Assembly: GCA_028714635.1 (NCBI GenBank)
Contig: JAQTLZ010000003.1
Coordinates: 21,237 to 85,236, forward strand
Reading direction: 5' to 3'
DNA length: 64,000 nucleotides
Source: Minisyncoccota bacterium
Lineage (GTDB): Bacteria; Patescibacteriota; Minisyncoccia; Phycocordibacterales; JAQTLZ01
The notes below the pieces were generated by a model. The model was not told where the DNA came from and did not search any database. It worked only from the letters and a program-made list of their open reading frames with translations. Numbering within the stretch: position 1 is the stretch's first letter; the number at the start of each line of letters is the position of its first letter. The translations under genes were made by a program, and so were the position numbers. This document shows positions 1 to 64,000 of this stretch, piece after piece.

Positions 1-83
1 GAATTTGAGGATCTCTGGCAGATGAGGATTGCGACCAACTTGGATCTTTTTCCATATATGCTCAATAATATCAAAAGCTCAAC

Positions 84-111
84 AAAAAATCCCGCCGAAG
101 CGGGATTTTTT
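84..111. terminator. Bidirectional intrinsic terminator hairpin AAAAAATCCCGC-CGAA-GCGGGATTTTTT
   Basis: Perfect 12-bp stem with a GC core and a 4-nt loop, with an A-run upstream and a T-run downstream. It lies 27 nt after the stop of the minus-strand RRM gene. Confidence 0.7.
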
Positions 112-137
112 GTCTTTTGGGAACTTACTAAAATTAA

Positions 138-422
138 TTAGTAGTTTCCTCGAGGAGCACGTGGAGCGCGAGGTTCCATAGGTCGAGCCTCATTTACGGT
201 GAGGGTTCGTCCATCAAGTTCCTTGCCATTCCACATGTTGATTGCAGCTTCTGCACCAGCATCGTCAGACATTTCGACGAAACCGAATCCTTTTGATCGG
301 CCAGTCATCTTGTCCATGATGATAGTAGCTGAAGTAACTGCACCTGCTTGTCCGAAAGCATCTTGCAATGCTTGCTGACTTGTAGAGTAGGAAATCCCAC
401 CTACGTATAGTTTCTTAACCAT
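138..422 (-). CDS. RRM-type RNA-binding protein (glycine-rich RNA-binding protein family)
   Basis: MVKKLYVGGISY...SKGFGFVEM carries the RNP2 (LYVGGL) and RNP1 (KGFGFVEM) motifs. The track ORF 138..488 has a 22-codon N-terminal extension that family length argues against, so I trimmed the start to ATG 422. Confidence 0.85.
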   Translation of the reverse strand: MVKKLYVGGISYSTSQQALQDAFGQAGAVTSATIIMDKMTGRSKGFGFVEMSDDAGAEAAINMWNGKELDGRTLTVNEARPMEPRAPRAPRGNY

Positions 423-537
423 GTAGCAAATGTATTCTTCTAAAAATGTTGTAAGGCGACCTTCTCTATCGCTTGTTTGCCGAAACACTTAAAGTGCATC
501 TGCTACCAAAACTTATGAGAAAACTCTTACAATGGGT

Positions 538-545
538 ATTATACA
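538..545 (-). promoter_or_regulatory. Extended -10-like TGTATAAT element upstream of the RRM gene, implying a ~100-nt 5'UTR
   Basis: Minus strand reads GGTGTATAATAC. The same TGTATAATAC sequence occurs upstream of the giant gene. Confidence 0.35.
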
Positions 546-554
546 CCTTTTGCG

Positions 555-594
555 GAAAAAAGCAAGCCCAGGCACCTAATTTAGGTGCCTGGGC
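555..594 (-). terminator. Intrinsic terminator for the GT8/giant-gene transcript
   Basis: Perfect 11-bp GC-rich stem GCCCAGGCACC-TAATTTA-GGTGCCTGGGC at 566..594, followed on the minus strand by UUGCUUUUUUCC. Confidence 0.7.
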
Positions 595-605
595 AAGTCT
601 CGAGC

Positions 606-634
606 GGAAAACATACTATATATGTATGTTTTCC
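606..634. other. Second perfect 11-bp hairpin (GGAAAACATAC-TATATAT-GTATGTTTTCC) overlapping the last codons and stop of GT8 paralog 1
   Basis: Perfect inverted repeat seen directly in the sequence. It sits in tandem with the terminator hairpin. Confidence 0.5.
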
Positions 635-1521
635 GCCTCCTTTAGATTCTCCATCCATTCGTCGTAAAACGGGCTTTCCTTTTTCCACGGCTTTACAGCA
701 AATCCCGCGAAATGGAGGACTGCTTGCGAAAAATCTTTGGGAGAATAGGTTGGAATGTCATTTTGTTCCTTTGCCATTGTATCTATTGCAGAGAACCCTT
801 CTCTTTCCACTTTCTCCATAATTTCTTTCGTCTTTTCAGGAGATAATGATACGGGCACAAAATGATTATATGTTTCGGGAAGCAGTCCCCAGTTTCTATA
901 AAAATAAAGATTGAAAATTGGCTGTTCGCCGTATTTGCTAAGAATGGCAAAATCAGAGATCAAAGCCGAACAGATATCAAAAGAGTTATCTTTGATTATG
1001 TCGCTCGAAAAGGTGAAGACCCCAGTATTGAATGACCTCTGTCTCAGATCAAACTTACTAGTGAGATTTTGGAAACAAATCTGTTTTTGCCCATCCCACT
1101 TCTTCGGCTCAAAAAACGGATGGGTAAATTGATGGGAGAGCGGAGCGGCATTCATATCTTCGGTTGCCCAAAAACCTTTTAATTTGGACAGCTCCTGGAG
1201 CGAAGAGCGCACCATAGTGTCGGCATCTAAAAAGACGATGTGTTGCCATTGCCGGAAGAAAGGGGTGAGAAGATAAAATTTCCCCAACACAGACGGATGA
1301 CTATAGATACTACCTCGGATAGAAAGAAAATTGGAAACGTGGTGAATAAAGATATTTTTTTCATTAAACCACTGAAGTTCTGGAGCATTTTCTGGAACTT
1401 CGTAGGCGATAAGACAGTAATCTCCCTGCCAGCTTCCTCTGCGGTGAGCGCTCCCAAAAAGCTGTTTCGCATGTTCGAGAAAATTACTATCAGCAAGCGT
1501 TACTAAAACAGAGTCTTTCAT
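616..1521 (-). CDS. Glycosyltransferase family 8 (retaining UDP-sugar transferase), paralog 1
   Basis: Carries the DxD motif IVFLDADTMV, FNTGVFTF and the C-terminal HFAGxxKPW motif typical of GT8 (glycogenin/RfaJ-like). It is paralogous to 1548..2369 and 61410..62390. The start could instead be ATG 1551 (ATGA overlap with the upstream stop); I chose 1521 by paralog alignment (MKDSVLVTLAD). Confidence 0.7.
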   Translation of the reverse strand: MKDSVLVTLADSNFLEHAKQLFGSAHRRGSWQGDYCLIAYEVPENAPELQWFNEKNIFIHHVSNFLSIRGSIYSHPSVLGKFYLLTPFFRQWQHIVFLDADTMVRSSLQELSKLKGFWATEDMNAAPLSHQFTHPFFEPKKWDGQKQICFQNLTSKFDLRQRSFNTGVFTFSSDIIKDNSFDICSALISDFAILSKYGEQPIFNLYFYRNWGLLPETYNHFVPVSLSPEKTKEIMEKVEREGFSAIDTMAKEQNDIPTYSPKDFSQAVLHFAGFAVKPWKKESPFYDEWMENLKEAENIHI

Positions 1522-1547
1522 AGAGATTAATGGTGCCTTTGTTAAAA

Positions 1548-2369
1548 TCATATCTCAAGAGATTCGGCTTCCGCAAGATTTTCTTTCCATTCGTCATAAA
1601 ACGGACTAGTCTTATCCCACGGCTTCTTCGCTAACCCAGCAAAATGGACGATACTTGCATCTTTGGCATGTTCGATATTCTCGGAATCACTTCGAGTTGC
1701 AGAAATAAATCTATTGAATTTTTCTGGTAAAGGATCCCAATTTTTGTAGAAAAATAAATTTAAAATCGGTTGGTCGCAATACCGCTCTATCAAGTAATAG
1801 CACTCGAAAAGTTCGGAAATGCGGGCAAATGTATCAGGAAGTACGAGGGATGATGGAAACGACAGCACGCCTGAATTAAAAGAAGGAGTAGAAAGATCAA
1901 AGTTTTTCTTCAAATCTTTGAGCATATTTTCTGTTACCGCATCCCATTTGAAAGCATCGAATGTCGGACTAAAAAACTGCCGTTCAAGCGGAGCATTTTC
2001 CATGTCATATGATGCAGAAATACCTTCCCCTGCCGAAAGCTCTTCTAGAGAAGCTCGAACAATAATATCCGCATCAAGAAAAACAATTTGCTTCCACTGT
2101 CTAAAAAAGTTGGTGAATAGGTGAAATTTTCCAAACTGCGCGGGTAGACGGAATACTCCACCATCTTGTTTTTTCAAAACTGGCCAGGGACAGGCGTGGA
2201 TGAAAATGCCTTTTTCTCGAAACCACAAAAGTTTTTCGTGGGGCACATCGCAAGCGATGAGTGCGAAATCACCTTTCCACTCGCCTTTATGATGCGCACT
2301 TCCAAAAAGCTGTTTCGCCTGGTCGAGGAAACTGGAGTCAGCGAGAGTTACGAGAACCGAATCTTTCAT
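1548..2369 (-). CDS. Glycosyltransferase family 8, paralog 2
   Basis: MKDSVLVTLADSSFLDQAKQLF..., IVFLDADIIV (DxD), FNSGVLSF and HFAGLAKKPW. It begins 40 nt downstream of the giant gene with no terminator between. Confidence 0.75.
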   Translation of the reverse strand: MKDSVLVTLADSSFLDQAKQLFGSAHHKGEWKGDFALIACDVPHEKLLWFREKGIFIHACPWPVLKKQDGGVFRLPAQFGKFHLFTNFFRQWKQIVFLDADIIVRASLEELSAGEGISASYDMENAPLERQFFSPTFDAFKWDAVTENMLKDLKKNFDLSTPSFNSGVLSFPSSLVLPDTFARISELFECYYLIERYCDQPILNLFFYKNWDPLPEKFNRFISATRSDSENIEHAKDASIVHFAGLAKKPWDKTSPFYDEWKENLAEAESLEI

Positions 2370-2408
2370 ACCGCTATATTTTCAGAAAACGGGAAATTGC
2401 GCAAGAAA

Positions 2409-5400
2409 CTATGGAGTGGCAGGCGCGTCAGACGGGGGTGGAGTTGAGTCTGAAGGAGGAGGTGTCTCTTCTTGCGGAGGAGGCGGAGTATCTTCTGGCG
2501 AGACTTCTGGTGCGGGAGTTTCGGTGACCTCTCCCGATTCATCTGGAGTTGGAGTCACTTCGGGAGATTCAGCTGGTGATTCTGCTGGAGTCGGAGTGGG
2601 AGTTGTCTCTTCCTCGCCTCCGCTTACCTCTGGAGAAGGTGTTGGTGTCGGAGTTCCTGATGAATCACCGCCTCCGGAAACTTCTGGAGTGGGTGTTGCC
2701 TGCCCAGTTCCCGCCCCGTCGTCCGACAGGGGTGTTGAACTAGGAATCGGTGTTGCATCTACCGTAGGAGTTGGAGTTGCTGAAGATACATTATCCGCAC
2801 AATCACCATCCTCGCTTCTCAACACTCCATTTTCGGTAAAGACACAAACAGGATTTCCGGTCTTTCTGTCGTAGATGACCACTCCAGTTTTGGAAACATC
2901 GGCAGAATTTTTGATAGTAAGATTATCAACGACAGCATTTTTCGCTTTCAAATCAATTGTTTCTACACTCTGGAAGATCCCGGCGATAGCAGTGAGTCTC
3001 TCGACCGCAAGATTTTTCACGTAGGAAATCATGTCGGTCATAACGATACCGAGAGATTCAAACGAGCCTCGGACAGAATCTGACACTTGTGAAAGAGCGC
3101 TCGAAGCAACAGATGCCGTGATTGATGAAGAAGAAACCGCTCCTTGCTTATTCTCGACGAAAACAAGAACGGTGTTGTCGGAAGAATCATAACTTCCAGA
3201 AAATGCTTCGAGTGCTAGACCAACAGAGTCTTCATTTGATGACGCCTTCTTCCCAACGCCCGCTACAGATGAAAGAGAAATCCTATCTCCAATACTAATC
3301 GCGCCTCCTTCAAGGTTTACTTTCACAGGCACGCGACCAGAGAGAGCGATCGGCACTTTCCTGTCATTTGGGAAACGATTGTCGCCAAAACCTCCAAGTT
3401 CAACTCCGGGCTTAGTAGAGACAATTCCAAGGAGCGGAGCATTCTCCGATCGTCTCGCCGTTTTTACAAAGACAGGATTGTCTAGGTCAAGAGAAACAAT
3501 TTCTGCAGCAGAAAGTTCGTCATCTTCAGTTGGATACCTTTCTGCAAGGTCGGTGGAAGTGATTGAGGTAGAGTTTGCATAAATAGTTCCGGCAGTTGTA
3601 GCGGCTGAACAATCTCCATTGTCATCTACACAAAGCCAGCCGTTTGAAACCTGGACATTTGCTTGATTGGTGCCGTCACCGACAGTAAGAGCTTGCGGAG
3701 GAGTAGAAGTTCCAATACCAACAAAAGAAGTACTGGCTCCAATACCTCCAAGAATAATCGAGTTGTCTTGATCTGCAAGCGCGCCGTTACCCAAAACAAC
3801 TGAATTGCTTACCCCACTACCCACAAGGGCAGCGTAGCCGATGATCACGTTAGTATTTCCACTCACTGTCCTTCCCGCACAAGTTCCGAGGATGATGTTA
3901 CTATTTCCGCTCACCGCATCAGCGCCTGCCTGGAACCCACCAATGTAGTTATAGTTTCCGGACACGCCACAGAGGCCTGCGCAAGTTCCAAGCACCACGT
4001 TGTCGGTCCCATCTCCCGCTCCGGTGATGTCATTGCCCCACGCACAGACACCTCCGATAAAATTACAAAAGCCGACCACTCCACAATATCCCGCCTGTGT
4101 TCCCAAAACAACGTTATTCTGCCCAATTCCATTTCCCGCGTTATCATTTCCCCATGCAGCGGTTCCCCCTATGAAGTTGCAGCTTCCCTGAATTCCACAA
4201 TAACCGACACTATCTCCAAGAAGAACATTTTGAACACCTGAAACACCAAACGCTCCAGTATATCTACCGATTACTGTATTATCATTTCCTACTATCCCGC
4301 AATACCCCGCGCAGGTTCCAAACACTACGTTATTAGAGCCGACTCCCGTTCCCTCCGTATCATTCCCCCACGCGCAGGTACCCCCGATGAAGTTGTTACA
4401 GGCACCACTTGCAAGACCGCAAAGACCTGCGCAGTAACCGAGAATAGTGTTGCACGAACCGGTGCGGCCATTTTGCCAATTTCCTCCGGCATATTCACCT
4501 GCGATGAAGTTATCGCTTCCGTCTACTCCGTCAGTACCTGCTCCAGCAAAAGTTCCGATAATGGCATTAGCATTTCCAGATACCCCATAGCGACCAGCAA
4601 AAGTTCCAAGCGCAATGTTGTTGTTACCAGTGCCTCCTCCTGTATCTTGCCCCCACGCACAGACACCTCCGATAAAGTTATTCGTACCACACACTCCATA
4701 AAGGCCAGCGCGAGTACCGAGAATAGTATTGCACGAACCGGTGAGAGAATAGTATGCGGCACAGACTCCGAGGACGGCGTTGGAAGAACCCGTGACACCA
4801 TTATAGCCGGCCTGGGAACCAATAATAGTATTTTCTTGTCCTGAAACTCCAAGGAGACCGACTTGAGAACCAAGAAGAGTGTTGCAAGCACCGGAGACTC
4901 CTTGAGCCCCTGCATTCGATCCAATCAGAATGTTATCATCGGCCGAAATTCCATACTGCCCAGCGAAAGATCCGAGAATAATAGCCCTGTTACTAACTCT
5001 GCCACTGGTCCAACTTCCTCCAGCATTCTGGCCTGCAATGAAGTTCGCGTCGCCGCAGACTCCTCCAAATCCGGCGGCGGAACCCGCAATGAAGTTGTCA
5101 TTACCCTGCAAAGAAATGAGTCCGGCGGTATAACCGATGACTGTATTTCTATCACCACACGCGCCACCATAAGCAGCATGGAAACCGAGAATGGCATTTT
5201 TGTCCCCTTCAATACCGCAGAAGCCAGCGCTGGTTCCGAGTACCACATTATCCGTTCCATTACTTCCACTCTGCCAATCGCCTCCGGCATAAGAACCGAT
5301 GAGGGTGTTATCCGAACCACACAGTCCCTTGAATCCGGCTCGGTAACCGATAAGAGTGGCGTAGGTACTGTTGAGACCATTTGTCCAATTAGCTCCAGCC

Positions 5401-8400
5401 TCTGTACCGGCAATGAAGGAATTATCTGTACACACGCCATTATTGCCGGCATTCGTTCCAAGAATCGTATTATCGGTATGTCCTGCAGTAAAGTTTTGAA
5501 AATTTGAAAGGGCATTTGCTCCTATAACAGTGTTGTAAGAACCGCCCAGTCCTCCAAGTCCAGCTTGATAGCCGATGACAGTATTACCTGTGTTGCAAAT
5601 ACCCGCATAAGCTGCTTTGTACCCGATGGCGGTGTTGTAATTGCCATCACCTCCAGTAGCCGAAGCTCCCCATGCAAGATTTCCGAGGGCAAGGTTTTCT
5701 ATTCCGCAGATTCCATTCTGTCCAGCTTGATGTCCGATGGCAGTATTAAACGAACCACAGAAAGTTGACCAATTTGATCCGGCATCTTGACCAATGAATG
5801 TGTTGCCGGGACCGCAGACCCCACAGAAACCTGCGTACGAACCAATGAGAATGTTGCCATCTTGCCCCGCGCAAATTCCACAGAAGCCAGCTTGATAGCC
5901 GATGATAGTGTTGCATGCTCCGGTGCGACTACTTGTCCAATCTGCGCCAGCTTGAAATCCGCCGATAAAGTTGTAAGAACCGCATACGCCACAGAGGCCT
6001 GCGTTCGCACCCAAGAGCACGTTTTCGTCTCCGTAGACGCCACAGTAGCCGGCGCACATCCCCGCAATGAAGTTGTTGCTTCCGACGTTTCCACAATAGC
6101 CCGCTTGGTAGCCGAGGATAGTATTTTTATCTCCTGTGGTTCGTCCGCTCTGCCAATCAGCCGCCGCTTGGTACCCCATGATCATATTGTTGCTTGCGGG
6201 AACTCCAGCAAGGCCAGCGCCATCTCCAAGGATTACATTTCCGTTAGCACTTACAAAGTTCCCGCTAACATCCACCCCGTCCACCAAAAATGTTCCGCTG
6301 ACATTAACATCGCCCGCGACATCAAGGGCGTAACCGGGAGTAGTGGTACCGATGCCGATGTTTCCGTTATTTGCTATGTAAAATTTCGTCGTCGTTGAGA
6401 CGCCATCAGCAGTGACGAAGTTTATCGCTCCGCCATTATCAGCTTCAAAATTGAGATCGCCCGCCGATGTGATGCCGACCCCCGCGCCTCCAGCCGCCGT
6501 ACTAAAGAAAGAGTCGTCTGGGAAAATAAGTTTGTTTCCGGTGCCGGAAATTTTAATATTGCCATTTACTTCCAATGGATAGCTCGGATTGGTGAGACCG
6601 ATACCGACATTGACAGCATCTGCGCCCGTTCCACCCAAGACGATGCTGCACGACGAAGAAACGATGGCGTTGTGACCAATCGCTGTTGCATTGGTCAATG
6701 CACCCGAAGCGACATCCGCTCCGGAACCCAAGGCGAGGTTATTGTCGCCAGTAGTATTCGTCGCCCCAGCTTTATATCCAAGAAAAGTATTATTGCCGCT
6801 CCCACTCGTTGTGAGATACCCAGAGCAGGTGCCGAGGAAAATGTTTTCATTCCCTGAAGGACCAGACCAGCCAGCACAGGTGCCGATCAGAATATTGTCG
6901 ACTCCGGAGCTTCCACAGAAGCCAGCTTGGGTGCCCGCGATGAAGTTGCTGCTACCAGCAATTCCGCAGAAGCCAGCGCAGTATCCGAGAACAGTGTTGT
7001 ATTGACCACCTCTTCCAGACTCCCAATTTCCTCCGGCAGAAGTACCACCAATGAAATTGTTTGAACCGCAGACTCCGCAAAAACCGGCGCAGTAACCAAT
7101 GATTGAGTTATCATCCCCCGTAACTCCGTAATAACTGGCGTTACCACCCATAAGAGCATTGTAATTTCCAGTAATTCCGCAGTAACCGGCACTGTAACCA
7201 AGAAGCGTGTTGTTGATTCCCGTTCGCCCACTCTGCCAGTTGCCTCCGGCAAGCGTACCGATAAGAGTGTTGTCATTGCCGCAGACTCCGCAGAAACCAG
7301 CGCAGTGGCCGATGATAGTGGAATAAGCTCCGTTAAATCCATCCGTCCAATTAGCTCCAGCCTCAGTGCCGGCAATGAAGTTGTTGTATCCATCGATACC
7401 GCAATAGCCAGCGCAGGTGCCAATAATAGTATTGTCTCCGCCTGTCATGCCGCTCTGCCAGTTTGCTCCGGCAGATGAGCCGATAACGGTTGTGTTCCAG
7501 CCGCAGAGGCCTTTATAGCCAGCACAATAGCCAAGAATGGTATTCTGACCTCCCGTAAAACCGCTCTGCCAGTTTGCTCCGGCATAGGAGCCGATAACGG
7601 TTGTGTTCCAGCCGCAGAGGCCGCAATAGCCAGCGCAGATACCAATAATAGTATTCTCACTTCCTGTAAAACCGCTCTGCCAATTCCCTCCTGCACAGGA
7701 GCCGATAACGGTTGTGTTCCAGCCGCAGAGGCCTTTATAGCCAGCACAATAGCCGAGAATGGTATTCTGACTTCCTGTAAAACCGCTCTGCCAGTTTGCT
7801 CCGGCATAGGTGCCGCCGATCAAGTTATTGCTCCCATTGATTCCGCAATAGCCAGCGCAGGTGCCGAGTACCACGTTGTCGGTCCCAGTCGTTCCTGAAA
7901 TATCGTTCCCCCAAGCATTGTTACCAATAATTGAGTTACTACCTCCTTGCATCCCACAGTACCCAGCGCAATGCCCAAGGAGAACATTGTAAGAACTGGC
8001 TCTTCCACTTTGCCAGCAGGCTCCCGCATCGGTGCCGATAATGACTTGGTCGCTGCCACAGAATCCACGAAGGCCTGCACGCCTTCCGATTAACACCCCA
8101 TCTGAACCTCCAAATCCAGACTGCCAATTTGAACCAGCTTCTTTACCAATGATGGTGTTACCATATCCAACAACTCCACAATAACCAGCACAACTGCCGA
8201 GAATAATGTTGTCGGTACTAGTGAAGCCTGACTGCCAATTTCCTCCGGCATATGTACCGCCAATGAAGTTATAGGAACCAGCCACTCCGCAATAGCCCGC
8301 ATCAAGACCAAGGATGGTGTTCGAGTTACCACTAATCCCACAAGTGCCAGCGTTGACACCTATAATAATGTTGCAGACCCCGCCCATTCCACTCTGCCAA

Positions 8401-11400
8401 TTTCCTCCGGCATTCGTGCCAATAAGTGTATTATCCGAACCGCAAACTCCGCAGTAGCCGGCACAAGAACCAATGATAGAATTGTTACTTCCTGATACTC
8501 CACAGTAGCCCGCACAGGAACCGATAAGTGAGTTTGAACTTCCCGAAACTCCCCGAAAACCAGCTTGATTTCCAAGGAGAAGATTGTTAGAACCGGTAAA
8601 TCCTGAAGTCCAATTTGCTCCGGTGTTCGTACCAAGAAGCGTGTTGCCACTTCCACACACACCGCAATAGCCAGCGCCACAACCACCGATAAAGTTATTA
8701 TTTCCAGAGATTCCGCAGAAGCCAGCGCAAGTGCCAAGAATTATGTTGTCAGTACCGGTTCGCCCACTCACCCAGTTCGCCCCAGCTTGGTTACCGATAA
8801 GTGTATTCACATTTCCACAAACTCCGCAGAGACCAGCATATGAACCGAGAATGACGTTGCCGGATGCCGAGATACCGCAGAAGCCTGCTTGATAACCGAG
8901 GATGGTGTTGCATGCGCCTGTGCGTCCGCTCTGCCAACAAGCACCGGTTTGTACGCCGGCAATGAAGTTACTAGGGCCAAAGATTCCGCAATAACCGGCA
9001 CAGGTGCCAAGTACTATGTTTCCATTTCCAGTGCTTGCAGTTGTCCTTTGATCCCCCCACGCACTGTCACCCACAACAAAGTTGCTCGTCCCACAAATAC
9101 CACAGTAGCCGGCACGATAACCGAAAATAGTGTTGCACGAACCGGAATTCGCACCGTTCCAATTACCACCGGTCTCATAGCCACCCAAGAGGTTGTTCGA
9201 ACCGCACACACCGTTGTAGCCGGCGTGATATCCGAGGAGAACATTATTGTTTGCTCCTACAAATCCTCCGCCAAAATTCACACCATTCACAAAATAGCCA
9301 CCTGAGACATTCACATCTCCTACCACATCAAGATCGTAACTTGGAGTAGTGGTGCCGATACCAACCTTTCCGTTATTCAAAATCGTAACCGGAGTGAGAC
9401 CGTTTGTCGCAAATGTAATCTTGCCGCTACCGCTGAAATCATCATCTGCAGCAAAGGAGAGATCGCCAGCCGCTGTCATACCGCTTCCTCCACCAACAGC
9501 AGTACCGATGAAAGTACCGTCTGGGAAATAAAGACCGTTGCTTCCGCCTTCAATTTTTATATTTCCATTTACGTCGAGGGCATGATCCGGAGTAGATGTG
9601 CCGATACCAACAAAAGTACAAGCACCGCCCAAAACTATAGCGTTGTCCTTTCCTACGACAGCGTTATAACCGATTGCCGCGGAATGAATAAGACCATCGA
9701 CTGCAACGTCTGCTCCATCGCCTAAAAGAAGAAGGCTCGAACCGCAGACATTGCTTATGCCCGCAGAAACTCCGACGAATGTGTTATTCCCACCAGTTGT
9801 ATTAGCATTGCCAGCATTCAGCCCGATGAAAACATTACTACTTCCCGAAGTATCGCCATTGCCTGCTACAGAACCAAGAAAGACGTTATTCGTTCCAGAA
9901 GTTCCCCCCGCTCCAGCATTTACTCCTGCCATGAAGTTGCCGGAACCGGAGATACCGTTCATTCCTGCACCTGTTCCAAGAATAATGTTTTGAGTTCCCT
10001 CTCTACCTGATTGCCAATTCGCTGCGACACACGAGCCGATGATGATATTGCAAGAACCGCAAACTCCGCAAAATCCTGCACAAGTGCCGAGGATAATATT
10101 ATCGCTCGCAAAAATTCCGCAGTAGCCGGCACAATGTCCAATGATAGTATTGAAATCGCCGCTATACGTGCTCTGCCAATTTCCTGCAACACAGGTGCCG
10201 GCAATAAAGTTATCGTCTCCACAGATTCCGCAATAGCCGGCGCAGTGGCCGAGTATGACGTTGCAATAACCTGAAATTCCGCAATAACCGGCACAAGCGC
10301 CGCCGATGAAGTTAAAATCTCCCGACACACCATAGTAAGCAGCGTAATTTCCGAGAATACTATTCCCATTACCACAAAGTCCGCAGGCTCCCGCAGAAGG
10401 ACCAATGATAGTGTTGTTTCCTCCCATCCTCCCGCCTACCCAGTCCCAGCCGGCAAAAAACCCGAGAAGCGTATTGTCATTCCCGCAGACTCCATGCTCT
10501 CCAGCACCGGCACCAATAATGTCATTAGCAACTCCAGAAACCCCGCACGCTCCGGCCGAAGCTCCAATAATGGTGTTGAAGTAACCAGTCCTTCCGCCCG
10601 ACCAATCATAGCCAGCACAAACGCCTGCGATGAAGTTGCAGGAACCAACTATTCCTTCATAGCCGGCGCAGGTGCCGAGGATAACGTTATTATTTCCAGC
10701 AGAACCACCGTTCCAACTAGCACCAGCATTAAAGCCGATGGCTGTGTTGTAATCTGCACCTGTATAAAAACCACAGAAAGCGGCGCACGTTCCGAGAGCT
10801 ATGTTGTTATTGCCACAAAATCCGCCACCCCAACAAGCACCAGCGGAAGTACCGGCAACGAAGTTATTATTAGCACAAGTACCTTTGTAGCCAGCGCAGG
10901 TGCCGAGAAAAGTATTGTTAGCACCACCATAACCGCCCTGCCAGCAAGCACCAGCCGAATAACCGATCAGCGTGTTATAGCATGCTCCATTATAGAGACC
11001 ATTAAACCCGGCGCTGTCACCAAGGATAATGTTACTAGAACCACAAAATCCACCTGTCCAATTTCTAGCCGCACACGAGCCACCAATAAAGTTGTCTGAA
11101 CCGCACACCCCGCCCGCGCCCGCATGATCGCCAATGACAGAGTTACTGCTTCCGTAGAGACCGTTAAAGCCAGCAAAATTTCCGAGAATAACATTGCTGC
11201 CTCCCGGGAGTCCCGCCTGCCAATTACCTGCGGCGCAGGTACCGCCTATGTAGTTGCCACTGCCACCGACACCAGCCGCACCAGCGTAAGCACCGAGAAT
11301 AGTGTTCGTGGTACCATTATTTCCACTATTCCAAACTCCTCCCGCTCCCACGCCTCCGATAAAGTTTGAGCTTCCAAAAACTCCGGACGCTCCAGCACTT

Positions 11401-14400
11401 GTTCCAATAACGACATTTGAACTTGTGGTAATCCCGCAAAGACCAGCATTTGTTCCAAAAATAACATTATTTGAACCAGCCACTCCGCAATACCCCGCGC
11501 AGGTTCCCAAGACCACGTTGTCGGTTCCGACTCCTGCTCCAGTTGTATCATTTTTCCAAGCACAGCTTCCACCGATGAAGTTATTACTCCCACAAATCCC
11601 GCAGAGACCGGCATTTGTCCCGATAACAGTGTTATTAGTACCGGCATAAAGAGAGCAAGAACCTCCCCATGAGTAATCTCCTAAAATCGTGTTAGAGGAA
11701 CCCGCCACCCCACAAAATCCTGCGTGATTCCCGATGACAGTATTCGTACTTCCAGTAAGACCTGCGGTATCACCACCCCACGCGCTCGTCCCGCCGATGA
11801 AGTTGTTGTCAGCTCCGCTTGCGAGACCAGAGTAACCAGCGCAAGAACCGAGAATGGTGTTACTTTGACCTGCATATGTTGAACCCCAATTTGCTCCGGC
11901 GCATGCGCCGATGATAGTGTTGTACCAACTTCCCTGTTTTCCTCCCGTTCCTGTTGCTCTACCCAGACCAGAGTTCGCCGCTTGATAGCCGATAACGGTA
12001 TTGTATTGACCATACGTATCAGTAGTATCAGCACCCCATGCTTCTACCCCGGCGATAAAGTTGTTTTGAACAGCAGTGTTCAATCCGCAAAAACCCGCTT
12101 TCGTCCCAAGCACGGTGTTGTCATTAGCATTCAAACCATAGAAAGCAGCTTGATAGCCGAGAATAGTATTTCTTTGACCATTGATATTGCCACCAGCAAC
12201 AGCTTCCGAGCCGAGAATGGTGTTGTCGGTTCCTCCGCCTTGAGTGGAAGAGGCGACTTGATAGCCGATAAAGGTGTTGCGACTTCCGCCAAACCCGCAC
12301 GAACCGGATTGTGTGCCTAAGAAAATATTGTCGGAACCACTGACGCCGCAATATCCCGCTTGGTAGCCAATAATGGAATTTTGGTTTCCTGCAATTCCGG
12401 AATAGCCAGCACCGGCACCAAGCACAACATTGCATCCTCCAGTGAGTCCGATGACATCGTTCCCCCACGCACTTGAACCAGCGATAAAGTTTTGACTCCC
12501 GGCGATACCGCAGAGACCTGCCGAGTAGCCAAGAACAACGTTTTGATCCCCGCTCTGACCAGATTCATCATCCCCCCAAGCACCCGGACCACCGATAAAA
12601 TTAAAATCTCCCGCTACGCCGCAGAGACCAGCGTTCACGCCAATCACAGTGTTGCAACTTCCCGCTATTCCGCAAAGTCCAGCTTGTGTTCCAAGCACCA
12701 CGTTGTCATCTCCCGTTCCCGCGCCTGTCGTATCATTCCCCCATGCATTATCCCCGATGATGGTATTTTGATTTCCCCCAATTCCACCATAACCAGCGCA
12801 GGTTCCCAAAATGAGATTGTCATTACCAGAAGTTCCAAATCGCCAGTTCGCTCCGGCACAACTACCAATGAGAGTGTTATCAGAACCACAGACTCCGCCA
12901 TAACCAGCGCGGCGGCCAATGAGCGTAGTGTAATTTCCGATACGGCTCGATCCCCAGTTCCCTCCCGCGTCAGGACCGAGAAGCGAGTTATTGTTTCCGT
13001 AGACCCCGGCATAACCAGCATTGTAACCAGCAACAAAGTTATTATTTCCCGTGATGCCGTTATAACCAGCAGAATCCCCCAAGACAATGTTGCTTTGGCC
13101 ATTCGTACCAGTCGAATCTGCTCCCCACGCGTTATAACCGGCGATAAAGTTTTTATCTCCGGTGATACCGCAATATCCGGCGGCCGAACCAAGCACGATG
13201 TTATCCGTACCAGTTGCGGTTCCGCTTTCATCATCACCCCACGCGCACGCTCCACCAATAAAGTTACAGCTTCCCGCAACTCCATAATACCCAGCACAAG
13301 TTCCAATAATCACATTCGATCCTCCTTCAGCAATTTGTCCGGCGTTGTAACCAGCGTGGTCGCCGATGATCGTAGAAGATGCGGCACTCGAAAAATATCC
13401 GGCGTATGGACCGAAGATGGAATTGCCACTGCCAGTCGTTGATGCGGCGGCATAATATCCGATCGCAGAATTGTAAGAACCGGTCGTCGTTGCTCCCACG
13501 AAAGTGCCGAGAAGGAAGTTGTTGTCTCCAGAGTTGCCAAAACCAGCGTGATCTCCGAGAATAATCGTGCTTGAACCCGTGTTGTTATATCCGGCGCAAG
13601 AACCACCAATAAAGTTGTTGGAACCGGTGTTACTTAGGCCCGCGCAGAAACCAATGATGGAGTTGCAAGATCCGGTGTTTTGAGCACCTGCTGAAACACC
13701 GAGAAAAGAGTTATGGTCGCCGGTGTTGTCACTGCCAGCATACGTTCCGAGAGCTACGTTATAGTCACCTACATTATTAAAACCGGCGCCGTTACCCATA
13801 AAGTTGTTTATGTCGCCGCTATTGTACATACCAGCTTGGTCACCAAGAAAAACATTACCCAAACCAGTATTGTGCTGACCAGCACAACCGCCAACAAAAG
13901 TATTATAAGAACCCGTGTTAAATTCCCCCGCATGCCAACCTCCAATAAAGTTTTCGGATCCAGTTGTCGAAGCGGCGGCATAATATCCGAGAGCGACATT
14001 TCGAGAACCGGTCGTCGTTGCTCCCGCGAAAGTGCCGAGAAGGAGATTGTCAGAGCCGGTAACGGAGCGGGAGCCGGCACACTGACCTGCGATAAAATTA
14101 TAATTTCCAGAAACACCCGCGGCGCCAGCGCAAACACCGAGAGCGATATTGCCTGTTCCTGATCCTGGAGAGGTAAAGAGTATTGTGCCACCAATACCGT
14201 ACCCCCCGCTTATGTTCGCGTTCCCGACAACATCAAGAGCTTGTGACGGGTTCATAAGCCCAATACCTACTCGCGCTAGTGAAGTGTCCACATAAAGCTG
14301 ATCGGTGTTGACCGCAAAATCTCCCGTGGTGCAAAGACCAATGTTCAAATTCTGCCCCGCCACCGGTGTGAGTGTCAGTGCCCCAGTTCCTGTCGTGATT

Positions 14401-16979
14401 GAACCGGAGGTTGAAAAATTAATTGAAGTTGAATCGATAAGTACCGAACCAGTGCCAACTTTAAGCGCGCCTTGGACCCAAAGATTGTTGGCAATGGTTG
14501 AAGTGCCGGTACCATTTACATTCAAAAGTCCCGCAAGAGTTGAACTTGCGGTAGCGCATGTGCCGACAAAATTTCCCGCGGTCAAAGTCCCAGTAAATGT
14601 TTTCGCGCCGTTGATCGTCTGCGCACCTTCGGTCATTACAAAATTCGCATCTGCTCCCGCGTCTGGAATAGTGTAAATATGAGCTGCGCCTTGTGCAGCA
14701 TTCGTGATTAATGTTTGATAGTCGCCTGAATTTGCAGTTGGGCCAAATTGCAGAACTCCAGACAAAGCGGATGAGGGATATAAACTTAATACTCCTTTAT
14801 TTCCAGTTGATGTTCCCACATTGAGATATGTCTCTACAGTTCCTGAAGAGATGGTCAACAGTTTTCCACTGCTTGGAGAAAGTGTGATGAGACTTCCGCT
14901 ACTTGGCACAATCGAATTCGCCTTGATACCGTTTGAACCGAAATCTTGCGCCTGCGAAGTCGCGCCGACAACCGCGCCGTTTGCAGTCAGATATGAACCG
15001 GCGGGTTGTTTGTTGTTAAAGGTATTCCAGTCGGTTGAGGAAAGTGTTCCTGTCGCGGAAGTTCCAGCGAGTCCGAGGGTCAAGGCCTGACCTGAAATAG
15101 TGAGACCATTTATGCTGTTGGTAAGGGTAACGTCGCCGGTATTAGTGCCGGAGAGATTTGAGGCCGACAAAGTTCCTGAGAACAATCCGTTGCCAATAAC
15201 GCTCAAAGCTTGTCCAGGAGTGGTTGTGCCGATGCCGACGTTGACCGCATTTCCTCCCGTGCCTCCGAGCACAAGAGAATTCGAAGCTCCGACAATTGCA
15301 TTGGCGCCGATTGCAGTGGCATTAGTGAGAGCAGAAGATGCTACGTCGGCATTGTATCCAATGAGAGTAGTGGAGCTACCAGTTATATTGGTAGCTCCAA
15401 CGTTGCGTCCAAGAGCAGTATTCCGCGAGCCAGTGGTGTTGTTGAAAAGTGCAGACTCTCCGTCGGCAGTATTGTTGGAACCCGTAGTGTTGCTGTAGAG
15501 GGATCCAAACCCGCTCGCGGAATTTTGTACACCAGTAGTGTTGCTGTAGAGTGCAGAGTATCCGTTCGCGGTGTTGTTGATTCCTGTGGTGTTACTCAAG
15601 AGTGCATTGTTTCCAGTGGCAACGTTGTAACTTCCTGTGGTGTTGCTAAAGAGCGCACCATACCCGTCAGCGGTATTACTGCCACCTGTGGTGTTATTGT
15701 AGAGTGCGCTGTCTCCATTTGCGGTATTTAGGGTCCCTGTTGAATTTAAGGAGAGTGCATAAAATCCGCTTGCGGTATTGCCATACCCGGTGGTATCGTT
15801 CCGGAGTGCGTAGTATCCGTTCGCAGTATTCTCGCTACCACTGGTGTTATTAAAGAGTGCATTGTATCCAGTCGCGCTGTTGTAGCTGCCTGTAGTGTTG
15901 CTGGAGAGAGCTTGGTATCCTAGAGCAGTATTGTAATTCCCCGTAATACTTGTATTCCCCGCCCCCACACCAAGCAAGGTATTGCCTGTTGCAGTCAAAA
16001 CATCGAGGACAGTATTTCCAGCAATTTTATACACTCCACTCACATTTGCGTTGCCAACAACATCAAGCATTTGCGAAGCCGTGGTGGTACCGATGCCGAC
16101 TTTGCCAGCAGAGAAGAAAAGAGTTGAGGTGCCCGACACTGCAGTGCCGGTCGCGCCATAAAAAGCTGCTTGTCCGGTTAATCCGGAATTCACTGTCCCA
16201 CTCCCGCCCGCCGTAATGCCAAGCGTAGAAGTCGCAACCCAAGCAGGCACTCCTGAAACCGAAGAAAGGACGTACCCTTCAGTTCCGATGTTTCGTTTTG
16301 CGAGAGAACTAGTCGTGTTTGCATAGAGAATATCGCCAACAGCATACGTGGTAGTACCAGTACCTCCGTACGCCACGCCCAAAGTACTTCCGTGCCATGT
16401 TCCAGAAACGACTGTGCCGAGCGATGAATAGGTCGCCGAAAGATTTGGAAAAGTTGAAGTTGCAGAAGTCGAAGTCGCCGTAAAATATTCTCCAAGAATT
16501 TGTCCGACGACAGTAAATTTCGCGAACGGAGTTGAAGTTCCAATTCCGTAATTCAAAGTTGATGGATCGATGTAAATATGTTCGACGGTACAATTCGAAG
16601 TCCCCGGCGCGCATCCTGGATCGAGCGTTTCTCCCGGAGCATACGGAGTAATCGGATACGAAGCGTACGCGGGAGTTGCAGTCCAAGAAAAAATCGAGGA
16701 CGCCATTGTTTCCAGTATCGAAGAAATTTGTATCGAGAAAGGCTGGAGCGTTTCTGAAATTTTTCCAGAAAGTGGGAACGCGTTGAACGCGGAAGTTCTG
16801 GAATCCGTGAACTCCCGAATCGCAAGATTTTTAATATCGAGACTGAAGGGAAAGCTCGATTTTTTTTGAAGAGGGGTGCTGTTTTCCGAGAAAAAAGGAA
16901 GCCGGTCCAAGACAGCTTTTGCAATCAAAATGACCGCAATTACGGAAGAACTAACCTTCGATAAAACTCGGGGCTTCAT
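2409..16979 (-). CDS. Giant secreted/surface repeat protein (4,856 aa) with a signal anchor, four Gly/Cys-rich beta-helix-like repeat modules capped by tail-fibre-like motifs, and a Pro/Thr-rich C-terminal tail
   Basis: Single uninterrupted ORF with an N-terminal hydrophobic segment (VIAVILIAKAV). It contains hundreds of ~14-aa repeats (NTxxGxxAGxxxTGxxN and GYCGVxGxxNxxIG). The cap motif '...DVASxALTNATAIGxNAIV...SxVLGG...GIGTxTP..ALxVxGN' recurs four times. The C-terminal tail reads TPTPTPSPEVSGG...PPPSDAPATP. Confidence 0.9.
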   Translation of the reverse strand: MKPRVLSKVSSSVIAVILIAKAVLDRLPFFSENSTPLQKKSSFPFSLDIKNLAIREFTDSRTSAFNAFPLSGKISETLQPFSIQISSILETMASSIFSWTATPAYASYPITPYAPGETLDPGCAPGTSNCTVEHIYIDPSTLNYGIGTSTPFAKFTVVGQILGEYFTATSTSATSTFPNLSATYSSLGTVVSGTWHGSTLGVAYGGTGTTTYAVGDILYANTTSSLAKRNIGTEGYVLSSVSGVPAWVATSTLGITAGGSGTVNSGLTGQAAFYGATGTAVSGTSTLFFSAGKVGIGTTTASQMLDVVGNANVSGVYKIAGNTVLDVLTATGNTLLGVGAGNTSITGNYNTALGYQALSSNTTGSYNSATGYNALFNNTSGSENTANGYYALRNDTTGYGNTASGFYALSLNSTGTLNTANGDSALYNNTTGGSNTADGYGALFSNTTGSYNVATGNNALLSNTTGINNTANGYSALYSNTTGVQNSASGFGSLYSNTTGSNNTADGESALFNNTTGSRNTALGRNVGATNITGSSTTLIGYNADVASSALTNATAIGANAIVGASNSLVLGGTGGNAVNVGIGTTTPGQALSVIGNGLFSGTLSASNLSGTNTGDVTLTNSINGLTISGQALTLGLAGTSATGTLSSTDWNTFNNKQPAGSYLTANGAVVGATSQAQDFGSNGIKANSIVPSSGSLITLSPSSGKLLTISSGTVETYLNVGTSTGNKGVLSLYPSSALSGVLQFGPTANSGDYQTLITNAAQGAAHIYTIPDAGADANFVMTEGAQTINGAKTFTGTLTAGNFVGTCATASSTLAGLLNVNGTGTSTIANNLWVQGALKVGTGSVLIDSTSINFSTSGSITTGTGALTLTPVAGQNLNIGLCTTGDFAVNTDQLYVDTSLARVGIGLMNPSQALDVVGNANISGGYGIGGTILFTSPGSGTGNIALGVCAGAAGVSGNYNFIAGQCAGSRSVTGSDNLLLGTFAGATTTGSRNVALGYYAAASTTGSENFIGGWHAGEFNTGSYNTFVGGCAGQHNTGLGNVFLGDQAGMYNSGDINNFMGNGAGFNNVGDYNVALGTYAGSDNTGDHNSFLGVSAGAQNTGSCNSIIGFCAGLSNTGSNNFIGGSCAGYNNTGSSTIILGDHAGFGNSGDNNFLLGTFVGATTTGSYNSAIGYYAAASTTGSGNSIFGPYAGYFSSAASSTIIGDHAGYNAGQIAEGGSNVIIGTCAGYYGVAGSCNFIGGACAWGDDESGTATGTDNIVLGSAAGYCGITGDKNFIAGYNAWGADSTGTNGQSNIVLGDSAGYNGITGNNNFVAGYNAGYAGVYGNNNSLLGPDAGGNWGSSRIGNYTTLIGRRAGYGGVCGSDNTLIGSCAGANWRFGTSGNDNLILGTCAGYGGIGGNQNTIIGDNAWGNDTTGAGTGDDNVVLGTQAGLCGIAGSCNTVIGVNAGLCGVAGDFNFIGGPGAWGDDESGQSGDQNVVLGYSAGLCGIAGSQNFIAGSSAWGNDVIGLTGGCNVVLGAGAGYSGIAGNQNSIIGYQAGYCGVSGSDNIFLGTQSGSCGFGGSRNTFIGYQVASSTQGGGTDNTILGSEAVAGGNINGQRNTILGYQAAFYGLNANDNTVLGTKAGFCGLNTAVQNNFIAGVEAWGADTTDTYGQYNTVIGYQAANSGLGRATGTGGKQGSWYNTIIGACAGANWGSTYAGQSNTILGSCAGYSGLASGADNNFIGGTSAWGGDTAGLTGSTNTVIGNHAGFCGVAGSSNTILGDYSWGGSCSLYAGTNNTVIGTNAGLCGICGSNNFIGGSCAWKNDTTGAGVGTDNVVLGTCAGYCGVAGSNNVIFGTNAGLCGITTSSNVVIGTSAGASGVFGSSNFIGGVGAGGVWNSGNNGTTNTILGAYAGAAGVGGSGNYIGGTCAAGNWQAGLPGGSNVILGNFAGFNGLYGSSNSVIGDHAGAGGVCGSDNFIGGSCAARNWTGGFCGSSNIILGDSAGFNGLYNGACYNTLIGYSAGACWQGGYGGANNTFLGTCAGYKGTCANNNFVAGTSAGACWGGGFCGNNNIALGTCAAFCGFYTGADYNTAIGFNAGASWNGGSAGNNNVILGTCAGYEGIVGSCNFIAGVCAGYDWSGGRTGYFNTIIGASAGACGVSGVANDIIGAGAGEHGVCGNDNTLLGFFAGWDWVGGRMGGNNTIIGPSAGACGLCGNGNSILGNYAAYYGVSGDFNFIGGACAGYCGISGYCNVILGHCAGYCGICGDDNFIAGTCVAGNWQSTYSGDFNTIIGHCAGYCGIFASDNIILGTCAGFCGVCGSCNIIIGSCVAANWQSGREGTQNIILGTGAGMNGISGSGNFMAGVNAGAGGTSGTNNVFLGSVAGNGDTSGSSNVFIGLNAGNANTTGGNNTFVGVSAGISNVCGSSLLLLGDGADVAVDGLIHSAAIGYNAVVGKDNAIVLGGACTFVGIGTSTPDHALDVNGNIKIEGGSNGLYFPDGTFIGTAVGGGSGMTAAGDLSFAADDDFSGSGKITFATNGLTPVTILNNGKVGIGTTTPSYDLDVVGDVNVSGGYFVNGVNFGGGFVGANNNVLLGYHAGYNGVCGSNNLLGGYETGGNWNGANSGSCNTIFGYRAGYCGICGTSNFVVGDSAWGDQRTTASTGNGNIVLGTCAGYCGIFGPSNFIAGVQTGACWQSGRTGACNTILGYQAGFCGISASGNVILGSYAGLCGVCGNVNTLIGNQAGANWVSGRTGTDNIILGTCAGFCGISGNNNFIGGCGAGYCGVCGSGNTLLGTNTGANWTSGFTGSNNLLLGNQAGFRGVSGSSNSLIGSCAGYCGVSGSNNSIIGSCAGYCGVCGSDNTLIGTNAGGNWQSGMGGVCNIIIGVNAGTCGISGNSNTILGLDAGYCGVAGSYNFIGGTYAGGNWQSGFTSTDNIILGSCAGYCGVVGYGNTIIGKEAGSNWQSGFGGSDGVLIGRRAGLRGFCGSDQVIIGTDAGACWQSGRASSYNVLLGHCAGYCGMQGGSNSIIGNNAWGNDISGTTGTDNVVLGTCAGYCGINGSNNLIGGTYAGANWQSGFTGSQNTILGYCAGYKGLCGWNTTVIGSCAGGNWQSGFTGSENTIIGICAGYCGLCGWNTTVIGSYAGANWQSGFTGGQNTILGYCAGYKGLCGWNTTVIGSSAGANWQSGMTGGDNTIIGTCAGYCGIDGYNNFIAGTEAGANWTDGFNGAYSTIIGHCAGFCGVCGNDNTLIGTLAGGNWQSGRTGINNTLLGYSAGYCGITGNYNALMGGNASYYGVTGDDNSIIGYCAGFCGVCGSNNFIGGTSAGGNWESGRGGQYNTVLGYCAGFCGIAGSSNFIAGTQAGFCGSSGVDNILIGTCAGWSGPSGNENIFLGTCSGYLTTSGSGNNTFLGYKAGATNTTGDNNLALGSGADVASGALTNATAIGHNAIVSSSCSIVLGGTGADAVNVGIGLTNPSYPLEVNGNIKISGTGNKLIFPDDSFFSTAAGGAGVGITSAGDLNFEADNGGAINFVTADGVSTTTKFYIANNGNIGIGTTTPGYALDVAGDVNVSGTFLVDGVDVSGNFVSANGNVILGDGAGLAGVPASNNMIMGYQAAADWQSGRTTGDKNTILGYQAGYCGNVGSNNFIAGMCAGYCGVYGDENVLLGANAGLCGVCGSYNFIGGFQAGADWTSSRTGACNTIIGYQAGFCGICAGQDGNILIGSYAGFCGVCGPGNTFIGQDAGSNWSTFCGSFNTAIGHQAGQNGICGIENLALGNLAWGASATGGDGNYNTAIGYKAAYAGICNTGNTVIGYQAGLGGLGGSYNTVIGANALSNFQNFTAGHTDNTILGTNAGNNGVCTDNSFIAGTEAGANWTNGLNSTYATLIGYRAGFKGLCGSDNTLIGSYAGGDWQSGSNGTDNVVLGTSAGFCGIEGDKNAILGFHAAYGGACGDRNTVIGYTAGLISLQGNDNFIAGSAAGFGGVCGDANFIAGQNAGGSWTSGRVSNRAIILGSFAGQYGISADDNILIGSNAGAQGVSGACNTLLGSQVGLLGVSGQENTIIGSQAGYNGVTGSSNAVLGVCAAYYSLTGSCNTILGTRAGLYGVCGTNNFIGGVCAWGQDTGGGTGNNNIALGTFAGRYGVSGNANAIIGTFAGAGTDGVDGSDNFIAGEYAGGNWQNGRTGSCNTILGYCAGLCGLASGACNNFIGGTCAWGNDTEGTGVGSNNVVFGTCAGYCGIVGNDNTVIGRYTGAFGVSGVQNVLLGDSVGYCGIQGSCNFIGGTAAWGNDNAGNGIGQNNVVLGTQAGYCGVVGFCNFIGGVCAWGNDITGAGDGTDNVVLGTCAGLCGVSGNYNYIGGFQAGADAVSGNSNIILGTCAGRTVSGNTNVIIGYAALVGSGVSNSVVLGNGALADQDNSIILGGIGASTSFVGIGTSTPPQALTVGDGTNQANVQVSNGWLCVDDNGDCSAATTAGTIYANSTSITSTDLAERYPTEDDELSAAEIVSLDLDNPVFVKTARRSENAPLLGIVSTKPGVELGGFGDNRFPNDRKVPIALSGRVPVKVNLEGGAISIGDRISLSSVAGVGKKASSNEDSVGLALEAFSGSYDSSDNTVLVFVENKQGAVSSSSITASVASSALSQVSDSVRGSFESLGIVMTDMISYVKNLAVERLTAIAGIFQSVETIDLKAKNAVVDNLTIKNSADVSKTGVVIYDRKTGNPVCVFTENGVLRSEDGDCADNVSSATPTPTVDATPIPSSTPLSDDGAGTGQATPTPEVSGGGDSSGTPTPTPSPEVSGGEEETTPTPTPAESPAESPEVTPTPDESGEVTETPAPEVSPEDTPPPPQEETPPPSDSTPPPSDAPATP
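7450..7810. repeat. About 3 tandem copies of a ~120-bp near-identical direct repeat inside the giant gene
   Basis: The unit CCGCTCTGCCAGTTTGCTCCGGCA...GTTGTGTTCCAGCCGCAGAGGCC... recurs at ~7450, ~7561 and ~7670. It encodes 40-aa repeats ...ILGYCAGYKGLCGWNTTVIGSxAGxNWQSGFTG... Confidence 0.8.
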
Positions 16980-16998
16980 TAATAGAGTATTATACAGG
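16980..16998 (-). promoter_or_regulatory. Promoter -10 box (TGTATAAT) 9 nt upstream of the giant-gene ATG; leaderless or very short leader
   Basis: Minus strand reads CCTGTATAATACTCTATTA-ATG, with a perfect TATAAT. No SD is present. Confidence 0.5.
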
Positions 16999-17082
16999 AG
17001 AAATAGCTCAATTTTTGAGAAAAAATGTGGATAACTCTAGGTTTTTTCACCAAAACACAGAAAATGGAAATGTGCCGAAAAC

Positions 17083-17111
17083 TTGCATTCTTTTTCCAAT
17101 TTTGGTATGCT
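17083..17111 (+). promoter_or_regulatory. Sigma70-like promoter (TTGCAT-17 nt-TATGCT) driving secG, probably leaderless
   Basis: -35 at 17083..17088 and -10 at 17106..17111, with the ATG at 17119 only 7 nt after the -10. Confidence 0.5.
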
Positions 17112-17118
17112 TTTCTGA

Positions 17119-17352
17119 ATGATGATTCTTCAGAGTTTTCTGCCTTATATACAAATTATTCTCTCACTTGCCCTCATTGCAGGAATTTTGCTCCAGCAAT
17201 CAGAAGCGAGTCTCGGAAGCGCGTTCGGAGGCGACAGTTTCAGTTCTGTCCAGCACACGCGAAGAGGTTTTGAGAAAATTATTTTCCGCGTTACGATTGT
17301 AATTGCCGTACTCTTTGCTGCATCTGCGTTTTTAGCGCTCATCATTCGATAA
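17119..17352 (+). CDS. secG: Preprotein translocase subunit SecG
   Basis: 77 aa with two TM helices. The central segment LLQQSEASLGSAFGGDSFSSVQHTRRGFEKII matches the SecG consensus (LLQxGKG..GAFGGG....G.RG). Confidence 0.8.
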   Translation: MMILQSFLPYIQIILSLALIAGILLQQSEASLGSAFGGDSFSSVQHTRRGFEKIIFRVTIVIAVLFAASAFLALIIR

Positions 17353-17443
17353 AACACAAATATAAACTTTTTTCGAAAGAAAAAAGAATTATTATTTTGG
17401 ACTTTTTGTCCACCTTGACCCATACTCAACACTTTATTTTACT

Positions 17444-19198
17444 GTGAACCGCTTTCTACACTACCTTCTTGAAAAGGAATGGAAAATTCCTCGGGAAGAA
17501 AAAATTTCAAACGCGATCAGAAACTTTTCTCTTTTTGAAAGAGTTCTTTTGTATTGTTTCGTCGCTGTTTTTATTATTTCAGGTCTAGCGCTCTTAAATC
17601 AGGTAAGCAACGGAGTTTCAGTCGAAATACCTACCTATGGCGGAACTTTGACAGAAGGAGTGGTCGGAGTTCCTCGTTTTATAAACCCGCTTCTTGCAAC
17701 GGGAGATACTGACCGAGACCTCGTTTCCCTTATATATTCAGGGCTTTTAAAGGGAACTCCGGACGGAACATTGGCCCCAGACCTGGCAGAAAGCTATTCA
17801 ATTTCTCCTGACGGGCTTGTGTACACCTTTACGCTCAAAAAAGATCTGACATTCCAAGATGGAAGCCCCGTAACTTCCGATGATGTGGTATTTACCATCC
17901 AAAAAGCGCAATCTTCAACGCTCAAGAGTCCGAAGCGGGCGAATTGGGACGGAGTAAAAGTAGAAAAAACAAATGACAACACGATCACGCTCACTTTAAA
18001 ACAAGCTTACGCTCCTTTCCTTGAAAATGCGACGCTTGGAATTCTCCCGAAACATATTTGGAAAGATACCACTGATGAAGCGTTTCCTTTTAATACCGAC
18101 ACCGTGAACCCGATCGGTTCCGGACCATACAAAATAGATTCGATAGAAAAAGACAAAACTGGCACGCCGATCTCGTATACTCTTTCTGCATTCGAAAAAT
18201 ACGCCGGCGGCGAAGCATATATTTCAAAAATTATTTTTACATTTTATCAGAACGAAGACGATCTTCTTTCCGCATACAAATCGAACGAAATTGAAAGCGT
18301 AAACACGATCTCCCCAGAAAAAGTTGGTGATTTAAAATCGCTCGCCGGTATTGTGGAAACAAATCCCCTGCCAAGAATTTTTGGGGTATTTTTCAATCAA
18401 AATGAGGCTCCGATTTTTGCTGAAAAAGAAGTGCGAATGGCCTTAAATATGGCTACAGATAAGGATAAAATCGTAAATGATGTCCTCTTAGGATTTGGAA
18501 AAACAATTGATGGACCGATACCCCCGGGAACCATTCAAAACGCAATTTCCACATCAACTCAAAACACGAACACAGGAGATGTGGACAAGGCAAATGCGCT
18601 CCTTGAAAGTGCCGGTTGGAAAATAAATCCGGACACTCACATACGCGAGAAACAAAATAAAAAAAATATGCAAGTTCTCAGTTTTTCTTTGGCAACATCA
18701 AATACTCCTGAATTAAAAAAGACTGCGGAGCTCTTGAAAGAAGAATGGGGAAAGATCGGAGCGCATGTAGATATAAAAGTGTATGAACCGGGAGACTTGA
18801 GCCAAGAGGTCATCCGTCCAAGAAAATATGACGCGCTTCTTTTCGGAGAAATTGTCGGGCGAGATCTCGACCTCTTCGCATTTTGGCATTCTTCGCAACG
18901 AAATGATCCGGGACTCAATATTGCTCTTTATACTAATGTGAAAGCAGACAAAATTTTGGAACAGCTCCGAACCCTCTCTGATGAAAACCAAAAAATAGAT
19001 CTGTACAAGCAATTTGAAGGAGAATTGGCGAAAGACACCCCGGCAATATTCCTCTATGCCCCTGATTTTATCTATATCATTCCACAAAAAGTGCGCGGGT
19101 TTTCTATGGGAGAAGTGACCACTCCTAGCGAGAGATTCCTCACGGTTTCGAAGTGGTATATCAACACAGACAAAGTCTGGAAAATCTTTGTGAAATAA
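17444..19198 (+). CDS. ABC transporter substrate-binding protein, family 5 (oligopeptide/nickel-binding type), membrane-anchored
   Basis: GTG start and an N-terminal TM helix. GGTLTEGVVGVPRFINPL...DLVSLIYSGLL...DGLVYTFTLKKDLTFQDGSPVTSDDVVFT is typical of SBP_bac_5. No cognate permease or ATPase genes are adjacent. Confidence 0.75.
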   Translation: MNRFLHYLLEKEWKIPREEKISNAIRNFSLFERVLLYCFVAVFIISGLALLNQVSNGVSVEIPTYGGTLTEGVVGVPRFINPLLATGDTDRDLVSLIYSGLLKGTPDGTLAPDLAESYSISPDGLVYTFTLKKDLTFQDGSPVTSDDVVFTIQKAQSSTLKSPKRANWDGVKVEKTNDNTITLTLKQAYAPFLENATLGILPKHIWKDTTDEAFPFNTDTVNPIGSGPYKIDSIEKDKTGTPISYTLSAFEKYAGGEAYISKIIFTFYQNEDDLLSAYKSNEIESVNTISPEKVGDLKSLAGIVETNPLPRIFGVFFNQNEAPIFAEKEVRMALNMATDKDKIVNDVLLGFGKTIDGPIPPGTIQNAISTSTQNTNTGDVDKANALLESAGWKINPDTHIREKQNKKNMQVLSFSLATSNTPELKKTAELLKEEWGKIGAHVDIKVYEPGDLSQEVIRPRKYDALLFGEIVGRDLDLFAFWHSSQRNDPGLNIALYTNVKADKILEQLRTLSDENQKIDLYKQFEGELAKDTPAIFLYAPDFIYIIPQKVRGFSMGEVTTPSERFLTVSKWYINTDKVWKIFVK

Positions 19199-19270
19199 GG
19201 CTTTTTTCACAAAGCACCCCCTTATTTTATTATTCATTATTATTTTTCTATTTATTAATTTATTTTATTT

Positions 19271-21199
19271 ATGACAGGAAAACCACTCTATCTTTCTGCC
19301 CTTGTCGATGACAAATCGGGAGAAACAAAAAATCCGCCGGAAATGAAAAAATCCGCGCCAGTTCAGCATGCTCAAAAAAACCGGCATACCCCGCAAGCAG
19401 GAGGATTCCGACAAGGAGGCCATGGCAAATCACGAGGAGCGCGCCACGGCGACCACAGACGCAGAATGCGGCCGTCCCAACCGCATATGGGTAAAGTTGC
19501 TGACGACAAAATTCCTCCGATTGGAGACGCGATTCGGGTGATTCCTCTCGGCGGAGTGGAAGAGATCGGCAAAAACATGATCGCAATTGAATATGGCGAT
19601 GATATTGTCGTCATTGATATGGGTTTCCAATTTAAGGACGAAAATACGCCTGGAATTGACTACATTTTGCCCAACACAAAGTATCTTGAAGAAAGGAAAG
19701 ACAAAGTGCGCGCAGTTATTATCACCCACGGACACCTCGACCACACCGGAGGAATTCCCTACCTTATGGAAAGAATTGGAAATCCCCCGCTCTATTCTCG
19801 CGCTTTAACGACAATCATGATCCGCAAGCGACTGGAAGAATTTCCCCATATTCCCAAGGTAGATATTCGCGTAGTTGAAAAAGAGGAGACAATCATGGCG
19901 GGAAAGCTCAAAATCCGCTTCTTTTCTGTGTCCCACACGATTCCTGACTCAATGGGAATCATTGTCGAAACACCGTACGGCGTCATCGTCGACCCGGGAG
20001 ATCCGAAACTTGACCATGTAGACGGCGTGCCAACAGAAGCAGAACAAAAAGAGTATTCAAAATTCGACAAAGAAAATGTGTTGATGCTCTTAAACGACTC
20101 GACCAACATCGAAAACCCAGGATTTTCTACTCCAGAAAGACTTGTGCACAAAAATCTCGAAGAAATTATCCGTTCGATCAAAGGACGCCTCATTATCGGT
20201 ACATTTGCGTCACAGCTCGAGCGAATCATGCACATTATTTTGTGCGCGGAGAGATTCGGCAAAAAAGTGGTGATTGAGGGACGAAGTATGAAAGGAAATG
20301 TTGAAGTAGCAAGGGCTTCAGGAATGCTCACCGTAAAACCAGAGACAATTATTCCTGTTGAAGAGATCGAAAACTACCCAGCAGATAGAATTGTCGTGCT
20401 TTCTACCGGTGCGCAAGGAGAAGAATTTGCCGCTCTTATGAGAATTTCTACAAAATCTCACAGACATTTGAAACTTCGAAAAGGTGATACAGTTCTGCTT
20501 TCTTCCTCGATTATTCCTGGAAACGAAAGAACAGTTCAGAAACTCAAGGACAATTTGACCCGACAAGGAGCAAAAATAATCCACTATCGAACCTCTGACG
20601 TCTATATTCACTCGACAGGACACGGAAACCGAGGCGAGCTCGAGTGGATGTTCAAGCATATTCATCCAAAATTCTTTATGCCGGTTCACGGACATCACTA
20701 CATGCTTCACTTGCACGCAGAGATGATCGAAAATCTCGGAATGCCGAAAGAAAATATTATTGTTCCAGATAATGGGACTATCGCCGAAATCCGGGACAAA
20801 GGCACAAAACTTGTCCGTTTGAAAGAAAAAGCGCCTTCAGGACTTGTGCTTGTCGACGGTTTCGCTATCGGAGACGTGCAGGAAGTAGTGCTACGAGACC
20901 GGCAGATGCTCGCGGAAGACGGAATGTTCGTCATCATTGCGACTGTTGATTCTCGAACGGGAAAACTGAAGAAATCTCCGGATATTATTTCCCGAGGATT
21001 CGTTTACTTGCGAGAATCGCAAGAACTCCTTCGCCTCGCCCGCATTATCATCAAAAAAACCGTGGAAGATTCTTCAAAAGGAATGAACCCAATCAATTTT
21101 GACTTCGTAAAGCAAAACGTGACCGAAGAAGTGGGGAAATTCCTCTTTCAAAAGACAGCAAAACATCCAATTGTTATCCCGGTACTACTCGGAGTATAA
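19271..21199 (+). CDS. rnj: Ribonuclease J (beta-CASP metallo-beta-lactamase RNase)
   Basis: IRVIPLGGVEEIGKNMIAIEYGDDIVVIDMG, HGHLDHTGGIPYL and a beta-CASP C-terminal half. It has a ~80-aa Arg/Gly-rich N-terminal extension, and the true start might be an internal Met. Confidence 0.85.
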   Translation: MTGKPLYLSALVDDKSGETKNPPEMKKSAPVQHAQKNRHTPQAGGFRQGGHGKSRGARHGDHRRRMRPSQPHMGKVADDKIPPIGDAIRVIPLGGVEEIGKNMIAIEYGDDIVVIDMGFQFKDENTPGIDYILPNTKYLEERKDKVRAVIITHGHLDHTGGIPYLMERIGNPPLYSRALTTIMIRKRLEEFPHIPKVDIRVVEKEETIMAGKLKIRFFSVSHTIPDSMGIIVETPYGVIVDPGDPKLDHVDGVPTEAEQKEYSKFDKENVLMLLNDSTNIENPGFSTPERLVHKNLEEIIRSIKGRLIIGTFASQLERIMHIILCAERFGKKVVIEGRSMKGNVEVARASGMLTVKPETIIPVEEIENYPADRIVVLSTGAQGEEFAALMRISTKSHRHLKLRKGDTVLLSSSIIPGNERTVQKLKDNLTRQGAKIIHYRTSDVYIHSTGHGNRGELEWMFKHIHPKFFMPVHGHHYMLHLHAEMIENLGMPKENIIVPDNGTIAEIRDKGTKLVRLKEKAPSGLVLVDGFAIGDVQEVVLRDRQMLAEDGMFVIIATVDSRTGKLKKSPDIISRGFVYLRESQELLRLARIIIKKTVEDSSKGMNPINFDFVKQNVTEEVGKFLFQKTAKHPIVIPVLLGV

Positions 21200-21236
21200 T
21201 TGAAACGAGTAGAAATTTATTATTTATTTAAAAACC

Positions 21237-21779
21237 ATGGATACAAACACAAGTGGGAATGTGCCACAAGCAAGTGCGCCCAAGTCTAGAAAGAATCTTA
21301 TTATCATTATTCTCGTCTTACTTGTTGTTCTCTTCTTGGGAGGCAAAGTGCTTGGATTTCTGGGAAGAAATGCCGCAAAGCAGGCGATAGAACAAGCAAC
21401 GGACGGAAATATAAGCGGAGATGGTACTTCTGGAACAATCACAACAAAAGATGGCAGCGTATCGTACGGAACTAATTCCCTGCCGACAGATTGGCCGACT
21501 GATGTGCCTGTCTATACAAACGGAACTATCCAATACAGCGCTTCTTCAAATCAAAGCGGTCAAACAGGAAAAGCTGTCGTAATTCTTTCTCCTGATTCTG
21601 TCGCAACGGTAAAAAGCTATTACACAAGCGCACTTCCTCAAAATGGATGGACAATTAAGGGCACTCAAGAAGCTAACGGAGCGACGGTTATCGTGGCAGA
21701 GAAAAGCGGACGAAATCTTTCTCTCTCGATAGTTGGCTCTTCAGAAGGAACACAAATTACTCTTGGAACAGATAAATAG
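21237..21779 (+). CDS. Hypothetical membrane-anchored, Ser/Thr/Gly-rich secreted protein
   Basis: N-terminal TM (LIIIILVLLVVLFLGG). No recognisable catalytic motif. Confidence 0.5.
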   Translation: MDTNTSGNVPQASAPKSRKNLIIIILVLLVVLFLGGKVLGFLGRNAAKQAIEQATDGNISGDGTSGTITTKDGSVSYGTNSLPTDWPTDVPVYTNGTIQYSASSNQSGQTGKAVVILSPDSVATVKSYYTSALPQNGWTIKGTQEANGATVIVAEKSGRNLSLSIVGSSEGTQITLGTDK

Positions 21780-21784
21780 TGCTC

Positions 21785-21940
21785 GGAACATCCTTACAAA
21801 GACAGCAGAAAAAAGCCCCAGCGGGCTTTTTTCCTTATCCTCGACGGTTTCCACTGTGGTATAGTTTTGCCCCAAAGGCAAAATTACACCACATCGGACC
21901 AAGCAAACTCCCCTGCGGACTGTCTTTGTAAGGATGTTCC
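21785..21940. repeat. Perfect 21-bp inverted repeat (GGAACATCCTTACAAAGACAG / CTGTCTTTGTAAGGATGTTCC) enclosing 114 bp that holds a terminator hairpin and a second imperfect hairpin
   Basis: Arms at 21785..21805 and 21920..21940, read directly from the sequence. Confidence 0.8.
21813..21832 (+). terminator. Intrinsic terminator for 21237..21779
   Basis: AAGCCC-CAGC-GGGCTT hairpin followed by TTTTTT. Confidence 0.65.
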
Positions 21941-21970
21941 TCGTTTACACCTAGCGTGGGGACAACATTT

Positions 21971-21999
21971 TTGAGACCGAAGAGTATTGGCAGTATAAT
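21971..21999 (+). promoter_or_regulatory. Sigma70-like promoter TTGAGA-17 nt-TATAAT, 7 nt upstream of ATG 22007 (leaderless MFS mRNA)
   Basis: -35 at 21971..21976 and a perfect -10 at 21994..21999. Confidence 0.55.
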
Positions 22000-22006
22000 A
22001 AAGCGC

Positions 22007-23179
22007 ATGAGACACGTAATAGCCCACCTGAAAAAGGAGAAATATTTTAGCTATATATACCTCTGTGCTTTTCTCCTCTCTCTCCACTACGCTTTTGTTT
22101 TATATATAAACTCAAGTTTTCTCGAACAGTTTCTTTCAACTCAAACGATAGCATTTCTTTTCATTGGAAGTGCTCTCATTAACATCACCATCCTTCTCAA
22201 TATCACGACACTCCTCCGTCGATTCGGGAATTGGAGACTTATGCTTTCATTCCTCGTGCTTGAGATGATAGGAATGCTTGGGATGTCCCTCTCTACAAAT
22301 GGAGCGAGCGCAAGCATCTCATTCCTCGTCTTTGGAAGCATGGCATCCATCCTCCTTTTTAATTTGGATATTTTTCTCGAGACAGAAATCAAAACAGAGA
22401 CACATACGGGCGGAATTAGGGGAATTTTCCTCACTATGTGCAATCTGGCCTTCGTCCTTTCCCCGTTCGTGGTCGGCCATCTGATCGGAGAAAATAATTA
22501 CACGAGCGTTTATACGCTTTCATTTATCTTTCTTTTGCTTCTCCTTCCTATCATCATGTCGAAATTTAAAGGATTTAAGGACCCCGACTACTCTCCCATG
22601 CACGTAGGAAACGCTCTCTCGCATTTCAAAGGAAACGGCAATCTATTCCATATTTATGTGACGAATTTTCTCCTGCATTTTTTCTATGCAGTCATGATTA
22701 TATACACACCGATCTATCTGCATCAATATATCGGTTTTTCATGGGGAACGATCGGAGAGATGTTTAGTATCATGCTTATTCCGTTCATTCTTTTCCAAAT
22801 TCCCGGGGGAGAAATTTCAGATCATTTCGGCGAAAAAGGCATCCTCATCGTGGGGCTCATTGTTATGGCTATCTCAACCCTTTTCCTCTCTTTTATCGGT
22901 CAAAACGTGGTAGCGTGGACGATACTTCTGTTTTTCACCAGATGCGGAGCATCGCTCGTAGAAATTATGACTGAAACATATTTTTTCAAGCACGTAAAAG
23001 GAAAAAACTCCAATGTCATCGGCTTTTTCAGGACAGCAAGTCCCCTCTCTTTCGTTATTACTCCGATCGTGGCGACGCTCTTTTTGCTTCTTTTTCCAAT
23101 GCAATACCTCTACCTTCTTGTAGGCGTTATGCTCCTTCTCGGAATTCAGTTCGCTTACAGTATAAAAGATACTATCTAG
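22007..23179 (+). CDS. MFS transporter (12 TM)
   Basis: Hydrophobic 12-helix protein with an MFS-like loop after TM2 (RRFGNWR). I chose the start at MRHVIAHL because the promoter lies inside the longer track ORF (21956..). Confidence 0.7.
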   Translation: MRHVIAHLKKEKYFSYIYLCAFLLSLHYAFVLYINSSFLEQFLSTQTIAFLFIGSALINITILLNITTLLRRFGNWRLMLSFLVLEMIGMLGMSLSTNGASASISFLVFGSMASILLFNLDIFLETEIKTETHTGGIRGIFLTMCNLAFVLSPFVVGHLIGENNYTSVYTLSFIFLLLLLPIIMSKFKGFKDPDYSPMHVGNALSHFKGNGNLFHIYVTNFLLHFFYAVMIIYTPIYLHQYIGFSWGTIGEMFSIMLIPFILFQIPGGEISDHFGEKGILIVGLIVMAISTLFLSFIGQNVVAWTILLFFTRCGASLVEIMTETYFFKHVKGKNSNVIGFFRTASPLSFVITPIVATLFLLLFPMQYLYLLVGVMLLLGIQFAYSIKDTI

Positions 23180-23183
23180 AAAT

Positions 23184-24140
23184 TTATATTGCAGCTTTTT
23201 GTCTGCAAGCGTTCGAAGTCCTGACTCCCTCGTTATAGGTTGCGGCATCAGCTTGTCTTGTGTCGATAAGAGCGTCGTACTTCGTAACGAGAGCGTTGTA
23301 TTCGACTACTTTTTTGTTGTATGTTGAATCGTCAGATGCAGCATCTATTTCCGCCTTTTTTGCTTTAAGCATTTTTTCCAAGCTGGCAATCTGCGCATCC
23401 AGAGATTTAATTTCCGCTTTCAGGGTAATGGAAGGCTCTGGACAAGCCGAAGAGGGCAAACCAAAACTCTGCACCGCTATCCACGTTTCCTGCCCCTCAT
23501 AGAGGCCTTTCCCGACAGCTACCCCAATTTCTTTGTATTTTGGCTGCAAAATATTCTCTTTGTGTCCGGGAGATGCCATCCATGCGGCAATAAGCGTCGC
23601 GTCATCCTTAAAATTTCCAAGCGCGAGATTCTCTCCTACAATGATGTAATCGTAGCCGACACTTTTCGCCAGATCTCCCGGTCCTACTCCGGACGGAGAG
23701 ACGTGTTCAAAATATTGTTTTGCAAACATATCCTGCATTTTTTTCTGAGCATCGGCATCAAGAAGAGCGTTTTCTTTGAGTAAAGATAAGGAAACTTTCG
23801 CTCTTTCAGCATTGGTAAGGGAGATAACTCCGCTTCGCGTAAGATTTCCAGTCTCCTTGCTTGATGCGACCCGAAGCGGAGAAGGAGCAAAAATTTTCTC
23901 GGAGAGGTTTTGGAGCGCAGGAATAATACTAAGCGGAGAAGCGGATTTTGAAGCGCTTGGATTTTCTGTTTTCTTGTTTTCTGTCTGGCCTAAAAATGAC
24001 AGAACTTTTTCGGGAACAAGCGCGCGGACGTTATCTACTGCCTTATTAAGGCGCGCCCAGGAAAGCGGAATGCGGAGAAAATATGCAAGGATGAGAATAA
24101 GGAGAACAATCGAGAGAAGGAATTTTATAAATTTCCACAT
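23184..24140 (-). CDS. CAP/SCP (PR-1-like, YkwD-type) domain secreted protein with an N-terminal TM anchor and a C-terminal coiled coil
   Basis: GENLALGNF...WMASPGHKENIL...YKEIGVAV matches the bacterial CAP-domain signature. It is convergent with the MFS gene with only 4 bp between the stops. Confidence 0.7.
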   Translation of the reverse strand: MWKFIKFLLSIVLLILILAYFLRIPLSWARLNKAVDNVRALVPEKVLSFLGQTENKKTENPSASKSASPLSIIPALQNLSEKIFAPSPLRVASSKETGNLTRSGVISLTNAERAKVSLSLLKENALLDADAQKKMQDMFAKQYFEHVSPSGVGPGDLAKSVGYDYIIVGENLALGNFKDDATLIAAWMASPGHKENILQPKYKEIGVAVGKGLYEGQETWIAVQSFGLPSSACPEPSITLKAEIKSLDAQIASLEKMLKAKKAEIDAASDDSTYNKKVVEYNALVTKYDALIDTRQADAATYNEGVRTSNACRQKAAI

Positions 24141-24193
24141 GACATTTTATTGGACATATTATATTCCAATATAATACAAAGAGAAAGGGAAAC

Positions 24194-24883
24194 TTATGAG
24201 TGTATTCGAGTGCCTTTAAACGGTTCTCCTTTCAAATATGCGTCGAGATTGATGAGATTATTGCCGTTCATAACCACAACTTCCAAGCCAAAATTTTCAG
24301 CTTCTTTTGCGGCGATAGGGTCAAACGGAGAGCTCATTCCCGGCTCCCACTTTTCCGGAATAATCTTTCGAAATTCCGCCCAAGAAATATCTTCGATTAT
24401 TTTTGCGTTGGGATTTTTTCTCGGATCTTTATCGTACACATAGTTGATATTCGAAAGATTAACAAGCTTATTTGCTCCGATATTTTTAGCGATAAGGACC
24501 GCATCTTCATCGGTACTGCAACCAGGTTCGTATCCCGCTCCTATAAGCACCGCTTCTTTGAAATCAACGGGAGTGCTTGGGTTATCTACAACATGCGGAT
24601 GCGAAAGGGGTGCGAATATGGCACGCAAAAGTTCAGCATTCAGTTTGGTCGCTCCAATTCCAACCCAGTCCGCGTCAGAAGCGCTTACTTCCGGAGAAAT
24701 TGCTCGCGCTGCTTCTTGATAATTTCGAGCAGTTTTTCCTCCTCCAGCAATAACAGCAAAACGAGTGCCGTTTTGAGTATGTCGAACAATAAGTTCCTTG
24801 AATTTCTTTATAAAATCCACATCGATCTGATGCGGGACAAGAATCGAACCGCCGACAGAGATAATAATTGGGCTTTTATCCAT
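24194..24883 (-). CDS. pyrH: Amino-acid-kinase-fold UMP kinase (archaeal-type PyrH)
   Basis: IIISVGGSILVP...FAVIAGGGKTARNY, the GGG-x-x-RxY motif of uridylate kinases; about 229 aa. Confidence 0.55.
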   Translation of the reverse strand: MDKSPIIISVGGSILVPHQIDVDFIKKFKELIVRHTQNGTRFAVIAGGGKTARNYQEAARAISPEVSASDADWVGIGATKLNAELLRAIFAPLSHPHVVDNPSTPVDFKEAVLIGAGYEPGCSTDEDAVLIAKNIGANKLVNLSNINYVYDKDPRKNPNAKIIEDISWAEFRKIIPEKWEPGMSSPFDPIAAKEAENFGLEVVVMNGNNLINLDAYLKGEPFKGTRIHS

Positions 24884-24916
24884 GGCTCATATAGTAGCAA
24901 AAGAAAATCTTTGAAG

Positions 24917-25483
24917 CTAGTTTCTGCCTCTCAAAGCCTCTCCGTCTCGGATGACAATGATTTTCTCTCCTTCGAAACGGATTACCGCCGAAGGTCTCCC
25001 GTTCAGAACTCCCCCGTCTTCGTAAAAATCAGCTTTTTCGCCAAAATATTTTTTTGCTTCATCGATCGTCCTAGCCGGAAGAAAGTCCTGCGGATTCGCG
25101 CTTGGAGCAACCAGAGGACCCGTTTTTTTCAAAATTTTTAGTAAGTTTCCGTCTTGAGGTAACCGAAAAGCCAGTGACTTTCCTCCGCGATGAAGATACG
25201 CGAATTTTTCATCAGCCACACCGAAAATAATGCTTACTTTTCCAGGCCAGAATCCGAGAATTTGTTCTCGCAGCTTTTCTGAAAGAACCACGCCGAACTT
25301 TTCCACGTCATCAATCGAGGAAATAAGTATAATGCACGGCTTATCTTTGTCTCTTTGCCGCAATTCATAGATCCTCTCGACGGCTTTCGCAGATATGGCG
25401 GAGCCGACAAGCCCATAAAGAGTATCGGTCGGAATTATTCCAACGCCGTCATTTTTAAGAATAGAAATATAATCCTCCTTCAT
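24917..25483 (-). CDS. tsaC: L-threonylcarbamoyladenylate synthase (TsaC/YrdC/Sua5 family)
   Basis: GIIPTDTLYGLVGSA hallmark motif and a YrdC-fold length of 188 aa. Confidence 0.75.
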   Translation of the reverse strand: MKEDYISILKNDGVGIIPTDTLYGLVGSAISAKAVERIYELRQRDKDKPCIILISSIDDVEKFGVVLSEKLREQILGFWPGKVSIIFGVADEKFAYLHRGGKSLAFRLPQDGNLLKILKKTGPLVAPSANPQDFLPARTIDEAKKYFGEKADFYEDGGVLNGRPSAVIRFEGEKIIVIRDGEALRGRN

Positions 25484-26121
25484 ACGTCAAGATGAGCATG
25501 ATCATTCCAGACAAGAAGTTTCCAGCCTTTTGTTTTCAAATCCTTTTTTCCCGGATCATACTCGACAACCGTGATCCCAGTATTTTTTGTTGCGAAAAAA
25601 GCTCCGAATTTAGAGAAAGTGGGCAAAGTCAATTCTTCATCTAAAAGAGCGAGAGCCACGCACATCCGAAGAAGCCGGGCGTGTGTCACGACAAGAAGAT
25701 GCTCTGCTTTCGTATTTTTGAAGAGATCAATCGCTTTGCGGGCGCGGGATTTCAGATCAGAAAAACTTTCCTCATCCGAATAATGCCAGTCTTCATTCAA
25801 ATTTCCTTTGACTTGGCTCCAAATTTTTTGATAAGACTCGTCTTCGAGCGATTTTCCAATAAGTTCCGATGGGACTTTCCATTCAGTGATAAGGTCTGAA
25901 TATTCGATCTCTTTCCCAATCACTTTCGCTATGATTTCGGCCGTTTCTTTTGTGCGAACATAGGTGCTCGAAAAAATCCTATCAATCGGAATTTTCTTGA
26001 GACGTTTCCCCACAGATTGAGCTTGTTTCTTGCCAGTTTCTGTAAGAGGATCGTTGGGGCCTTGGCACAGCCGCGCTTTATCAGCAACATCCTCGCCATG
26101 GCGCACAAAATATATCTTCAT
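25480..26121 (-). CDS. Histidine phosphatase family protein (phosphoglycerate-mutase-like)
   Basis: MKIYFVRHGE... with the catalytic RHG motif, plus a downstream HARLLRM-like region. Confidence 0.7.
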   Translation of the reverse strand: MKIYFVRHGEDVADKARLCQGPNDPLTETGKKQAQSVGKRLKKIPIDRIFSSTYVRTKETAEIIAKVIGKEIEYSDLITEWKVPSELIGKSLEDESYQKIWSQVKGNLNEDWHYSDEESFSDLKSRARKAIDLFKNTKAEHLLVVTHARLLRMCVALALLDEELTLPTFSKFGAFFATKNTGITVVEYDPGKKDLKTKGWKLLVWNDHAHLDV

Positions 26122-26945
26122 TTCGAAATTGTAAGCTTTTGGCGAAGATACGCAAGTGATCCGATAAGACCCCCCGAATCGGCAAGCTCCGCTTTTTTTA
26201 TAGCCGGTACAGATGGAAAAGCTTTGAGGAGCTCTCCGACATGTTTCGCGACATTCTCCACCGATATGCCCACTTTCTTTACCACCATGCTCCCTCCGAT
26301 AACAACGACATCTGGTGACCAGAAGAGAAGTGCATTATGAACACCGACAGCCGCGATTTTTTCAACACCCTCCCACACTTTAGGATCTGTAATCTCGCCT
26401 GGATGCTTGCCATATTTTTCCTGTACGGCCACGCCGTCGATCAGCTCTCCAAGAGATTTATTATTCACGTAATCAATAATTTGATAGCCAGGTTCAAAAT
26501 TAAAATGAGCCTTGTCAATCTTTCCTTCAACAATCCGGCACCCCCCAACACCAGTCGATACGGTTATGTAGGTTACAATAGGAAATCCTCTCCCCGCCCC
26601 CTCCGTCGCTTCACCAAGACCAACCATAGCGGTATCATTTTCAATAAAAACAAAAGATTTTGTGATATCGGCGATAGTCTCATGGAGGGGCTTGCTAACC
26701 CAACCTTGGAGATGCTTGCAGACCATGAGTCGTTCATGCCTTTCATCGAAAGTTCCAGGCATGCCGCCAGCCACAGCTAAGATTTTTTCTCCCTGAGAGA
26801 TTTTTTCTACCGCACCGCGAAACAAATCTCCCATTTTAGAAAAATCCTGCGGAGTATCTACGACAACAGGTTCGAGAAGTGTTTTGCCGTCCTTCGAACC
26901 AGCAATGCGCATTTTTGTTCCCCCAATATCAAATACAATATACAT
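26118..26945 (-). CDS. ROK-family sugar kinase (glucokinase-like; no HTH domain)
   Basis: MYIVFDIGGTKMRIA..., ASKHA fold, 275 aa, no N-terminal DNA-binding domain. Confidence 0.6.
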   Translation of the reverse strand: MYIVFDIGGTKMRIAGSKDGKTLLEPVVVDTPQDFSKMGDLFRGAVEKISQGEKILAVAGGMPGTFDERHERLMVCKHLQGWVSKPLHETIADITKSFVFIENDTAMVGLGEATEGAGRGFPIVTYITVSTGVGGCRIVEGKIDKAHFNFEPGYQIIDYVNNKSLGELIDGVAVQEKYGKHPGEITDPKVWEGVEKIAAVGVHNALLFWSPDVVVIGGSMVVKKVGISVENVAKHVGELLKAFPSVPAIKKAELADSGGLIGSLAYLRQKLTISK

Positions 26946-26947
26946 AT

Positions 26948-27913
26948 TTATGAGATGAGCTTTTTAAATTCTTCTACCATCGGGACCTGTTCCGCTTCTA
27001 CTCCATACAACATTGCCGTGTGATATGCGGTCCAATCGGCAAGTAAAAGCGAACTGAAAACTTTCTCGCTTCTCGTCGCACCGGAAAGCGGATATTCATA
27101 TACAACAATTCCGCGGTCTTCATACAGTTTTTTTGTGACCTTAAATCGCTTGCGGTTTTGCGGATGGTCAGCATCATCAGACAAAAAGAGAAAGACGAAT
27201 TTTTCAGAGAGCGATTTCGTCTTTCCCGCTCGATCAAATCCTGTCATCTCATTATGATTCAATTCCGGAAAAACGTTGCAAAATGAGGGTATTTTACCCG
27301 TTTCGTTGAGTTTTATTTTCCAGTTGTAAGCAACGGACATATTCTTGTCAGAGGCATAAATAACAGGCACTGACCCAGAAAGTTTTTTCGCTAACTCTTT
27401 CCCTTTTGTTTCGAGAGCCTTCGGATCAAGCTTTGTCGCGAGAGTATTGAGTTCTTTGAGCAATTTTTTATTCCCCAAAAGCGTGACGAGAGCAAGCAAA
27501 GAAAAACCAAGAGCGCTTCTTGGTTGAATTCCAGTGTCCGGCAAAACAATTCTCGGAATATCATTTTTCTCAGCAAATTGGATGAGCTTTCCCCCGACAG
27601 CTATGACCGCAAGATTCAAACCCTTGTCGAAGGCGGTCTTTGCGAAATCAATTGTTTCTTCTGTGTTTCCAGAATAGGAAGATGCAATATAGAGAGTCTC
27701 GCTTCTTTGAGCTTCAGTATAAAAAGGCAATCCATAATTTCTATGAATCGTTATGGGAATTTCAACATCGAGCGCAGATAAAAGATCCGCCGAAAGATGC
27801 GAACCTCCCATTCCCCCTACTACTACCTGTCCAAACACCTGTAATTTATCCTCATCCTCTATCTTTGGCTTCCAAGCAAACTGTTTTGCAAAATCTCGAA
27901 TTGCTTTGTCCAT
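26948..27913 (-). CDS. Bifunctional phosphoglucose/phosphomannose isomerase (SIS domain, archaeal type)
   Basis: VVVGGMGGSHLSADLL and SSYSGNTEET, with SIS-domain architecture and a length of about 320 aa. Confidence 0.6.
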   Translation of the reverse strand: MDKAIRDFAKQFAWKPKIEDEDKLQVFGQVVVGGMGGSHLSADLLSALDVEIPITIHRNYGLPFYTEAQRSETLYIASSYSGNTEETIDFAKTAFDKGLNLAVIAVGGKLIQFAEKNDIPRIVLPDTGIQPRSALGFSLLALVTLLGNKKLLKELNTLATKLDPKALETKGKELAKKLSGSVPVIYASDKNMSVAYNWKIKLNETGKIPSFCNVFPELNHNEMTGFDRAGKTKSLSEKFVFLFLSDDADHPQNRKRFKVTKKLYEDRGIVVYEYPLSGATRSEKVFSSLLLADWTAYHTAMLYGVEAEQVPMVEEFKKLIS

Positions 27914-27917
27914 GTTT

Positions 27918-28859
27918 TTAATGATTATTTTTTACCTGCCCCGTAGTCAGCTTCGCTGTACTACTGGGGTTTTCTATCGAATGCCCGCCGAATTGGTTTC
28001 GGAGCGCTGAAAGAATTTTACCAATATAGCTCGGTGTAGTTCCAGATTCAACTCGGAATTTGAATGAGTCTTCAATCACTTTCGCAGGAATTCCTAATTC
28101 TTTCCCTGCATTTACCGTCCACTCACCTTCTCCGGTATGAGAGACAGTGCCGGAAACTTCAGCCAAGTTTTTCCCGAATTTTCTATACGCATCTGAAAGC
28201 CAGCCGACAAGACGTGATTCGATGACAGAGTGATGATTATAGATTTCAGTCACCTTCAAAAGATCGAGATCAAATTCTGATTTTTCAAGAATTGCAAAAC
28301 CTTCCGCAAGCGATTGCATCATGCCGTATTCGATTCCGTTATGCACCATTTTTGTAAAATGCCCTGCTCCCGCTTTTCCTAAATATGCATAGGCTTCCGG
28401 TGCAGCAATATCTTTGAATAAATCTTCATGTTTTTTAAATACTTCTTCCTCCCCGCCGATCATAAGGCAAGCTCCTTCGCGGGCTCCTTTTGGCCCGCCT
28501 GATGTTCCAATATCAAGAAAATGAATCTCTTTCGAAGCGAGATCTTTCGCTCTTCGCATCGAATCTTTATAAAAAGAATTTCCGCCATCAATAATCGTAT
28601 CGCCCTTTTCGAGAAACCCGATAAATTCGGAAATGACAGAATCGACAACGTTATTCGGAACCATGACCCAAACAGTGCGAGGAGTAGGAAGTTCGGCAAG
28701 AAGCGCTTCATACGAGTCGGCTACGCGTAAACCAGCCTTTTTGCCCTCAAGACGAGGTTCTGGACTTCGATTATACGCAATAACGTCCTGTTTCTTCTCG
28801 TGCAGGCGTAAAACCATATTCATTCCCATTTTTCCAAGTCCGATATATCCGAGTTTCAT
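27918..28859 (-). CDS. gnd: Decarboxylating 6-phosphogluconate dehydrogenase, short (YqeC/Gnd-like) form
   Basis: MKLGYIGLGKMGMNMV Rossmann start, and HTGEGEWT in the C-terminal 6PGD domain. Confidence 0.65.
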   Translation of the reverse strand: MKLGYIGLGKMGMNMVLRLHEKKQDVIAYNRSPEPRLEGKKAGLRVADSYEALLAELPTPRTVWVMVPNNVVDSVISEFIGFLEKGDTIIDGGNSFYKDSMRRAKDLASKEIHFLDIGTSGGPKGAREGACLMIGGEEEVFKKHEDLFKDIAAPEAYAYLGKAGAGHFTKMVHNGIEYGMMQSLAEGFAILEKSEFDLDLLKVTEIYNHHSVIESRLVGWLSDAYRKFGKNLAEVSGTVSHTGEGEWTVNAGKELGIPAKVIEDSFKFRVESGTTPSYIGKILSALRNQFGGHSIENPSSTAKLTTGQVKNNH

Positions 28860-28866
28860 ATGTGTA

Positions 28867-29442
28867 TTATAGCAGTAATTTTCTTCTTGTAACTAACAGA
28901 AGAACAAAAAAGCCATTCGAGAAAAGAAGAGTGCCCAAATAAAGAGTCGTTGTGATTGAATAGTGTGAAAGAGCAAATATATCAAAAACAACCGCAAGCG
29001 CGCTCATAAAATAGGTTGAAATTGTTTCTGTGAAAGGTTCTTCATATCCTTTTCTATAAGTAGGCAAAAACCCAACAAAATCTATTATCGAGATCAAGAT
29101 TACTGAATGGAGAGCGTTCTTCTCGAACAACCAGATACCTATTGCAATGAGAGAACCGACCAGACATATTGTGTCAAATTTTGTTATATTTTTTGTTCCA
29201 TATTTCAAAGAAAGGAGAAACATGCAAGTACACAGAAATGCTCCTATACCGAGTCCTAATACTCCATAACCACCGCGATCACTCAAAATAGCTAGTACGC
29301 CGACAGATTGTAAGATACTCCATACAAGCCAGGAGTAAGAATGGGGATTGGTCTTTTTTAAAAACACATCCCGAAAATAAGGCGCAAAACAAGCAATAGA
29401 AAAGATACTTGCCACTATTCCAAATAAAAGTTTTATAGACAT
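28867..29442 (-). CDS. Hypothetical polytopic membrane protein (about 6 TM)
   Basis: Hydrophobicity pattern only. Tightly packed inside the minus-strand operon. Confidence 0.4.
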   Translation of the reverse strand: MSIKLLFGIVASIFSIACFAPYFRDVFLKKTNPHSYSWLVWSILQSVGVLAILSDRGGYGVLGLGIGAFLCTCMFLLSLKYGTKNITKFDTICLVGSLIAIGIWLFEKNALHSVILISIIDFVGFLPTYRKGYEEPFTETISTYFMSALAVVFDIFALSHYSITTTLYLGTLLFSNGFFVLLLVTRRKLLL

Positions 29443-29443
29443 A

Positions 29444-30433
29444 TCATTTAAAAATCACCTTCGCAGCATCCCAAAATTCAGGATGGCCGTTTTGCTTCAT
29501 GTAGTACCACCATTCTACTCCCCAGAGATATTGCTCGCCGAAGCTCGTAGTTTTTGCAAAAGTAATAATTGAATTAAATTTGGCGATGTCCATTCGTGAA
29601 AGCTGAAGGTCAATTGGGGCATCTTTTATCGGCGTTAAAAGCCACGGCTCGAGGGAAAGTTCGCTTAAAATATTTTTCTTCTTGCCAAAAACAAGGTCCG
29701 CAATATTTTGCCTTATCCGATAGTATGCCGGGGTAATTGGATATCTGAATTGCCCGAACGTCTGATTCCAGGCATAGAGGTATAAACTCGAGCCAAAGAC
29801 ATCACCATCTCGTTTGGCGCCCCACCACGTCCCGAGCTCTCCGCTATCCGTCAAAAGCACAGGATGAGCGGGATCAAGTTTTTTGACCAGTTCGATCTCT
29901 TTCTTCAAAAAAGATTCGTCAAACGGCTTGCACCATTCTTTGGCGTAGATAGTAAAGAAGGGTTCATTCTCAACCTGCCAATAGGTAATGTTGCCGTAAT
30001 TTTTATAACGATTAACGGTTTTTTCAATGTATTCCAAGAGTTTCCTCTCCCCCGTTTCTTTATCCAAAGACCATTCCCACTCTGGCGCATGACACTCCGG
30101 CCAGACAGGAAGCCTGCGACCAACCGAAAAAATAACAGACGCTCCTGCGCGTTTTGCTTCGCTCATTTGGAAATCCATATTTGAATAATCAAAAACACCG
30201 TCTTTCGGTTCGATATCCTGCCAATACGCAGACAACCGCAGATTTTTTACTTGCAGATCCTGGAGCATTGCCTCGTAGACCGCTTTCCAGTCTAAGCCGA
30301 GCTCAAGCGCATGAAGCGTGCTAAAAGAAACACCGTAGGTAATTTTTTCTGGCACAGCACGAAAAGAGAGAAATACGAAAATCAATACGAGAGCTAAAAT
30401 AATCCAAAAGAGATATTTTAATAAACGTCTCAT
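29444..30433 (-). CDS. Clan GH-A glycoside hydrolase (GH5-like) with a signal anchor
   Basis: WQVENEP contains the NEP catalytic acid/base motif, on a (beta/alpha)8-like protein of appropriate length with an N-terminal TM. Family assignment is tentative. Confidence 0.5.
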   Translation of the reverse strand: MRRLLKYLFWIILALVLIFVFLSFRAVPEKITYGVSFSTLHALELGLDWKAVYEAMLQDLQVKNLRLSAYWQDIEPKDGVFDYSNMDFQMSEAKRAGASVIFSVGRRLPVWPECHAPEWEWSLDKETGERKLLEYIEKTVNRYKNYGNITYWQVENEPFFTIYAKEWCKPFDESFLKKEIELVKKLDPAHPVLLTDSGELGTWWGAKRDGDVFGSSLYLYAWNQTFGQFRYPITPAYYRIRQNIADLVFGKKKNILSELSLEPWLLTPIKDAPIDLQLSRMDIAKFNSIITFAKTTSFGEQYLWGVEWWYYMKQNGHPEFWDAAKVIFK

Positions 30434-30568
30434 CCCGTAGTGAAAAATGGCATCGCTCCTCTGGAGCAGTTATGCTTCTTTTCTAATTAAAGCTGATAGG
30501 TTCGACTTTTGCATATATATCTATATGATTTCAACTTCTCCAATGCCATTTTCTACTACGGGACTCAT
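30429..30568. repeat. MITE-like element copy 1: 26-bp terminal inverted repeats (CCCGTAGTGAAAAATGGCATCGCTCC ... GGAG-ATGCCATTTTCTACTACGGGA) around an AT-rich ~90-bp core, flanked by the direct repeat CTCAT
   Basis: IR-L at 30434..30459 and IR-R at 30538..30563. CTCAT sits at 30429..30433 and 30564..30568. The left CAT is the start codon of the GH5-like gene. Confidence 0.6.
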
Positions 30569-30571
30569 AGC

Positions 30572-31465
30572 CTAGTGGATAAAAAGGAGCATAAAACCGG
30601 CAACAATAAAAGACACCGATATGACTTTATGAAATATTTCGTATGAATACTTCGGACTGTATACGAATTCCGAAAATCTCTTCCCAAATAAAAATCCAAA
30701 AAGAAGCAGAAAGACATATTGAAGCCCCACAAGAGCGTTCACGAGAGATGCACTCGAGAGCTTGATAGTGTAGAGAATAAGAACAGCAGCCACTCCAGCA
30801 AGCACTTTGCCGAGCACCACCATGGCTTTCGTTCCGGAACTCGACTGCCTGAATCCTTCTTTTATAAGCCGGAGATTGTTCGGCCAGAAGAAAAGAGTGA
30901 GTGCTCCGAAAACATTGCCAATACGCGACCAGAAAAACCCATTGATGAAAGTGGTATCGGCAAGCACTATTTTTACAAACACAGACGAAAGCCCGAGAGC
31001 GAGGCCGGAAGCGAAAATATAAAAAAAGATCTTCGGCTTGAAACTAAAATGCGAAGTGAGAAGCGTCCCGAGGATGAGGAAGAAGGAAGAAAGAAGAAAT
31101 GAGCTCGGCAAACTTTCTTTCAGAATGAAAAAAGAAAAAATAAAAGTCGAGATCGCTATCGCCGCGCCGACTACGGGCACCACATCCGCAGGATCTTTGA
31201 CGCGCCGAAGAGCCTTGTACAGATACACGATCGCCTGGATATAGGTGACGCCGGAAAGAAGAGCGAGAATAGTAATTTTCGTGCTTGGAAAAAAGATCTT
31301 TCCAGTGGGGATAAGAACAAGCACGATGGACGAGAGTGCGCCGACAAAAAAAGCGTAGACAACTGAATGAGGAAATTTCTTCGTCACCAAATACTTATCG
31401 AAGAGGACGACGAGAGCGTTCAAGAGCTCCGCACAAACGACTAAAAGAATCCAGAGATAAGCCAT
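30572..31465 (-). CDS. EamA/DMT-family transporter (10 TM)
   Basis: Two repeated 5-TM halves with EamA-like Gly-rich segments. Confidence 0.65.
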   Translation of the reverse strand: MAYLWILLVVCAELLNALVVLFDKYLVTKKFPHSVVYAFFVGALSSIVLVLIPTGKIFFPSTKITILALLSGVTYIQAIVYLYKALRRVKDPADVVPVVGAAIAISTFIFSFFILKESLPSSFLLSSFFLILGTLLTSHFSFKPKIFFYIFASGLALGLSSVFVKIVLADTTFINGFFWSRIGNVFGALTLFFWPNNLRLIKEGFRQSSSGTKAMVVLGKVLAGVAAVLILYTIKLSSASLVNALVGLQYVFLLLFGFLFGKRFSEFVYSPKYSYEIFHKVISVSFIVAGFMLLFIH

Positions 31466-31469
31466 AGGT

Positions 31470-32642
31470 TTAGGAAATACTATTCATCTCGCATATTTTC
31501 TTATACAACAGGGCTGAGGGGCGAATCGTCCTCTCCATTGTATCATAATTTATTTTCACCAAGCCGAAACGTTTCGTAAATCCTTCCGCCCATTCGTAGT
31601 TGTCGAGAAGCGACCAGTAGAAAAATCCCCGGACATCTGCCCCGCCCTGTATCGCTTGGTGCACCGCAACTAGGTGATCTTTGATGAATTTCCCCCTCTG
31701 ACTGTCATTCGCGTCTGCAATGCCGTTTTCTGTTATATAGAGCGGTTTTTTATATTCTTTGAGCTCTAAAAGCACATTTCGAAGTCCATCTGGATAAATA
31801 GTCCAGCCCATGTCAGTTCGGGGCAGATTTTCAAGCTTTCCAAATGCAATGTGTCGATAGTAATTGACGCCGATGAAATCCTGGCACTCCCGAATACCCT
31901 TCAGAAATTTATGATTCCAGAATTTTCGGGAGAAATTTGCCCGCACATCATTCCACCATCCTCCGCCAGAGCCGAAATCCATATTCTGTTTTGCAATCCC
32001 GATCTGGATCGAAGGATTTTTCTTTTTCATTTCGATGTATGCAAACCGGTGAGATTTCATTAAAATTTTAAGCGCTTTCCAATATTTTAGAATGTCTCTT
32101 TTGAATGGTGGCCAGCCTCCGCGAAGATATCCGTTCCCAAGCCAGACCATGGGCTCGTTCATGGTCATCCAAAATTTCGCTTCGCTTCCGAGTTTCTCTG
32201 CAACATACGCACAGTATCGCCCGAAAATCTCAGGCGCTTTTTTATTTTCAAATCCACCCTTGTCCCGAAACCAAATCGGCAGAGTAAAATGCCAGAGCGT
32301 CACAAACGGCTCTAGCCCCCGAGCTTTCAGTACATGAAGCACCTTTCGATAATGCTCGATTTCTCTATCATCAAATTTTCCTTCTTCGGGTTCAATACGA
32401 GCCCACTCTATAGAGAATCTATGCGTGTTTTGGGAGAGTGATTTCGCAATATCAAAATCTTTTTCGTACAAATTATAGTGGTCACAAGCCTTGCCAGTGA
32501 TAGGAACCTTTTTCTTTCGTCCAGCTTCGGCCCAATCAACATTTTCAATTCCTCCTTCTACCTGATAAGAAGCCGTCGCACTTCCCCACAAAAACCCTTT
32601 CGGGAATTCGAGTGCATTTCGAGCAGAAACATTTTTTTTCAT
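31470..32642 (-). CDS. Beta-glucosidase, glycoside hydrolase family 1
   Basis: FPKGFLWGSATASYQVEGG N-terminal signature, TMNEP acid/base and YITENGIA nucleophile motifs. Confidence 0.9.
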   Translation of the reverse strand: MKKNVSARNALEFPKGFLWGSATASYQVEGGIENVDWAEAGRKKKVPITGKACDHYNLYEKDFDIAKSLSQNTHRFSIEWARIEPEEGKFDDREIEHYRKVLHVLKARGLEPFVTLWHFTLPIWFRDKGGFENKKAPEIFGRYCAYVAEKLGSEAKFWMTMNEPMVWLGNGYLRGGWPPFKRDILKYWKALKILMKSHRFAYIEMKKKNPSIQIGIAKQNMDFGSGGGWWNDVRANFSRKFWNHKFLKGIRECQDFIGVNYYRHIAFGKLENLPRTDMGWTIYPDGLRNVLLELKEYKKPLYITENGIADANDSQRGKFIKDHLVAVHQAIQGGADVRGFFYWSLLDNYEWAEGFTKRFGLVKINYDTMERTIRPSALLYKKICEMNSIS

Positions 32643-32794
32643 CCCGTAGTGAAAAATGGCATTATTTGCTCGCCATTTCTATAGTTAAGCGAATAATTGA
32701 TAAGTATGTATTGTAAATCATTTTAATGTATCTCTATCTAAAATCACAAATCTCGCAAATGGGGAGCGATGCCATTTTCTACTACAGGATTCAT
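32638..32794. repeat. MITE-like element copy 2: the same terminal inverted repeats as copy 1, flanked by the direct repeat TTCAT
   Basis: IR-L at 32643..32662 (CCCGTAGTGAAAAATGGCAT) and IR-R at 32763..32789 (GGAGCGATGCCATTTTCTACTACAGGA). TTCAT sits at 32638..32642 and 32790..32794. The left CAT is the start codon of the GH1 gene. Confidence 0.6.
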
Positions 32795-32890
32795 AGAAAG
32801 ATTATAACAGAAATCTGTTTAGACACAGGGAAGAAAAACCTTGACCAAAGCCATAATTTTCATTATTATGTGCGCCTAGTTCTTTAGCAT

Positions 32891-32940
32891 TTTCGTCATA
32901 GCAGAAAGGCGCTTTAGGGCTCTTTTCTGCTATGACGAAA
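32891..32940. promoter_or_regulatory. Perfect 17-bp palindrome (TTTCGTCATAGCAGAAA-16 nt-TTTCTGCTATGACGAAA) 51 nt upstream of the xylose-isomerase-like gene
   Basis: Arms at 32891..32907 and 32924..32940. Candidate operator or 5'UTR hairpin. Confidence 0.5.
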
Positions 32941-32990
32941 CCATTGTGGATTTTGTCAGAGGCAAGGGAAAGGTAGAGGAGGAACGAAGT

Positions 32991-34298
32991 ATGACGCAGG
33001 AAAGAATAGTCAGACCGCAAAGAGTCTCACACTTTGCGTGCCAGTCGGTCTTTTTGACCCTAGGCAAGCAGGGAGGATTCAAGACGCTCGACGATTTCCT
33101 GAAGTTCGCGAAGAACGACTGCGGATTCGAAGCCGTCAGCATCCCGACCTGCCCGCCGCTCATCGACATGGCTCAAGCGAGCAAAAGCAAGAGCTACTGC
33201 GCCGATCTGCTCGGCAAGTACGAGAAACACGGCCTTCCGCTTCTGCGCCTCGAAGGCCATACGTCCACACAGTGCGTATGTCTCGATCCGTCACGAAAGC
33301 TGAAGTTCGGCCACTTCATGAGCCCGAAGTTCCGGAAGTTGAAGCATCGCCAAATCGAAAAGCTGGCCGTCAAGGAAGTCAAGAAAGCGATCGATGTGAC
33401 GGCGGCACTGGGTCTCAAACATCTCGTCGCGTTCTGCGGTGGGCGTTCGTTCGCCGTGGCACAAGCGAAATGGGCGGCGTGGCCGAAGTATTTCGCGGCC
33501 TGGTCGCTCGCGCTTCTGGCGTACAAATGGAACGACATCCTGGAATACGCGGCGGAGCGCGGCGTGATCCTCATGTTCGAGATCGGACATCCGGAAAACG
33601 ATCTCCTGACTGCACAAAACTGCATCGACTTCCGCAAGATGCTTACTCCGAAGGCCCGCAAAGCGTTCGGCGTGAACGCGGATCGGTCGCATTTCCGGAA
33701 CGTCGGGACAGATGAGTTGAATCACTTCCGACGCATATTGAAAGATGGGATCCCGATCACCAATCATTACAAGGACGGGATCTACGTCGATCGCGGAGAT
33801 GGAACGGCTTCGCCCTATGGCGGACTCGAGCCGTGGAGCAATTCCGCGGGGACGTTTGCCACAATCGGTATCGTCGGTGACGAGACGGCCCTGCAGGAGT
33901 ACAACGGGCTGATGGCAGAAGCCCACGCAACACAAGAAGGTGGAGTGGACATACACCACGAAGCCGAATGTGTGTTCATCCCTAACCCGAAACAGGGGAT
34001 GATCGTCGGGGCGCACAACTGCCGCGCACTCCGCGATGAAACACCGCTCATCCGGTTCAATAACGTAGCACCGGATACTGATCTCACTCCGTTCTCTACT
34101 ATGGGACGACGCGAACTCGTAGGCGCAGACGGAGCGCCGATGGTTTTGAAGCGGTGGGGCGGTGGGCCATTCGACAAGTTCGCTGATATCCCGGTTTCCG
34201 CACCGGAGCTTCTGTCGCTCTTGGCCGATGAACGGGATGGCTGTGTGGCAATCCTGGAACGAGCAGGATACACAGAGGCTGCCGCAATCAGAAACTAA
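32991..34298 (+). CDS. Xylose-isomerase-like TIM-barrel sugar isomerase (possibly a divergent xylose isomerase), GC-rich foreign gene
   Basis: 435 aa, with VAFCGGRSF (compare WGGREG) and ILMFEIGHPEN (compare FLIEPKP) motifs. GC is ~65% against ~42% in the flanks, and it has a strong SD GGAGGAGGAA 7 nt before ATG 32991 that is unique in the window. The track ORF begins earlier at 32946. Confidence 0.5.
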   Translation: MTQERIVRPQRVSHFACQSVFLTLGKQGGFKTLDDFLKFAKNDCGFEAVSIPTCPPLIDMAQASKSKSYCADLLGKYEKHGLPLLRLEGHTSTQCVCLDPSRKLKFGHFMSPKFRKLKHRQIEKLAVKEVKKAIDVTAALGLKHLVAFCGGRSFAVAQAKWAAWPKYFAAWSLALLAYKWNDILEYAAERGVILMFEIGHPENDLLTAQNCIDFRKMLTPKARKAFGVNADRSHFRNVGTDELNHFRRILKDGIPITNHYKDGIYVDRGDGTASPYGGLEPWSNSAGTFATIGIVGDETALQEYNGLMAEAHATQEGGVDIHHEAECVFIPNPKQGMIVGAHNCRALRDETPLIRFNNVAPDTDLTPFSTMGRRELVGADGAPMVLKRWGGGPFDKFADIPVSAPELLSLLADERDGCVAILERAGYTEAAAIRN

Positions 34299-34327
34299 AT
34301 CACGCTTGTTGCAAATATCGCAACAAG

Positions 34328-34365
34328 GACCACTGGGAAACACTCCCGGTGGTCTTTTATTTTTA
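34328..34365 (+). terminator. Intrinsic terminator after the isomerase gene, with an adjacent second hairpin at 34306..34328
   Basis: GACCACTGGG-AAACACT-CCCGGTGGTC 10-bp stem followed by TTTTATTTTTAT. Confidence 0.7.
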
Positions 34366-34371
34366 TCCCAA

Positions 34372-35664
34372 CTAATACTCAAGAGCCTGCTCCATCTTTT
34401 TTTCCGCAAGAATCTGTGGGATTCCATACGCAAGACGGTTCAAGGTAATAATTTTATCTTTTATACGTGAAGCATATTTTTCCGATTCAGGAGGAAGGCC
34501 GATGCCAGAGAAAGCAGTGCTCGTCTTTCCATCAATCATAAGTTTTATATAAAAATGAAAGCGAGGAAGCCCCAGAAAATCATCGACGGTCATCGGCTCA
34601 AATTCTTTCTCCAAAATCTCCGCGTCCTCAGCGCCAACTTCAAATGCAAGCATTGTGCCGATATTTCCAAGCACAGCTTTTTTTATCGTCTCCGGAAGTT
34701 GCGCTAAATACTGATTGGTAATGTGAATTCCCAAAGCATATTTTCGAGATTCACTCAGGAGGCTCGTGAATGTCTCAGTCGTGAAATTTTGAAACTCATC
34801 GACGTAAAGATAGAACGGCACGCGCCTATTTGCAGATTCATTTGCACGTCTTTGTATCGCGCCCTGAAGACGCGAAATGAGAATGAGACCGAGCATATGT
34901 GCATTTATATCCCCGATTTTTCCTTTTGAGAGATTCACCAAGAGAATTTTATTGCTGTTCATCAAGGCGTCAAAATTGAAACTGCTGGTGCGCTGACCAA
35001 TGATATTTCGCATCAGTTTATTGTTCATAAAATGCCCGAATTTCGAGAGGAAATAGTTGAGCATTTCACTCTTGTGAAAATCCGAAGTCTTCGCCATTTG
35101 TTTCGTCCAGAAATCAATAACCGTTCCGTCTTTCAATTCTTTCCGCTTCTTCATCTCAAATTCTTTATCCACGAAAAGCTTTGGAATTTCAAGAAGACTT
35201 CCCCCTTCCGGCCCCGCCATTACAGTCAAAGCAGCGTTTCGAAGCCAATGCTCGAATTGAGGCCCGATGATTCCAGTCTTTTCCGGGTCAAATAATTTAT
35301 AAAATATTTGGATGCATTCCCCCACCAAAAAATCTTTTTCTTGATCATCCCGTGCTTCCAAGAGATTTAATCCAAAAGGAAATTCCGTATCACTCGGATC
35401 AAAAAGGATAACATCTTCAAGCCTCTCTTTCGGAATATGTGAAAGAAGCCAATCAACGGATTCTCCGTGGGGATCAATAAAACAAACCCCATGACCCTCT
35501 TTTATATCTTGGAGACACATATTTTGGAAAACGGTTGACTTTCCAACTCCAGTCTTCCCGATCATATACATATGTCGAAGACGATCTTTCTCATTCATCC
35601 CGATGAGAGTGCGTCTGCCGTGATATTCATTTGCTCCGATGGTGATAAATGACATATTATTCAA
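34372..35664 (-). CDS. VirD4/TraG/TraD-like (DUF87/HerA-type) P-loop NTPase with no TM domain
   Basis: Walker A MYMIGKTGVGKST, Walker B-like FYLYVDEFQNF and a C-terminal TraD/TrwB-like segment. It is the last gene of a four-gene minus-strand operon. Confidence 0.5.
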   Translation of the reverse strand: MNNMSFITIGANEYHGRRTLIGMNEKDRLRHMYMIGKTGVGKSTVFQNMCLQDIKEGHGVCFIDPHGESVDWLLSHIPKERLEDVILFDPSDTEFPFGLNLLEARDDQEKDFLVGECIQIFYKLFDPEKTGIIGPQFEHWLRNAALTVMAGPEGGSLLEIPKLFVDKEFEMKKRKELKDGTVIDFWTKQMAKTSDFHKSEMLNYFLSKFGHFMNNKLMRNIIGQRTSSFNFDALMNSNKILLVNLSKGKIGDINAHMLGLILISRLQGAIQRRANESANRRVPFYLYVDEFQNFTTETFTSLLSESRKYALGIHITNQYLAQLPETIKKAVLGNIGTMLAFEVGAEDAEILEKEFEPMTVDDFLGLPRFHFYIKLMIDGKTSTAFSGIGLPPESEKYASRIKDKIITLNRLAYGIPQILAEKKMEQALEY

Positions 35665-35974
35665 AAAAAGTTAGGTCGAGCGTTTTTTCTGTAAAATAAT
35701 TCTCGTCCAATACTCGTTTTCGATTTTTCTTTGCTTCTTGAAGCTCTTTTTCTTTTTGGATGATAAGAGCAAATTCTTTTGCTTCCCGGCTTATCTTCTC
35801 GATAAGCGATTTCTGAAGAGGAATGGAAATATACTCGGAAAGCGAAGAAAGCATTTCTGTTTGCCGTGTATGCATTTTTTCAAATGAAGGAAATGCGAGG
35901 AGTTTCTCATCGATTTTTGCCTCCACCGAGCTCATCCCCAATTCCACTGAATGTAATTTTTCGTTTTTTCTCAT
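35657..35974 (-). CDS. Small (106 aa) coiled-coil hypothetical protein
   Basis: Start chosen at ATG 35974, 1 nt after the Clp-like stop, with an 8-nt overlap onto the downstream ATPase gene. K/E-rich heptad character. Confidence 0.35.
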   Translation of the reverse strand: MRKNEKLHSVELGMSSVEAKIDEKLLAFPSFEKMHTRQTEMLSSLSEYISIPLQKSLIEKISREAKEFALIIQKEKELQEAKKNRKRVLDENYFTEKTLDLTFFE

Positions 35975-35975
35975 A

Positions 35976-37640
35976 TTACTTTTTATTAAGCAAGGAACGA
36001 GCAAGAAGCGATTCACATGTCTCCTCAATAAATCGCTTCACAGGACGTGCGCCGAATCGTGGATCAACCATAGTCTTAATTCTCGCCTCAAGAAGCGCAG
36101 GATCAATATCGAACTGCACTCTATGTTTGGAGAGTCGTGCTTCAATTTTCTTGATTTCAAGCTGTGCAACTTCGACAAGGCCTTTGAGAGAAAGCGGATT
36201 GAAAATAAGAATACTGTCGAAACGATTCAAAAATTCAAGGCGGAAAGTCTTCGCAAGCGCTGGAATAATCTTTTCTTTGAGAAAGGCTTCGCTTCCCACA
36301 TCATTTCCCTTTTCAAATTCTTTGAGAATCTCATCCACAGCAATATTCGAAGTCGCCATAATGATAGAGTGGCGAGCATCGACGGTTTCATTCTGGCCAG
36401 ATGTGAGCCGCCCATCATCAAGAACTTGAAGAAAAATATCGAATACTTTCGGGTGTGCCTTCTCAATTTCATCGAGGAGAATGAGACTGTGAGGTTCTTC
36501 CCGAAGCGCGTTGGTAAGTGCTCCTCCACTTTCATACCCGATGTACCCCGCTGGAGCGCCGATAAGCCTCTGCACAGTGTGATCCTGCCCGAATTCCGAC
36601 ATATCAAAACGGATAAATGTTTCGCTTCGGCCGAACATATTTTCTGCGATAAGTTTTGCTGTTTCGGTTTTCCCCACCCCAGAAGGGCCGAGCATAAGAA
36701 ACGAGCCCAATGGTTTATTCGGATTTCGAATTCCCAATTTCGCTCTCTGGAGCGTCGCCGCAATCTTCTTTATTGCTCCTTTTTGGTTGATTATTCTTTC
36801 GCTCAAAACAGACTCAAGATTTTTGAGCACATGAAGCTCATCGGGCTTCAATTGCGCTTTAGGAATTCCAGTTTTGCCCGCAACGACAGAAGCAATAATG
36901 TCATCCGAAAGCTCTTTCTTCCCAAGCGACACAGCATAGGCAAGACTTTCATCAAGAAGACTGACTGCTCCCCGAGGCAATTGCCCCAGTTTGGGAAATC
37001 GTTCCACAAAGCCCACAATTTCTTTGAGCACCGTATCCGAAACCAAAACATGTTCCCCATTCAGATTTGGTAGTGCTCTTTCAAGGATTTGCGCGTACTC
37101 AAGCGAAGTTTGATTCTTCACTTGTATCGTTTCAAAAGATTTAACAAATGCAGGATGTTCCCGCTCGAGCCATGCATATTCATTAGGTTCAAGGGCCAAA
37201 ACGATTCGCACGTGCGACTTTTTCAGAAGTATCTGATAGAGGCGAAAAATATTTTTAAGGAGTGAACTGTTGCCAAGTACCGCTCTTCCAAAATTATCTA
37301 TAAAAACTACAGATGGAGGCAAGGTCGTCAGTGCTTGCTCAAAATATTTTGCATAGGCTTCATTTTCAAGCTCATACAAATGCTCCGCATCAAGTTGGAT
37401 AAATTGGAGCGAATCAAACTCTTTCTTCCCTGCCATCTTTTTTATCCAGCCATAAACAAGGGTAGTTTTCCCGATGCCATTTGAGCCAACAACGAGGACA
37501 TTGTTGCTTATCTTTCGAGTCACGACACGTGTAAGCCGTTCCATTTCCTCGGTACGGCCAATAACGTTCGGCAATTTGCCCGAGCGAACTTCTTTTCGAA
37601 GATCAAAATATTCAATTTTTTTAAAATGAAAATCAGTCAT
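35976..37640 (-). CDS. Compact two-ring Clp/Hsp100-family AAA+ ATPase (D1+D2) with no N-domain, M-domain or ClpP-docking loop
   Basis: D1 has IGRTEEMERLTRVV...VVGSNGIGKTTLV with a degenerate Walker B, VVFIDNFG. D2 has LMLGPSGVGKTETAK, LILLDEIEKAH and GARPVKRFIEE. It is 554 aa against ~750-870 for ClpA/B/C, and has no IGF/IGL tripeptide. Confidence 0.8.
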   Translation of the reverse strand: MTDFHFKKIEYFDLRKEVRSGKLPNVIGRTEEMERLTRVVTRKISNNVLVVGSNGIGKTTLVYGWIKKMAGKKEFDSLQFIQLDAEHLYELENEAYAKYFEQALTTLPPSVVFIDNFGRAVLGNSSLLKNIFRLYQILLKKSHVRIVLALEPNEYAWLEREHPAFVKSFETIQVKNQTSLEYAQILERALPNLNGEHVLVSDTVLKEIVGFVERFPKLGQLPRGAVSLLDESLAYAVSLGKKELSDDIIASVVAGKTGIPKAQLKPDELHVLKNLESVLSERIINQKGAIKKIAATLQRAKLGIRNPNKPLGSFLMLGPSGVGKTETAKLIAENMFGRSETFIRFDMSEFGQDHTVQRLIGAPAGYIGYESGGALTNALREEPHSLILLDEIEKAHPKVFDIFLQVLDDGRLTSGQNETVDARHSIIMATSNIAVDEILKEFEKGNDVGSEAFLKEKIIPALAKTFRLEFLNRFDSILIFNPLSLKGLVEVAQLEIKKIEARLSKHRVQFDIDPALLEARIKTMVDPRFGARPVKRFIEETCESLLARSLLNKK

Positions 37641-37651
37641 GGAAATCTAAA

Positions 37652-39535
37652 TTACGCGGCTCGTCTCATTGTGATACCGCTCGACGGATCACTTTCGGTA
37701 TAGGTTCGTTCCGCTTCCAATTCGTCAATATTTGATTGCGGCTGTCTTCCGTTCACTCCGCTTAGAACTCCCGCTTTTTCTCGAGATTCACCAAAACGAG
37801 CATCCCTCTCCTGCCCTGAAAAGATATCGATTGTATTCGCACCCGTCTCGGAAATGTTTTCTTGCGCCTGGTCTCCTTTCCTTTCATTCTCAACCACGAT
37901 TCTCTTCGCTTCCGGACGAGAAAACTGAACATACGGAGAAGGAATAAGGACTTCATCAGAAATTTTATCCTCTTTTTTGTCTTCTTCTATTTTCTTCTCA
38001 ATAATGCCCGGCTTGTCTGCATTTTTTTCCGCCACTTCTCTTTTCTCAGGTGTTTCCTCCGGTTCTTTTCTTTCTTGTTTCTCTATTTTTATCGGCTTTT
38101 TCTTTTCTGCAATGACAACCTGTTTTTCCTTCTCCTTTGGCAGATCTTTTTTCTCCGCTTCTGGTACTATCGGAGGTTTATCTGGGGTTGTTATTTTTTC
38201 AAGAATAAACTCTTCTTCCCAAACTTCTTTGAGAGGAACAATTTGCTGTTCAATTTTATCCTCAGCAAAAGTATCTCCACCTCCTTCCGGATCTTCTGGC
38301 TCTGGCTCGGGAATGCTCACCAACTCAATTCCGGACGGCTGTTCTTCCTCGAAAATTCCTGCCTTTAAAGTCTCCTTAGCTTCCGTGCTATCCGTACCAG
38401 CTCTTTTACTCAAATCGCTTGGAATAAGGATATCTTCTCCTTCTTCTTTGAAAACGACTGGCTCCCGTTTCTCGTCTGCTTGGAAAACTTCTGGCGCTAA
38501 CAGCTCTTCAATAATTTCTTCTTTCTTTTCGGAATGTACTTCTACCACTTCGGATTCTTCCTCTGACTCCCGCTCCAAACGCTCTTGGCTATTCACGCGA
38601 GCGATTGCTTCGAAGTTTTCAGTTTTTTCTGCAAAAATCTCTGCTTTTCCTTGCACTTTCTCTTCCGGTGCTTGCCTCTCTGGCGCTTCTCTAGGCGAGA
38701 TATTTATAATCGTATTCAAATGAGAAGTTTCAAATAACGGAGCGATAGAGATTGAGTCCACCGCATCCACTTGCGTGTTTTCTCCATTCGTCCCATTCAC
38801 AAGAGATGCGTCGGAAAAAATTCCTGAAGCATTTTCCATCCCCATTTGCTCTCGCAATTCGGCATTTACATCAATTACGAGCGGCCCGCTATCGTTATCA
38901 CTATCTCCATCAAAAGATGTGCTTACTATTTCTGAATCATCATATCCATCATCAGTCTCTTCTCGTATTACAAGTTCTTTTTCAGGATGTAAATAATAGG
39001 AATATTTAATCTCATTATTCTGTCCTTCAAGCCTGACAAATGTAATATGAGTGCCTTTTTCATCAACAAATTTGAAAGTGTAGGAACCTTTTTCGGCCAA
39101 GCCCTTTCTCATCTCCTCATCCGCCTTTCGAAAATTTTCATTCTCATTAACAGAGCCTTTCCCTGTTTTATCAGTCAAACACTCATCCGTTGCTAAATCA
39201 TAAATTTTCCCATCTGCTTCGTTAAAATACGTACTGTCGCCGGATATGTTCACCTCATCATCCACCCCCCATTCCTTACTTTTCCCTCCGTGTTCTTTCG
39301 CGATGACTGCCCGAATATCCCCATCTCTCCACTCTCCTCTCTCGGCTTTTCGCGCCTCCCTTTTCGCTTCTAAATTTTCTTGTTTAAGCCTTTCTTCATT
39401 CGCAACATCTTCGGGAGACTTGGTATCCTCTCGAGAATCTGCAGGAACTCTCTCGACAGGAGGAATATCCTCAAGTACGGGAGCTTGAGGTTTATCTATG
39501 AAATCTTCTGGTATTTCTTGCAGTGTTTCTGGCAT
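37652..39535 (-). CDS. Highly acidic (D/E-rich), largely low-complexity hypothetical protein
   Basis: About 627 aa with long E/K/D-rich stretches and no TM or signal peptide. The track ORF uses TTG 39553; ATG 39535 (MPETLQEIP) is more plausible because 39553 abuts the terminator U-run. Confidence 0.45.
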   Translation of the reverse strand: MPETLQEIPEDFIDKPQAPVLEDIPPVERVPADSREDTKSPEDVANEERLKQENLEAKREARKAERGEWRDGDIRAVIAKEHGGKSKEWGVDDEVNISGDSTYFNEADGKIYDLATDECLTDKTGKGSVNENENFRKADEEMRKGLAEKGSYTFKFVDEKGTHITFVRLEGQNNEIKYSYYLHPEKELVIREETDDGYDDSEIVSTSFDGDSDNDSGPLVIDVNAELREQMGMENASGIFSDASLVNGTNGENTQVDAVDSISIAPLFETSHLNTIINISPREAPERQAPEEKVQGKAEIFAEKTENFEAIARVNSQERLERESEEESEVVEVHSEKKEEIIEELLAPEVFQADEKREPVVFKEEGEDILIPSDLSKRAGTDSTEAKETLKAGIFEEEQPSGIELVSIPEPEPEDPEGGGDTFAEDKIEQQIVPLKEVWEEEFILEKITTPDKPPIVPEAEKKDLPKEKEKQVVIAEKKKPIKIEKQERKEPEETPEKREVAEKNADKPGIIEKKIEEDKKEDKISDEVLIPSPYVQFSRPEAKRIVVENERKGDQAQENISETGANTIDIFSGQERDARFGESREKAGVLSGVNGRQPQSNIDELEAERTYTESDPSSGITMRRAA

Positions 39536-39551
39536 GAAAATAAATAAAGAC

Positions 39552-39577
39552 AAAAAATCCTTCTCGATGAAAGAAGG
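39552..39577 (-). terminator. Intrinsic terminator immediately upstream of the acidic-protein gene
   Basis: Minus strand reads CCUUCU-UUCAUCG-AGAAGG followed by AUUUUUUG. It lies 17 nt before ATG 39535. Confidence 0.6.
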
Positions 39578-39745
39578 TGGCGAAGAGGCGCAAGCGCGTA
39601 CTCTTTAATCTCACATCCTTTACTCGAGGACTGACGAAACATACTTTCGTGCGCGGTATTCGGACTTCCCTCTTTCGAGAGTTACCGTAGCGGTACTGTG
39701 CCGGAATTACACCGGACTTCCCCAACGCAACGAAATAATTTTTCA
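39552..39745 (-). ncRNA. Candidate structured leader / riboswitch-like attenuator or small RNA of unknown class
   Basis: A ~190-nt minus-strand segment with moderate GC and several local hairpins (CCGG-UGUAAUU-CCGG, CUCU-CGAA-AGAG, ACGAAA-GUAUG-UUUCGU). It carries two copies of GGGAAGUCCG and ends in a terminator just before a gene start. No convincing protein-coding potential. Confidence 0.35.
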
Positions 39746-39895
39746 AAAACAACAATCAAAACCGGAAACGTATAAGGATATTATATGTCACAGAGAAACA
39801 CGTGCAAGAGTGGATTACTACGCACAGCACACATTAAAATAAAAGCTAGGGAAAAATTTTTAAAGCTCATAAAATAAGGAGATTCCTGGAATTAG

Positions 39896-40780
39896 CTAAG
39901 AACACATCTCTTCAATCACTCCGTCCGTTAGATCATTATTACTAGGAAAAATCTGTGTGGCCCCAACTTTCTTTGCAATTGCAAGATAAACAGATTGTCC
40001 AACGGCAATATTGTCGCAAAACGCCGGATCTTTCGGATACATCTTTTTTAATTCATCGATTGGTGTTCGCCTTAATTTCTGGACATAATCAGAAAAACCA
40101 TCCGGAGAAAAAAGCATGGTGTGCGCAGAAAATGCGCCTGGTGTAAAAGATAACTTAAGAGGAGAACTAATTAATTCTACGAAATGCAAGATTCCAGTGA
40201 CAAAAATAATATCTGCCTTTTCGGTTATAATCATTTCCGCCTCTAAATACTTATCGAGACTATCCCAATCAATAGCGCCATCACCCCGTAAAAATTTTCC
40301 CTTCAAAAATTTAACTCCAAAAGGGAATTTATTAAAGCTTTTTAGATCTTTCTTATCTCCAAAAACTAATTCTGTACTTCCTCCGCCAATATTTACTGCT
40401 GCAAACTGGATTTTTGATGGAATCACATTAACAAACCCTTTATAGAGATAAAGAGTTTCTTTCTCTTGAGAAATAACCTCTGGCGTCACAGAAAGAATGT
40501 CCTCAACCATTCTACAAAACTCGGGAGCATTTTTTGCTTTTCTCAAAGCCTCTGTGCCAAGGACTTTTAGCATTTTCACGCCTTCTTTTTTATTTCGGAC
40601 CAAAGCAACCGAAAGAAGCTCTGAAGTTCTTTGAAATGCCTCAGGAGCAATATTTTCAGCTACACCGAGACCAACATCGGAATATCGTTCAAAATGAATA
40701 AGTTTTTTAGGACCCGGTTTTACTTCAAAAATATAATGTTTGAGACTTTGGGTTCCGATATCGATGATGGAGATTTTCAT
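39896..40780 (-). CDS. Ppx/GppA-family phosphatase (exopolyphosphatase / pppGpp phosphohydrolase fold)
   Basis: MKISIIDIGTQSLKHYIF matches the Ppx/GppA N-terminal (I/A)IDLGSNS motif. ASKHA fold, ~294 aa. Confidence 0.65.
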   Translation of the reverse strand: MKISIIDIGTQSLKHYIFEVKPGPKKLIHFERYSDVGLGVAENIAPEAFQRTSELLSVALVRNKKEGVKMLKVLGTEALRKAKNAPEFCRMVEDILSVTPEVISQEKETLYLYKGFVNVIPSKIQFAAVNIGGGSTELVFGDKKDLKSFNKFPFGVKFLKGKFLRGDGAIDWDSLDKYLEAEMIITEKADIIFVTGILHFVELISSPLKLSFTPGAFSAHTMLFSPDGFSDYVQKLRRTPIDELKKMYPKDPAFCDNIAVGQSVYLAIAKKVGATQIFPSNNDLTDGVIEEMCS

Positions 40781-41205
40781 GAATTGAAGTAAACTCTTTT
40801 TTTCTGGTAATTTTCTAAAATAACTTTCGATCCCGAGAAAAGAGGCTCTGGCAGATTATCGAGCGGATACCAATCCCATTCTCCGCTTTTTTCTGGCTCC
40901 ATCACCCGCGGCTCTCCGCTTGACCAATCTGCCGACATCCCGATATGAACATAATGCCGAGGGGGATATAATTTCGTCGTACCAACCGAAACAAATCGAA
41001 TATTTTTTATTTCAATATCGCATTCCTCTTTCGTTTCGCGCATTGCGCACTCTTCAAACGTCTCCATATACTCCAAATGTCCCCCGGGAAATTGATATTC
41101 TCCATTGCCAAATTGCCCTTTTCTTTTAGCTAAAAGAATTTTTCCGTCTTTGAAAACAATGACACCCATCCCCACTCTGGGTTTTAATTCTTTTGAATCA
41201 ACCAT
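40777..41205 (-). CDS. NUDIX hydrolase
   Basis: Nudix box GGHLEYMETFEECAMRETKEECDI (GX5EX7REUXEEXGU). Confidence 0.8.
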   Translation of the reverse strand: MVDSKELKPRVGMGVIVFKDGKILLAKRKGQFGNGEYQFPGGHLEYMETFEECAMRETKEECDIEIKNIRFVSVGTTKLYPPRHYVHIGMSADWSSGEPRVMEPEKSGEWDWYPLDNLPEPLFSGSKVILENYQKKRVYFNS

Positions 41206-41218
41206 AAAAAATGTTTTA

Positions 41219-41764
41219 TTAAAACTTCATATGGAACCAATCAAGCCCGTAAATGTCGTTTATAAGCGTTCTTTCTCCTTTAGCCCACGTTTTATTTTTT
41301 GAAAGACCGAGAAGCACGATTGCTTCTTTCACGTGTTCTTCACTGCTCCCTTCGATTTCCAGATACGCTGGCATTTTTGGATACTGATCGATATCAAATA
41401 CCCAGTCTTTCAAAACAAAAGAGATCCTATCTTTTTCCTGATGGCCGTAAAGCTCGAGACCAAATTCTTCAAAAAGATCGGCTAATTTTTCGGATTCCTC
41501 AATATTAAAATTAATTTCTTTGTGCTTGCGAGCAGTTCCCAAAATTTCTGATTTGGCTTTCCACGTCACTTCACGTTTCCCTTCTGAATTCTGCCTAATT
41601 CGAAGAAACCACGGATCATCACCTGCATGAGTAAGTCCCTTCGGACCAAACCAATCCACAATCAGACGAGTCTCTTTGGTTCTTTTTGCTCCAAGTTTTG
41701 TGAGTTTCGCGATCAAATCCCCGCTGTCGATATCCAAAACCTTCGTCTCAATTTCATGCGCCAT
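41219..41764 (-). CDS. CYTH-domain protein (triphosphate tunnel metalloenzyme / class IV adenylyl cyclase-like)
   Basis: N-terminal HEIETKVL is the CYTH ExExK signature; ~180 aa. Confidence 0.65.
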   Translation of the reverse strand: MAHEIETKVLDIDSGDLIAKLTKLGAKRTKETRLIVDWFGPKGLTHAGDDPWFLRIRQNSEGKREVTWKAKSEILGTARKHKEINFNIEESEKLADLFEEFGLELYGHQEKDRISFVLKDWVFDIDQYPKMPAYLEIEGSSEEHVKEAIVLLGLSKNKTWAKGERTLINDIYGLDWFHMKF

Positions 41765-41769
41765 AAAAG

Positions 41770-42396
41770 TTAAGAGAAAATTTTAGCCACCGTGTCCGCA
41801 AAAGAAATATCCTTCAGCATGTCCCTTTTCCAACTCTGAACGAACTTCGTAAGAAACTTCTTCGCAATCTTGTCTTTCATGCCTTGTATCATTTTGATAA
41901 AAGTCGAGCTGATGAGCTTTACGTCAGATTTCATGAATTTATTGGCATACATTTTAAAATGCACAGCCTCTATATAATCAGCAATTTTTGCGATCCGCGA
42001 TTCATCTGATTCAAAAGCTTGTTCTTCTTTTAAAAGATCTGCAAAATATCCTTTCTGTGCACCAAAAAGACCGGAAAGATAGCGCTGATTTTCTATTTCA
42101 AATTTCTTAGCGTGCTTATAAGCTTCGGGATTTGCTTTCCTGTATCGCATAGAAATATCGCCCCCAAAGAGTTCGCCCAGATCATGCACGAGCGAAAGTT
42201 CAAGAACTTTTTTTATGTCGATCTTTGCACCTTTTGCATTAAGAGAAGCGGCGATCTGCCATGCAAGCATTGCTACCAAATATTGATGCTCTGCCAAATT
42301 CGAAAGCGGCATGTCTCCGCCATTTACGGCATACCCATATTGCGGCTGTTTGCGGGTGAGTTCCAAAATATGGAAAAGTTTCGTAAGGTGTTCCAT
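41770..42396 (-). CDS. HD-domain phosphohydrolase (YfbR-like 5'-deoxynucleotidase type)
   Basis: H...HDLGE metal-binding motif (SLVHDLGELFGGD); ~208 aa. Confidence 0.65.
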   Translation of the reverse strand: MEHLTKLFHILELTRKQPQYGYAVNGGDMPLSNLAEHQYLVAMLAWQIAASLNAKGAKIDIKKVLELSLVHDLGELFGGDISMRYRKANPEAYKHAKKFEIENQRYLSGLFGAQKGYFADLLKEEQAFESDESRIAKIADYIEAVHFKMYANKFMKSDVKLISSTFIKMIQGMKDKIAKKFLTKFVQSWKRDMLKDISFADTVAKIFS

Positions 42397-42452
42397 GCCG
42401 ATTATAGTAGCAAAAATTTAAAAAACAGTCTTCAGTGAGAAATTTCGAGTTC

Positions 42453-42480
42453 TTGACTCCTCCACTTAACATGCTAAGAT
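42453..42480 (+). promoter_or_regulatory. Sigma70-like promoter TTGACT-16 nt-TAAGAT, 6 nt upstream of the marR ATG (leaderless)
   Basis: -35 at 42453..42458 and -10 at 42475..42480, with the ATG at 42487. Confidence 0.5.
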
Positions 42481-42486
42481 AAAGAA

Positions 42487-42933
42487 ATGAAACAAAAAGT
42501 ACCTATAGAAATAGTGCTTCGTCCCACATTCCGATTCGCCTTTACGATGGCACGCTTGAGCGGCAGAATTCTGCGCAATGAAATTGGCATCGGCATCTCG
42601 CAATTTAGGATGCTCGCTGCCCTCTCCAACCTGCCGAACTCTTCGCAGAAAAAGATCGCCAGCTTCTGGGACGTCACCGAAGCCTCGATCAGCCGGCAAA
42701 TCCAAAATCTCCTTGCAAAAGATCTTATTGTGAAGACAAAGAATCCAGAAAATATTCGAAGTCCTTTTTTAAATGTGAGCGAAAAAGGAAAAAAACTTTT
42801 AAAAAAATCACTCCACCACATCGATCGTCATGCCGAGACCACCTTCAACACCATCACTCCCGAGGAACGAAAAACCCTTTCTCGCCTACTTGAAAAAATG
42901 TTCGTCTGCGCGAAAAAAGAAGTCGAAATCTAA
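42487..42933 (+). CDS. MarR-family transcriptional regulator
   Basis: Winged-HTH segment SQFRMLAALSNLPNSSQKKIASFWDVTEASISRQIQNLLAKDLIVK; ~148 aa. Confidence 0.75.
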   Translation: MKQKVPIEIVLRPTFRFAFTMARLSGRILRNEIGIGISQFRMLAALSNLPNSSQKKIASFWDVTEASISRQIQNLLAKDLIVKTKNPENIRSPFLNVSEKGKKLLKKSLHHIDRHAETTFNTITPEERKTLSRLLEKMFVCAKKEVEI

Positions 42934-42945
42934 TATAATAAAACT

Positions 42946-44622
42946 ATGCACAAATATAAAAAAATAAAATTGTGGTTTCTCGCTCATAAAATTATTGGAT
43001 TAATAGTAGTTCTTGCTATCGTTTTCGGCGCCTACCAAATCTATAAGCACTACACTGCCCCCTCGACCGAACCTCGATACATCCTCGCAACTGTCGAAAA
43101 AGGTACTATTACCTCTTCGGTCACCGGAACAGGCCAAGTTTCCGCTTCGAATCAAATTGAACTCAAAGCAAAAGTTTCTGGCGAAGTAGTGGCCCTCAAT
43201 GCGAAAACGGGTGATGAAATAAAAGCTGGAAGCACTATTCTTCAGATAGACTCATTCGATGCGGGCATTGAACTCGAAAACGCAAAAATTGCTTATAAAG
43301 ACCTCATTACTGTCGAACCACTTGATATTATAAAGGCGCAAAATACCCTCAATAATGCCGAGAGTTCACTCACTACCGCCTACAACAATGCTCTCGGAAC
43401 CCTTACAGCATCTTCCTTCGATATGTCTAAAGTTCACGACGATCTTAATTCCCTTTTGTCGGGAAATGGATATTTACGCCAGACAAACTACGGTCTGGAT
43501 GGAACTGAGAGAACATACCGAACGAAGGCATACGAAAGTTTCGTAACCGCAGAAACAGCTTTTTACGCATTTCAGAAAGATATCGTTGGTATTTCAGCGA
43601 AAACGAATCCTGAAATTATAGAAGCTAAGGTCATAAATGGATACCAAACCGCGAATATAGTCGCCAAAGCTGCAAAAGACGCGAAAGATGCAGTCTCATA
43701 CACAAGCCGATACGCGGAAGCAAGCGATACGGACGCGAGTGAAGCAAATGCAGCGGTAAGCTCGCTCACAGCCACAATAAACTCTGCCGTAGCAAACCTT
43801 CTTTCAGCCAAAGAATCTATTGCATCAGGAAAACGAAACCTTGAAGAAACGAGGCTCAACCTTGCCGACGTAAAAAACGGGCCAAAAGAGACAGACGTAA
43901 AATCAAGCGAACTAAATGTGCGTCAAAAAGAAAAAGCCTACTACGATCACTTTATTACAGCTCCTTTTAATGGCATCGTAGGCCGGCTGGACGTAGAAAA
44001 GAATGATTCGATTTCGAGTGGGAGTGTAGTTGGCATCTTTCTCAGTAAAACAAAGATCGCCGATATTTCCCTTAATGAAGTAGACATCGCTCATATCAAA
44101 GTCGGACAAAAAGTAACGCTGACCTTCGATGCAGTAGAAGGACTTTCTATTTCTGGAGAAGTCGTCGAGATGGACCTTGTGGGCACAGTCACGCAGGGAG
44201 TGGTGAATTACAATGTAAAAGTCGCATTCAACACCGAAGATGACCGGGTAAAAGCTGGGATGAGCGCGAACGCGGTGATTGTGACAAGCACGATAGGAAA
44301 TGTACTGGCGATACCAAATAGCGCTGTAAAAATAAGGGGTGAAAAACATTATGTAGAAATTCTCCCCGATGCTTCAGGAGATACTTCCTCAAAATCAGGA
44401 GTGACTTCATCTGCTTTGCCGATTCAGCAAGAAATAGAGATTGGCACTGCGGGTGATACAAAGACAGAAATCACTTCGGGACTCAAAGAAGGAGATAAGA
44501 TCATTGTACGAACGATTGCCGCATCGGCATCCCCCACAACTTCTCAAGCACCGAGCATCTTTGGGGGAGGAACGCGTACAACAACTGGAGGCGGAGCAAA
44601 TCGCGGTACAACAGGAAGATAG
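42946..44622 (+). CDS. HlyD/MacA-family periplasmic adaptor (membrane fusion protein) with a long coiled-coil insert
   Basis: N-terminal TM, beta-barrel/lipoyl-like motifs (VSGEVVALNAKTGDEIKAGSTILQIDS) and a C-terminal MacA-like domain. Sits upstream of the macB-like genes. Confidence 0.7.
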   Translation: MHKYKKIKLWFLAHKIIGLIVVLAIVFGAYQIYKHYTAPSTEPRYILATVEKGTITSSVTGTGQVSASNQIELKAKVSGEVVALNAKTGDEIKAGSTILQIDSFDAGIELENAKIAYKDLITVEPLDIIKAQNTLNNAESSLTTAYNNALGTLTASSFDMSKVHDDLNSLLSGNGYLRQTNYGLDGTERTYRTKAYESFVTAETAFYAFQKDIVGISAKTNPEIIEAKVINGYQTANIVAKAAKDAKDAVSYTSRYAEASDTDASEANAAVSSLTATINSAVANLLSAKESIASGKRNLEETRLNLADVKNGPKETDVKSSELNVRQKEKAYYDHFITAPFNGIVGRLDVEKNDSISSGSVVGIFLSKTKIADISLNEVDIAHIKVGQKVTLTFDAVEGLSISGEVVEMDLVGTVTQGVVNYNVKVAFNTEDDRVKAGMSANAVIVTSTIGNVLAIPNSAVKIRGEKHYVEILPDASGDTSSKSGVTSSALPIQQEIEIGTAGDTKTEITSGLKEGDKIIVRTIAASASPTTSQAPSIFGGGTRTTTGGGANRGTTGR

Positions 44623-44636
44623 AAACTTCAGTAACC

Positions 44637-45353
44637 ATGATTGAAATCAAAGATGTCACAAAAACATACTCATCAGGAAATTTGGCGTTTCAAGCGCTTC
44701 GCGGAGTAAGCTTCTCGATTACTAATGGAGAATTTGTCGCAATTATGGGGCCGTCAGGTTCGGGGAAATCTACGCTCATGCACATCCTCGGAGCTCTCGA
44801 CACTCCCACTTCTGGAAAATATTTTCTAGATGGAAAAGATGTGAGTTTACTAAGCGATGATGAACTGGCAAACATACGAAGAGATAAAATCGGCTTTGTA
44901 TTCCAAGCTTTCAATCTTCTTCCGCGAGCCACCGTGCTTCGCAATGTGATGCTCCCGCTCGTATATGACGGAATAAAAAAAGAGGAACGGATAATTCGTG
45001 CACAGAAGGCATTAAAAGCCGCGGGACTCGAACAAGATCATTTTCTCCACCTTTCAAACCAGCTCTCTGGAGGACAAATCCAGCGCGTGGCAATTGCGAG
45101 AGCGCTTGTGAACAATCCGAAACTCATTCTCGCAGATGAACCGACCGGAAACCTTGATACAAAAACTGGAGAGATTGTGCTCGGCACATTCCAGCGTTTA
45201 AATGAAGAGGAGGGGCGCACCATTGTACTTATCACCCACGAATCGGATGTTGCGGAACATGCTGAAAGGATTATTCATATCAAAGACGGATTGGTATTAA
45301 GCGACAGCAAAAAGCATACGCGAAGAATTATTCACAAAAGCGAAACAAGATGA
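44637..45353 (+). CDS. ABC transporter ATP-binding protein, MacB/LolD type
   Basis: Walker A GPSGSGKST, signature LSGGQIQRVAIARAL, Walker B ILADEPTGNLD. Confidence 0.85.
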   Translation: MIEIKDVTKTYSSGNLAFQALRGVSFSITNGEFVAIMGPSGSGKSTLMHILGALDTPTSGKYFLDGKDVSLLSDDELANIRRDKIGFVFQAFNLLPRATVLRNVMLPLVYDGIKKEERIIRAQKALKAAGLEQDHFLHLSNQLSGGQIQRVAIARALVNNPKLILADEPTGNLDTKTGEIVLGTFQRLNEEEGRTIVLITHESDVAEHAERIIHIKDGLVLSDSKKHTRRIIHKSETR

Positions 45354-46561
45354 CAACGCTGGACATCCTTCAAGAAACATACACCGCTCTTTCTTCGAAC
45401 AAAGTTCGCACTAGCCTTACTATGCTCGGTATTGTGATAGGAATCGGCTCTGTGATTGCAATGGTCTCTATCGGACAGGGCGCAAAAGTACAAATACAAT
45501 CTTCAATTGAAAGTCTCGGTTCAAACCTTCTCACCATTTTGCCCGGAGTCGTACAGCCGGGACGAGGGCTCGTCTCGTCAGGAAGAGGTTCCGCTCAAAG
45601 TCTCAAAAATGAGGATGTGGATATTATAAAAACAATCGAAGGAATCGCCGCACTTTCTCCAGAATTATCGAGAAGGTTTCAAGTAAGCGCTCCAACAGGA
45701 AATAATACGAACACCACAGTAAATGGAGTTCTCCCGGCGTATCTCGAAGTAAAAAATCTCTCTGTTGCGGAGGGAAATTTCTTAAGCGACGCGAGCATAA
45801 GAAGCATCGGAAGAGAGGCCGTGCTTGGAGCAAATATTGCAAAAGATCTTTTTGGCGAGGCAGACCCGTTGGGAAAAACAATTCGCATAAACAATACTAT
45901 CTTTCGAGTTGTTGGAATATTGACAGCGAAAGGAGGTGCAGGATTTTCCGGACCAGATGATTTAGTTATCATTCCCCTCTCCACAATGCAGAAAGTCTTA
46001 AGCGGAGTGGATTATCTCTCCGCCCTCTATGTGAGCGTGACCGATAAAGAACAGATGAATACGGTGCGCGACCTCATAACCACCGCTCTCCTCGAAAAAC
46101 ACCGGGTGGACGAAGCTGATTTTTCCATCATTTCACAAGAGGATATCTTGGGCACACTTTCTACAGTAGTAAATACTTTTACATTATTCTTAGCTTCTAT
46201 AGCGGGAATTTCACTCGTAGTGGGAGGAATCGGAATTATGAACATGATGCTTACCACCGTCACTGAAAGGACGAAAGAGATAGGACTTCGCAAAGCGATC
46301 GGAGCGAAAAGAAGCGACATTAACACCCAGTTTCTTGTTGAAGCAATCGCACTTACTTTCATCGGAGGATTTATTGGGATTGTTCTGGGATGGTCAATCG
46401 CTTCTCTCGTGACCTATTTCGGCATCGTACAAACGCAAGTTTCGCTTTCTTCCGTGCTTCTGGCCTTTGGAGTTTCAACCGCAATCGGAATTATTTTCGG
46501 ATATTATCCGGCCCGTCGCGCGGCAAAGCTAAATCCAATAGAGGCTTTGCGGTATGAATAA
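45350..46561 (+). CDS. ABC transporter permease, MacB-type (periplasmic core domain + FtsX 4-TM)
   Basis: N-terminal TM, large periplasmic domain and C-terminal FtsX-like helices. Overlaps the ATPase gene by 4 nt. Confidence 0.8.
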   Translation: MTTLDILQETYTALSSNKVRTSLTMLGIVIGIGSVIAMVSIGQGAKVQIQSSIESLGSNLLTILPGVVQPGRGLVSSGRGSAQSLKNEDVDIIKTIEGIAALSPELSRRFQVSAPTGNNTNTTVNGVLPAYLEVKNLSVAEGNFLSDASIRSIGREAVLGANIAKDLFGEADPLGKTIRINNTIFRVVGILTAKGGAGFSGPDDLVIIPLSTMQKVLSGVDYLSALYVSVTDKEQMNTVRDLITTALLEKHRVDEADFSIISQEDILGTLSTVVNTFTLFLASIAGISLVVGGIGIMNMMLTTVTERTKEIGLRKAIGAKRSDINTQFLVEAIALTFIGGFIGIVLGWSIASLVTYFGIVQTQVSLSSVLLAFGVSTAIGIIFGYYPARRAAKLNPIEALRYE

Positions 46562-46566
46562 GGAAG

Positions 46567-48192
46567 CTAGAGAGTAAAAAGAATTCCTTCGTACGGCCGA
46601 AGTGTAATTTTATTTTTCTCCGACACGAGAGGAGCATTCATATAGGATGAACATACTATGTTAATATCCTTTTTTATCAGAACCAACTCTTCAACTACTG
46701 TTTCATTTGAAAAATTAAGCATAACAAACCATTCCTCTTTTTTTGTGTATCTCTTATAGAAAAAGATATCGGCGGACTTTGTGTCAAGCGGCATATATGC
46801 TCCATATCGTAGACATTCTGAAGCGTTGCGGTAATAGAGAAGCATTTTATAAAGGTAAAACATAGATTCCGGATTTGCCCTTTCTGTTTTAACGTTTACC
46901 TTCGCGTAGTCATCCGAAACAGGAAGCCACGGTTCCGCTTCCGAAAAGCCCGCATAGAGATCGTCCGACCATTGCATCGGTGTTCTTTCCGGATCCCGAA
47001 TAATCGAAGGATTCTCGATGAGCGTAGCGAAACCATCTTTCATCTTGTGTTTTGGAATAGCAACATCTCTCATCCCGATTTCTTCTCCGTAATAGACGAA
47101 GGCAGTTCCTCGAAGCGTAAGAAGCATAAGTGCAAGGAGACGCGTGCGATGTTCTCCAAAGCGCGTCAAAATCCTCTTATGGTCATGATTACCGAGCACG
47201 TAGGTCGGAATCCTGTTTGGACCCACAAGCTTATCGAACGCGTTTATAAATGAGCGATAACTTTCAGCAGACCAGGGCTCTTTGAAAATCTCGAAAAAAT
47301 TAAAATTGAAAGGCGCGTGATTGTGATAAGGGCATCCATCGTAGATCTTCATAAGTTTGGCCAAATTGAGATACGATTCTGTCACCACAAATATATCTTT
47401 GAATTTTTTCGAACATTCACAAATATAATTGATAACGCCCGCAACTTCAGGTTGATTCTCATCATACAAATGAAGGAAGGCGTCATAAGGAATATCAACA
47501 CCCGAAGCGAAATGCTTATTCACCGGGTCATCACGGAAACGCTCGTCTTCGATCGTGTGCGCGACTGCATCTACGCGAAAACCGTCAACTCCCCTTTTGA
47601 GCCAAAAATCAATTATCTTTTTAAATTCTCTCCGGACCTCTTCATTTCTCCAATTCAAATCTGGCTGGTGCGGGAGAAAATGATGGAGATAACATTGCCC
47701 AGTCGAAGGATCGGGTGTCCACGCTGGCCCGCCAGAAACAGCAAGCCAGTTATTCGGAGGTAGTCCTCCGGGCAGAGGATCTTTCCAAACGTACCAATCA
47801 CGCTTTGGGTTCGTTTTTGACATTCTCGCTTCCTGAAACCATGGATGTTCCCGGGAAGTATGATTGACCACCAAATCCATAATAATCTTAAGCCCCCGCT
47901 TGTGCGCCTCTACTATAAGCTTGTCGAAAATCCCGAGCGTTCCAAATCTGGGATCTATATTGCAATAATCCGTAACATCATAGCCGAAATCCTTCATCGG
48001 CGATGGATATACAGGTGAAATCCACAAAGCATCAACGCCCAGGGAATGCGGGCTGCCCCGAAAATAATCGAGCTTTGAAATAATACCTTCAAGGTCGCCA
48101 ATACCGTCTCCGTTCGAGTCTTGAAAGCTCCACGGATAAATTTGATAAATAACCGCGTTTTCGTACCACTTAGGACGATGAAACCAAAACAT
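46567..48192 (-). CDS. GH13 alpha-glucosidase (oligo-1,6-glucosidase / trehalose-6-P hydrolase-like)
   Basis: WWKNAVIYQIYPWSF-like start (WYENAVIYQIYPWSFQDSNGDGIGD), GVDALWISP, GFRVDAV and the NHD motif. Confidence 0.85.
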   Translation of the reverse strand: MFWFHRPKWYENAVIYQIYPWSFQDSNGDGIGDLEGIISKLDYFRGSPHSLGVDALWISPVYPSPMKDFGYDVTDYCNIDPRFGTLGIFDKLIVEAHKRGLKIIMDLVVNHTSREHPWFQEARMSKTNPKRDWYVWKDPLPGGLPPNNWLAVSGGPAWTPDPSTGQCYLHHFLPHQPDLNWRNEEVRREFKKIIDFWLKRGVDGFRVDAVAHTIEDERFRDDPVNKHFASGVDIPYDAFLHLYDENQPEVAGVINYICECSKKFKDIFVVTESYLNLAKLMKIYDGCPYHNHAPFNFNFFEIFKEPWSAESYRSFINAFDKLVGPNRIPTYVLGNHDHKRILTRFGEHRTRLLALMLLTLRGTAFVYYGEEIGMRDVAIPKHKMKDGFATLIENPSIIRDPERTPMQWSDDLYAGFSEAEPWLPVSDDYAKVNVKTERANPESMFYLYKMLLYYRNASECLRYGAYMPLDTKSADIFFYKRYTKKEEWFVMLNFSNETVVEELVLIKKDINIVCSSYMNAPLVSEKNKITLRPYEGILFTL

Positions 48193-48225
48193 ACTTTTAT
48201 TATAACGCAGATTCTGAAATCTATC

Positions 48226-49377
48226 TCAGCCGTTTTTATGATCTTTCCAGTGTTTCTCCCAAATGAGCTCGTGTAGTTTTGCAAAAAGTTTCTCAGCTTT
48301 TAATTTTATCTTTTCATCAACATTTGAAAGTGCGCGCACCGCGAGAAGAAGCTGTTTCGCCCCCTTTTCAATTTCTGTCGGATTCCAAGAGACTGGAGAA
48401 AACGGACCGATCTTCCTTTCGCTCGCCCACCACCATGCACAACTTGCTACTCCTTTGTCGGCATACTTTCTTGCTTTTCCATATTCTAAATCTCCCTGCG
48501 CGCCTTCGACAGTTTTAAGGACAAAGTTCCTAAACAGATTGAGGCGTTTATGAATCATATTTCTTGGGTCGTTCCAAAGTCCAAAAGGAATTTTCTCGGC
48601 AAGTTCTTCTTTGGTGGATTCCCAGCTTGCCTCGCGAACCGAAATAGTTTCGCTTTTAGAGAGTCGAGAAAGATATTCAGAAGCTGCAAGAGTCTTCACC
48701 TCCATGTCGGTGAAAATACGTTCATAAAATCCCCTATCGTCTGTATGCCAATGTCCGTAGAGTTCTCCATCATGAAGCGTGACAATATAATCACCCAGAA
48801 TTTTCGCCTTATTTTGAGAAATATATTCAGGAGGAAATGTTTTCGAGAATTCAGTATTGCGAAAAATGACATTCAGTCCGTTGCCTTTTAAGACGTATCT
48901 GACTTCCGGATTCACTTTGGCTTCCGTGTGGGTTTCATCGAGAACAAGGAAAGTAAACCCGAGCTTTTTCAAGACGCTCGCGACTTTTTTCCCGTAGGCA
49001 AGTTCGGGCAGATAAAAACCGGCCGTTTTATATGCATTTCCAAAATATTTTTTCAAAACATCTTCATTCAGTTGTATCTGCCGTTCTATTTCTTTTTTCG
49101 ACAAAAGCGGAAGTATTGGATGATACATCGCGCTCCCGAGAAGTTCGATCCTCCCCTCATCGGCGAATTTTCGAATACCAAGAAGTATGTCCGCCCTCCC
49201 GTATTTCTCTAAGAGCTCAACAAGCGAACCGTTAATATTTAAAGTAATCTTAAGATTGGGATATTTTTCGAGAAGCTTCAAAATAAGCGAGTAGCTCTCA
49301 TTTGAAACTTTTTCTATCACCTCCTTCTCCTGCGTCGGCGGCTGATAGATATGCAAAATGTTGACCCAATACTTCAT
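48226..49377 (-). CDS. Probable GH57-family alpha-glucan-active enzyme (amylase / branching-enzyme family)
   Basis: N-terminal LHIYQPP resembles the GH57 HQP region, and the gene sits between glgA and a GH13 gene. Assignment is tentative. Confidence 0.45.
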   Translation of the reverse strand: MKYWVNILHIYQPPTQEKEVIEKVSNESYSLILKLLEKYPNLKITLNINGSLVELLEKYGRADILLGIRKFADEGRIELLGSAMYHPILPLLSKKEIERQIQLNEDVLKKYFGNAYKTAGFYLPELAYGKKVASVLKKLGFTFLVLDETHTEAKVNPEVRYVLKGNGLNVIFRNTEFSKTFPPEYISQNKAKILGDYIVTLHDGELYGHWHTDDRGFYERIFTDMEVKTLAASEYLSRLSKSETISVREASWESTKEELAEKIPFGLWNDPRNMIHKRLNLFRNFVLKTVEGAQGDLEYGKARKYADKGVASCAWWWASERKIGPFSPVSWNPTEIEKGAKQLLLAVRALSNVDEKIKLKAEKLFAKLHELIWEKHWKDHKNG

Positions 49378-49385
49378 ACAAGAAA

Positions 49386-50918
49386 TTATTTGCCATTCCC
49401 TCCTCCATTCCTCATAAACTTCTTCTTGAGCCGTATTGTGGTCTTATAGAGTTCAATATATTTTTGCGCTGGAATTATCCAAGAATTCGCCTGCTGAAGT
49501 CCGAAGACAACAAGAGCTTTCCATGTATCTTTATATTTGTATGTCTCAAGTGCACGAACGATTGCAATCAAGAGATTTCCGGAGTCATACCGAGTGAATG
49601 TAAACCCGTTTCCGGTTTGCTCGTACGGATCAAAATCAGTGATAGTGTCTGCCAATCCGCCGATATGGTGGACGATTGGAATACATCCATAACGAAGAGC
49701 AATGAGCTGATTGATTCCGCACGGCTCAAAACGCGATGGAAGAAGAAACATATCTGACCCCGCATAAAGAGAAGTCTCCATATCGCTATCAAAAGGAACA
49801 AATGCGAACTTTTTCGGAAATTCTTTTTCCGCAGCTGAAAGCGTGTCGCTGAGCGCCTTATCTCCATCCCCCATAATGATAATCTGTGCATTCAAACGCA
49901 AAATGGTAGAGACTACCAGAGAAAAAAGGTCGAAACCTTTCTGATTGGTAATGCGAGATGTCATGCAGATAAGAGGTACAGACTCATCTACTTCCAAACC
50001 GTACTTTTTCTGAATATAAAGCTTATTGTCTTTTTTTCTATTCGCAGATTTGTCGCTATAATGTTGAACAAGACCCGGATCAGTGAGCGGATTGTAATCA
50101 TCGTAATCAATACCATTTACAATTCCAAAAACAATTTTTTCTCGATTTTTAAGAACACGATTCAACTCCTGACCGAAGTCTTTGGTCATGATCTCTTCTC
50201 GATATGTTTCTGATACAGTATTGATCGCATCAGCGTTCATAATCGCGCGCTTTGCGAAATTGATTTTCTCTACCCTATCGATATCATCAAACGTCGGCAA
50301 GGAAGAAGTGCCGGGATCGCGCTCACCCTCAGGAATAGCCCACCAATCATGCCCGAGCTGGAATGCAAGATTGTGTATAGTGAAAAGGCACGCAGTATCA
50401 TGCCAAAATTCGTCTTTTTTATATCGTCCGCGCAAAAAATAAGGAATGAGGCCGGTGTGCCAATCGTGACAATGAAGCACATTCGCCTTTAGATCAAGTA
50501 GTTTAAGAAGATGAAGCGCGGCAACATCAAAGAAAAAGAAGCGGGCATTATCGTTTACCGCTCCATATAGAGTGTTTCTTTCGCCGAAAAATTTCTTGCT
50601 TGCCACAAAATACACGGGCACATCGCTTGATGGAAGCATACCCTTCAAGAAACTCACCTCCTCCCAAATTCCGGGAGAAAGTTCTATATGCTCATTTTCA
50701 GCGACAACTTCGAGCGTCTGGCCTTCGATATTGACGATATTCTCGTAGTAAGGAGTGATGATAAGAACGTTATGGCCAAGTTCTCTGTGAGCACGAGGAA
50801 GAGAGCCTCCGATCGTGGCTAAACCACCACTTTTGGAAAAAGGTTGAACCTCCGAGATGATATGGGCGATTGTAAGGCGTTGGCGCATAAAATGTGCGAA
50901 TGGGTACAACAATACCAC
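49386..50918 (-). CDS. glgA: Glycogen (alpha-glucan) synthase, GT5
   Basis: PFSKSGGLATIGG (compare KTGGLADV), HCHDWHT and EPCGINQL motifs. The true start is probably the internal MRQRLTIAHII at 50888. Confidence 0.8.
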   Translation of the reverse strand: MVLLYPFAHFMRQRLTIAHIISEVQPFSKSGGLATIGGSLPRAHRELGHNVLIITPYYENIVNIEGQTLEVVAENEHIELSPGIWEEVSFLKGMLPSSDVPVYFVASKKFFGERNTLYGAVNDNARFFFFDVAALHLLKLLDLKANVLHCHDWHTGLIPYFLRGRYKKDEFWHDTACLFTIHNLAFQLGHDWWAIPEGERDPGTSSLPTFDDIDRVEKINFAKRAIMNADAINTVSETYREEIMTKDFGQELNRVLKNREKIVFGIVNGIDYDDYNPLTDPGLVQHYSDKSANRKKDNKLYIQKKYGLEVDESVPLICMTSRITNQKGFDLFSLVVSTILRLNAQIIIMGDGDKALSDTLSAAEKEFPKKFAFVPFDSDMETSLYAGSDMFLLPSRFEPCGINQLIALRYGCIPIVHHIGGLADTITDFDPYEQTGNGFTFTRYDSGNLLIAIVRALETYKYKDTWKALVVFGLQQANSWIIPAQKYIELYKTTIRLKKKFMRNGGGNGK

Positions 50919-50932
50919 ATTTTAAGCCAATT

Positions 50933-51388
50933 TCAAAGGGGCATTAGGCGAGTACGAATCGGATGGAGATGAGCGGCAATACCTATAGCTACCGCAATAA
51001 TAGCGATGTTTTTGATGATATATTGACCTTCGAGAGTGGGCACCAAAACTGCCGTCCAGACCATTTTCGGCAGAATAAAGAGGGGAAGCATAGTTGTAAT
51101 CATGTGAATGAAAAGAAGCGGAATAACTACCCTCTCGAGCCCCGGGATAAGAAAAAGAATTCCGATAAGCATTTCAAAAAGGCCAAAAAATATAAGAAAT
51201 GTCGGCGGATCCATAAAAGGCATAGTTGAGTGAAGGAGCGTCTTGACCATGACTGACGCAGGACTAAGTCCGAGTACTTTCAAAAAACCAAACCAGAAAA
51301 AAACCAGAAAAATAGAAAACCTTGCGAGGGGAATTGAAATCCTTCTTACAAAATGGAGAATCTGGAGGTCTATCCGTTTTATATTCAT
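50933..51388 (-). CDS. Small 4-TM membrane protein (DoxX-like)
   Basis: Hydrophobic profile, adjacent to a clear DoxX paralog. Confidence 0.4.
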   Translation of the reverse strand: MNIKRIDLQILHFVRRISIPLARFSIFLVFFWFGFLKVLGLSPASVMVKTLLHSTMPFMDPPTFLIFFGLFEMLIGILFLIPGLERVVIPLLFIHMITTMLPLFILPKMVWTAVLVPTLEGQYIIKNIAIIAVAIGIAAHLHPIRTRLMPL

Positions 51389-51424
51389 CCTTCTATTTTA
51401 GATAAAATCTGTTCAAAAGAAAAC

Positions 51425-51823
51425 CTAGACCACCATTTGCCTCTTCTTTGCTAAATAACCATCGAGCGACAATTCATTAGGTTCTCCCATTGCCATTGAG
51501 AGAGCGGCCATTCCCAATCCAAAATCCCGGACTCCAACGGCACCGTAGCCCAAAGTGTATGCAATGTGGAAGATATGGAGCGCCACAAGAAAAGCAACAA
51601 TTCTTGTTTGAAATCCAACAAGAAGCGCGAGACCGAAGATAATTTCAAACCAACTATTGATAGCAATGAGAGTAAGGGGTGTAAATGGGAGTGATGCTGT
51701 CCATGCAGGTAGAATTCTCACCCACATCTGCGGATGTAAGAGCTGTTGAAAACCAAACCACAAAACGACGAGACTAATACCGACGCGAAGCACAAGCGGA
51801 GCATATTTTTTCATATTCTTCAT
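51425..51823 (-). CDS. DoxX-family membrane protein
   Basis: LRVGISLVVLWFGFQQL... matches the DoxX consensus (LRxxLGxxFLxxGxxKL). Confidence 0.6.
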   Translation of the reverse strand: MKNMKKYAPLVLRVGISLVVLWFGFQQLLHPQMWVRILPAWTASLPFTPLTLIAINSWFEIIFGLALLVGFQTRIVAFLVALHIFHIAYTLGYGAVGVRDFGLGMAALSMAMGEPNELSLDGYLAKKRQMVV

Positions 51824-51835
51824 AATAAAAATTAA

Positions 51836-52243
51836 TTATTTTAAAACTCCAATAAAAAGAGATGCGAGCTCTGCTTCCGGACGCGCTTGTCCTCCATGCA
51901 TAGCTGTAAAGGCAGCTGTCCCATCTTTCCCGCAAAGAGAGAGAATTGCTTCTCGTCCGCCTGGGTGCTGGTCTATCCAACTGGTAAGATCGTACACCTT
52001 CGCATTTATCGTCGTATAGCAACTCTGTGCATTAGCGTGCGCTGCCACATCAGCAAGTGAGTACTCCCGAGATCCACTTGAAACAGGAGAACCGGAAGGA
52101 CTTTCACTCGGGACAGGTGTCTCGGTTGAACCAGTTAAAGTCGGAGAAGGGCTTGGCGAAGTTGCAGTCTGGCTTGAAAATAAGAAAATACCTCCAACAA
52201 GCAAAAGAACAACAATAATACCCAGAATGATTTTAGAGTTCAT
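51836..52243 (-). CDS. Membrane-anchored cytochrome b5-like heme-binding domain protein
   Basis: N-terminal TM, S/P/T linker, then YDLTSWIDQHPGG (the HPGG heme-ligand motif). Confidence 0.6.
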   Translation of the reverse strand: MNSKIILGIIVVLLLVGGIFLFSSQTATSPSPSPTLTGSTETPVPSESPSGSPVSSGSREYSLADVAAHANAQSCYTTINAKVYDLTSWIDQHPGGREAILSLCGKDGTAAFTAMHGGQARPEAELASLFIGVLK

Positions 52244-52297
52244 CGGAAAAATTGCTTAGTATTAATATCTCATTATAGCAGAAAATCTGCCTCGCAA

Positions 52298-52927
52298 CTA
52301 TTTTCTGCTTGCGAGAGCAACTTTGATACCGAGAATGATAAGTACGGCACCAGTTACCCGCTCGATATGATGTTGCACTTTTGAGATCCTTGCTTTGATA
52401 AGCGGATTCGAGAAAAACACAGAAACAAGCGAGAACCACATAAAAGTCATCGCTACCATTTCAATACCGTACAAGCTCTCGATAAATCTTGGTGTTCCTG
52501 GATTTATGACTTGAGTGAAAAGAGCGAGCATAAAAAGCGTAACCTTCGGATTTAATACATTCGTGAGAAATCCGATTCGAATCGCAGACAATGGACTCAT
52601 TTCTTTTTCAACTTTCAGAATCTCTTCCACTTTCTCAGCTTGAGGCTTTGCTCGGAGAGACTTATATCCAATATAAATAAGATATCCTGCACCAAGATAT
52701 TTTATAATGCTAAACAAAAGGATCGATTGTGAGATAAGAAGCCCGATACCAAAAAGACAGTAGGTAACGTGCATCGCAATCCCAATGGCCAATCCAATAG
52801 AGGTATATACCCCCACTTTTCTTGAATAGATGATGCTATTTCTTGTCACCACAACAAAATCAGGTCCAGGACTCATGACAGCAAGAAGATGAACTATGAC
52901 AACAGTGAAAAATTGAGCTAGATACAT
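52298..52927 (-). CDS. LysE/RhtB-family amino-acid exporter
   Basis: 6 TM, with the N-terminal motif LLAVMSPGPDFVVV typical of LysE translocators. Confidence 0.7.
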   Translation of the reverse strand: MYLAQFFTVVIVHLLAVMSPGPDFVVVTRNSIIYSRKVGVYTSIGLAIGIAMHVTYCLFGIGLLISQSILLFSIIKYLGAGYLIYIGYKSLRAKPQAEKVEEILKVEKEMSPLSAIRIGFLTNVLNPKVTLFMLALFTQVINPGTPRFIESLYGIEMVAMTFMWFSLVSVFFSNPLIKARISKVQHHIERVTGAVLIILGIKVALASRK

Positions 52928-52958
52928 TCTTTTATCTTAGTGAAAAGAAGGATGTGGG

Positions 52959-53456
52959 TCAAACCTTAAGCAACCAACCGATAGCAAAGCCTGCAAGCGC
53001 ACTCAAAATACCGATAATCAGAATCTCGAGGCCGCCACGCAATTTGCCTCTCCCCATTTCTTCAGCATTTCGAGCTCCAAATCCAAAGAGGACAAGCGCT
53101 GCTCCGCCCATTGAGACCACCATGCTGACAGAAGTAGAAAAGAATAAGAACGAGACGAGAGGAATGAGCGAACCTAAAAGTGCAGAGAATCCGATGATAA
53201 AAGAGCTGAAAATGAGCTCGTGAGTGTTCATTGTATTTCTTCTTCCAGTATCAGCGAGCGAAGAAGTATACCCGACCCCGCCCATAGCTATGGCTTCAGA
53301 AAAGCCGGCGGCAAGACCGGCGATGAGAATCACTCTCGTAGAAGCGCCGGAAGCAAAAAGTCCGAGGGAAAGACCGAGCACATTCACCAATCCATCTTGT
53401 CCGCCAAGAATGACATCTCGTAGTTCTATTTTTTTGTTTTTAAATATGATGAGCAT
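52959..53456 (-). CDS. VIT1/CCC1-family membrane protein (short form)
   Basis: ELRDVILGGQDGLVNVLGLSLG resembles the VIT-family ANDG(L/I)VS motif. Confidence 0.5.
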   Translation of the reverse strand: MLIIFKNKKIELRDVILGGQDGLVNVLGLSLGLFASGASTRVILIAGLAAGFSEAIAMGGVGYTSSLADTGRRNTMNTHELIFSSFIIGFSALLGSLIPLVSFLFFSTSVSMVVSMGGAALVLFGFGARNAEEMGRGKLRGGLEILIIGILSALAGFAIGWLLKV

Positions 53457-53466
53457 ATCTTTAATA

Positions 53467-53973
53467 TCATTTCACCACTTTGTAATGCAGCTGAATTTCA
53501 TTATCAGTAATTTTCTTTGAATCAATAAATTCTAGCTTCCTCTCGAAATCTAGACCATTGAAAAGCGGAATTCCCTTCCCCATGATCATTGGTTCGATAT
53601 CAAGATAGATCTCATCTACCAAATTTTCTGAGAGAAATGAGGCGTTCAGAACCCCGCCGCCAGCAACGATGACTGTCTTAAAATTTCTTAATAATTCAAG
53701 AGCTTCTTTCGGAGAGTGCGCAACAAAATGATTAGGACTTAACGTCTTGAAATCTTGATGCGAAACCACTATCACTTTTACAGCCTCGAGCTCTGCAGGT
53801 CCAGGCTGCTTTGTAATGATTTGATACGTCCTGTGTCCCAAAATAATATTACCCGACGTTTGCACCGAAGCGTTGAAACTATTCCACTCCTCTTTTGATA
53901 TCCAGCTCGTATCATCATTACCTTTCGCAATGAGGCCGTTCGCCGTTGTCGCCATATAAAGAATTACTTTCAT
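53467..53973 (-). CDS. Dihydrofolate-reductase-family protein (RibD C-terminal-domain type)
   Basis: MKVILYMATTANGLIAKGND...IILGHRTY...IVAGGGVLNASFL, the RibD_C/DHFR-like fold pattern. Confidence 0.6.
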   Translation of the reverse strand: MKVILYMATTANGLIAKGNDDTSWISKEEWNSFNASVQTSGNIILGHRTYQIITKQPGPAELEAVKVIVVSHQDFKTLSPNHFVAHSPKEALELLRNFKTVIVAGGGVLNASFLSENLVDEIYLDIEPMIMGKGIPLFNGLDFERKLEFIDSKKITDNEIQLHYKVVK

Positions 53974-54060
53974 AATAGAAAATTATAGCAGAGTTTTTGA
54001 AGAAAAAATCGCCCACTACTCTGCGCACATTAGGACGTATAGACTGAGAACCCAAAAATG

Positions 54061-54095
54061 AAAAACAGTCTACTGAAAGACTGTTTTTCATTTTT
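54061..54095. terminator. Bidirectional intrinsic terminator (AAAAACAGTCT-ACTGAA-AGACTGTTTTT)
   Basis: Perfect 11-bp stem flanked by A-run and T-run, between minus-strand genes 54119..54724 and 53467..53973. Confidence 0.7.
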
Positions 54096-54118
54096 AGATT
54101 ATTTTTACAAGGCGTTCC

Positions 54119-54724
54119 TTAAGAAGAACAAAGTTCACCGAGCATCTTAGGACCAACAACTCCTATCCGGCCACGACCATGTGCGAACTGATAGTCTTCA
54201 ACTTTTTTCATCGTCAGTCGAAGAAACTTAGTCGTATAGTGAGTCAAACCAGTGTCTTTAAAAAAGTCAGACAGCGAAGGCCAGAGCAGTTCTTGCAATG
54301 CTGTTACGCGAGGCCCTTCTGATCGAAAGAAGAGCGAACTAAGAGAACTGCAGAGAACTTGTTGAGCTGTTAATCCTTGACCTGATCCGGAACCACCACC
54401 GCCACCTCCATTTCCACCCTGAACATTCGGGTTGTTGCTGAACCCCGGAGTAAGTCCTGGGGGACAAGGAGCACCGGTGCTTGGACTGTAGCTATCTGGG
54501 TAGACACAATCAGTCGGAACGGGAAGAACTCGAGCTTGTGGCGCTGCCCGTCCTCCTGATGTATGGTGACGGACTGGAGTTGGAGTGACTTCTTCAGAAC
54601 CAAAGGCAATGCCTTGTCCTGGATCATTTACAAAAACCTTCTGAATATAAAACGGCAAGATAAAGAGAAATAAAGAAGCCACCAATATCCCTCCAATTAT
54701 TTTAGATTTAGACATTTTTATCAA
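54119..54724 (-). CDS. Secreted protein with a C-terminal peptidoglycan-binding (PG_binding_1-like) domain and a Gly-rich linker
   Basis: N-terminal TM, a GGNGGGGGGSGSG linker, then VTALQELLWPSL...DYQFAHGRGRIGVVGPKMLGEL (PG_binding_1 pattern). Confidence 0.5.
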   Translation of the reverse strand: MIKMSKSKIIGGILVASLFLFILPFYIQKVFVNDPGQGIAFGSEEVTPTPVRHHTSGGRAAPQARVLPVPTDCVYPDSYSPSTGAPCPPGLTPGFSNNPNVQGGNGGGGGGSGSGQGLTAQQVLCSSLSSLFFRSEGPRVTALQELLWPSLSDFFKDTGLTHYTTKFLRLTMKKVEDYQFAHGRGRIGVVGPKMLGELCSS

Positions 54725-54787
54725 GTTATATTCTAATAATCATATTGTACTTCAATCCAAGAAAAAAGAAAGAAACCTGTGGATAAC

Positions 54788-56572
54788 CTATATCTTATAA
54801 AGATGGAGATTTTCTCCACTTTGGCCTATCTCTTGGAATTGAGAACAAAAAAATGGCTCTGAATAAACATATTTTATATCATAGCGTATTGCTACGCGAA
54901 TTTTTTCCTGACAACTAAGACTGATAAAGTCTAAATAAGGAAAAATCCTATTTGTTATCATCGACGGTTTCGTCTCGAGTGGGAAGTTATGCGTTGCTGC
55001 GCCGATCACCAGACCTTTCCACGGCGGAGCAATAAACTTTTTTCCGCGGATTGATTGAAAAAGTCGCAAATCATCTTCCGTCAAATATCTGTTCACTGCC
55101 GGTACTGTTACAAATTCTTTGTAGTTCCCTCTTTCATCTATAAATGAAAAAGTAAATTTTTGCCAGGAATTATCGGATGCATAAAACGGCATATGAAGAG
55201 CGTATGCGAGAATTATTGCAACACCACAAAACAGAAAAGTTTTTTCAGAAGAAATGCGGACAATACGCATCTTCGCCAACCATTCAATTATCGCCTCCAG
55301 GCCGATACCGGCCAACACAATAAGCATAAGTGACGTGATAATAATAACTCTAGAGTGCTCGATAAAAAAAATTTTGTTTACATACATATACACATACCAA
55401 TATAACAATCCTATTCCTGACACAATGATAAGATCGTAATATTTTTTATTCATAGCTGTGTACACACCGGCTACAGCCAAGAAGACAACAAAAAGAGGCA
55501 AAACATTCCACAGAGCGTAGGACGAAATACCCGGATTCAGATCCGGACGCAGAGCGTATGTATCGAATAGTTGAGCAAACGTCATATGCAAACGGCTCAA
55601 TAAAAGAAAACGGATAAATGCGAGAACTGAAAGGAAAGCGCAAAACGGAACGAAGGAGGGAAAAATGGTTTTGCTGGAATTTTTTTTCTGGAAACGTGCA
55701 AATCCGGCGATTAGTACCGGAACAGAGAAAACAACCATGGGGGGATACATAACAAGAGTAAGGAGAACGTAAAGCGTCGCGTTCATATACTTTCCTTGTC
55801 TCTGTGAAATAATCTGCCAAAGCAAAAAGATAAGTCCGAAAGTAAGAGGAATCAGAATCCAAAGTCCAGCCACGTTTCCACTATTCAGAATGGAAAGCGC
55901 AAAAAGCATAGTTGCGGCTGCAATATAAGTATTGACCTCGTAAGCTTTAAGAGTAGCGTACACAGACGCCCCGATTATAACCCCAAAGAAGATCGCAAAA
56001 AGATAATACTGGGTAACCGGATTGAGGCCTGTGAGCAAAAATATTTCTGCAAGCAAAGAAGAAAAAGCAAAAAGAATATTGGGGACAAATGACGCACCGG
56101 GAGAAAACGGATTGGCAAGGGGCAGAGCGTTATTGTCGATGGTATAATTCACCAACGAAGCGGTAACCCATTCGTCAGAAAAGAACGGGTAAACATAGGA
56201 GCTGTGAGAGACGTGTTTAAGACCTTGGAATGTATCTACGGTGCCAGTATAAAAACGATGCACCATAAACAATTGAACAAAAATGATGAGAAGCGCTAGG
56301 AAGAATATCCAATTATTTTTAAGCGGCAGGAGAGATAGTGATTCCCTTCTTTTGAAAATGATGACAAGCCAAGCGAGTGCGTATAGCGCAAAAAATCCAA
56401 GTATAATAGGGTATTTAAAAATGTGAAAGAATTGCGTACCAATTGAAACCGCGAGGTAAAAGAGAGCACTGTAGGAAAATATCTTCAAAAACCCATCGAT
56501 CGCAGATTTATACGTAAATATCGCCAGATACGGAAAAAATAAAAAGACAATTCCTATGATAAGATAGAACAT
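54788..56572 (-). CDS. Polytopic GT-C-type membrane glycosyltransferase (ArnT/PMT-like), putative
   Basis: 594 aa with more than 12 TM. Divergently adjacent (14 bp) to a polyprenyl-phosphate sugar synthase-like GT2. No motif-level proof. Confidence 0.4.
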   Translation of the reverse strand: MFYLIIGIVFLFFPYLAIFTYKSAIDGFLKIFSYSALFYLAVSIGTQFFHIFKYPIILGFFALYALAWLVIIFKRRESLSLLPLKNNWIFFLALLIIFVQLFMVHRFYTGTVDTFQGLKHVSHSSYVYPFFSDEWVTASLVNYTIDNNALPLANPFSPGASFVPNILFAFSSLLAEIFLLTGLNPVTQYYLFAIFFGVIIGASVYATLKAYEVNTYIAAATMLFALSILNSGNVAGLWILIPLTFGLIFLLWQIISQRQGKYMNATLYVLLTLVMYPPMVVFSVPVLIAGFARFQKKNSSKTIFPSFVPFCAFLSVLAFIRFLLLSRLHMTFAQLFDTYALRPDLNPGISSYALWNVLPLFVVFLAVAGVYTAMNKKYYDLIIVSGIGLLYWYVYMYVNKIFFIEHSRVIIITSLMLIVLAGIGLEAIIEWLAKMRIVRISSEKTFLFCGVAIILAYALHMPFYASDNSWQKFTFSFIDERGNYKEFVTVPAVNRYLTEDDLRLFQSIRGKKFIAPPWKGLVIGAATHNFPLETKPSMITNRIFPYLDFISLSCQEKIRVAIRYDIKYVYSEPFFCSQFQEIGQSGENLHLYKI

Positions 56573-56586
56573 GCAATTAGCATACT

Positions 56587-57753
56587 ATGGCTACCAAAAA
56601 TTCTGAAACCCCAGTCGAAATAAGCATCATCCTCCCCTGTCTCAACGAAGAGAAATCAATAGGCGGGTGTCTAGAGGAGATCAAATCGGTCATAGAAAAA
56701 AATGCTCTCAAGGCGGAGGTCATTGTGATTGATAATGATTCAACGGATGACACAGCAAAAATTGTTTCAGGCCTTCTGCCGTCTTTCACCAATCTCCGTC
56801 TCATCAAAGAAACGAGACGCGGATACGGCAGAGCATATCTAACAGGGTTTAAATATACGCAAGGAGATTATTTCTTTATGGCTGATGCCGACGGGACATA
56901 CGATTTCAAAGATATACCCCGATTCGTAGAGAAACTCAAAGAGGGATATGAATTAGTGGTAGGAAATAGATTCAGGGGAATGATGGCGGAAAAATCAATG
57001 TCATGGCACCACAAGTACATCGGCAATCCGATACTCTCTTTCTTGGCCAAAAAATTCTTTGGGATAGAGATAAGCGACATCCACTGCGGAGAAAGAGCTT
57101 TATCGAAAAAAGCTTTTGAGAAAATGACTTTATACACCGCGGGAATGGAATTCGCTTCTGAAATGATCATCAAAGCGGCAAAAGCCAATCTTAAGATCAC
57201 CGAACTCCCCGTGAGTTACGAGCCAAGAATCGGCGAATCGAAACTCCGTTCATTCCGAGACGGCTGGAGGCATTTACGTTTTATTTTCCTCTACTCCCCG
57301 CTTGTTCTCTTTCTCATTCCCGGCATTATTCTTTTTTCTATAGGTCTTATCTCAATATTAGTCCTCTATTTTGGCACATTCTCTCTTGGAAACATCCGCC
57401 TTTCTCTCCATCCAATGTTTCTTTCAGCAGGATCGATCATAGCGGGCTACCAACTCATCTATTTTGCTCTTTTTGCCAAAACATACGCCATCACCCATAT
57501 GGGTGAAAAAAGCGAACTATTTGAAACACTTTTCAAATACATTACGATTGAGAGCGCCGGTATCACCGGGATGGCCTTCATTCTCTGCGGCACGGCGCTC
57601 TATAGTTTTATTGTCTATCACTGGATACATCAAAATTTCGGTAGTTTGAACGAAATCAAAAATTCAATTGCTGCTCTTACCTTGCTCGTTATAGGAGTGC
57701 AAACAATCTCCTCATCCTTTATGCTAAGCATCATAGGCATCAAAGAAAGATAA
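56587..57753 (+). CDS. GT2 glycosyltransferase of the polyprenyl-phosphate-sugar synthase type (DPM1/ArnC/GtrB-like) with C-terminal TM helices
   Basis: ISIILPCLNEEKSIGGCLEEI...EVIVIDNDSTDDT...FFMADADGTYDF (DxD), followed by ~4 C-terminal TM helices. Confidence 0.75.
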   Translation: MATKNSETPVEISIILPCLNEEKSIGGCLEEIKSVIEKNALKAEVIVIDNDSTDDTAKIVSGLLPSFTNLRLIKETRRGYGRAYLTGFKYTQGDYFFMADADGTYDFKDIPRFVEKLKEGYELVVGNRFRGMMAEKSMSWHHKYIGNPILSFLAKKFFGIEISDIHCGERALSKKAFEKMTLYTAGMEFASEMIIKAAKANLKITELPVSYEPRIGESKLRSFRDGWRHLRFIFLYSPLVLFLIPGIILFSIGLISILVLYFGTFSLGNIRLSLHPMFLSAGSIIAGYQLIYFALFAKTYAITHMGEKSELFETLFKYITIESAGITGMAFILCGTALYSFIVYHWIHQNFGSLNEIKNSIAALTLLVIGVQTISSSFMLSIIGIKER

Positions 57754-57765
57754 AATCAATTTAAA

Positions 57766-59010
57766 ATGAGAATCTTTGGAGTAGAGATCAGCAAAGAATA
57801 CAGGAATCTTATAATCATAGCTCTATTCTATGTAATTTTCTTGTTGCTATTCATAGGAAAATTTAATTTTAATCCAAGCGCGACGATTGAGTTTTCTCAA
57901 GCATTCCAAAATAGCCTTGCTAAGAGCCTACCGCACTTGAGTTTGCCGGAAGGTATCGTGATCCACAAGACTAATGGTTTTGACGGCCAATATTATTATG
58001 CTTTGGCATTAGATCACTCTCTCAGCAATTTAAAGAATATGCCGATGGGTACAAATTTTATGCAAAGATTACTGTATCCATTCCTAGCACTCTTATTATC
58101 CCTAGGATTCCCGATCCTGCTTCCGGGTATGCTTATTGCTATAAACATAGCAGCAGTCCTTGTAAGTAGTTACGTCCTAATGTTACTCTTGCGGAAATAT
58201 GCCGCAAACCCAAATTGGGTTTTCTTGTGGAGTTTTTCGGTAGGATTATTGATAACCGTAAGCAGAGATCTGACAGAACCCCTAATGATGGTGCTTATTG
58301 CTCTTTCAGTTTATTTTTGGGAACAAAAAAAAGATTATTTAGCGACACTATGTCTTTCGCTGTCTCTCTTGACCAGAGAGCTGGCGTTAACTTTTTTTGT
58401 AGCAATACTACTGTATCTCGTATTATCGCGAGAATGGAAGAAACTATGCTACTATTTGCTGGCAATTATACCTTTTTCTATATGGGAATTCATACTATAT
58501 TTGAATCTTGGAACCTTGCCCGTTTTCAAATCCAGAGAGGCTCTTTCAACAAACCCCATCTCATCGTTTGATTATCTTAATAAAGCTCCGGCAAATGTTC
58601 ACAAATATATCCTCCAGCCCTTAGTAAATCATTTAAGCTCTTCTCAAACATTTGATTACTTATCTCAGATCAATAAGATCTTCAGTCCTTTACCTGTAGT
58701 ACTTTTTATCATTATTTTAATAATTATATTAATCTATTTTTTTTATAAAGACCGAATGATAACGATGTACACAGTACTACTCGTCTCACAAGTTGCCTTG
58801 ATACTGTTATTACAGAAAGATCTTTTGTTTCATGAGGAAGTAGATGCCATAGGGAGATATATACTTGGGATCTCATTTTTCTCTCCAATATACTTTGCTG
58901 AAAGGAAAAAGAAATATAACACCGTCTTAATTATCCTGATCGTATTGTCTTCTTTAGCATATTTCGTGCAAAGAGTTTTAATACCAAAAGGAGGGTTTTT
59001 CATAACATGA
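57766..59010 (+). CDS. Polytopic membrane protein, possible GT-C/DUF2029-like glycosyltransferase
   Basis: About 12 TM and a DGQYYYALA loop motif. Function inferred from context only. Confidence 0.3.
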   Translation: MRIFGVEISKEYRNLIIIALFYVIFLLLFIGKFNFNPSATIEFSQAFQNSLAKSLPHLSLPEGIVIHKTNGFDGQYYYALALDHSLSNLKNMPMGTNFMQRLLYPFLALLLSLGFPILLPGMLIAINIAAVLVSSYVLMLLLRKYAANPNWVFLWSFSVGLLITVSRDLTEPLMMVLIALSVYFWEQKKDYLATLCLSLSLLTRELALTFFVAILLYLVLSREWKKLCYYLLAIIPFSIWEFILYLNLGTLPVFKSREALSTNPISSFDYLNKAPANVHKYILQPLVNHLSSSQTFDYLSQINKIFSPLPVVLFIIILIIILIYFFYKDRMITMYTVLLVSQVALILLLQKDLLFHEEVDAIGRYILGISFFSPIYFAERKKKYNTVLIILIVLSSLAYFVQRVLIPKGGFFIT

Positions 59011-59792
59011 GCACTCTGTTTAAAAATACGTACTCAAACATTCGAGGTATATTTGGATTAAGTTTCCAGATCGCAAAAGCCGAATTTAAATTAAGAAATG
59101 AAGGCAGTTATCTTGGTATTTTGTGGTACCTACTCAACCCGATTTTGACCTTTCTTCTTCTCTATCTGATCTTTGCAGACAGATTGGGAGACACTATCCC
59201 CCGCTATCCTCTCTACCTTCTCCTTGGTATTATTATTTTCAACTTCTTTCAATCAACAACCCTCGAAGCAACGAGGTCTATAATCGAAGTCCATAATCAC
59301 CTGATAAAATCAATCAATTTCAGAAGAGAATCACTGATCCTCGCGATTGTAGTCAAAAATCTTTTCTCTCATATTTTCGAGATAGCACTTTTCTTTCTTA
59401 TATTAATTTTCTTTCATGGAAATCCCGTGGGCATTTTTTATTACCTGCCAATTCTGCTTTTCTTTCTGCTCTTTACCTTTGGCTCCGCCCTTATTTTATC
59501 TTCCCTGACTGTGTTCTTTGTTGATCTCGATAATATTTGGAATTTCGCAGTGAGATTGATTTGGTTTGGAACACCTATTTTTTACTCGATCCAAAACCAG
59601 ACAAAACTTTTCTATCTAAATTTAGCAAACCCAGTCTATTACTTCATAACACTGGCGAGAGATACTGTTATATACCATAAAATACCCGAATGGTGGATCA
59701 TGGGAGGAGCAGTGGGATTCAGTTTCCTAACATTCGCCCTGGGGTATTGGGTATTTCACGTCTTAAACAAAAAGATGGCAGAATTGATATGA
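59007..59792 (+). CDS. ABC-2 type polysaccharide/teichoic-acid export permease (Wzm/TagG-like)
   Basis: 6 TM, with the N-terminal EFKLRNEGSYLGILWYLLNPIL motif of ABC-2 permeases. Confidence 0.7.
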   Translation: MSTLFKNTYSNIRGIFGLSFQIAKAEFKLRNEGSYLGILWYLLNPILTFLLLYLIFADRLGDTIPRYPLYLLLGIIIFNFFQSTTLEATRSIIEVHNHLIKSINFRRESLILAIVVKNLFSHIFEIALFFLILIFFHGNPVGIFYYLPILLFFLLFTFGSALILSSLTVFFVDLDNIWNFAVRLIWFGTPIFYSIQNQTKLFYLNLANPVYYFITLARDTVIYHKIPEWWIMGGAVGFSFLTFALGYWVFHVLNKKMAELI

Positions 59793-60517
59793 TGAGAATA
59801 AGCGTTAAAAATATTTCTAAGGACTTCAAAATTGGTTTTCAAAAAAAGCAAAGTACTTTAACATGGATACATTCGGCATTTTCAGGAAAAGAACACAAAA
59901 AGCAGATGCGAATATTAGACAATATTTCTTTCGAGATTGACTCAGGAGAAGTACTGGGAATAATCGGCACAAATGGTTCTGGGAAGAGTACCCTACTGCG
60001 AATCATTGCCGGGATTTATTCATCTGATTTAGGTGAAATTACTGTCGACGGCAAGATAATATCAATCATAAATCTCGGGGTTGGGATGAAAGAACGGCTC
60101 ACCATGAGAGAAAATGTTTTTCTCGTAGGATCACTTTTTGGAATGGGTGGGAAAAAAATAAAAGAACGTTTTCATTCCATAGTCGCATTTTCCGAACTCC
60201 AGGAATTTATAGATACTAAAATATATCAGTTCTCAGCAGGGATGATTCAGAGGTTAGCTTTCTCTATAGCGATACATGCAGACCCAGAGATTCTCTTATT
60301 AGATGAAGTATTTGAAGTCGGCGATGAGAGCTTCAGAAAAAAAAGTTCTGAAAAAATAAAGGAACTTGTCCATAGAGGAGCCTCTGTTATATTCGTAACC
60401 CATGATCTTGATATGATAAAAAAACAATGTCACAGAGTTATATGGCTAAGCGATGGAAAAATAAAAATACAGGGTAGAACAGAAGAAGTTACCGAGAAAT
60501 ACGTCAAGCAGAGTTAA
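59789..60517 (+). CDS. ABC transporter ATP-binding protein (Wzt/TagH-like)
   Basis: Walker A GTNGSGKSTLL, signature FSAGMIQRLAFS, Walker B LLLDEVFEVGDE. The ATG overlaps the upstream stop (ATGA), and the track ORF 59690.. is an in-frame upstream extension. Confidence 0.85.
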   Translation: MMRISVKNISKDFKIGFQKKQSTLTWIHSAFSGKEHKKQMRILDNISFEIDSGEVLGIIGTNGSGKSTLLRIIAGIYSSDLGEITVDGKIISIINLGVGMKERLTMRENVFLVGSLFGMGGKKIKERFHSIVAFSELQEFIDTKIYQFSAGMIQRLAFSIAIHADPEILLLDEVFEVGDESFRKKSSEKIKELVHRGASVIFVTHDLDMIKKQCHRVIWLSDGKIKIQGRTEEVTEKYVKQS

Positions 60518-60539
60518 CTTTTGTCCAGACAAAAAAATA

Positions 60540-61406
60540 ATGAACCAAAAAGTATCGGTGCTTATCCCAGTCTATAACGGTGAGGAAACTCTCCATGAGA
60601 GTTTGGAATCAGTTTCGAATCAAGCCTATGACAATTACGAGGTCATTGTCGTTGATAATAACTCGAAAGACAGAACGAAAGAAATTATTTATGATTTTAT
60701 AGAGAAATATAGAAATATAAAATATGTCTTCGAACTAAAAGTCGGAAGAGGAGCCGCTCGAAACGCTGGAATTCGCGAGGCGAATGGAGAAGTTATTCTC
60801 ATGACTGATGCTGACTGTACCGTACCGAAAGATTGGATTGAAAAAATGACAGCATTGATTAGACGTGGGGAAGAATCCGTCATCATGGGATTTGAAGAAG
60901 ATATCATTAAAAATTATTGGACAAAAAACATTCAAGATAGTAATTGGAATCTTATCAAAGAAAACTCAGAAAACGGGTATACTCGACATTTGGATACTAA
61001 AAACTTTGCCATAAAAACAAGTTTGATGAAGGAATTGATGTTTGACGAAACAATGAAATGTTTAGAGGATTTAGAGTTTTATCTTAGACTAATAGAAAGA
61101 TCCAGGATAAAGTTATTAGATATGATAAAGGTTAATCATTATCACAAAAGTAGCGGTATAGGTTGGTCTAAAGTCCAAATCGATAGGGGGTATTGGTCAT
61201 ATAAAATCTACAAAAAATACCGAAAAAAAAATAACTTTGCTAGATTGACTATGTTTAAGAGTCTTAGCATCACTGCACAAGTATTTTTTCCATTTTGGCT
61301 TATCTTCCAGATGATAAGAGACCCGAGACGATTTCCCTTCGTATTTGTTTCGGAAATTTCGTGGAGAGTGGGAACACTAAAAGAAATGATAGTGAAAAAT
61401 AACTAA
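60540..61406 (+). CDS. GT2-family glycosyltransferase
   Basis: VSVLIPVYNGEETL...YEVIVVDNNSKDRT...LMTDADC (DxD). Confidence 0.8.
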   Translation: MNQKVSVLIPVYNGEETLHESLESVSNQAYDNYEVIVVDNNSKDRTKEIIYDFIEKYRNIKYVFELKVGRGAARNAGIREANGEVILMTDADCTVPKDWIEKMTALIRRGEESVIMGFEEDIIKNYWTKNIQDSNWNLIKENSENGYTRHLDTKNFAIKTSLMKELMFDETMKCLEDLEFYLRLIERSRIKLLDMIKVNHYHKSSGIGWSKVQIDRGYWSYKIYKKYRKKNNFARLTMFKSLSITAQVFFPFWLIFQMIRDPRRFPFVFVSEISWRVGTLKEMIVKNN

Positions 61407-61409
61407 AGA

Positions 61410-62390
61410 TTATTTCTTTACTTTCATTAATGTAAAATAAAAACGAGGATAGTCTTTTTTTAAAAAAATACCGAGTAGACCTATTCTTCTGTCAAGAAAA
61501 TAATAAAACTCAAAAATTATCAAAAACACCCTCAACACGCCGATAGAAAACCAACGCTGCTCCATGTCTTCTCCACTAAATATTCGATAGCCTGTGCTCG
61601 TCACATTTAAATCAATTGCATCAGCCTTTTCTAAATTATTTTTCCACTCATCATAAAAGGGACTATCAAAAATCCATGGTTTCTTGGATTCTATAAAATG
61701 TACTACGGCCCCATCAATTTCCTCAGGTTTTAAAAGTCTTATCCACATTGGAACAATAACATTATAGACACTACTTAATTTCTTCCACCGTTCATAAAAA
61801 TAAAGATTAAAGATTGGCTGATCGTGGTATATCGCATTCTTATGGTATATCGTAAGAAGTTGGCACAATCTCTCAAAAGAATTTTCGGTAATAATATCAG
61901 TACTAAAGGCCATCACGCCGGCATTAAAAGTCGGTGCATTGGGTTTAAATGATTCTTTAAATTTTTTAAATGACTCGTCTTCAGAGTTTGTAAAACGAAA
62001 CTGATATCTTAATGAACGCCAGCCGATTTTATCAATAACTGCGTTAAATCCATGCACATGAGTTAGTGCTTCCAATGAATATCTCACAATGATATCAGCA
62101 TCAAGATAGACAATAGTGTCCCACTTTTTGAATTCGGGAGTGAAGAGGTAAAACTTTGTTAAACAAACAAGAGATAAAGATCCGGTCGGGGCAACTCTAC
62201 TAATAGGTGCGCAATGCTTTACCAAAATACCTTTGTTTCGAAACCAAGTGAGGTCTTTTTCTGGTACCTCATGGGCAAGAAGCATATAGTCGCCCTGCCA
62301 GCCGGCATTCCAATAGACGGAGGAAAAAAGCTGTTTAGCTTGGTCTAGGTAATTTTTGTCCGCGAGAGTGACAAAGAGTGATTTTTTCAT
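61410..62390 (-). CDS. Glycosyltransferase family 8, paralog 3, with a C-terminal hydrophobic/amphipathic extension
   Basis: MKKSLFVTLADKNYLDQAKQLF, IVYLDADIIV, FNAGVMAF and HFIESKKPW. The C-terminal ...DRRIGLLGIFLKKDYPRFYFTLMKVKK is shared with the ORF at 63261. Confidence 0.7.
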   Translation of the reverse strand: MKKSLFVTLADKNYLDQAKQLFSSVYWNAGWQGDYMLLAHEVPEKDLTWFRNKGILVKHCAPISRVAPTGSLSLVCLTKFYLFTPEFKKWDTIVYLDADIIVRYSLEALTHVHGFNAVIDKIGWRSLRYQFRFTNSEDESFKKFKESFKPNAPTFNAGVMAFSTDIITENSFERLCQLLTIYHKNAIYHDQPIFNLYFYERWKKLSSVYNVIVPMWIRLLKPEEIDGAVVHFIESKKPWIFDSPFYDEWKNNLEKADAIDLNVTSTGYRIFSGEDMEQRWFSIGVLRVFLIIFEFYYFLDRRIGLLGIFLKKDYPRFYFTLMKVKK

Positions 62391-62408
62391 TGGTTTCTTT
62401 TGTCGATA

Positions 62409-63218
62409 TTATAAAAACCAGTTCCTCCACGAAGAATCTTTTTTCTTGAAATTGTATTTTTCTGTCCAGTACCAGGTATGAGGAAGAGAGAACCCCCCAT
62501 CGACGCTCAAAACCTGACCAGTAATGAAAGAGGCCTTCTCTGAAACAAGAAAGACCATAGCGTCACCTATGTCTTTCGGAGTACCTGGACGTCCGATAGG
62601 AACATACTGATTAAGACCAGTATTGTCTTCTCCCTCTTTCTCGGTGAGACCTGGGGCGACAGCATTAACTCTAATACCGAACTCTGCCACCTCCAAAGCA
62701 AAATCTTTTACAAACATATCAACAGCAGCTTTTGTGGCGGAATAAAATGGACGGCCACGGGTGATCTTCCCATGAACAGAAGAAGTGAAGAGAATAGAGC
62801 CTCTTATTTTTTTCTCGATCATCATCTTTGCCACATTTTTTGCCAAAAGAAAGGGGCTGATTGCATTTATATCAAAAATTTTTCGAGCTTCTTCTGTGGA
62901 AGTCCCAAATACACCCTGAGGTGGAGTTATTCCCACATTGTTTACAAGAACATCAATTCGGCCATACCGCGTGAGAGTTTCTTCTACCAGAAGGCGTGTT
63001 TCCTTATCATTCTGAATATCCATTTGAAAAGGTAAAATATTTTTGCATACTTTTTCAAGCTCGCGAGCTGTTTTTTCCAATTTTTCTGCATTAATATCCG
63101 CAAGCACTAATGTAGCTCCTGCCTCTGCCATTTGGAGAGCTATACCTTTGCCGATGCCTTGGGCAGAGCCCGTTATGATTACAACTTTATCTCTGAGCAT
63201 GTAACAGTCATTATTCAT
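62409..63218 (-). CDS. SDR-family oxidoreductase
   Basis: KVVIITGSAQGIGKGIA (TGxxxGIG), NNVGI, then YSATKAAV (the YxxxK catalytic motif). The start may be the internal MLRDK. Confidence 0.85.
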   Translation of the reverse strand: MNNDCYMLRDKVVIITGSAQGIGKGIALQMAEAGATLVLADINAEKLEKTARELEKVCKNILPFQMDIQNDKETRLLVEETLTRYGRIDVLVNNVGITPPQGVFGTSTEEARKIFDINAISPFLLAKNVAKMMIEKKIRGSILFTSSVHGKITRGRPFYSATKAAVDMFVKDFALEVAEFGIRVNAVAPGLTEKEGEDNTGLNQYVPIGRPGTPKDIGDAMVFLVSEKASFITGQVLSVDGGFSLPHTWYWTEKYNFKKKDSSWRNWFL

Positions 63219-63260
63219 TTTGTTTCAATGATTGTAAAGCGTATTCATAAAAGAACAGAA

Positions 63261-64000
63261 TTATTTCTCTGAAGTCTTCAGAGCAAAATACAGACGCGGG
63301 AAATATTTCTTTAAAAAGTGACCGACCAAACCGATGTCTCTATCAATTATTGGTCTCATAAATTTACCGAAAATAGCAGCTTTTTCGAAAAAAGTAAGTC
63401 CTTTTGTGCCGGCTCTCCATCCGGCTCTATCCCTCTGAATCATCCCCCAAAAGGAGTCTCCGTAATTGTAAGAAGAAAGAGAAAAATATAAGCGTTCATT
63501 TTTTGAAGGATGCACAGACTGAAGGCTATGTATCACTTCCTTGGGGATATAAACTGAAAAAACTTCATGAAGATAGAGGAGTGCGGAGAGAAATTTTACG
63601 CTGATTTCCAACCTTTTCGCTTCTTCCACAATTATATCCCAATTCAAATGAGTATTTTTTAAAATAGTGACAGCGTCAGCAATCCAGCGACAGCGAGTGA
63701 AGGGTGCCCCGTCGAAACCCCAACCAACGCCATGAACACATGTCTGCAGAAAATGATCTTCAGGGGAAAGCGTAAGTACACTTGGACCAAAACCACCTAT
63801 CGCTTGAGCCCGTTTCCAAAAATTATCATCAGCACCGCGCTGGCATGCCTCGTGAATGACATGCCAATGGAGATCGATGCCCACGTCGTACTTCCTTTCT
63901 TTTTTTTCAAAATCTATCGAATGGTGAAATCGGGGATGGTATAAAGAGAGCTTCCCTTTTGCTGTAAATCCTTCCTCAAGAATAATCTGTGTCGCTTTGG
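63261..64000 (-). CDS. Partial (5' end beyond the window) nucleotidyltransferase-like protein with the same C-terminal tail motif as GT8 paralog 3
   Basis: The reading frame continues upstream of the first in-window Met to the window edge. It carries a DLHWHV motif and a C-terminal ...DRDIGLVGHFLKKYFPRLYFALKTSEK. Functional call is weak. Confidence 0.3.
   Translation of the reverse strand, partial: KATQIILEEGFTAKGKLSLYHPRFHHSIDFEKKERKYDVGIDLHWHVIHEACQRGADDNFWKRAQAIGGFGPSVLTLSPEDHFLQTCVHGVGWGFDGAPFTRCRWIADAVTILKNTHLNWDIIVEEAKRLEISVKFLSALLYLHEVFSVYIPKEVIHSLQSVHPSKNERLYFSLSSYNYGDSFWGMIQRDRAGWRAGTKGLTFFEKAAIFGKFMRPIIDRDIGLVGHFLKKYFPRLYFALKTSEK

Follow-up and report, generated by a model that had tools for sequence, protein, structure and literature searches.

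In the MAG of an ultra-small CPR bacterium (Candidatus Pacebacteria), two genes for GT8 glycosyltransferases follow directly on a gene for a giant protein with a Pro/Thr-rich tail. Do these enzymes serve the giant protein, as an earlier note on this DNA had proposed, or do they stem from another pathway? CPR bacteria live attached to other microbial cells, a contact believed to be mediated by their giant surface proteins and their surface glycans. To our knowledge, almost nothing has been established experimentally about protein glycosylation in CPR, and in the literature on protein O-glycosylation in this group we found nothing beyond predictions for pilins. We analysed a 64,000-nt stretch of DNA carrying the locus (the window). 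The sequence evidence suggests that the two enzymes are offshoots, now detached, of a family that makes cell-surface sugar polymers and not a dedicated decoration system for the giant protein.

Results

The giant protein and its tail

The giant ORF (2409..16979, minus strand) was called with a length of 4856 aa. Composition and N-terminus analysis indicated an N-terminal hydrophobic signal or anchor. The body, with 167 Cys in its Gly/Asn/Cys-rich fibre-like repeats, is followed by a C-terminal module and the tail; a domain search gave a weak BppL_N match and nothing else. The conserved module (aa 4419-4733; 2781..3725, minus strand) carries the motifs LAE.YP ... ALSGRVPVKV ... GDRI.SS..GVG.KA ... 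YD..T..P.C...G.C. It is supported by 78 database homologues and an alignment and was confirmed in 394 metagenome stretches, and its AF2 core (pLDDT >90) weakly resembles phage cement/decoration proteins.

A Pro/Thr-rich tail of about 130 aa had been described before and is indeed present on the minus strand. The low-complexity Pro/Thr/Ser/Glu-rich segment starts at aa 4734, equivalent to window position 2780, and extends to aa 4856 (2412..2780, minus strand; ~123 aa), where it ends in ...APATP without an LPxTG motif. The final 130 aa contain 25.4% P, 17.7% T, 13.1% S, and 11.5% E, in contrast to 1.1% P and 1.1% E in the rest of the protein. A P/T/S-rich linker also occurs in another secreted protein of the window, which is encoded far from every GT8 gene.

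Two paralogous GT8 enzymes

GT8-1 (1548..2369, minus strand) comprises 273 aa and matches PF01501 with E 6e-19 and 69.0 bits. GT8-2 was called at 616..1551 on the same strand (311 aa; E 1e-17, 64.7 bits), and both scores lie above the curated cut-off of 24.3 bits. A start at the 1551 ATG implies a 4-nt overlap with the GT8-1 stop. The ATG at 1521 (616..1521, 301 aa) is more likely the true start because the resulting N-terminus, MKDSVLVTLADS, matches that of GT8-1 and the length equals that of database entry P0003. The proteins are 46% identical, and neither contains a hydrophobic segment of transmembrane grade (Kyte-Doolittle 19-residue maximum 1.13 and 0.93). The description of two paralogous, apparently cytoplasmic GT8 enzymes holds. 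The DxD (D99-A-D101), FNSGV, and H242...KPW motifs are invariant or nearly so across the GT8 family alignment. DxD and FNxGV had been named correctly; the C-terminal motif, given earlier as HxxGxxKPW, reads HxxGxxxKPW and is one residue longer.

The AF2 model (pLDDT 93.5) has the GT8 fold (GT-A), and the top 50 Foldseek matches in the PDB are all GT8 structures. GT8-1 is, by its sequence, a soluble GT-A fold glycosyltransferase, predicted to be of the retaining type, and the pair would encode soluble, cytoplasmic, metal-dependent retaining hexosyltransferases. As a guide to the acceptor, the fold search was uninformative, since every GT8 structure scored at about TM 0.6-0.68 with 17-22% identity. 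Donor specificity of GT8 enzymes is likewise not predictable from active-site residues (PMC10709319).

Gene arrangement and transcription signals

The giant gene and the GT8 genes are tightly packed on one strand, in line with the earlier note. Between the giant stop codon (2409-2411) and the GT8-1 ATG at 2369 lies a spacer of 39 nt (2370..2408, minus strand), in which we found neither a terminator-like site nor a stable fold (-7.7 kcal/mol, z +1.5). The first terminator is the strong one that had been reported behind GT8-2, and it was borne out: an intrinsic-terminator-like hairpin with a T run closes the GT8 genes at 555..594 (minus strand). Its stem (594..566) has 13 bp, nine of them G-C, and its stability of -29.5 kcal/mol (z -6.0) was reached by none of 200 shuffled sequences.

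Promoter-like sites were not commoner than in shuffled sequence. The best of them (2951..2922) lies within the giant gene and is nearly conserved in a related genome (L001), which is uninformative because the site falls in constrained coding sequence. The GT8 genes are probably transcribed from an internal promoter or by read-through from the giant gene. Because CPR genomes are densely packed, the short gaps say little about coupling.

Downstream, the unit is bounded by a gene outside it for an RRM-type RNA-binding protein (RRM_1; 138..422, minus strand; 94 aa from the MVKK start), which is encoded identically in L001. The flanks in the window contain RRM, SBP_bac_5, RNase J, MFS, and CAP genes; in L001, the RRM gene is followed by GroES/EL and others. 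No secA2, secY2, or asp genes were found in the flanks examined of either locus. Nor does a GT4 gene, as expected for a priming O-GlcNAc transferase (GtfA/GtfB), adjoin the giant gene in either genome.

Conservation of the giant-GT8 linkage

The order giant, GT8, GT8 is retained in L001. L001 has a homologous giant gene whose product also bears a Pro/Thr-rich tail, and both the order and the tiny gaps persist although nucleotide identity has fallen to about 78%. GT8-1 is 81% identical between the two genomes at the amino acid level, whereas the proteins in the GT8-2 slot are of different paralog types with 41% identity. The terminator at 555..594 is absent from the corresponding place in L001. 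An IspD/TarI-family cytidylyltransferase, whose chemistry is typical of glycopolymers, is inserted in the L001 islet. A 325-aa protein, also inserted there, gave no Pfam, NCBIfam, or PDB match; we suspect a TagF-like polyol-phosphate transferase.

A general giant-GT8 link was rejected from both sides. Among 73 genome loci scanned from the GT8 side, the arrangement occurred in just one other genome, this close relative. From the giant side, we found no GT8 gene at any of the 80 metagenome loci with the C-terminal module, 58 of which extend at least 2 kb downstream, despite comparable P/T/S-rich tails on 34 of the 80 module proteins. The 25 commonest families among 103 downstream neighbours include no glycosyltransferase; LamG_3, IS200 transposase, and 23S-IVP proteins dominate, and Wzy_C occurs just three times. 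These counts weaken the idea of a dedicated adhesin-glycosylation module.

The GT8 subfamily and its usual context

The same idea is weakened further by the company that the subfamily normally keeps. Members occur in CPR, in DPANN archaea, and in other phyla (36-43% identity, E 1e-43 to 1e-56, 100% of the query covered), with 257 representatives at E<=1e-30. Homologues of both the Wzm-like and the Wzt-like window genes were present at 40 of the 72 genome loci with a family member (35 of 50 when restricted to loci of at least 12 kb), and a GT2_TM_C gene at 46 of the 72. Three further contexts, looked up individually, showed the same cluster with tandem GT8 pairs. Hence, the usual home of the subfamily is an ABC-transporter-dependent surface-glycopolymer cluster, in which tandem GT8s are frequent. 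The pair at 616..2369 and its L001 counterpart have no such cluster of Wzm/Wzt-like, GT2_TM_C, GT2, and GT4 genes around them.

The window has a surface-glycopolymer cluster of its own at 54788..63884, 52 kb from the pair and running past the window end. It encodes a 594-aa protein, a GT2 with a GT2_TM_C domain (AglJ/polyprenyl-P-hexose synthase-like), an AZOBR_p60025-like glycopolymer protein, a Wzm/Wzt-like ABC transporter, another GT2, one GT8, and a short-chain dehydrogenase. The GT8 is a third paralog, P0041 (61410..62390, minus strand; 326 aa), and keeps the basic/hydrophobic C-terminal extension.

In 54 of the 57 aligned members, the AExIDL motif is followed by this extension, which spans about 50-90 aa with a median of 69 aa and a net charge of +12. 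It is absent from GT8-1, GT8-2, both L001 copies, and two proteins of a third genome, P0199 and P0210. The six extension-less proteins form one clade (bootstrap 99/100). P0199 is encoded between recG and a response regulator and P0210 between mreB and a murA-like gene, with no giant gene near either. The placement of these closest relatives of the pair among housekeeping genes also speaks against a dedicated module. As six proteins from three genomes have a common truncation point, the short form appears to be a stable derived one. If the extension serves to anchor the enzyme at the membrane, its loss makes a lipid-linked acceptor less likely.

Comparison with known systems

WbbM: The C-terminal GT8 domain of WbbM (Klebsiella O-antigen D-galactan I; PDB 6U4B) is the best solved relative in sequence (E 5.5e-7) and the best fold match (E 8.5e-15), with the DxD and C-terminal His/KPW motifs in common. 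WbbM works in an ABC-transporter-dependent glycan pathway, as the pair's subfamily would by its usual genomic context. It differs in being a two-domain protein of about 600 aa with ~19% identity to the single-domain enzymes of 273 and 301 aa. Unlike WbbM, the pair is detached from a transporter cluster, and it lacks the basic extension of its subfamily.

GlyD/GlyE: These enzymes of the pneumococcal PsrP locus (PDB 5GVV/5GVW) have the common GT8 fold (Foldseek E 2e-11, TM ~0.63), are cytoplasmic, and are encoded next to a very large surface protein. Phmmer gave no sequence match of GlyE to the window GT8s at E<=1, and the fold is no closer than those of WbbM, glycogenin, and LgtC, so the earlier label "GlyD/GlyE-type" is not supported. 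GlyE elongates a GlcNAc-Glc primer laid by GtfA/B and Gtf3 (PMC12656782), and in the known SRRP pathway the GT8s merely extend the glycan started by GtfA/B (PMC12656782, PMC6973325). SRRP loci carry SecA2/SecY2/Asp genes, and their substrates combine long Ser-rich dipeptide repeats with an LPxTG anchor and an AST domain (PMC6973325). Here, the tail is Pro/Thr-rich, without LPxTG, and the remainder of the protein is Gly/Asn/Cys-rich. An SRRP/GlyE-type assignment was rejected on the missing GlyE match, the fold comparison, this composition, and the lack of aSec and primer genes in the flanks examined.

LgtC and glycogenin: Both give fold matches of about E 1e-12. LgtC (Neisseria lipooligosaccharide alpha-1,4-galactosyltransferase; PDB 1GA8/1G9R) is a single-domain GT8 of similar size, although only ~17-18% identical to the window enzymes. 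Its basic/aromatic C-terminal segment is thought to hold it at the membrane and is analogous to the extension that most subfamily members have and the pair has not. Glycogenin, the eukaryotic self-glucosylating GT8, is soluble and single-domain and glycosylates a protein directly. In sequence it is barely similar (E 0.13 and above), and it modifies its own Tyr, whereas nothing in the window enzymes points to self-priming.

Discussion

Most likely, the pair are soluble glycan-elongating transferases set beside the giant gene by lineage-specific rearrangement. The parent subfamily would normally add sugars to a carrier-linked surface glycopolymer that a Wzm/Wzt-type ABC transporter exports. In the Pacebacteria lineage, an offshoot may have duplicated and shed the basic C-terminal extension, its copies moving around the genome until two came to lie immediately behind the giant fibre gene, here and in one relative. 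The pair would then extend or vary an existing glycan, presumably the envelope glycopolymer of the 54.8-63.9 kb cluster by acting in trans, and would not start glycosylation on the giant protein's tail. To this reading as a whole, with the envelope glycopolymer as the likeliest acceptor, we assign a probability of about 0.5. It draws on the family context, the occurrence of the giant-adjacent arrangement in a single other genome of the scan, the module loci devoid of GT8, the clade members away from giant genes, the differing paralogs in the GT8-2 slot, the cytidylyltransferase in the relative's islet, and WbbM, an O-antigen galactan enzyme, as best solved relative. On the other side stand the absence of the ~70-aa extension (charge ~+12) from all giant-adjacent copies, the distance to the cluster, and the survival of the giant-GT8-GT8 order in L001.

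The loss of a putative membrane-docking extension would also fit another soluble or non-polymer acceptor: several proteins (e.g., pilins or proteins with P/T/S-rich linkers such as the second secreted one in the window, though it is encoded far from the GT8s), a glycolipid, a cell-wall precursor, or a small molecule, with the giant adjacency incidental. The scatter of clade members over unrelated loci, one of them next to mreB, agrees with this, but nothing positively favours any particular acceptor and the parent family shows a consistent link with exported glycopolymers. We consider this alternative unlikely.

Rather unlikely, too, is glycosylation of the tail itself, in which the soluble GT8s, co-transcribed with their substrate, would O-glycosylate Thr/Ser in the cytoplasm before Sec export, one priming and the other extending. 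The unstructured gap, the common strand, and the terminator only behind GT8-2 are in line with it, as are the order kept in L001 at ~78-81% identity and the tail of its giant protein. The extension loss would be expected for a soluble acceptor, and GT8s can act on proteins or protein glycans, with glycogenin, GlyE, and Skp1 GalT among the fold matches. HMW1C for HMW1 and Aah/TibC for AIDA-I/TibA glycosylate adhesins in the cytoplasm, ahead of general Sec export, and give a precedent for a neighbour-encoded enzyme glycosylating a large adhesin without accessory Sec; HMW1C is a GT41-like N-glycosyltransferase and Aah/TibC are heptosyltransferases, all unrelated to GT8. Against tail glycosylation weigh the restriction of the link to two related genomes, the tailed module proteins without a GT8 neighbour, the extension-less GT8s elsewhere, the exchanged GT8-2 paralog, and the dense CPR gene packing. 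The flanks also offer no GtfA/B-like primer or accessory Sec genes, and the GT8s known from SRRP systems do no more than extend a glycan that is already primed (PMC12656782).

A more specific version seems doubtful: a CPR-specific GT8 clade would have shed its docking extension, become a soluble protein O-glycosyltransferase pair, and been captured behind the 4856-aa fibre gene, decorating the tail while still in the cytoplasm, with ordinary Sec export to follow. Were this true, it would be an adhesin-glycosylation system without GtfA/B primer or accessory Sec machinery, in which fast turnover of the GT8-2 slot and the relative's cytidylyltransferase would diversify the fibre-tip glycan. That the pair are redundant duplicates losing function is very improbable: the long branches, the divergent GT8-2, and the truncated C-termini might be signs of decay, but both ORFs are intact, the family-invariant D99, D101, H242, KPW, and FNSGV are all kept, the AF2 model is confident, and the truncation is a stable form common to the clade.

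If the GT8s did glycosylate the giant protein, they would constitute a minimal, aSec-independent adhesin glycosylation system. As the evidence stands, the locus mainly shows that a widespread glycopolymer GT8 family has given rise to a small soluble clade within Pacebacteria, that copies of this clade relocate within genomes, and that adjacency in compact CPR genomes is a weak guide to function. As a useful by-product, the basic C-terminal extension, by being there or missing, provides a clear, testable marker separating two kinds of enzyme.

Layout of the locus and fold of the GT8 enzymes

Exact matches in the database assign the DNA to a MAG of Candidatus Pacebacteria (CPR/Patescibacteria). 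The giant ORF (2409..16979, minus strand, 4856 aa) ends in the Pro/Thr-rich tail that the earlier note had described: the last 130 residues contain 25.4% Pro, 17.7% Thr, 13.1% Ser, and 11.5% Glu, compared with 1.1% Pro and 1.1% Glu in the other 4726 residues. The Pro/Thr-rich stretch starts at aa 4734, i.e., at window position 2780. On the same strand, a spacer of 39 nt separates the stop codon of the giant gene from GT8-1 (1548..2369, 273 aa), which is followed by GT8-2 (616..1551). For GT8-2, the ATG at 1521 is the more likely start (616..1521, 301 aa) because it gives the MKDSVLVTLADS N-terminus of GT8-1 and the length of P0003, the database entry of GT8-2. Both proteins match PF01501 far over the threshold and share 46% identity, in line with the tandem paralogs proposed earlier. 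The absence of a terminator between the giant gene and the pair also holds, as a terminator-like site was looked for in the 39-nt spacer and none was found, and the spacer does not fold stably (-7.7 kcal/mol, z +1.5). The strong terminator after the second GT8 is a hairpin with a T run at 594..555 (minus strand; 13-bp stem with 9 G-C; -29.5 kcal/mol, z -6.0). The next gene beyond it encodes an RRM protein.

The AlphaFold model of GT8-1, based on 57 homologues, has a mean pLDDT of 93.5. Foldseek against the PDB matched it to WbbM (E 8.5e-15), glycogenin and LgtC (both ~1e-12), GlyE (2e-11), and a Skp1 galactosyltransferase, in all cases with a TM of ~0.6-0.68 and 16-22% identity. In the sequence search, WbbM is the sole significant solved relative (E 5.5e-7), and GlyE is absent from the matches at E<=1. 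Hence, the label GlyD/GlyE-type does not describe the pair well. The predicted fold together with the catalytic motifs in the sequence (DxD at D99/D101, FNSGV, H242, and KPW) establishes the two proteins as GT8 members. The motifs are those named in the earlier note, except that the C-terminal one reads HxxGxxxKPW and not HxxGxxKPW.

Genomic context of the GT8 subfamily

The subfamily is spread over CPR bacteria, DPANN archaea, Thermoplasmatota, Bacteroidales, and several lineages of proteobacteria (homologues with 36-43% identity), with 257 cluster representatives scoring at E<=1e-30. A cluster recurs in the four neighbourhoods which were examined individually; it contains a ~590-aa protein, a GT2 with GT2_TM_C, a GT4, one or two GT8s, a ~290-aa GT2, an ABC ATPase, and an ABC-2 membrane protein. 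The window's own proteins were used to query 72 genome-scan loci (close relative excluded). Homologues of both transporter genes were found in 40 of these loci (35/50 among those of at least 12 kb) and a GT2_TM_C gene in 46. Tandem GT8 genes are present in 37 of 76 collected loci. Given this recurrent transporter and glycosyltransferase cluster, the predicted default of the subfamily is to build a surface glycopolymer in the cytoplasm for export, which agrees with WbbM as the nearest solved relative. Fused double-GT8 proteins of 633-676 aa and one 1736-aa multi-glycosyltransferase are also found in the subfamily (P0209, P0212, and P0214); the multi-glycosyltransferase is GT8-like at both ends and has kept internal copies of the basic-extension motif.

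A surface-glycopolymer cluster is located in the window itself (54788..63884) and continues beyond the window end, where it runs into GT4-rich genes, as seen in locus L002. It includes P0041, the third GT8 paralog of the window (61410..62390), and a GT2 resembling AglJ/polyprenyl-phosphate-hexose synthases (GT2 plus GT2_TM_C). Another protein of the cluster matches the AZOBR_p60025 family ("cell surface glycopolymer formation") with 145.5 bits, just short of the cut-off of 150 bits. Further genes encode a Wzm/Wzt-like transporter, another GT2, a short-chain dehydrogenase, and NTP_transf_5.

Elsewhere in the window, a gene for an AP_endonuc_2/xylose-isomerase-like TIM barrel (32946..34298, plus strand) lies in a stretch with 56.7% GC compared with ~42% around it and may be a recent horizontal acquisition. 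An AdoCbl (B12) riboswitch (39606..39747, minus strand; 60 bits, gathering score 50) is immediately upstream of a 633-aa ORF without Pfam match (37652..39553).

A clade without the C-terminal extension

In 54 of the 57 members of the family alignment (A4), the conserved AExIDL motif is followed by at least 30 further aa; this extension has a median length of 69 aa and a median net charge of +12. Some extensions contain hydrophobic stretches; in P0041, the 19-residue Kyte-Doolittle maximum is 1.87. The extension may be a membrane dock, in analogy to the C-terminal part of LgtC. GT8-1, GT8-2, and both GT8s of the related-genome locus L001 end at the AExIDL motif. Homology and exhaustive representative searches brought in P0199 (278 aa) and P0210 (266 aa), which also lack the extension, and all six form one clade (NJ bootstrap 99/100). 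P0199 and P0210 come from separate contigs of a third genome, GCA_040384425.1. One is flanked by recG and a response-regulator gene, the other by mreB and a murA-like gene, and both neighbourhoods lack giant genes and glycan genes.

Among the genome-scan loci, only that of GCA_028711065.1 (L001, duplicate L005) has GT8s next to a giant ORF that ends in a Pro/Thr-rich tail. There, two additional genes (L001 8299..9989) separate the giant gene from the GT8 pair. One encodes a 325-aa protein with no match in Pfam, NCBIfam, or the PDB; the other encodes an IspD/TarI-family cytidylyltransferase, which stays under the cut-offs for IspD and ribitol-5-P cytidylyltransferase. Nucleotide identity between the two genomes is ~78-79% over the giant C-terminus and GT8-1, and the GT8-1 proteins are 81% identical in amino acids. 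In the GT8-2 slot (window 616..1521, L001 10833..11684), amino acid identity is 41% and the DNA is not alignable, which suggests a glycan-diversity islet that turns over rapidly. Within the clade, GT8-2 of the window groups with P0199 (67/100) and GT8-2 of L001 with P0210 (65/100). From these pairings and the 41% versus 81% identity, we infer that the second slot is held by different paralogs in the two genomes and that clade members were repeatedly relocated.

The RRM gene follows the GT8 pair in L001 too, and its 94-aa product is identical in both genomes. The RRM region and ~100 nt of upstream leader (window 80..530, minus strand; L001 11716..12165) share 93% nucleotide identity versus ~78% for the neighbours, and the leader is a candidate for a conserved regulatory 5' UTR. 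The hairpin terminator has no counterpart at the equivalent L001 position, which points to its recent insertion or loss.

The C-terminal module of the giant protein

The tail is preceded by a C-terminal module of 315 aa (2781..3725, minus strand; LAE.YP...ALSGRVPVKV...G.C), which no Pfam family covers. The module occurs widely in CPR surface proteins (78 database matches), where a T/S/P/E-rich tail very often comes next and frequently ends in TP. A metagenome scan gave at least 394 confirmed stretches with the module, of which 80 loci (L081-L160) were retained. In 34 of the 80 proteins, P+T+S make up at least 50% of the final 40 aa of the tail; 58 loci have at least 2 kb of downstream sequence, and 23 combine both. 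The GT8 family HMM (E<=1e-5) found no GT8 in any of the 80 loci, and the same search recovered all five GT8s of the window and L001. The P/T-rich tail is therefore a trait of the module's family, and it is widespread without adjoining GT8 genes. Pfam scans of 103 downstream neighbours gave LamG_3, IS200-type transposase, 23S-IVP, GAPDH, TPR, and three Wzy_C, with no glycosyltransferase among the 25 commonest families.

LamG_3 (concanavalin-like) proteins of ~700-800 aa lie directly downstream of module genes in 14/103 cases (L084, L095, L098, L099, L131, L135, L138, and others); IS200-type transposases (9/103) and 23S-rRNA-IVP proteins (7/103) are also frequent. A second protein of the window with a P/T/S-rich linker is small and cytochrome-b5-like (51839..52255, minus strand, 139-aa open frame) and is distant from every GT8.

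The model of the module reaches a pLDDT >90 at residues ~58-190. This core bears a weak likeness to trimeric phage cement/decoration proteins (Pam3, T1, and the phi29 gp8.5 base), with a best structural match at E 6.5e-4 and TMt ~0.5. A Phage_cement_2 Pfam match below the threshold and a weak BppL_N match are consistent with this. The prediction fits a fibre-like surface protein and does not thereby demonstrate an adhesin role.

Origin and role of the GT8 pair

With a probability of roughly 0.5, we read the pair as soluble enzymes of glycopolymer origin. They would elongate or vary glycans, and a lineage-specific rearrangement would have placed them beside the giant gene.

The earlier note had proposed a dedicated adhesin-glycosylation module, in which the pair would modify the giant's tail. 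The tight same-strand order, conserved in two genomes, and the loss of the basic extension with its possible docking role argue for it, but the comparative evidence makes it unlikely: the subfamily usually belongs to exported glycopolymer clusters, the 80 loci with related giant genes hold no GT8, and the closest GT8 relatives sit at scattered positions. Moreover, neither a primer enzyme nor SecA2/Y2/Asp genes were found in the flanks examined, and GT8 enzymes of the SRRP paradigm come into play only once GtfA/B and Gtf3 have begun the glycan (PMC12656782, PMC6973325). Action on some other acceptor is similarly unlikely. Fold and catalytic motifs do not reveal the acceptor, and donor-facing residues in the GT8 family are reported not to predict specificity (PMC10709319). 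That the genes are decaying copies is highly improbable. Weighing this evidence, we rank a glycopolymer offshoot first, tail glycosylation and another acceptor behind it, and decay last. The pair represents new members of a known family, within a small derived clade without the C-terminal extension.

What the first reader, a model, noticed from the sequence alone, without database searches (positions are those of the whole stretch)
2409..16979. 14.6-kb gene for a 4,856-aa modular surface protein
A single uninterrupted ORF fills about 23% of the window. The architecture is an N-terminal signal anchor, then four modules. Each module is a long array of ~14-residue Gly/Asn/Thr-rich repeats, and in the central modules these are Cys-rich (CAGYCGVxGSxN), suggesting a disulfide-stapled beta-helix or beta-solenoid. 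Each module ends in the same cap, ...DVASxALTNATAIGxNAIV..SxVLGG...GIGTTTP.ALDVxGN, which resembles the distal segments of phage tail-fibre / endosialidase-type proteins. Next comes a ~470-aa non-repetitive C-terminal region beginning TSTDLAERYPTEDDEL, and finally a Pro/Thr-rich tail. Proteins like this in reduced or episymbiotic bacteria are candidates for host attachment. The four-fold repetition of a whole fibre module within one polypeptide is unusual.
Basis: partly seen in the sequence, partly recalled or inferred. Interest (0 to 1): 0.8.

Follow-up and report, generated by a model that had tools for sequence, protein, structure and literature searches.

The report
Giant phage-fibre-like surface protein
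A real 4,856-residue gene in a tiny, probably symbiotic bacterium (Candidatus Paceibacterota) encodes a probably ~100-nm rod built from adhesin-like and phage-tail-fibre-like parts, ending in a self-removing folding domain like that of phage phi29, which makes it a good candidate for how such bacteria grip other cells.

Summary
The ORF is real: 2409..16979 (-), 4,856 aa, no stops. A sister species has an equally giant ortholog. The four-module architecture holds, with two corrections: the repeat period is 17 aa (plus 20-21-aa and 16-aa variants), not ~14, and the non-repetitive C-terminal region is ~300 aa plus a 116-aa Pro/Thr tail.

This C-terminal domain ends at least 579 large proteins, nearly all from Patescibacteria. 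The array and cap family is widespread (18,978 relatives, up to 7,448 aa). The CAGYCG(V/I) cysteine pattern was found only here and in the sister species.

Verdict: a secreted, probably trimeric surface fibre or adhesin, a new variant of a known kind. Trimerisation, cleavage, disulfides and host binding are inferred, not shown.

The parts
2409..16979 (-). Complete ORF, 4,856 aa plus stop
16989..16996 (-). TGTATAAT (extended -10-like) 10 nt upstream of the ATG. This is a leaderless-type start, as in many genes of this window.
   Evidence: Sequence. Only 4 of 50 ORFs have an SD motif, and several others have TATAAT 6-12 nt before the ATG. The consensus promoter scan did not call it because there is no -35.
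16914..16979 (-). aa 1-22: predicted Sec signal peptide or anchor (MKPRVLSK + VSSSVIAVILI + AKA)
   Evidence: It is the most hydrophobic 19-mer in the protein, with KD 1.92. The A-x-A motif was read from the sequence. No dedicated predictor was available.
16560..16913 (-). aa 23-140: unique N-terminal region, a candidate cell-proximal attachment part
   Evidence: No relative in any of the 80 related loci and no Pfam hit.
15984..16559 (-). aa 141-332: mosaic fibre modules, including the first GIGT..P motifs
   Evidence: Matches phrog_30390 and a tail-fibre phrog. The same modules occur internally in other Patescibacteria fibre proteins.
15360..15983 (-). Array 1, aa 333-540: ~12 Cys-free 17-aa coils (NTAxGxxALxxNTTGxx)
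   Evidence: phrog_23837/6002/4636 hits at E 6e-44 to 7e-24
15192..15359 (-). Cap 1, aa 541-596 (ADVASSALTNATAIG..NSLVLGG..VNVGIGTTTP..L.V)
14151..15191 (-). Connector 1, aa 597-943: non-repetitive fibre segment with a BppL_N-like 'QTINGAKTF' motif (aa 780-800)
   Evidence: (phrog_5906),
9720..14150 (-). Array 2, aa 944-2420: ~82 coils. There is a 16-aa sub-array at aa 978-1186, then Cys-rich 17/20-aa coils.
9561..9719 (-). Cap 2, aa 2421-2473
9246..9560 (-). Connector 2, aa 2474-2578: MAT-like segment ending in a GIGTTTP capping-loop motif
   Evidence: 60% identical to connector 3. The motif matches Bdellovibrio MAT structures (PMC10769870).
6741..9245 (-). Array 3, aa 2579-3413: ~46 coils, 6.5% Cys
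   Evidence: AlphaFold2 model of its last 13 coils
7400..7815 (-). Recent tandem duplication inside array 3 (111/222-nt units, 84-90% identical; 37-aa super-repeat)
6555..6740 (-). Cap 3, aa 3414-3475
   Evidence: Modelled at pLDDT >90 as a continuation of the solenoid. Alignment.
6240..6554 (-). Connector 3, aa 3476-3580
   Evidence: pLDDT ~50 in the monomer model, as expected if it only folds in an oligomer.
3801..6239 (-). Array 4, aa 3581-4393: ~45 coils, 4.7% Cys
3660..3800 (-). Cap 4 (degenerate), aa 4394-4440
3552..3659 (-). aa 4441-4476: predicted mature C-terminal tip (NGWLCVDDNGDC...YANSTSITST). The predicted cleavage site follows T4476.
3150..3551 (-). aa 4477-4610: phi29 gp12-type (Peptidase_G2-like) auto-chaperone core, starting with the invariant D-L-A-E
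2940..3149 (-). aa 4611-4680: predicted helical segment, low confidence
   Evidence: conserved only in L002 and L032
2760..2939 (-). aa 4681-4740: small terminal beta element with two Cys (LTIKNSADVSKTGVVIYDRKTGNPVCVF...GDC)
   Evidence: pLDDT ~90. Present near the C-terminus in 23 of 80 loci and after an S74 domain in P0059.
2412..2759 (-). aa 4741-4856: Pro/Thr/Glu-rich tail with no anchor motif
   Evidence: sequence
1548..2369 (-). GT8 glycosyltransferase, 39 nt downstream on the same strand
   Evidence: No terminator lies between it and the giant gene.
616..1551 (-). Second GT8 glycosyltransferase, overlapping the first by 4 nt
566..594 (-). Strong terminator-like hairpin (13-bp stem, T-run) that closes the putative giant-GT8-GT8 transcription unit

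Best explanation
The gene encodes a secreted, very long cell-surface fibre of a Candidatus Paceibacterota (Patescibacteria/CPR) bacterium.

Predicted structure:
- Each chain forms four single-chain beta-solenoid arrays, about 185 coils of 17-20 residues in total. By my estimate at ~0.48 nm per coil, that is roughly 90 nm.
- The fold is the one seen in trimeric-autotransporter head domains.
- Each array ends in a conserved YadA-head-like cap plus a 'GIGTTTP..L.V' capping-loop motif.
- The arrays are joined by short phage/MAT-type connectors.

Inferred from homology: the C-terminal domain is a phi29 gp12-type intramolecular chaperone. After Sec export it would trimerise, nucleate folding of the three chains from the C-terminus towards the N-terminus, and then cut itself off before Asp4477 (TSITST|DLAERY). 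That would release a 380-residue fragment made of the chaperone, a helix, a small beta element and the Pro/Thr tail.

Inferred by analogy with phage fibres, Bdellovibrio MAT fibres and trimeric autotransporters:
- The N-terminal end stays at the cell.
- The rod serves to contact or hold a host cell or a surface.
- The two co-transcribed GT8 glycosyltransferases may decorate it.
- The cysteine columns may rigidify the rod.
For: ORF and start:
- The ORF is intact.
- The start has the leaderless-type TATAAT context typical of this genome.
- The N-terminus is hydrophobic.

Arrays and cap:
- AlphaFold2 models array plus cap at pLDDT 90-97 and pTM 0.79, with one short strand per 17/20 residues.
- Homologues of array plus cap are named 'tail fiber domain-containing' or 'trimeric autotransporter adhesin'. 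They usually continue into Peptidase_S74, and the cap gives YadA_head hits.

C-terminal domain:
- Homologues reach the Pfam Peptidase_G2 threshold over the STDLAE region.
- The profile hits the phi29 gp12 C-terminal fragment 3GQH at E 2.2e-4, with the conserved D aligned to residue 1 of that cleaved fragment.
- D4477, A4479 and E4480 are invariant in all 63-64 homologues that cover those positions.
- PMC3357383 states that the gp12 C-terminal domain is an auto-chaperone cleaved off after folding.

Connectors: the GIGTTTP motif matches Bdellovibrio MAT fibre structures 8OND and 8OJN. PMC10769870 describes that motif as capping loops of trimeric beta-helices.

Context:
- The neighbours are housekeeping genes, not phage genes.
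- The C-terminal domain ends at least 579 large proteins, almost all from Patescibacteria.
- The sister-species ortholog has the same plan.
Against: - The protein itself gets no above-threshold Pfam or NCBIfam hit. Only XM1_gp53 scores exactly at its cut-off, and Peptidase_G2 is not reported for this sequence.
- The same fold occurs in non-cleaving phage capsid cement proteins, so cleavage is not guaranteed.
- From my memory of the gp12 literature, release of the gp12 chaperone was linked to ATP, which is not available outside a cell.
- Trimerisation was never modelled, because only monomer predictions were possible.
- No anchoring motif (LPXTG, lipobox or a long transmembrane segment) was found, so how or whether the fibre stays on the cell is open.
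- There is no expression, localisation or binding data.
- The GT8 genes neighbour the fibre gene only in the same organism and its sister species.
Confidence: 0.6

Rival explanations
1. The gene is a phage or prophage tail-fibre or tailspike gene, or a tailocin part, lying in the chromosome. It would serve a virus rather than the cell.
For: Many segments match phage families: phrog_23837/6002/4636 (virion structural and tail spike), a tail-fibre phrog, a BppL_N-like motif, and the gp12-type chaperone.
Against: - No phage structural, packaging or integrase genes lie within about 20 kb on either side. The neighbours are GT8, RRM, SBP_bac_5, RNase J, MFS and sugar-metabolism genes.
- The protein has an N-terminal secretion-type hydrophobic segment.
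- No tRNA genes were found in the window, so a tRNA-type integration site is absent.
- Composition differs from the flanks only as the Gly/Ala/Cys bias predicts.
- The same C-terminal domain ends large proteins in hundreds of Patescibacteria genomes.
- At 4,856 aa it would be far larger than typical fibre proteins.
Confidence: 0.05
2. The protein is a structural envelope or spacer element, or a matrix, mineral or ice-interacting beta-solenoid, rather than a specific adhesin. The Cys columns would bind metals or cross-link fibres into a sheath.
For: - There is no recognisable distal receptor-binding domain after the predicted cleavage. The tip would be only ~36 residues.
- The per-coil C7-x3-C11-x2-C14-x2-C17 pattern includes CxxC spacings.
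Against: - The closest folds and the named homologues are adhesins and fibres.
- His is rare (0.5%), and no metal-site motif was matched.
- The curli and ice-binding similarities reflect the generic solenoid fold, with low sequence identity (11-12%) against 25% for BpaC.
Confidence: 0.2
3. The C-terminal domain is retained, as the trimerising cement proteins of phage capsids are. It would act as a permanent trimerisation or tip knob, and with the terminal beta element and Pro/Thr tail it would form the functional distal or wall-embedded end.
For: - Pfam XM1_gp53 scores at its threshold for this sequence.
- The terminal beta element and tail are conserved in 23 of 80 loci, which is more than expected for a discarded pro-peptide.
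Against: - The best structural and sequence-profile match is the cleaved gp12 fragment, with the alignment beginning exactly at its first residue.
- D-x-A-E at that boundary is invariant in all 63-64 sequences covering it.
- In the sister species an S74 auto-protease sits upstream of this region, so there everything downstream is probably released.
Confidence: 0.15

Closest known systems
Bacteriophage phi29 gp12 pre-neck appendage (tailspike) C-terminal auto-chaperone, MEROPS/Pfam Peptidase_G2 (PDB 3GQH, 3SUC)
   Same: - The D-x-A-E motif sits at the position where the cleaved gp12 fragment begins.
- It sits at the C-terminus of a beta-helical fibre or spike.
   Different: - It is a cellular, secreted protein rather than a virion protein.
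- The sequence is too diverged to reach the Pfam threshold.
- It carries an extra helix, a small beta element and a 116-aa Pro/Thr tail after the core.
- The passenger is 4,476 aa of left-handed-roll-like arrays rather than one right-handed pectate-lyase-type helix.
- Cleavage has not been demonstrated.
Bdellovibrio bacteriovorus MAT (mosaic adhesive trimer) fibres, e.g. Bd2133, Bd3182 (PMC10769870; PDB 8OND, 8OJN)
   Same: - They are chromosomally encoded, secreted, phage-fibre-like chimeric proteins of a bacterium that lives on other bacteria.
- They repeat the 'GNVGIGTTxP..L.V' capping-loop motif (profile hit E 5.5e-9).
- They have a C-terminal auto-chaperone or variable tips.
- Modules swap between relatives.
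   Different: - MATs are about 1,000 aa, mostly intertwined triple beta-helix, and use S74 or other tips, not G2.
- They share a conserved ~130-aa N-terminal domain, which could not be compared here.
- They have no long 17-aa solenoid arrays and no Cys-rich coils.
- Their host cell is diderm.
Trimeric autotransporter adhesin YadA-like heads (BpaC, UspA1, CbpF, YadA; Pfam YadA_head)
   Same: - The solenoid is rich in Gly, Asn and Ala.
- YadA_head gives sub-threshold or threshold hits at the cap in homologues.
- They act as adhesins.
   Different: - There is no C-terminal beta-barrel anchor and no coiled-coil stalk or neck, and the organism is expected to lack an outer membrane.
- The coil period is 17-20 aa. 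From memory, the classical YadA period is 14.
- Assembly is predicted to depend on a cleavable chaperone rather than on a membrane anchor.
'Tail fiber domain-containing proteins' with Peptidase_S74 from Bacteroidota, Acidobacteriota and CPR
   Same: They have the same 17-aa NxFxGxxAGxxNTTGxx arrays and an almost identical cap, ADxxxxxLTNATAIGYxAxVxxSNSLVLGGTGxxxVNVGIGTTxPxxxLxV.
   Different: - Those listed by the word-index searches are 240-700 aa, each with one array, one cap, an S74 domain and sometimes a T9SS sorting domain.
- Here four such passengers are concatenated, S74 is replaced by a G2-like domain, and most coils carry the CAGYCG(V/I) cysteine pattern.

Membership tests
Peptidase_G2 (phi29 gp12-type IMC autoproteolytic domain, PF11962) | Pfam PF11962 match above the gathering threshold | tested here: not met
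   PF11962 was not reported for this protein even at E<=10. The homologues P0017 (27.3 bits) and P0087 (25.7 bits) pass the 25-bit cut-off over the equivalent region.
Peptidase_G2 (phi29 gp12-type IMC autoproteolytic domain, PF11962) | Fold of the gp12 C-terminal fragment | tested here: met
   [not shown]
Peptidase_G2 (phi29 gp12-type IMC autoproteolytic domain, PF11962) | Conserved Asp/Glu motif (D-x-A-E) at the cleavage boundary | tested here: met
   The family profile aligns 'DlAEnyp' to residues 1-8 (DFAEYFES) of the cleaved fragment 3GQH. D4477, A4479 and E4480 are invariant in all 63-64 sequences covering them.
Peptidase_G2 (phi29 gp12-type IMC autoproteolytic domain, PF11962) | Autocatalytic cleavage and chaperone-dependent trimer folding | not testable with these tools
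   This needs expression of the C-terminal fragment and of site mutants.
Peptidase_S74 (endosialidase-type intramolecular chaperone, PF13884) | PF13884 match and the SDxxxK catalytic motif | tested here: not met
   There is no Pfam hit and no SDxxxK anywhere in the protein. The sister ortholog L002 does have both: 44.1 bits and SDISYK.
Trimeric autotransporter adhesins (type Vc) | C-terminal YadA-type beta-barrel membrane anchor | tested here: not met
   No YadA_anchor or other barrel hit was found. The C-terminus is the G2-like domain plus a Pro/Thr tail.
Trimeric autotransporter adhesins (type Vc) | YadA-like head beta-roll | tested here: met
   [not shown]
Bdellovibrio MAT fibres | Repeated capping-loop motif on a trimeric beta-helix | tested here: inconclusive
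   The motif is present at least 9 times, and the profile hits 8OND and 8OJN through it. The connectors were modelled at low confidence as monomers, and no trimer was modelled.
Bdellovibrio MAT fibres | Conserved ~130-aa beta-rich N-terminal domain after the signal peptide | not tested
   No MAT N-terminal sequence was available in the tools. Residues 23-140 of this protein have no relative among the 80 loci.

The most novel reading that the evidence does not exclude
Proteins capped by the gp12-type auto-chaperone would be the general host-recognition fibre system of Patescibacteria, a monoderm counterpart of the Bdellovibrio MAT fibres built from phage-fibre parts, with S74 and G2 chaperones and passengers swapping even between sister species. 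In this lineage the adhesin-type beta-roll would additionally have evolved a per-coil C-x3-C-x2-C-x2-C lattice that staples a ~100-nm segmented rod through disulfides or bound metal. That design is not known for this fold.
Probability: 0.25. Interest if true: 0.75.

Novelty: new variant of a known kind. Interest (0 to 1): 0.55.

Why it matters
How ultrasmall Patescibacteria find and hold their hosts is largely unknown, and current work centres on type IV pili (e.g. PMC12206443).

This gene, and the at least 579 relatives that share its C-terminal domain, give a concrete and testable candidate class:
- long secreted fibres built from phage-fibre and adhesin modules;
- a predicted self-cleaving folding domain whose D-x-A-E site can be mutated;
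- passengers that differ between close relatives, as expected for host-range determinants.

The Cys-patterned solenoid is also a possible new way of stiffening a very long beta-roll.

If the fibre instead proves to be a generic envelope protein, the finding is just another large repetitive surface protein.

Tried and rejected
No result:
- Pfam and NCBIfam on the whole protein gave nothing above threshold.
- PDB sequence searches with array 1 and array 3 gave no hits.
- A phmmer search of the C-terminal domain alone against PDB gave only chance-level hits to herpesvirus processivity factors. The profile was needed.
- Exact-sequence look-ups of the giant protein and of RNase J found nothing on record. 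Only the GT8 look-up located the sister assembly.
- Model coordinates are not exposed to scripts, so Cys-Cys distances and disulfide geometry could not be measured.
- The library searches found no paper linking Peptidase_G2 to Patescibacteria. They found only a general note of large Cys-rich extracellular proteins in Peribacteria (PMC4736985).

Hypotheses rejected:
- Peptidase_S74 in this protein.
- A prophage origin, given the context.
- GT8 linkage as a conserved feature. It is seen only in the same organism and its sister species, although the operon structure is suggestive.
- Paralogues elsewhere in the window. There are none.

Caveats:
- The word-index homology searches returned only proteins of at most ~700 aa. 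The size distribution comes instead from the exhaustive search and from the loci.
- Neither the window protein nor its L002 ortholog appeared in those libraries, so 'lineage-specific' for the CAGYCG pattern means 'not seen among what could be searched'.
Full report
**Observation**

The window has one ORF at 2409..16979 on the minus strand: ATG start, 4,856 codons, no internal stop. The composition is extreme: Gly 20%, Ala 10%, Asn 9.7%, Thr 9.2%, Ser 9.1%, Cys 3.4%. G+C is ~50% inside the gene against 41-44% in the flanks, as that amino-acid bias predicts.

Shine-Dalgarno motifs are rare in this window (4 of 50 ORFs). Many genes have TATAAT 6-12 nt before the ATG. The giant gene has TGTATAAT 10 nt upstream, so the annotated ATG and the hydrophobic N-terminus are probably real.

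**Is the gene real?**

- A public assembly (GCA_028711105.1, contig JAQTSW010000073.1, 4,994 bp) is 100% identical to window 380..5373 and ends inside array 4. That confirms the 3' part, and it also shows that short-read assemblies break in these repeats.
- The DNA copies of the repeat are only 60-78% identical. The exception is a 111/222-nt tandem at 7400-7815 at 84-90% identity.
- A sister species (L002, 'Candidatus Paceibacterota bacterium STB_28') has an ortholog. Its C-terminal domain is 92% identical, its ORF is still open at the 5' end of the fetched locus (at least 3,749 aa), and it has 4.1% Cys and the same array, cap and connector plan.

I conclude that the giant ORF is genuine. Exact coil numbers still need long reads.

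**Anatomy**

Anchoring on the N-x-h-h-G start of each coil gives spacings of 17 aa (80 coils), 20-21 aa (about 33, with an inserted 'NWQSG' or 'AWGNDTTG' bulge) and 16 aa (17 coils, at aa 978-1186). The DNA periods of 51, 111 and 162 nt agree.

The arrays are at aa 333-540, 944-2420, 2579-3413 and 3581-4393, about 185 coils in all.

The 17-mer consensus is N-[TV]-[IV]-[LI]-G-x-[C/Q]-A-G-Y-C-G-[VI]-[S/C]-G-[SN]-x. Among 73 such coils, Cys sits at position 7 in 23, position 11 in 39, position 14 in 16 and position 17 in 9. Array 1 has no Cys, and arrays 2b, 3 and 4 have 4.7-6.5%.

Each array ends in a cap of the form ADVAS.ALTNATAIG.NAIV..SNS.VLGG....VGIGTTTP..L.V. The caps are 34-64% identical pairwise, and connectors 2 and 3 are 60% identical.

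After cap 4 come, in order:
- a 36-residue segment with two Cys;
- the domain beginning DLAERY at aa 4477;
- a predicted helical stretch;
- a small beta element with two Cys;
- a 116-residue Pro/Thr tail with no anchoring motif.

**What the arrays are**

Neither Pfam nor PDB sequence searches recognise them. PHROG families of virion structural and tail-spike proteins do (E down to 6e-44).

An exhaustive HMMER search with aa 2560-3580 found 18,978 relatives at E<=1e-3 and 346 at E<=1e-30. The best is only 38% identical, and lengths reach 7,448 aa.

Word-index searches returned proteins from Bacteroidota, Acidobacteriota and CPR. These are named 'tail fiber domain-containing protein' or 'trimeric autotransporter adhesin'. 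Many carry Peptidase_S74 directly after the same cap, and some carry a T9SS sorting domain. Their consensus is NxFxGxxAGxxNTTGxx repeats followed by ADxxxxxLTNATAIGYxAxVxxSNSLVLGGTGxxxVNVGIGTTxPxxxLxV.

With that alignment, AlphaFold2 modelled aa 3183-3580 at mean pLDDT 83 and pTM 0.79. The 13 coils plus cap score 90-97, with one three-residue strand per coil. The connector scores only ~50.

**The cysteine pattern**

- None of the 149 best representatives has a C[AG]G[YFLW]C[GD] motif, while this protein has 21. Only 4 of those representatives have at least 2.5% Cys.
- A search seeded with a Cys-rich stretch found other Cys-enriched arrays (4-6% Cys), but with Cys mainly at the 'xCAG' position and never CAGYCG[VI].
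- Among the 80 related loci, only the sister species shares the pattern.

Within what could be searched, the pattern is specific to this lineage.

**The C-terminal domain**

A search with aa 4440-4740 gave 92 homologues, mostly from Parcubacteria-type CPR. They follow very different passengers: DUF5011 Ig-like, phage collar, Gly-rich and bactofilin-like domains.

Four lines of evidence point to the phi29 gp12 type:
- Two homologues pass the Pfam Peptidase_G2 threshold exactly over the 'STDLAE.Y' region.
- The family profile hits the phi29 gp12 C-terminal fragment 3GQH (E 2.2e-4), with its conserved 'DlAEnyp' aligned to residues 1-8, DFAEYFES, of that post-cleavage fragment.
- D4477, A4479 and E4480 are invariant in every homologue that covers them (63-64 sequences).

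PMC3357383 states that the gp12 C-terminal domain is an auto-chaperone cleaved off after folding.

I therefore predict trimerisation-coupled cleavage between T4476 and D4477. This is inference from homology. The protein itself does not reach the Pfam threshold, and related cement proteins do not cleave.

There is no Peptidase_S74 domain and no SDxxxK motif here. The sister ortholog has a bona fide S74 domain (44 bits, SDISYK) inserted between its last cap and the same G2-like domain.

**Connectors**

The same profile also hits Bdellovibrio MAT fibre structures (8OND at E 5.5e-9, 8OJN and others) through the GNVGIGTTxP..L.V motif. PMC10769870 describes that motif as the capping loop of trimeric beta-helices in 'mosaic adhesive trimer' fibres, which decorate the predator and carry S74 or alternative tips.

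**Distribution and context**

The best 80 are nearly all Patescibacteria: Paceibacterota, Saccharibacteria, Doudnabacteria, Levyibacteriota, Peregrinibacteria and others. In each, the domain lies near the end of an ORF of 400 to more than 3,800 aa, and many ORFs are cut by the locus edge.

Residues 1-140 of this protein have no relative in those loci. Residues 141-332 and 780-945 recur at internal positions of other fibres. The terminal beta element occurs in 23 of 80 loci, and it also follows an S74 domain in P0059.

The neighbours are cellular genes:
- two GT8 glycosyltransferases and an RRM protein downstream;
- SBP_bac_5, RNase J, an MFS transporter, a CAP-domain protein and sugar-metabolism genes on the other side.

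There are no tRNA genes, no phage genes among the ORFs scanned (about 1-41 kb), and no paralogue elsewhere in the window.

The only terminator-like hairpin downstream lies after the second GT8 gene, at 566-594. This suggests a giant-GT8-GT8 transcription unit. The GT8 neighbourhood is shared only with the same organism and the sister species. In the sister species, an unknown gene and an IspD-like cytidylyltransferase are inserted in between.

**Mechanism proposed**

Shown by computation:
- an intact giant ORF;
- a secretion-type N-terminus;
- four predicted single-chain beta-roll arrays with conserved caps;
- a gp12-type C-terminal fold with an invariant D-x-A-E.

Inferred:
- Sec export;
- trimerisation nucleated by the C-terminal domain, with folding running from the C-terminus to the N-terminus;
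- self-cleavage before D4477;
- a segmented rod of roughly 90 nm or more (about 185 coils at 0.48 nm each, which is my estimate);
- the N-terminus proximal to the cell;
- a role in contacting a host cell or surface;
- possible glycosylation by the GT8 pair;
- Cys columns that rigidify the rod.

The Pro/Thr tail could act as a wall-spanning tether that lets the chaperone domains meet before release. That is pure speculation.

**Rivals**

- A phage or tailocin part: unlikely given the context.
- A non-specific envelope, matrix or metal-binding solenoid: not excluded.
- A retained, cement-like C-terminal knob: not excluded.

**Comparison and novelty**

The protein works like known trimeric fibres with intramolecular chaperones: the phi29 gp12 and K1F/T5 tail fibres, Bdellovibrio MATs, and the heads of trimeric autotransporters. 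It is not a member of the TAA family (no barrel anchor) or the S74 family (no domain, no motif). It meets the fold and motif criteria of Peptidase_G2 but not the Pfam score criterion.

Large Cys-rich extracellular proteins have been noted in CPR before (PMC4736985), but those belong to other families. In the paper library I found nothing that links the gp12-type domain to Patescibacteria.

I rate it a new variant of a known kind. The distinguishing features are four concatenated passengers, a G2-type rather than S74 chaperone in a cellular secreted protein, and a lineage-specific cysteine lattice. Interest is moderate. The giant size and the phage-like parts are not in themselves surprising, but the family offers a concrete and testable handle on host recognition in Patescibacteria.

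Noticed in passing
L002:9284-11248 (ortholog aa ~3050-3704): The sister-species ortholog carries two different fibre auto-chaperone modules in tandem. A true Peptidase_S74 domain (44 bits, SDISYK) is followed by the same G2-like C-terminal domain. The window protein lacks the S74 module, so chaperone modules are gained or lost between close relatives.
   Followed up: partly
window 2760-2939 (aa 4681-4740) and P0059: The small terminal element 'LTIKNSADVSKTG.VIYDR.TG.P.C...G.C' plus the Pro/Thr tail is a separate module. It occurs after the G2-like domain in 23 of 80 loci, and after a Peptidase_S74 domain in P0059. Its role is unknown.
   Followed up: partly
window 39606-39747 (-) and ORF 37652-39553 (-): An AdoCbl (B12) riboswitch (60 bits, above the gathering score) lies just upstream of a 633-aa ORF that has no Pfam hit.
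   Followed up: no
whole window, e.g. 16989-16996, upstream of 27918-28859, 41770-42396, 46567-48192, 53467-53973: Shine-Dalgarno motifs are almost absent (4 of 50 ORFs). Many genes have TATAAT 6-12 nt before the ATG, which suggests widespread leaderless or very short-leader mRNAs in this genome.
   Followed up: partly
window 566-2369 (-): Two GT8 glycosyltransferase genes follow the giant gene on the same strand, with a 39-nt gap and then a 4-nt overlap. The only strong terminator-like hairpin (13-bp stem) comes after them. In L002 an unknown gene and an IspD-like cytidylyltransferase are inserted between the giant gene and the GT8 pair.
   Followed up: partly
window 7400-7815: A near-identical 111/222-nt tandem (84-90% identity) encodes three to four 37-aa super-repeats (17 + 20 aa coils). 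This is evidence that the arrays grow by recent tandem duplication, and it is the stretch most at risk of mis-assembly.
   Followed up: partly
L012:11874-13325, L017:18718-20589, window 19271-21199: An RNase J gene lies within a few kb of the fibre gene in two other Patescibacteria loci as well as in the window. This may be positional conservation of the fibre locus.
   Followed up: no
P0475, P0442, P0428 (metagenomic homologues): Other members of the array family are independently Cys-enriched (4-6% Cys). Their Cys sits mainly at the 'xCAG' coil position, with occasional CC pairs, and never in the CAGYCG(V/I) pattern. Cys enrichment of this solenoid has therefore arisen more than once.
   Followed up: partly
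L030, L069, L079: Three of the 80 best loci with the G2-like C-terminal domain are labelled 'uncultured Gammaproteobacteria bacterium' MAGs. This could be mis-binning or transfer outside Patescibacteria.
   Followed up: no

Follow-up and report, generated by a model that had tools for sequence, protein, structure and literature searches.

Palindromic miniature mobile elements at the start codons of two glycoside-hydrolase genes, and their relatives across Patescibacteria

Correia elements (CREE/NEMIS) of Neisseria and other bacterial MITEs have 20-26-bp terminal inverted repeats, are often adjacent to genes, and are co-transcribed with them as long RNA hairpins. Correia elements duplicate TA and are found at varied distances from genes in either orientation. 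The Patescibacteria elements described here share with this group a size of ~100-160 bp, terminal inverted repeats, target duplication, the lack of an ORF and the presence of many copies. They differ from Correia elements in that they duplicate 5 nt including the start codon, abut the AUG in 95% of cases, have a fixed orientation and carry arms of unrelated sequence. REP/REPIN repeats with RAYT also resemble them, as short hairpin repeats with a GTAG word, conserved stems, variable loops and many copies per genome, among them doublets of ~100 nt. In REPINs each REP is itself a palindrome; they make no target duplication and are located mostly at the 3' ends of genes. The Patescibacteria elements, by comparison, have true site duplications and arms that are not self-palindromic.

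Rickettsia palindromic elements (RPEs) keep the reading frame of the gene they enter, and their sequence ends up in the translated protein. The Patescibacteria elements are likewise small, palindromic, mobile and tolerated in essential genes of a reduced genome, but they contain stops and precede a regenerated start codon. Translational bypass elements, namely the T4 gene 60 gap and the mitochondrial 'byps', are also comparable, as structured inserts within expressed genes that have matching take-off and landing codons on either side. Integron attC sites are similar in being imperfect palindromes of ~60-140 nt that lie between genes and combine a conserved outer part with a variable centre and extrahelical bases; the element arms, however, lack the RYYYAAC/GTTRRRY core, and the duplications and syntenic housekeeping neighbours are not cassette-like.

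Two insertions in the window and their empty sites

The window, the whole 64-kb stretch of DNA that was analyzed, contains four matches to the 20-nt arm CCCGTAGTGAAAAATGGCAT, where 0.01 are expected by chance (none of 100 shuffles gave four): 30434-30453 (+) and 32643-32662 (+) without mismatch, 30543-30562 (-) with two mismatches and 32769-32788 (-) with three. They delimit two elements of 129 nt (copy 1) and 146 nt (copy 2), the only copies detected by nhmmer over the 64 kb, with arms of 20-22 nt that are 90% complementary. Both are predicted to fold with a long closing stem (z = -6.3 and -5.5 versus shuffles).

On the minus strand, which is the gene strand, the first 5 nt of a GH-like ORF (29444-30433), start codon included, form the proximal duplicate ATGAG of copy 1 (30429-30433). 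The gene-proximal (3') arm ATGCCATTTTTCACTACGGG (30434-30453) is predicted to pair with the gene-distal (5') arm CCCGTAGTAGAAAATGGCAT (30543-30562) across a core of 89 nt that is A-rich on the gene strand (30454-30542; subfamily 'TGGAG...GTCGA...GCTCC-AGA-GGAGCG'). The distal ATGAG (CTCAT at 30564-30568 of the forward strand) and a linking T (together 30563-30568) lie 3 nt past the EamA stop codon (30572-30574), and the site is therefore operon-internal. Copy 2 is built in the same way, also on the minus strand: the first 5 nt of the GH1 ORF (31470-32642) are the proximal duplicate ATGAA (32638-32642), followed by the 3' arm ATGCCATTTTTCACTACGGG (32643-32662), identified by arm match and predicted fold, a 106-nt core (32663-32768; subfamily 'CGCTC...ATTTGCGAG...ATGGCGAGCAAATA', as at loci L026, L047 and L048), the 5' arm CCTGTAGTAGAAAATGGCAT (32769-32788), and a linking T with the distal ATGAA (32789-32794; TTCAT at 32790-32794), which is the original start codon. 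A preliminary description had listed the four arms, the exact 5-bp flanking repeats and the left CAT that serves as the ATG of each gene, and all of these were re-located in the window. It had also described the two cores as dissimilar, and they do belong to separate core subfamilies. The right arm that it gave as ATGCCATTTTCTACTAC(G/A)GGA is real but one base too long, the extra base (30563 or 32789) sitting between the arm and the distal repeat.

The same genes are found in four syntenic relatives whose GH-like proteins are 78, 77, 71 and 66% identical to that of the window. The order GH1-EamA-GH-like is kept, the gaps are only 3-9 nt, there is no element, and each empty site has a single copy of ATGAG or ATGAA. 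At the GH-like junction, the window reads ...ATGAG-t[element]ATGAG-acgttt and both L203 and L207 read ...ATGAG-acgttt; at the GH1 junction, the window reads TATAATctttct-ATGAA-t[element]ATGAA-aaaaaatgtttc and L203 reads TATACTttttct-ATGAA-aaaaaatgtttc. The words that flank the window copies occur only once in L203, L205 and L207. L129, a locus from a metagenome scan with the GH1 protein, is also an empty site, and the 80 loci of that scan (532 kb) contained zero elements. Because the sites of the relatives are empty, each with a single ATGAG or ATGAA, the window copies are insertions with target-site duplication, as had been proposed for MITE-like elements at start codons. The two repeats inserted independently, as non-autonomous, palindromic miniature mobile elements, and each duplicated the first 5 nt of its ORF. 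That the two copies bracket GH1-EamA, as had been pointed out, has no evident significance, as the relatives keep the gene order without the element.

Each insertion left the distal duplicate with the original upstream signals and restored an intact start codon right after the element. In the case of GH1, these signals amount to a leaderless-type promoter. Its extended -10 box (TATAAT after TGT; 32801-32806, minus strand) is not part of the element: it precedes the distal ATG by 6 nt and matches, in the alignment, TATACT/TATAAT-N6-ATGAA at the empty sites of L203, L205 and L207. The distal ATGAA of copy 2 is the probable transcription start of GH1. For the GH-like gene, the signal is the stop codon that ends the EamA cistron before it. 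Across CPR loci, -10-like hexamers are most frequent 6 nt before the ATG, and the peak of SD-like words is only weak. The element had been thought to supply the entire promoter, but the -10 box of GH1 is outside it and the 78 cores compared share no fixed internal -10. An internal promoter was rejected: no positional -10-like peak was present in these cores, and a consensus scan of the window gave no excess over shuffles.

The family and its position at start codons

The preliminary description had proposed searching related genomes for further copies and for empty sites, and both were found. A genome scan for the arms detected at least 120 loci, from about 50 Patescibacteria assemblies among the matches listed, where some genomes or MAGs have 6 to 10 or more loci. 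Many contigs terminate at an element. Among the matches listed, 92 are paired elements with the same arms as the window copies, and 81 of the 92 abut a start codon, with an ORF of 50 or more codons beginning 0-1 nt past the element. The arrangement at the two window genes is thus seen again at more than 80 loci in about 50 Patescibacteria assemblies among the matches listed. An exact 5-nt duplication is present in 65 of the 81 start-abutting copies listed, as ATGAA (30), ATGGA (~24), ATGAG (3), ATGTA (3), ATGCA (3) and one GTGAA pair. Dispersed copies differ in presence between relatives, and other sets of filled and empty orthologs include MurG, ScpA and a 154-aa protein.

The ~130-nt family to which the window copies belong is defined by the arms CCYGTAGTAGAAAATGGCAT / ATGCCATTTTTCACTACNGG and is part of a superfamily in Patescibacteria that shares the termini (T)CCCGT(A/T)AG...CT(A/T)AC(N)GG. 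A second arm family (CCCGTTAGAAAT...) behaves in the same way, ~65-nt relatives are flanked by duplications of unrelated sequence (TATAA, TATGG, TCAA), and mini hairpins of 28 nt carry the same termini. Tandem arrays occur, and one insertion is nested at an internal ATGAA of another element. Within viral contigs there was one match, inside an ORF and consistent with chance. A search of about 0.9 Mb of CPR loci found no autonomous partner, which would carry a transposase gene between these termini; two candidates for an autonomous element from a long-range search (L068 and L096) each proved to be a pair of separate small elements.

The elements span 108-160 nt, and the frame opened by the distal ATG stops at variable places that are not conserved. 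An upstream ORF of seven codons (MPFFTTG*) had been proposed, but its stop needs an A as the fourth base of the gene, and ~24 of the 65 duplications are ATGGA; the common CACTAACGGG arm variant, in which the ATG of the arm is in frame with the gene, also counts against it. Coupling of termination and reinitiation through a leader ORF was rejected as well, as the stops of the distal-ATG ORF lie anywhere between 111 nt before the main AUG and 2 nt past it. The distal ATG itself is destroyed in ~6 of the 81 listed copies, and bypass hopping from it is therefore not obligatory.

Only ~25% of the ATGRA sites outside ORFs are gene starts, and the bias of the elements toward starts is pronounced (P ~ 5e-43). 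Their orientation is fixed, 71 of 78 cores having more A than T on the gene strand (P = 2e-14). Targeting of transcription start sites was rejected, as 29 of 75 copies lie within operons and 18 of these 29 lack a -10 box. The strict position probably combines a target preference for ATGRA with selection: insertions within ORFs would be lethal, copies elsewhere would be lost, and copies at starts could not be imprecisely deleted. The 95% start-codon occupancy and the fixed orientation exceed the prediction from sequence preference and lethality within ORFs, and an additional targeting step may lie behind this occupancy.

Proposed mobile hairpin leaders and the alternatives

We favor, with a probability of about 0.65, an apparently undescribed family of mobile miniature hairpins that insert at a start codon, duplicate it and then probably form a hairpin leader on the mRNA, and that do not act as a sugar-gene switch. 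As judged from sequence, the element would be transcribed within the mRNA, always with the A-rich strand as sense. In the modeled RNA, the arms would close a stem of ~20-22 bp with a conserved central A.C/G.U tandem, and the ~130 nt would fold into a compact hairpin that buries the arms' own AUG triplets. Because the host genomes appear to be SD-poor and rich in leaderless starts, the regenerated AUG would remain usable, and insertion would therefore be tolerated even in essential genes. The hairpin might in addition tune expression, by way of RNase III processing, mRNA stability or occlusion of the AUG. No match for the arm sequences or for CPR MITEs was found in the literature, and the family is apparently undescribed to date.

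The arms are the part least easily accounted for. They are nearly invariant over about 50 listed assemblies while the cores diverge and are weakly conserved, unlike a neutral selfish repeat, and this argues for selection on the arms that a mobile-element account explains only loosely. Arm variants keep pairing by compensatory changes (8 pairs of the inner arm; 0 of 500 shuffles reach the observed value). The central A.C/G.U tandem is kept even where both dinucleotides are swapped (9 of 81), and perfect Watson-Crick pairing is rare. In the stem of the sense RNA, A.C mismatches are as many as G.U pairs, leaving the arm stem without strand bias. Assigning the strand from G.U versus A.C pairs failed also for the core helix, whose sense bias vanished against composition-matched shuffles. 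With no strand bias in the arms and a compositional one in the core, pairing could therefore matter in DNA and not in RNA.

These features can also be read as a domesticated cis-regulatory leader, in which a conserved Patescibacteria factor, for example RNase III, a dsRNA-binding protein or the ribosome itself, binds or processes the element at its arms, the element is kept for control of translation or stability of the downstream mRNA, and mobility explains its origin only. We regard this as possible but doubtful. Beyond the near-invariant arms and the retained tandem, it accommodates the fixed orientation, the stem within 0-1 nt of the AUG, and ScpA, at which genomes of only 62-73% identity still share orthologous copies along with the -10 box and the distal ATG. 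The window genome's closest relatives, however, have the same operon without the element, and a given orthologue differs between lineages in core subfamily and in duplication, implying repeated insertion. Tandem and nested copies also speak against it, and the core lacks the conserved junction nucleotides typical of ligand- or protein-binding RNAs. No Rfam family matched the elements, either at gathering threshold or at E<=10; this, and the 99 Pfam families among the 81 downstream genes, led to rejection of a known riboswitch or cis-regulatory RNA family.

The arms contain GTAG, the tetranucleotide typical of REPs, and they form an imperfect hairpin with conserved bulge- or mismatch-like features that is inserted in one orientation beside a short specific word. 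Together with the 28-nt mini hairpins, this would fit a REPIN/REP-like or IS200/IS605-like single-strand hairpin moved by an HUH (Y1/RAYT) enzyme, with ATGRA as a target or cleavage word and not a staggered-cut duplication. Such an origin is unlikely: within one core subfamily the flanking repeats differ by site and match the single copy of the empty site, the ~65-nt relatives have unrelated duplications, and GTAG lies within the stem and not 5' of it.

Inverted 20-bp sites spaced ~110-126 bp centre to centre upstream of two glycoside-hydrolase genes had suggested paired operators for a transcription factor, sugar-responsive or other, that would loop out the promoter, or a module shared by carbohydrate genes. 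This now seems very improbable. The genes downstream of the 81 listed copies fall into 99 Pfam families that are mostly housekeeping (SecY, MurG, FtsA, GreA and others) with no functional theme, a diversity that contradicts a sugar regulon; the promoter is outside the pair, relatives with the same operon have no sites, and operators do not come with target-site duplications, tandem arrays or nested copies. Equally improbable is an inverton, in which the repeats are recombination sites and the segment flips to switch the gene on or off: it would suit inverted repeats around a short AT-rich segment beside gene starts and the minority of copies with central dinucleotides swapped in both arms, but the swapped copies keep the usual core orientation, none of the 78 cores is clearly reversed, and the core has no conserved promoter.

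Implications for Patescibacteria

Returning to mobile hairpins, a more tentative extension is that the superfamily homes to start codons beyond the ATGRA word and is 'transparent' to expression, the invariant arm helix, which abuts the AUG and has the A.C/G.U tandem at its centre, being a recognition element for the translation apparatus or a processing enzyme. The helix might then define a structure-based, SD-independent start selection or hand the initiating ribosome over from the distal AUG to the proximal one. It might otherwise direct a processing enzyme that regenerates a leaderless mRNA. If so, the element would act as a mobile translation-initiation cassette, a type of element that is not known from bacteria.

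For the window, the suggested regulatory link between the two glycoside-hydrolase genes falls away. In practice, the elements break MAG assemblies and mislead gene-start calling, and they can serve as a natural marker in the strain-level population genetics of uncultivated Patescibacteria. Their position raises the questions of how a DNA element finds start codons, or survives there alone, and of how a start codon directly behind a 20-bp helix is chosen in SD-poor, leaderless-rich bacteria. If the favored reading is true, streamlined CPR genomes of ~1 Mb would hold dozens of copies of one mobile element whose niche is the first five nucleotides of genes, including the essential secY, murG, ftsA and aminoacyl-tRNA synthetases.

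Insertion at existing start codons in the window

Four 20-nt arms lie at the expected places in the window, against 0.01 matches expected by chance, and form two elements. The arms of copy 1 (30434-30453, plus strand, and 30543-30562, minus strand) precede a GH-like ORF (29444-30433, minus strand), and those of copy 2 (32643-32662, plus strand, and 32769-32788, minus strand) precede GH1 (31470-32642, minus strand); an EamA gene (30572-31465, minus strand) lies between the copies. On the gene strand, each element reads distal (gene-far) 5-mer plus T, 5' arm (CC(C/T)GTAGTAGAAAATGGCAT), core of 89 or 106 nt, 3' arm (ATGCCATTTTTCACTACGGG) and proximal (gene-near) 5-mer, which is the ORF start. The duplicated 5-mer is ATGAG in copy 1 and ATGAA in copy 2, and the repeats are as the preliminary description had them. 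A long closing stem is predicted for both copies (fold z = -6.3 and -5.5), and nhmmer gave no further element in the 64-kb window.

Using the GH-like protein as query, the four closest relatives (78, 77, 71, and 66% identity) were compared. The gene order GH1-EamA-GH-like-6PGD-PGI-ROK is common to the window and all four relatives, in which the gap from EamA to the GH-like gene is 3-9 nt and nhmmer found no element. Filled and empty junctions align base for base. The GH-like junction reads ...TAAatc-ATGAG-acgttttt in L203, one of these empty relatives, and ...TAGgct-ATGAG-t[129 nt]ATGAG-acgtttat in the window; the GH1 junction reads ggTATACTttttct-ATGAA-aaaaaatgtttc in L203 and gtTATAATctttct-ATGAA-t[146 nt]ATGAA-aaaaaatgtttc in the window. 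The alignment therefore shows that each insertion added an element and a second copy of the 5-mer onto a pre-existing start codon, and the single 5-mer in L203 against two in the window bears out the earlier reading of a target-site duplication. A syntenic contig found with the GH1 protein in a metagenome scan (L129, 58% identical) is also empty. The -10 box of GH1 (32801-32806) is still upstream of the distal 5-mer, outside the element and 6 nt from the distal ATG; thus, contrary to what had been proposed, the promoter is not supplied by the element.

Other features of the window were recorded as well. A perfect-looking plus-strand hairpin at 32891-32940 (22-nt arms, 91% complementary; 6-nt loop) ends 5 nt upstream of a xylose-isomerase-like (AP_endonuc_2) ORF with a GTG start (32946-34298); it occurs once in the window and has no relation to the elements. 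The sole Rfam family above threshold within the window is an AdoCbl (cobalamin) riboswitch aptamer (39606-39747, minus strand; 60 bits against a gathering score of 50). GC is about 0.42 and increases to 0.48-0.52 at 2-16 kb, and the public contig JAQTSW010000021.1 corresponds to window 19379-33618 only.

A mobile family in Patescibacteria

A scan with CCYGTAGTRRAAAATGGCAT, using one genome per species, gave at least 120 loci from at least about 50 Patescibacteria (CPR) assemblies, labeled among the matches listed as Paceibacterota, Nomurabacteria, Zambryskiibacteriota, Wolfebacteria, Minisyncoccia, and 'Saccharibacteria'. At least 6 to 10 or more loci are present in each of several genomes. 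The few non-CPR matches among those listed are all single arms without a partner. One exact arm match was seen in a viral contig (IMGVR_UViG_3300038829_000053, L122, 13213-13232), within a 173-aa ORF (...GPVVKNGIV...) and with no partner arm, consistent with the roughly estimated ~1 chance match expected for a collection of such size. Many MAG contigs end within or beside an element (L001, L010, L050, L064, L067, and L078), and the repeat therefore fragments short-read assemblies of element-bearing genomes.

Among the matches listed, 92 elements are paired, and in 81 of them an ORF at least 50 codons long begins, with its start codon, 0-1 nt after the element. An exact 5-nt duplication is present in 65 of these 81 listed copies (ATGAA 30, ATGGA 24, ATGAG 3, ATGTA 3, ATGCA 3, ATGGG 1, and ATGTT 1), with the 5-mer plus T immediately ahead of the arm in 56 of the 65; one GTGAA/GTGAA pair was listed besides. 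The proteins downstream of the 81 listed copies match 99 Pfam families, among them RbfA, M50 protease, FtsA/PilM, MurG, ScpA, GreA, SecY, MreB, FtsH, and aminoacyl-tRNA synthetases. Thus, the carbohydrate context of the window is coincidental, and the sugar-regulatory role suggested for the elements does not hold.

Filled and empty orthologues, multiple copies, and tandem or nested elements uphold the MITE-like reading. For instance, the gene for a 154-aa protein is filled in L055 and L098 and empty in L013 (77-79% identity), MurG is filled in L084, L101, and L094 and empty in L065, and ScpA has four filled and four empty orthologues. Different lineages carry different core subfamilies and duplications at the same orthologue (ATGGA in L043, L057, and L114; ATGCA in L106), which argues for repeated insertion. 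Elements stand in tandem in L029, L050, L064, L094, L116, and L072, and in L108 one element is nested at an internal ATGAA within the core of another. A long-range search of the CPR loci found no copy with a transposase-sized insert.

Several relatives share the outer termini CC(N)GTAGTAG...TCACTAC(N)GG and have inner stems that differ yet remain complementary (ATTTTGGCAT / ATGCCAAAAT, AAGTCGGCAT / ATGCCGACTT, AAGTTGAC / GTCAACTT, and AATTTCAAAT / ATTTGAAATT). Over 29 distinct arm pairs, two-sided changes occur at 8 pairs (35 cells), a covariation reached by 0 of 500 shuffles and informative for the inner stem only, because the outer bases were set by the search pattern. Relatives of ~65 nt with the inner stem ATTTTGGCAT / ATGCCAAAAT (L043 1665-1728, L048 2452-2523, L057 924-989, and in L073, L001, and L029) lie away from gene starts and are flanked by duplications of unrelated sequence (TATAA, TATGG, TCAA), which favors genuine target duplication. 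They fold as near-perfect 20-bp hairpins, some beginning at or just past a gene stop codon, and may be terminator-like. A second arm family, CCCGTTAGA(A/G)A...T(T/C)TCTAACGGG, likewise shows ATGRA duplication at gene starts (L096 861-1017 and 2008-2130, at epimerase and AspRS genes; L068 1763-1840 and 4978-5055; also L116 and L072) and frequently adjoins the first family in tandem. Smaller still are mini hairpins (28-29 nt, CCC(A)GTAGTAGAGCGAAGCTCACTACGGG), which lie inside element cores in L050, L051, L064, L074, L108, and L111, and occur in L038 and L076; they have the termini of the elements, plus a compensatory variant (GTAGCAG / TCGCTAC), and no obvious flanking duplication.

In every feature compared except an autonomous partner, the elements resemble MITEs. 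No Rfam family matches them, and full-text literature on the arm sequences, CPR MITEs, and leaderless CPR genes gave nothing relevant. Compared with described bacterial MITEs, REPINs, RPEs, and attC sites, the CPR element is peculiar in duplicating the start codon, in being nearly confined to gene starts, and in its fixed orientation.

Polarity and stem pairing

Core orientation relative to the gene is constant among the matches listed, where the sense strand is the A-rich strand in 71 of 78 cores (P = 2e-14); the other seven are tied or differ by at most 3 bases. The arm-stem center holds a conserved non-Watson-Crick tandem, A.C plus G.U in 71 of 81 listed copies, and in 9 of the 81 both central dinucleotides are swapped with the core unchanged; perfect pairing there is rare. 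The start and end of the core pair more strongly than shuffles (-7.7 vs -4.7 kcal/mol, P = 8e-11). The sense-strand bias of this core helix is only apparent, being a composition effect, and A.C and G.U mismatches are equally frequent in the arms; therefore, the sequence does not tell RNA from DNA pairing.

Translation of the downstream gene and the choice of start codons

Leaderless-type starts are common in element-bearing genomes. In the CPR loci L001-L120, the distribution of -10-like hexamers has a sharp maximum 6 nt ahead of the first ATG (59 of 772 ORFs), and SD-like words show a weak peak only; a TATAAT-like hexamer has this position in 6 of 69 window ORFs. One leaderless-type start in the window is at 22007 (TATAATaaagcgcATG). 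Leader-peptide coupling or obligatory hopping from the distal ATG is unlikely, since about 6 of 81 copies among the matches listed have lost that ATG by mutation, the ORFs entered from it end at scattered positions, and no SD precedes the proximal AUG. The uORF proposed earlier does not hold. In the simplest reading, the element would fold compactly into a hairpin with its own AUG triplets buried, and in an organism not dependent on SD pairing the regenerated AUG would then be the first start that is accessible. The stem of Correia elements in Neisseria is processed by RNase III, and by analogy processing of the 20-22-bp stem is a plausible addition.

With coding DNA defined by a rough gene model (ORFs of at least 90 aa), gene starts make up about 25% of the ATGRA sites outside such ORFs. 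Among the matches listed, 81 of the 85 elements that could be scored lie at starts (P ~ 5e-43); thus, sequence preference alone is insufficient. Targeting of transcription starts as the whole explanation is countered by operon-internal copies (29 of 75 among the matches listed), 18 of which have no -10 box; copy 1 is also internal, its distal ATG coming 3 nt after the EamA stop. The location at start codons likely reflects a target preference combined with strong selection and with protection from imprecise deletion.
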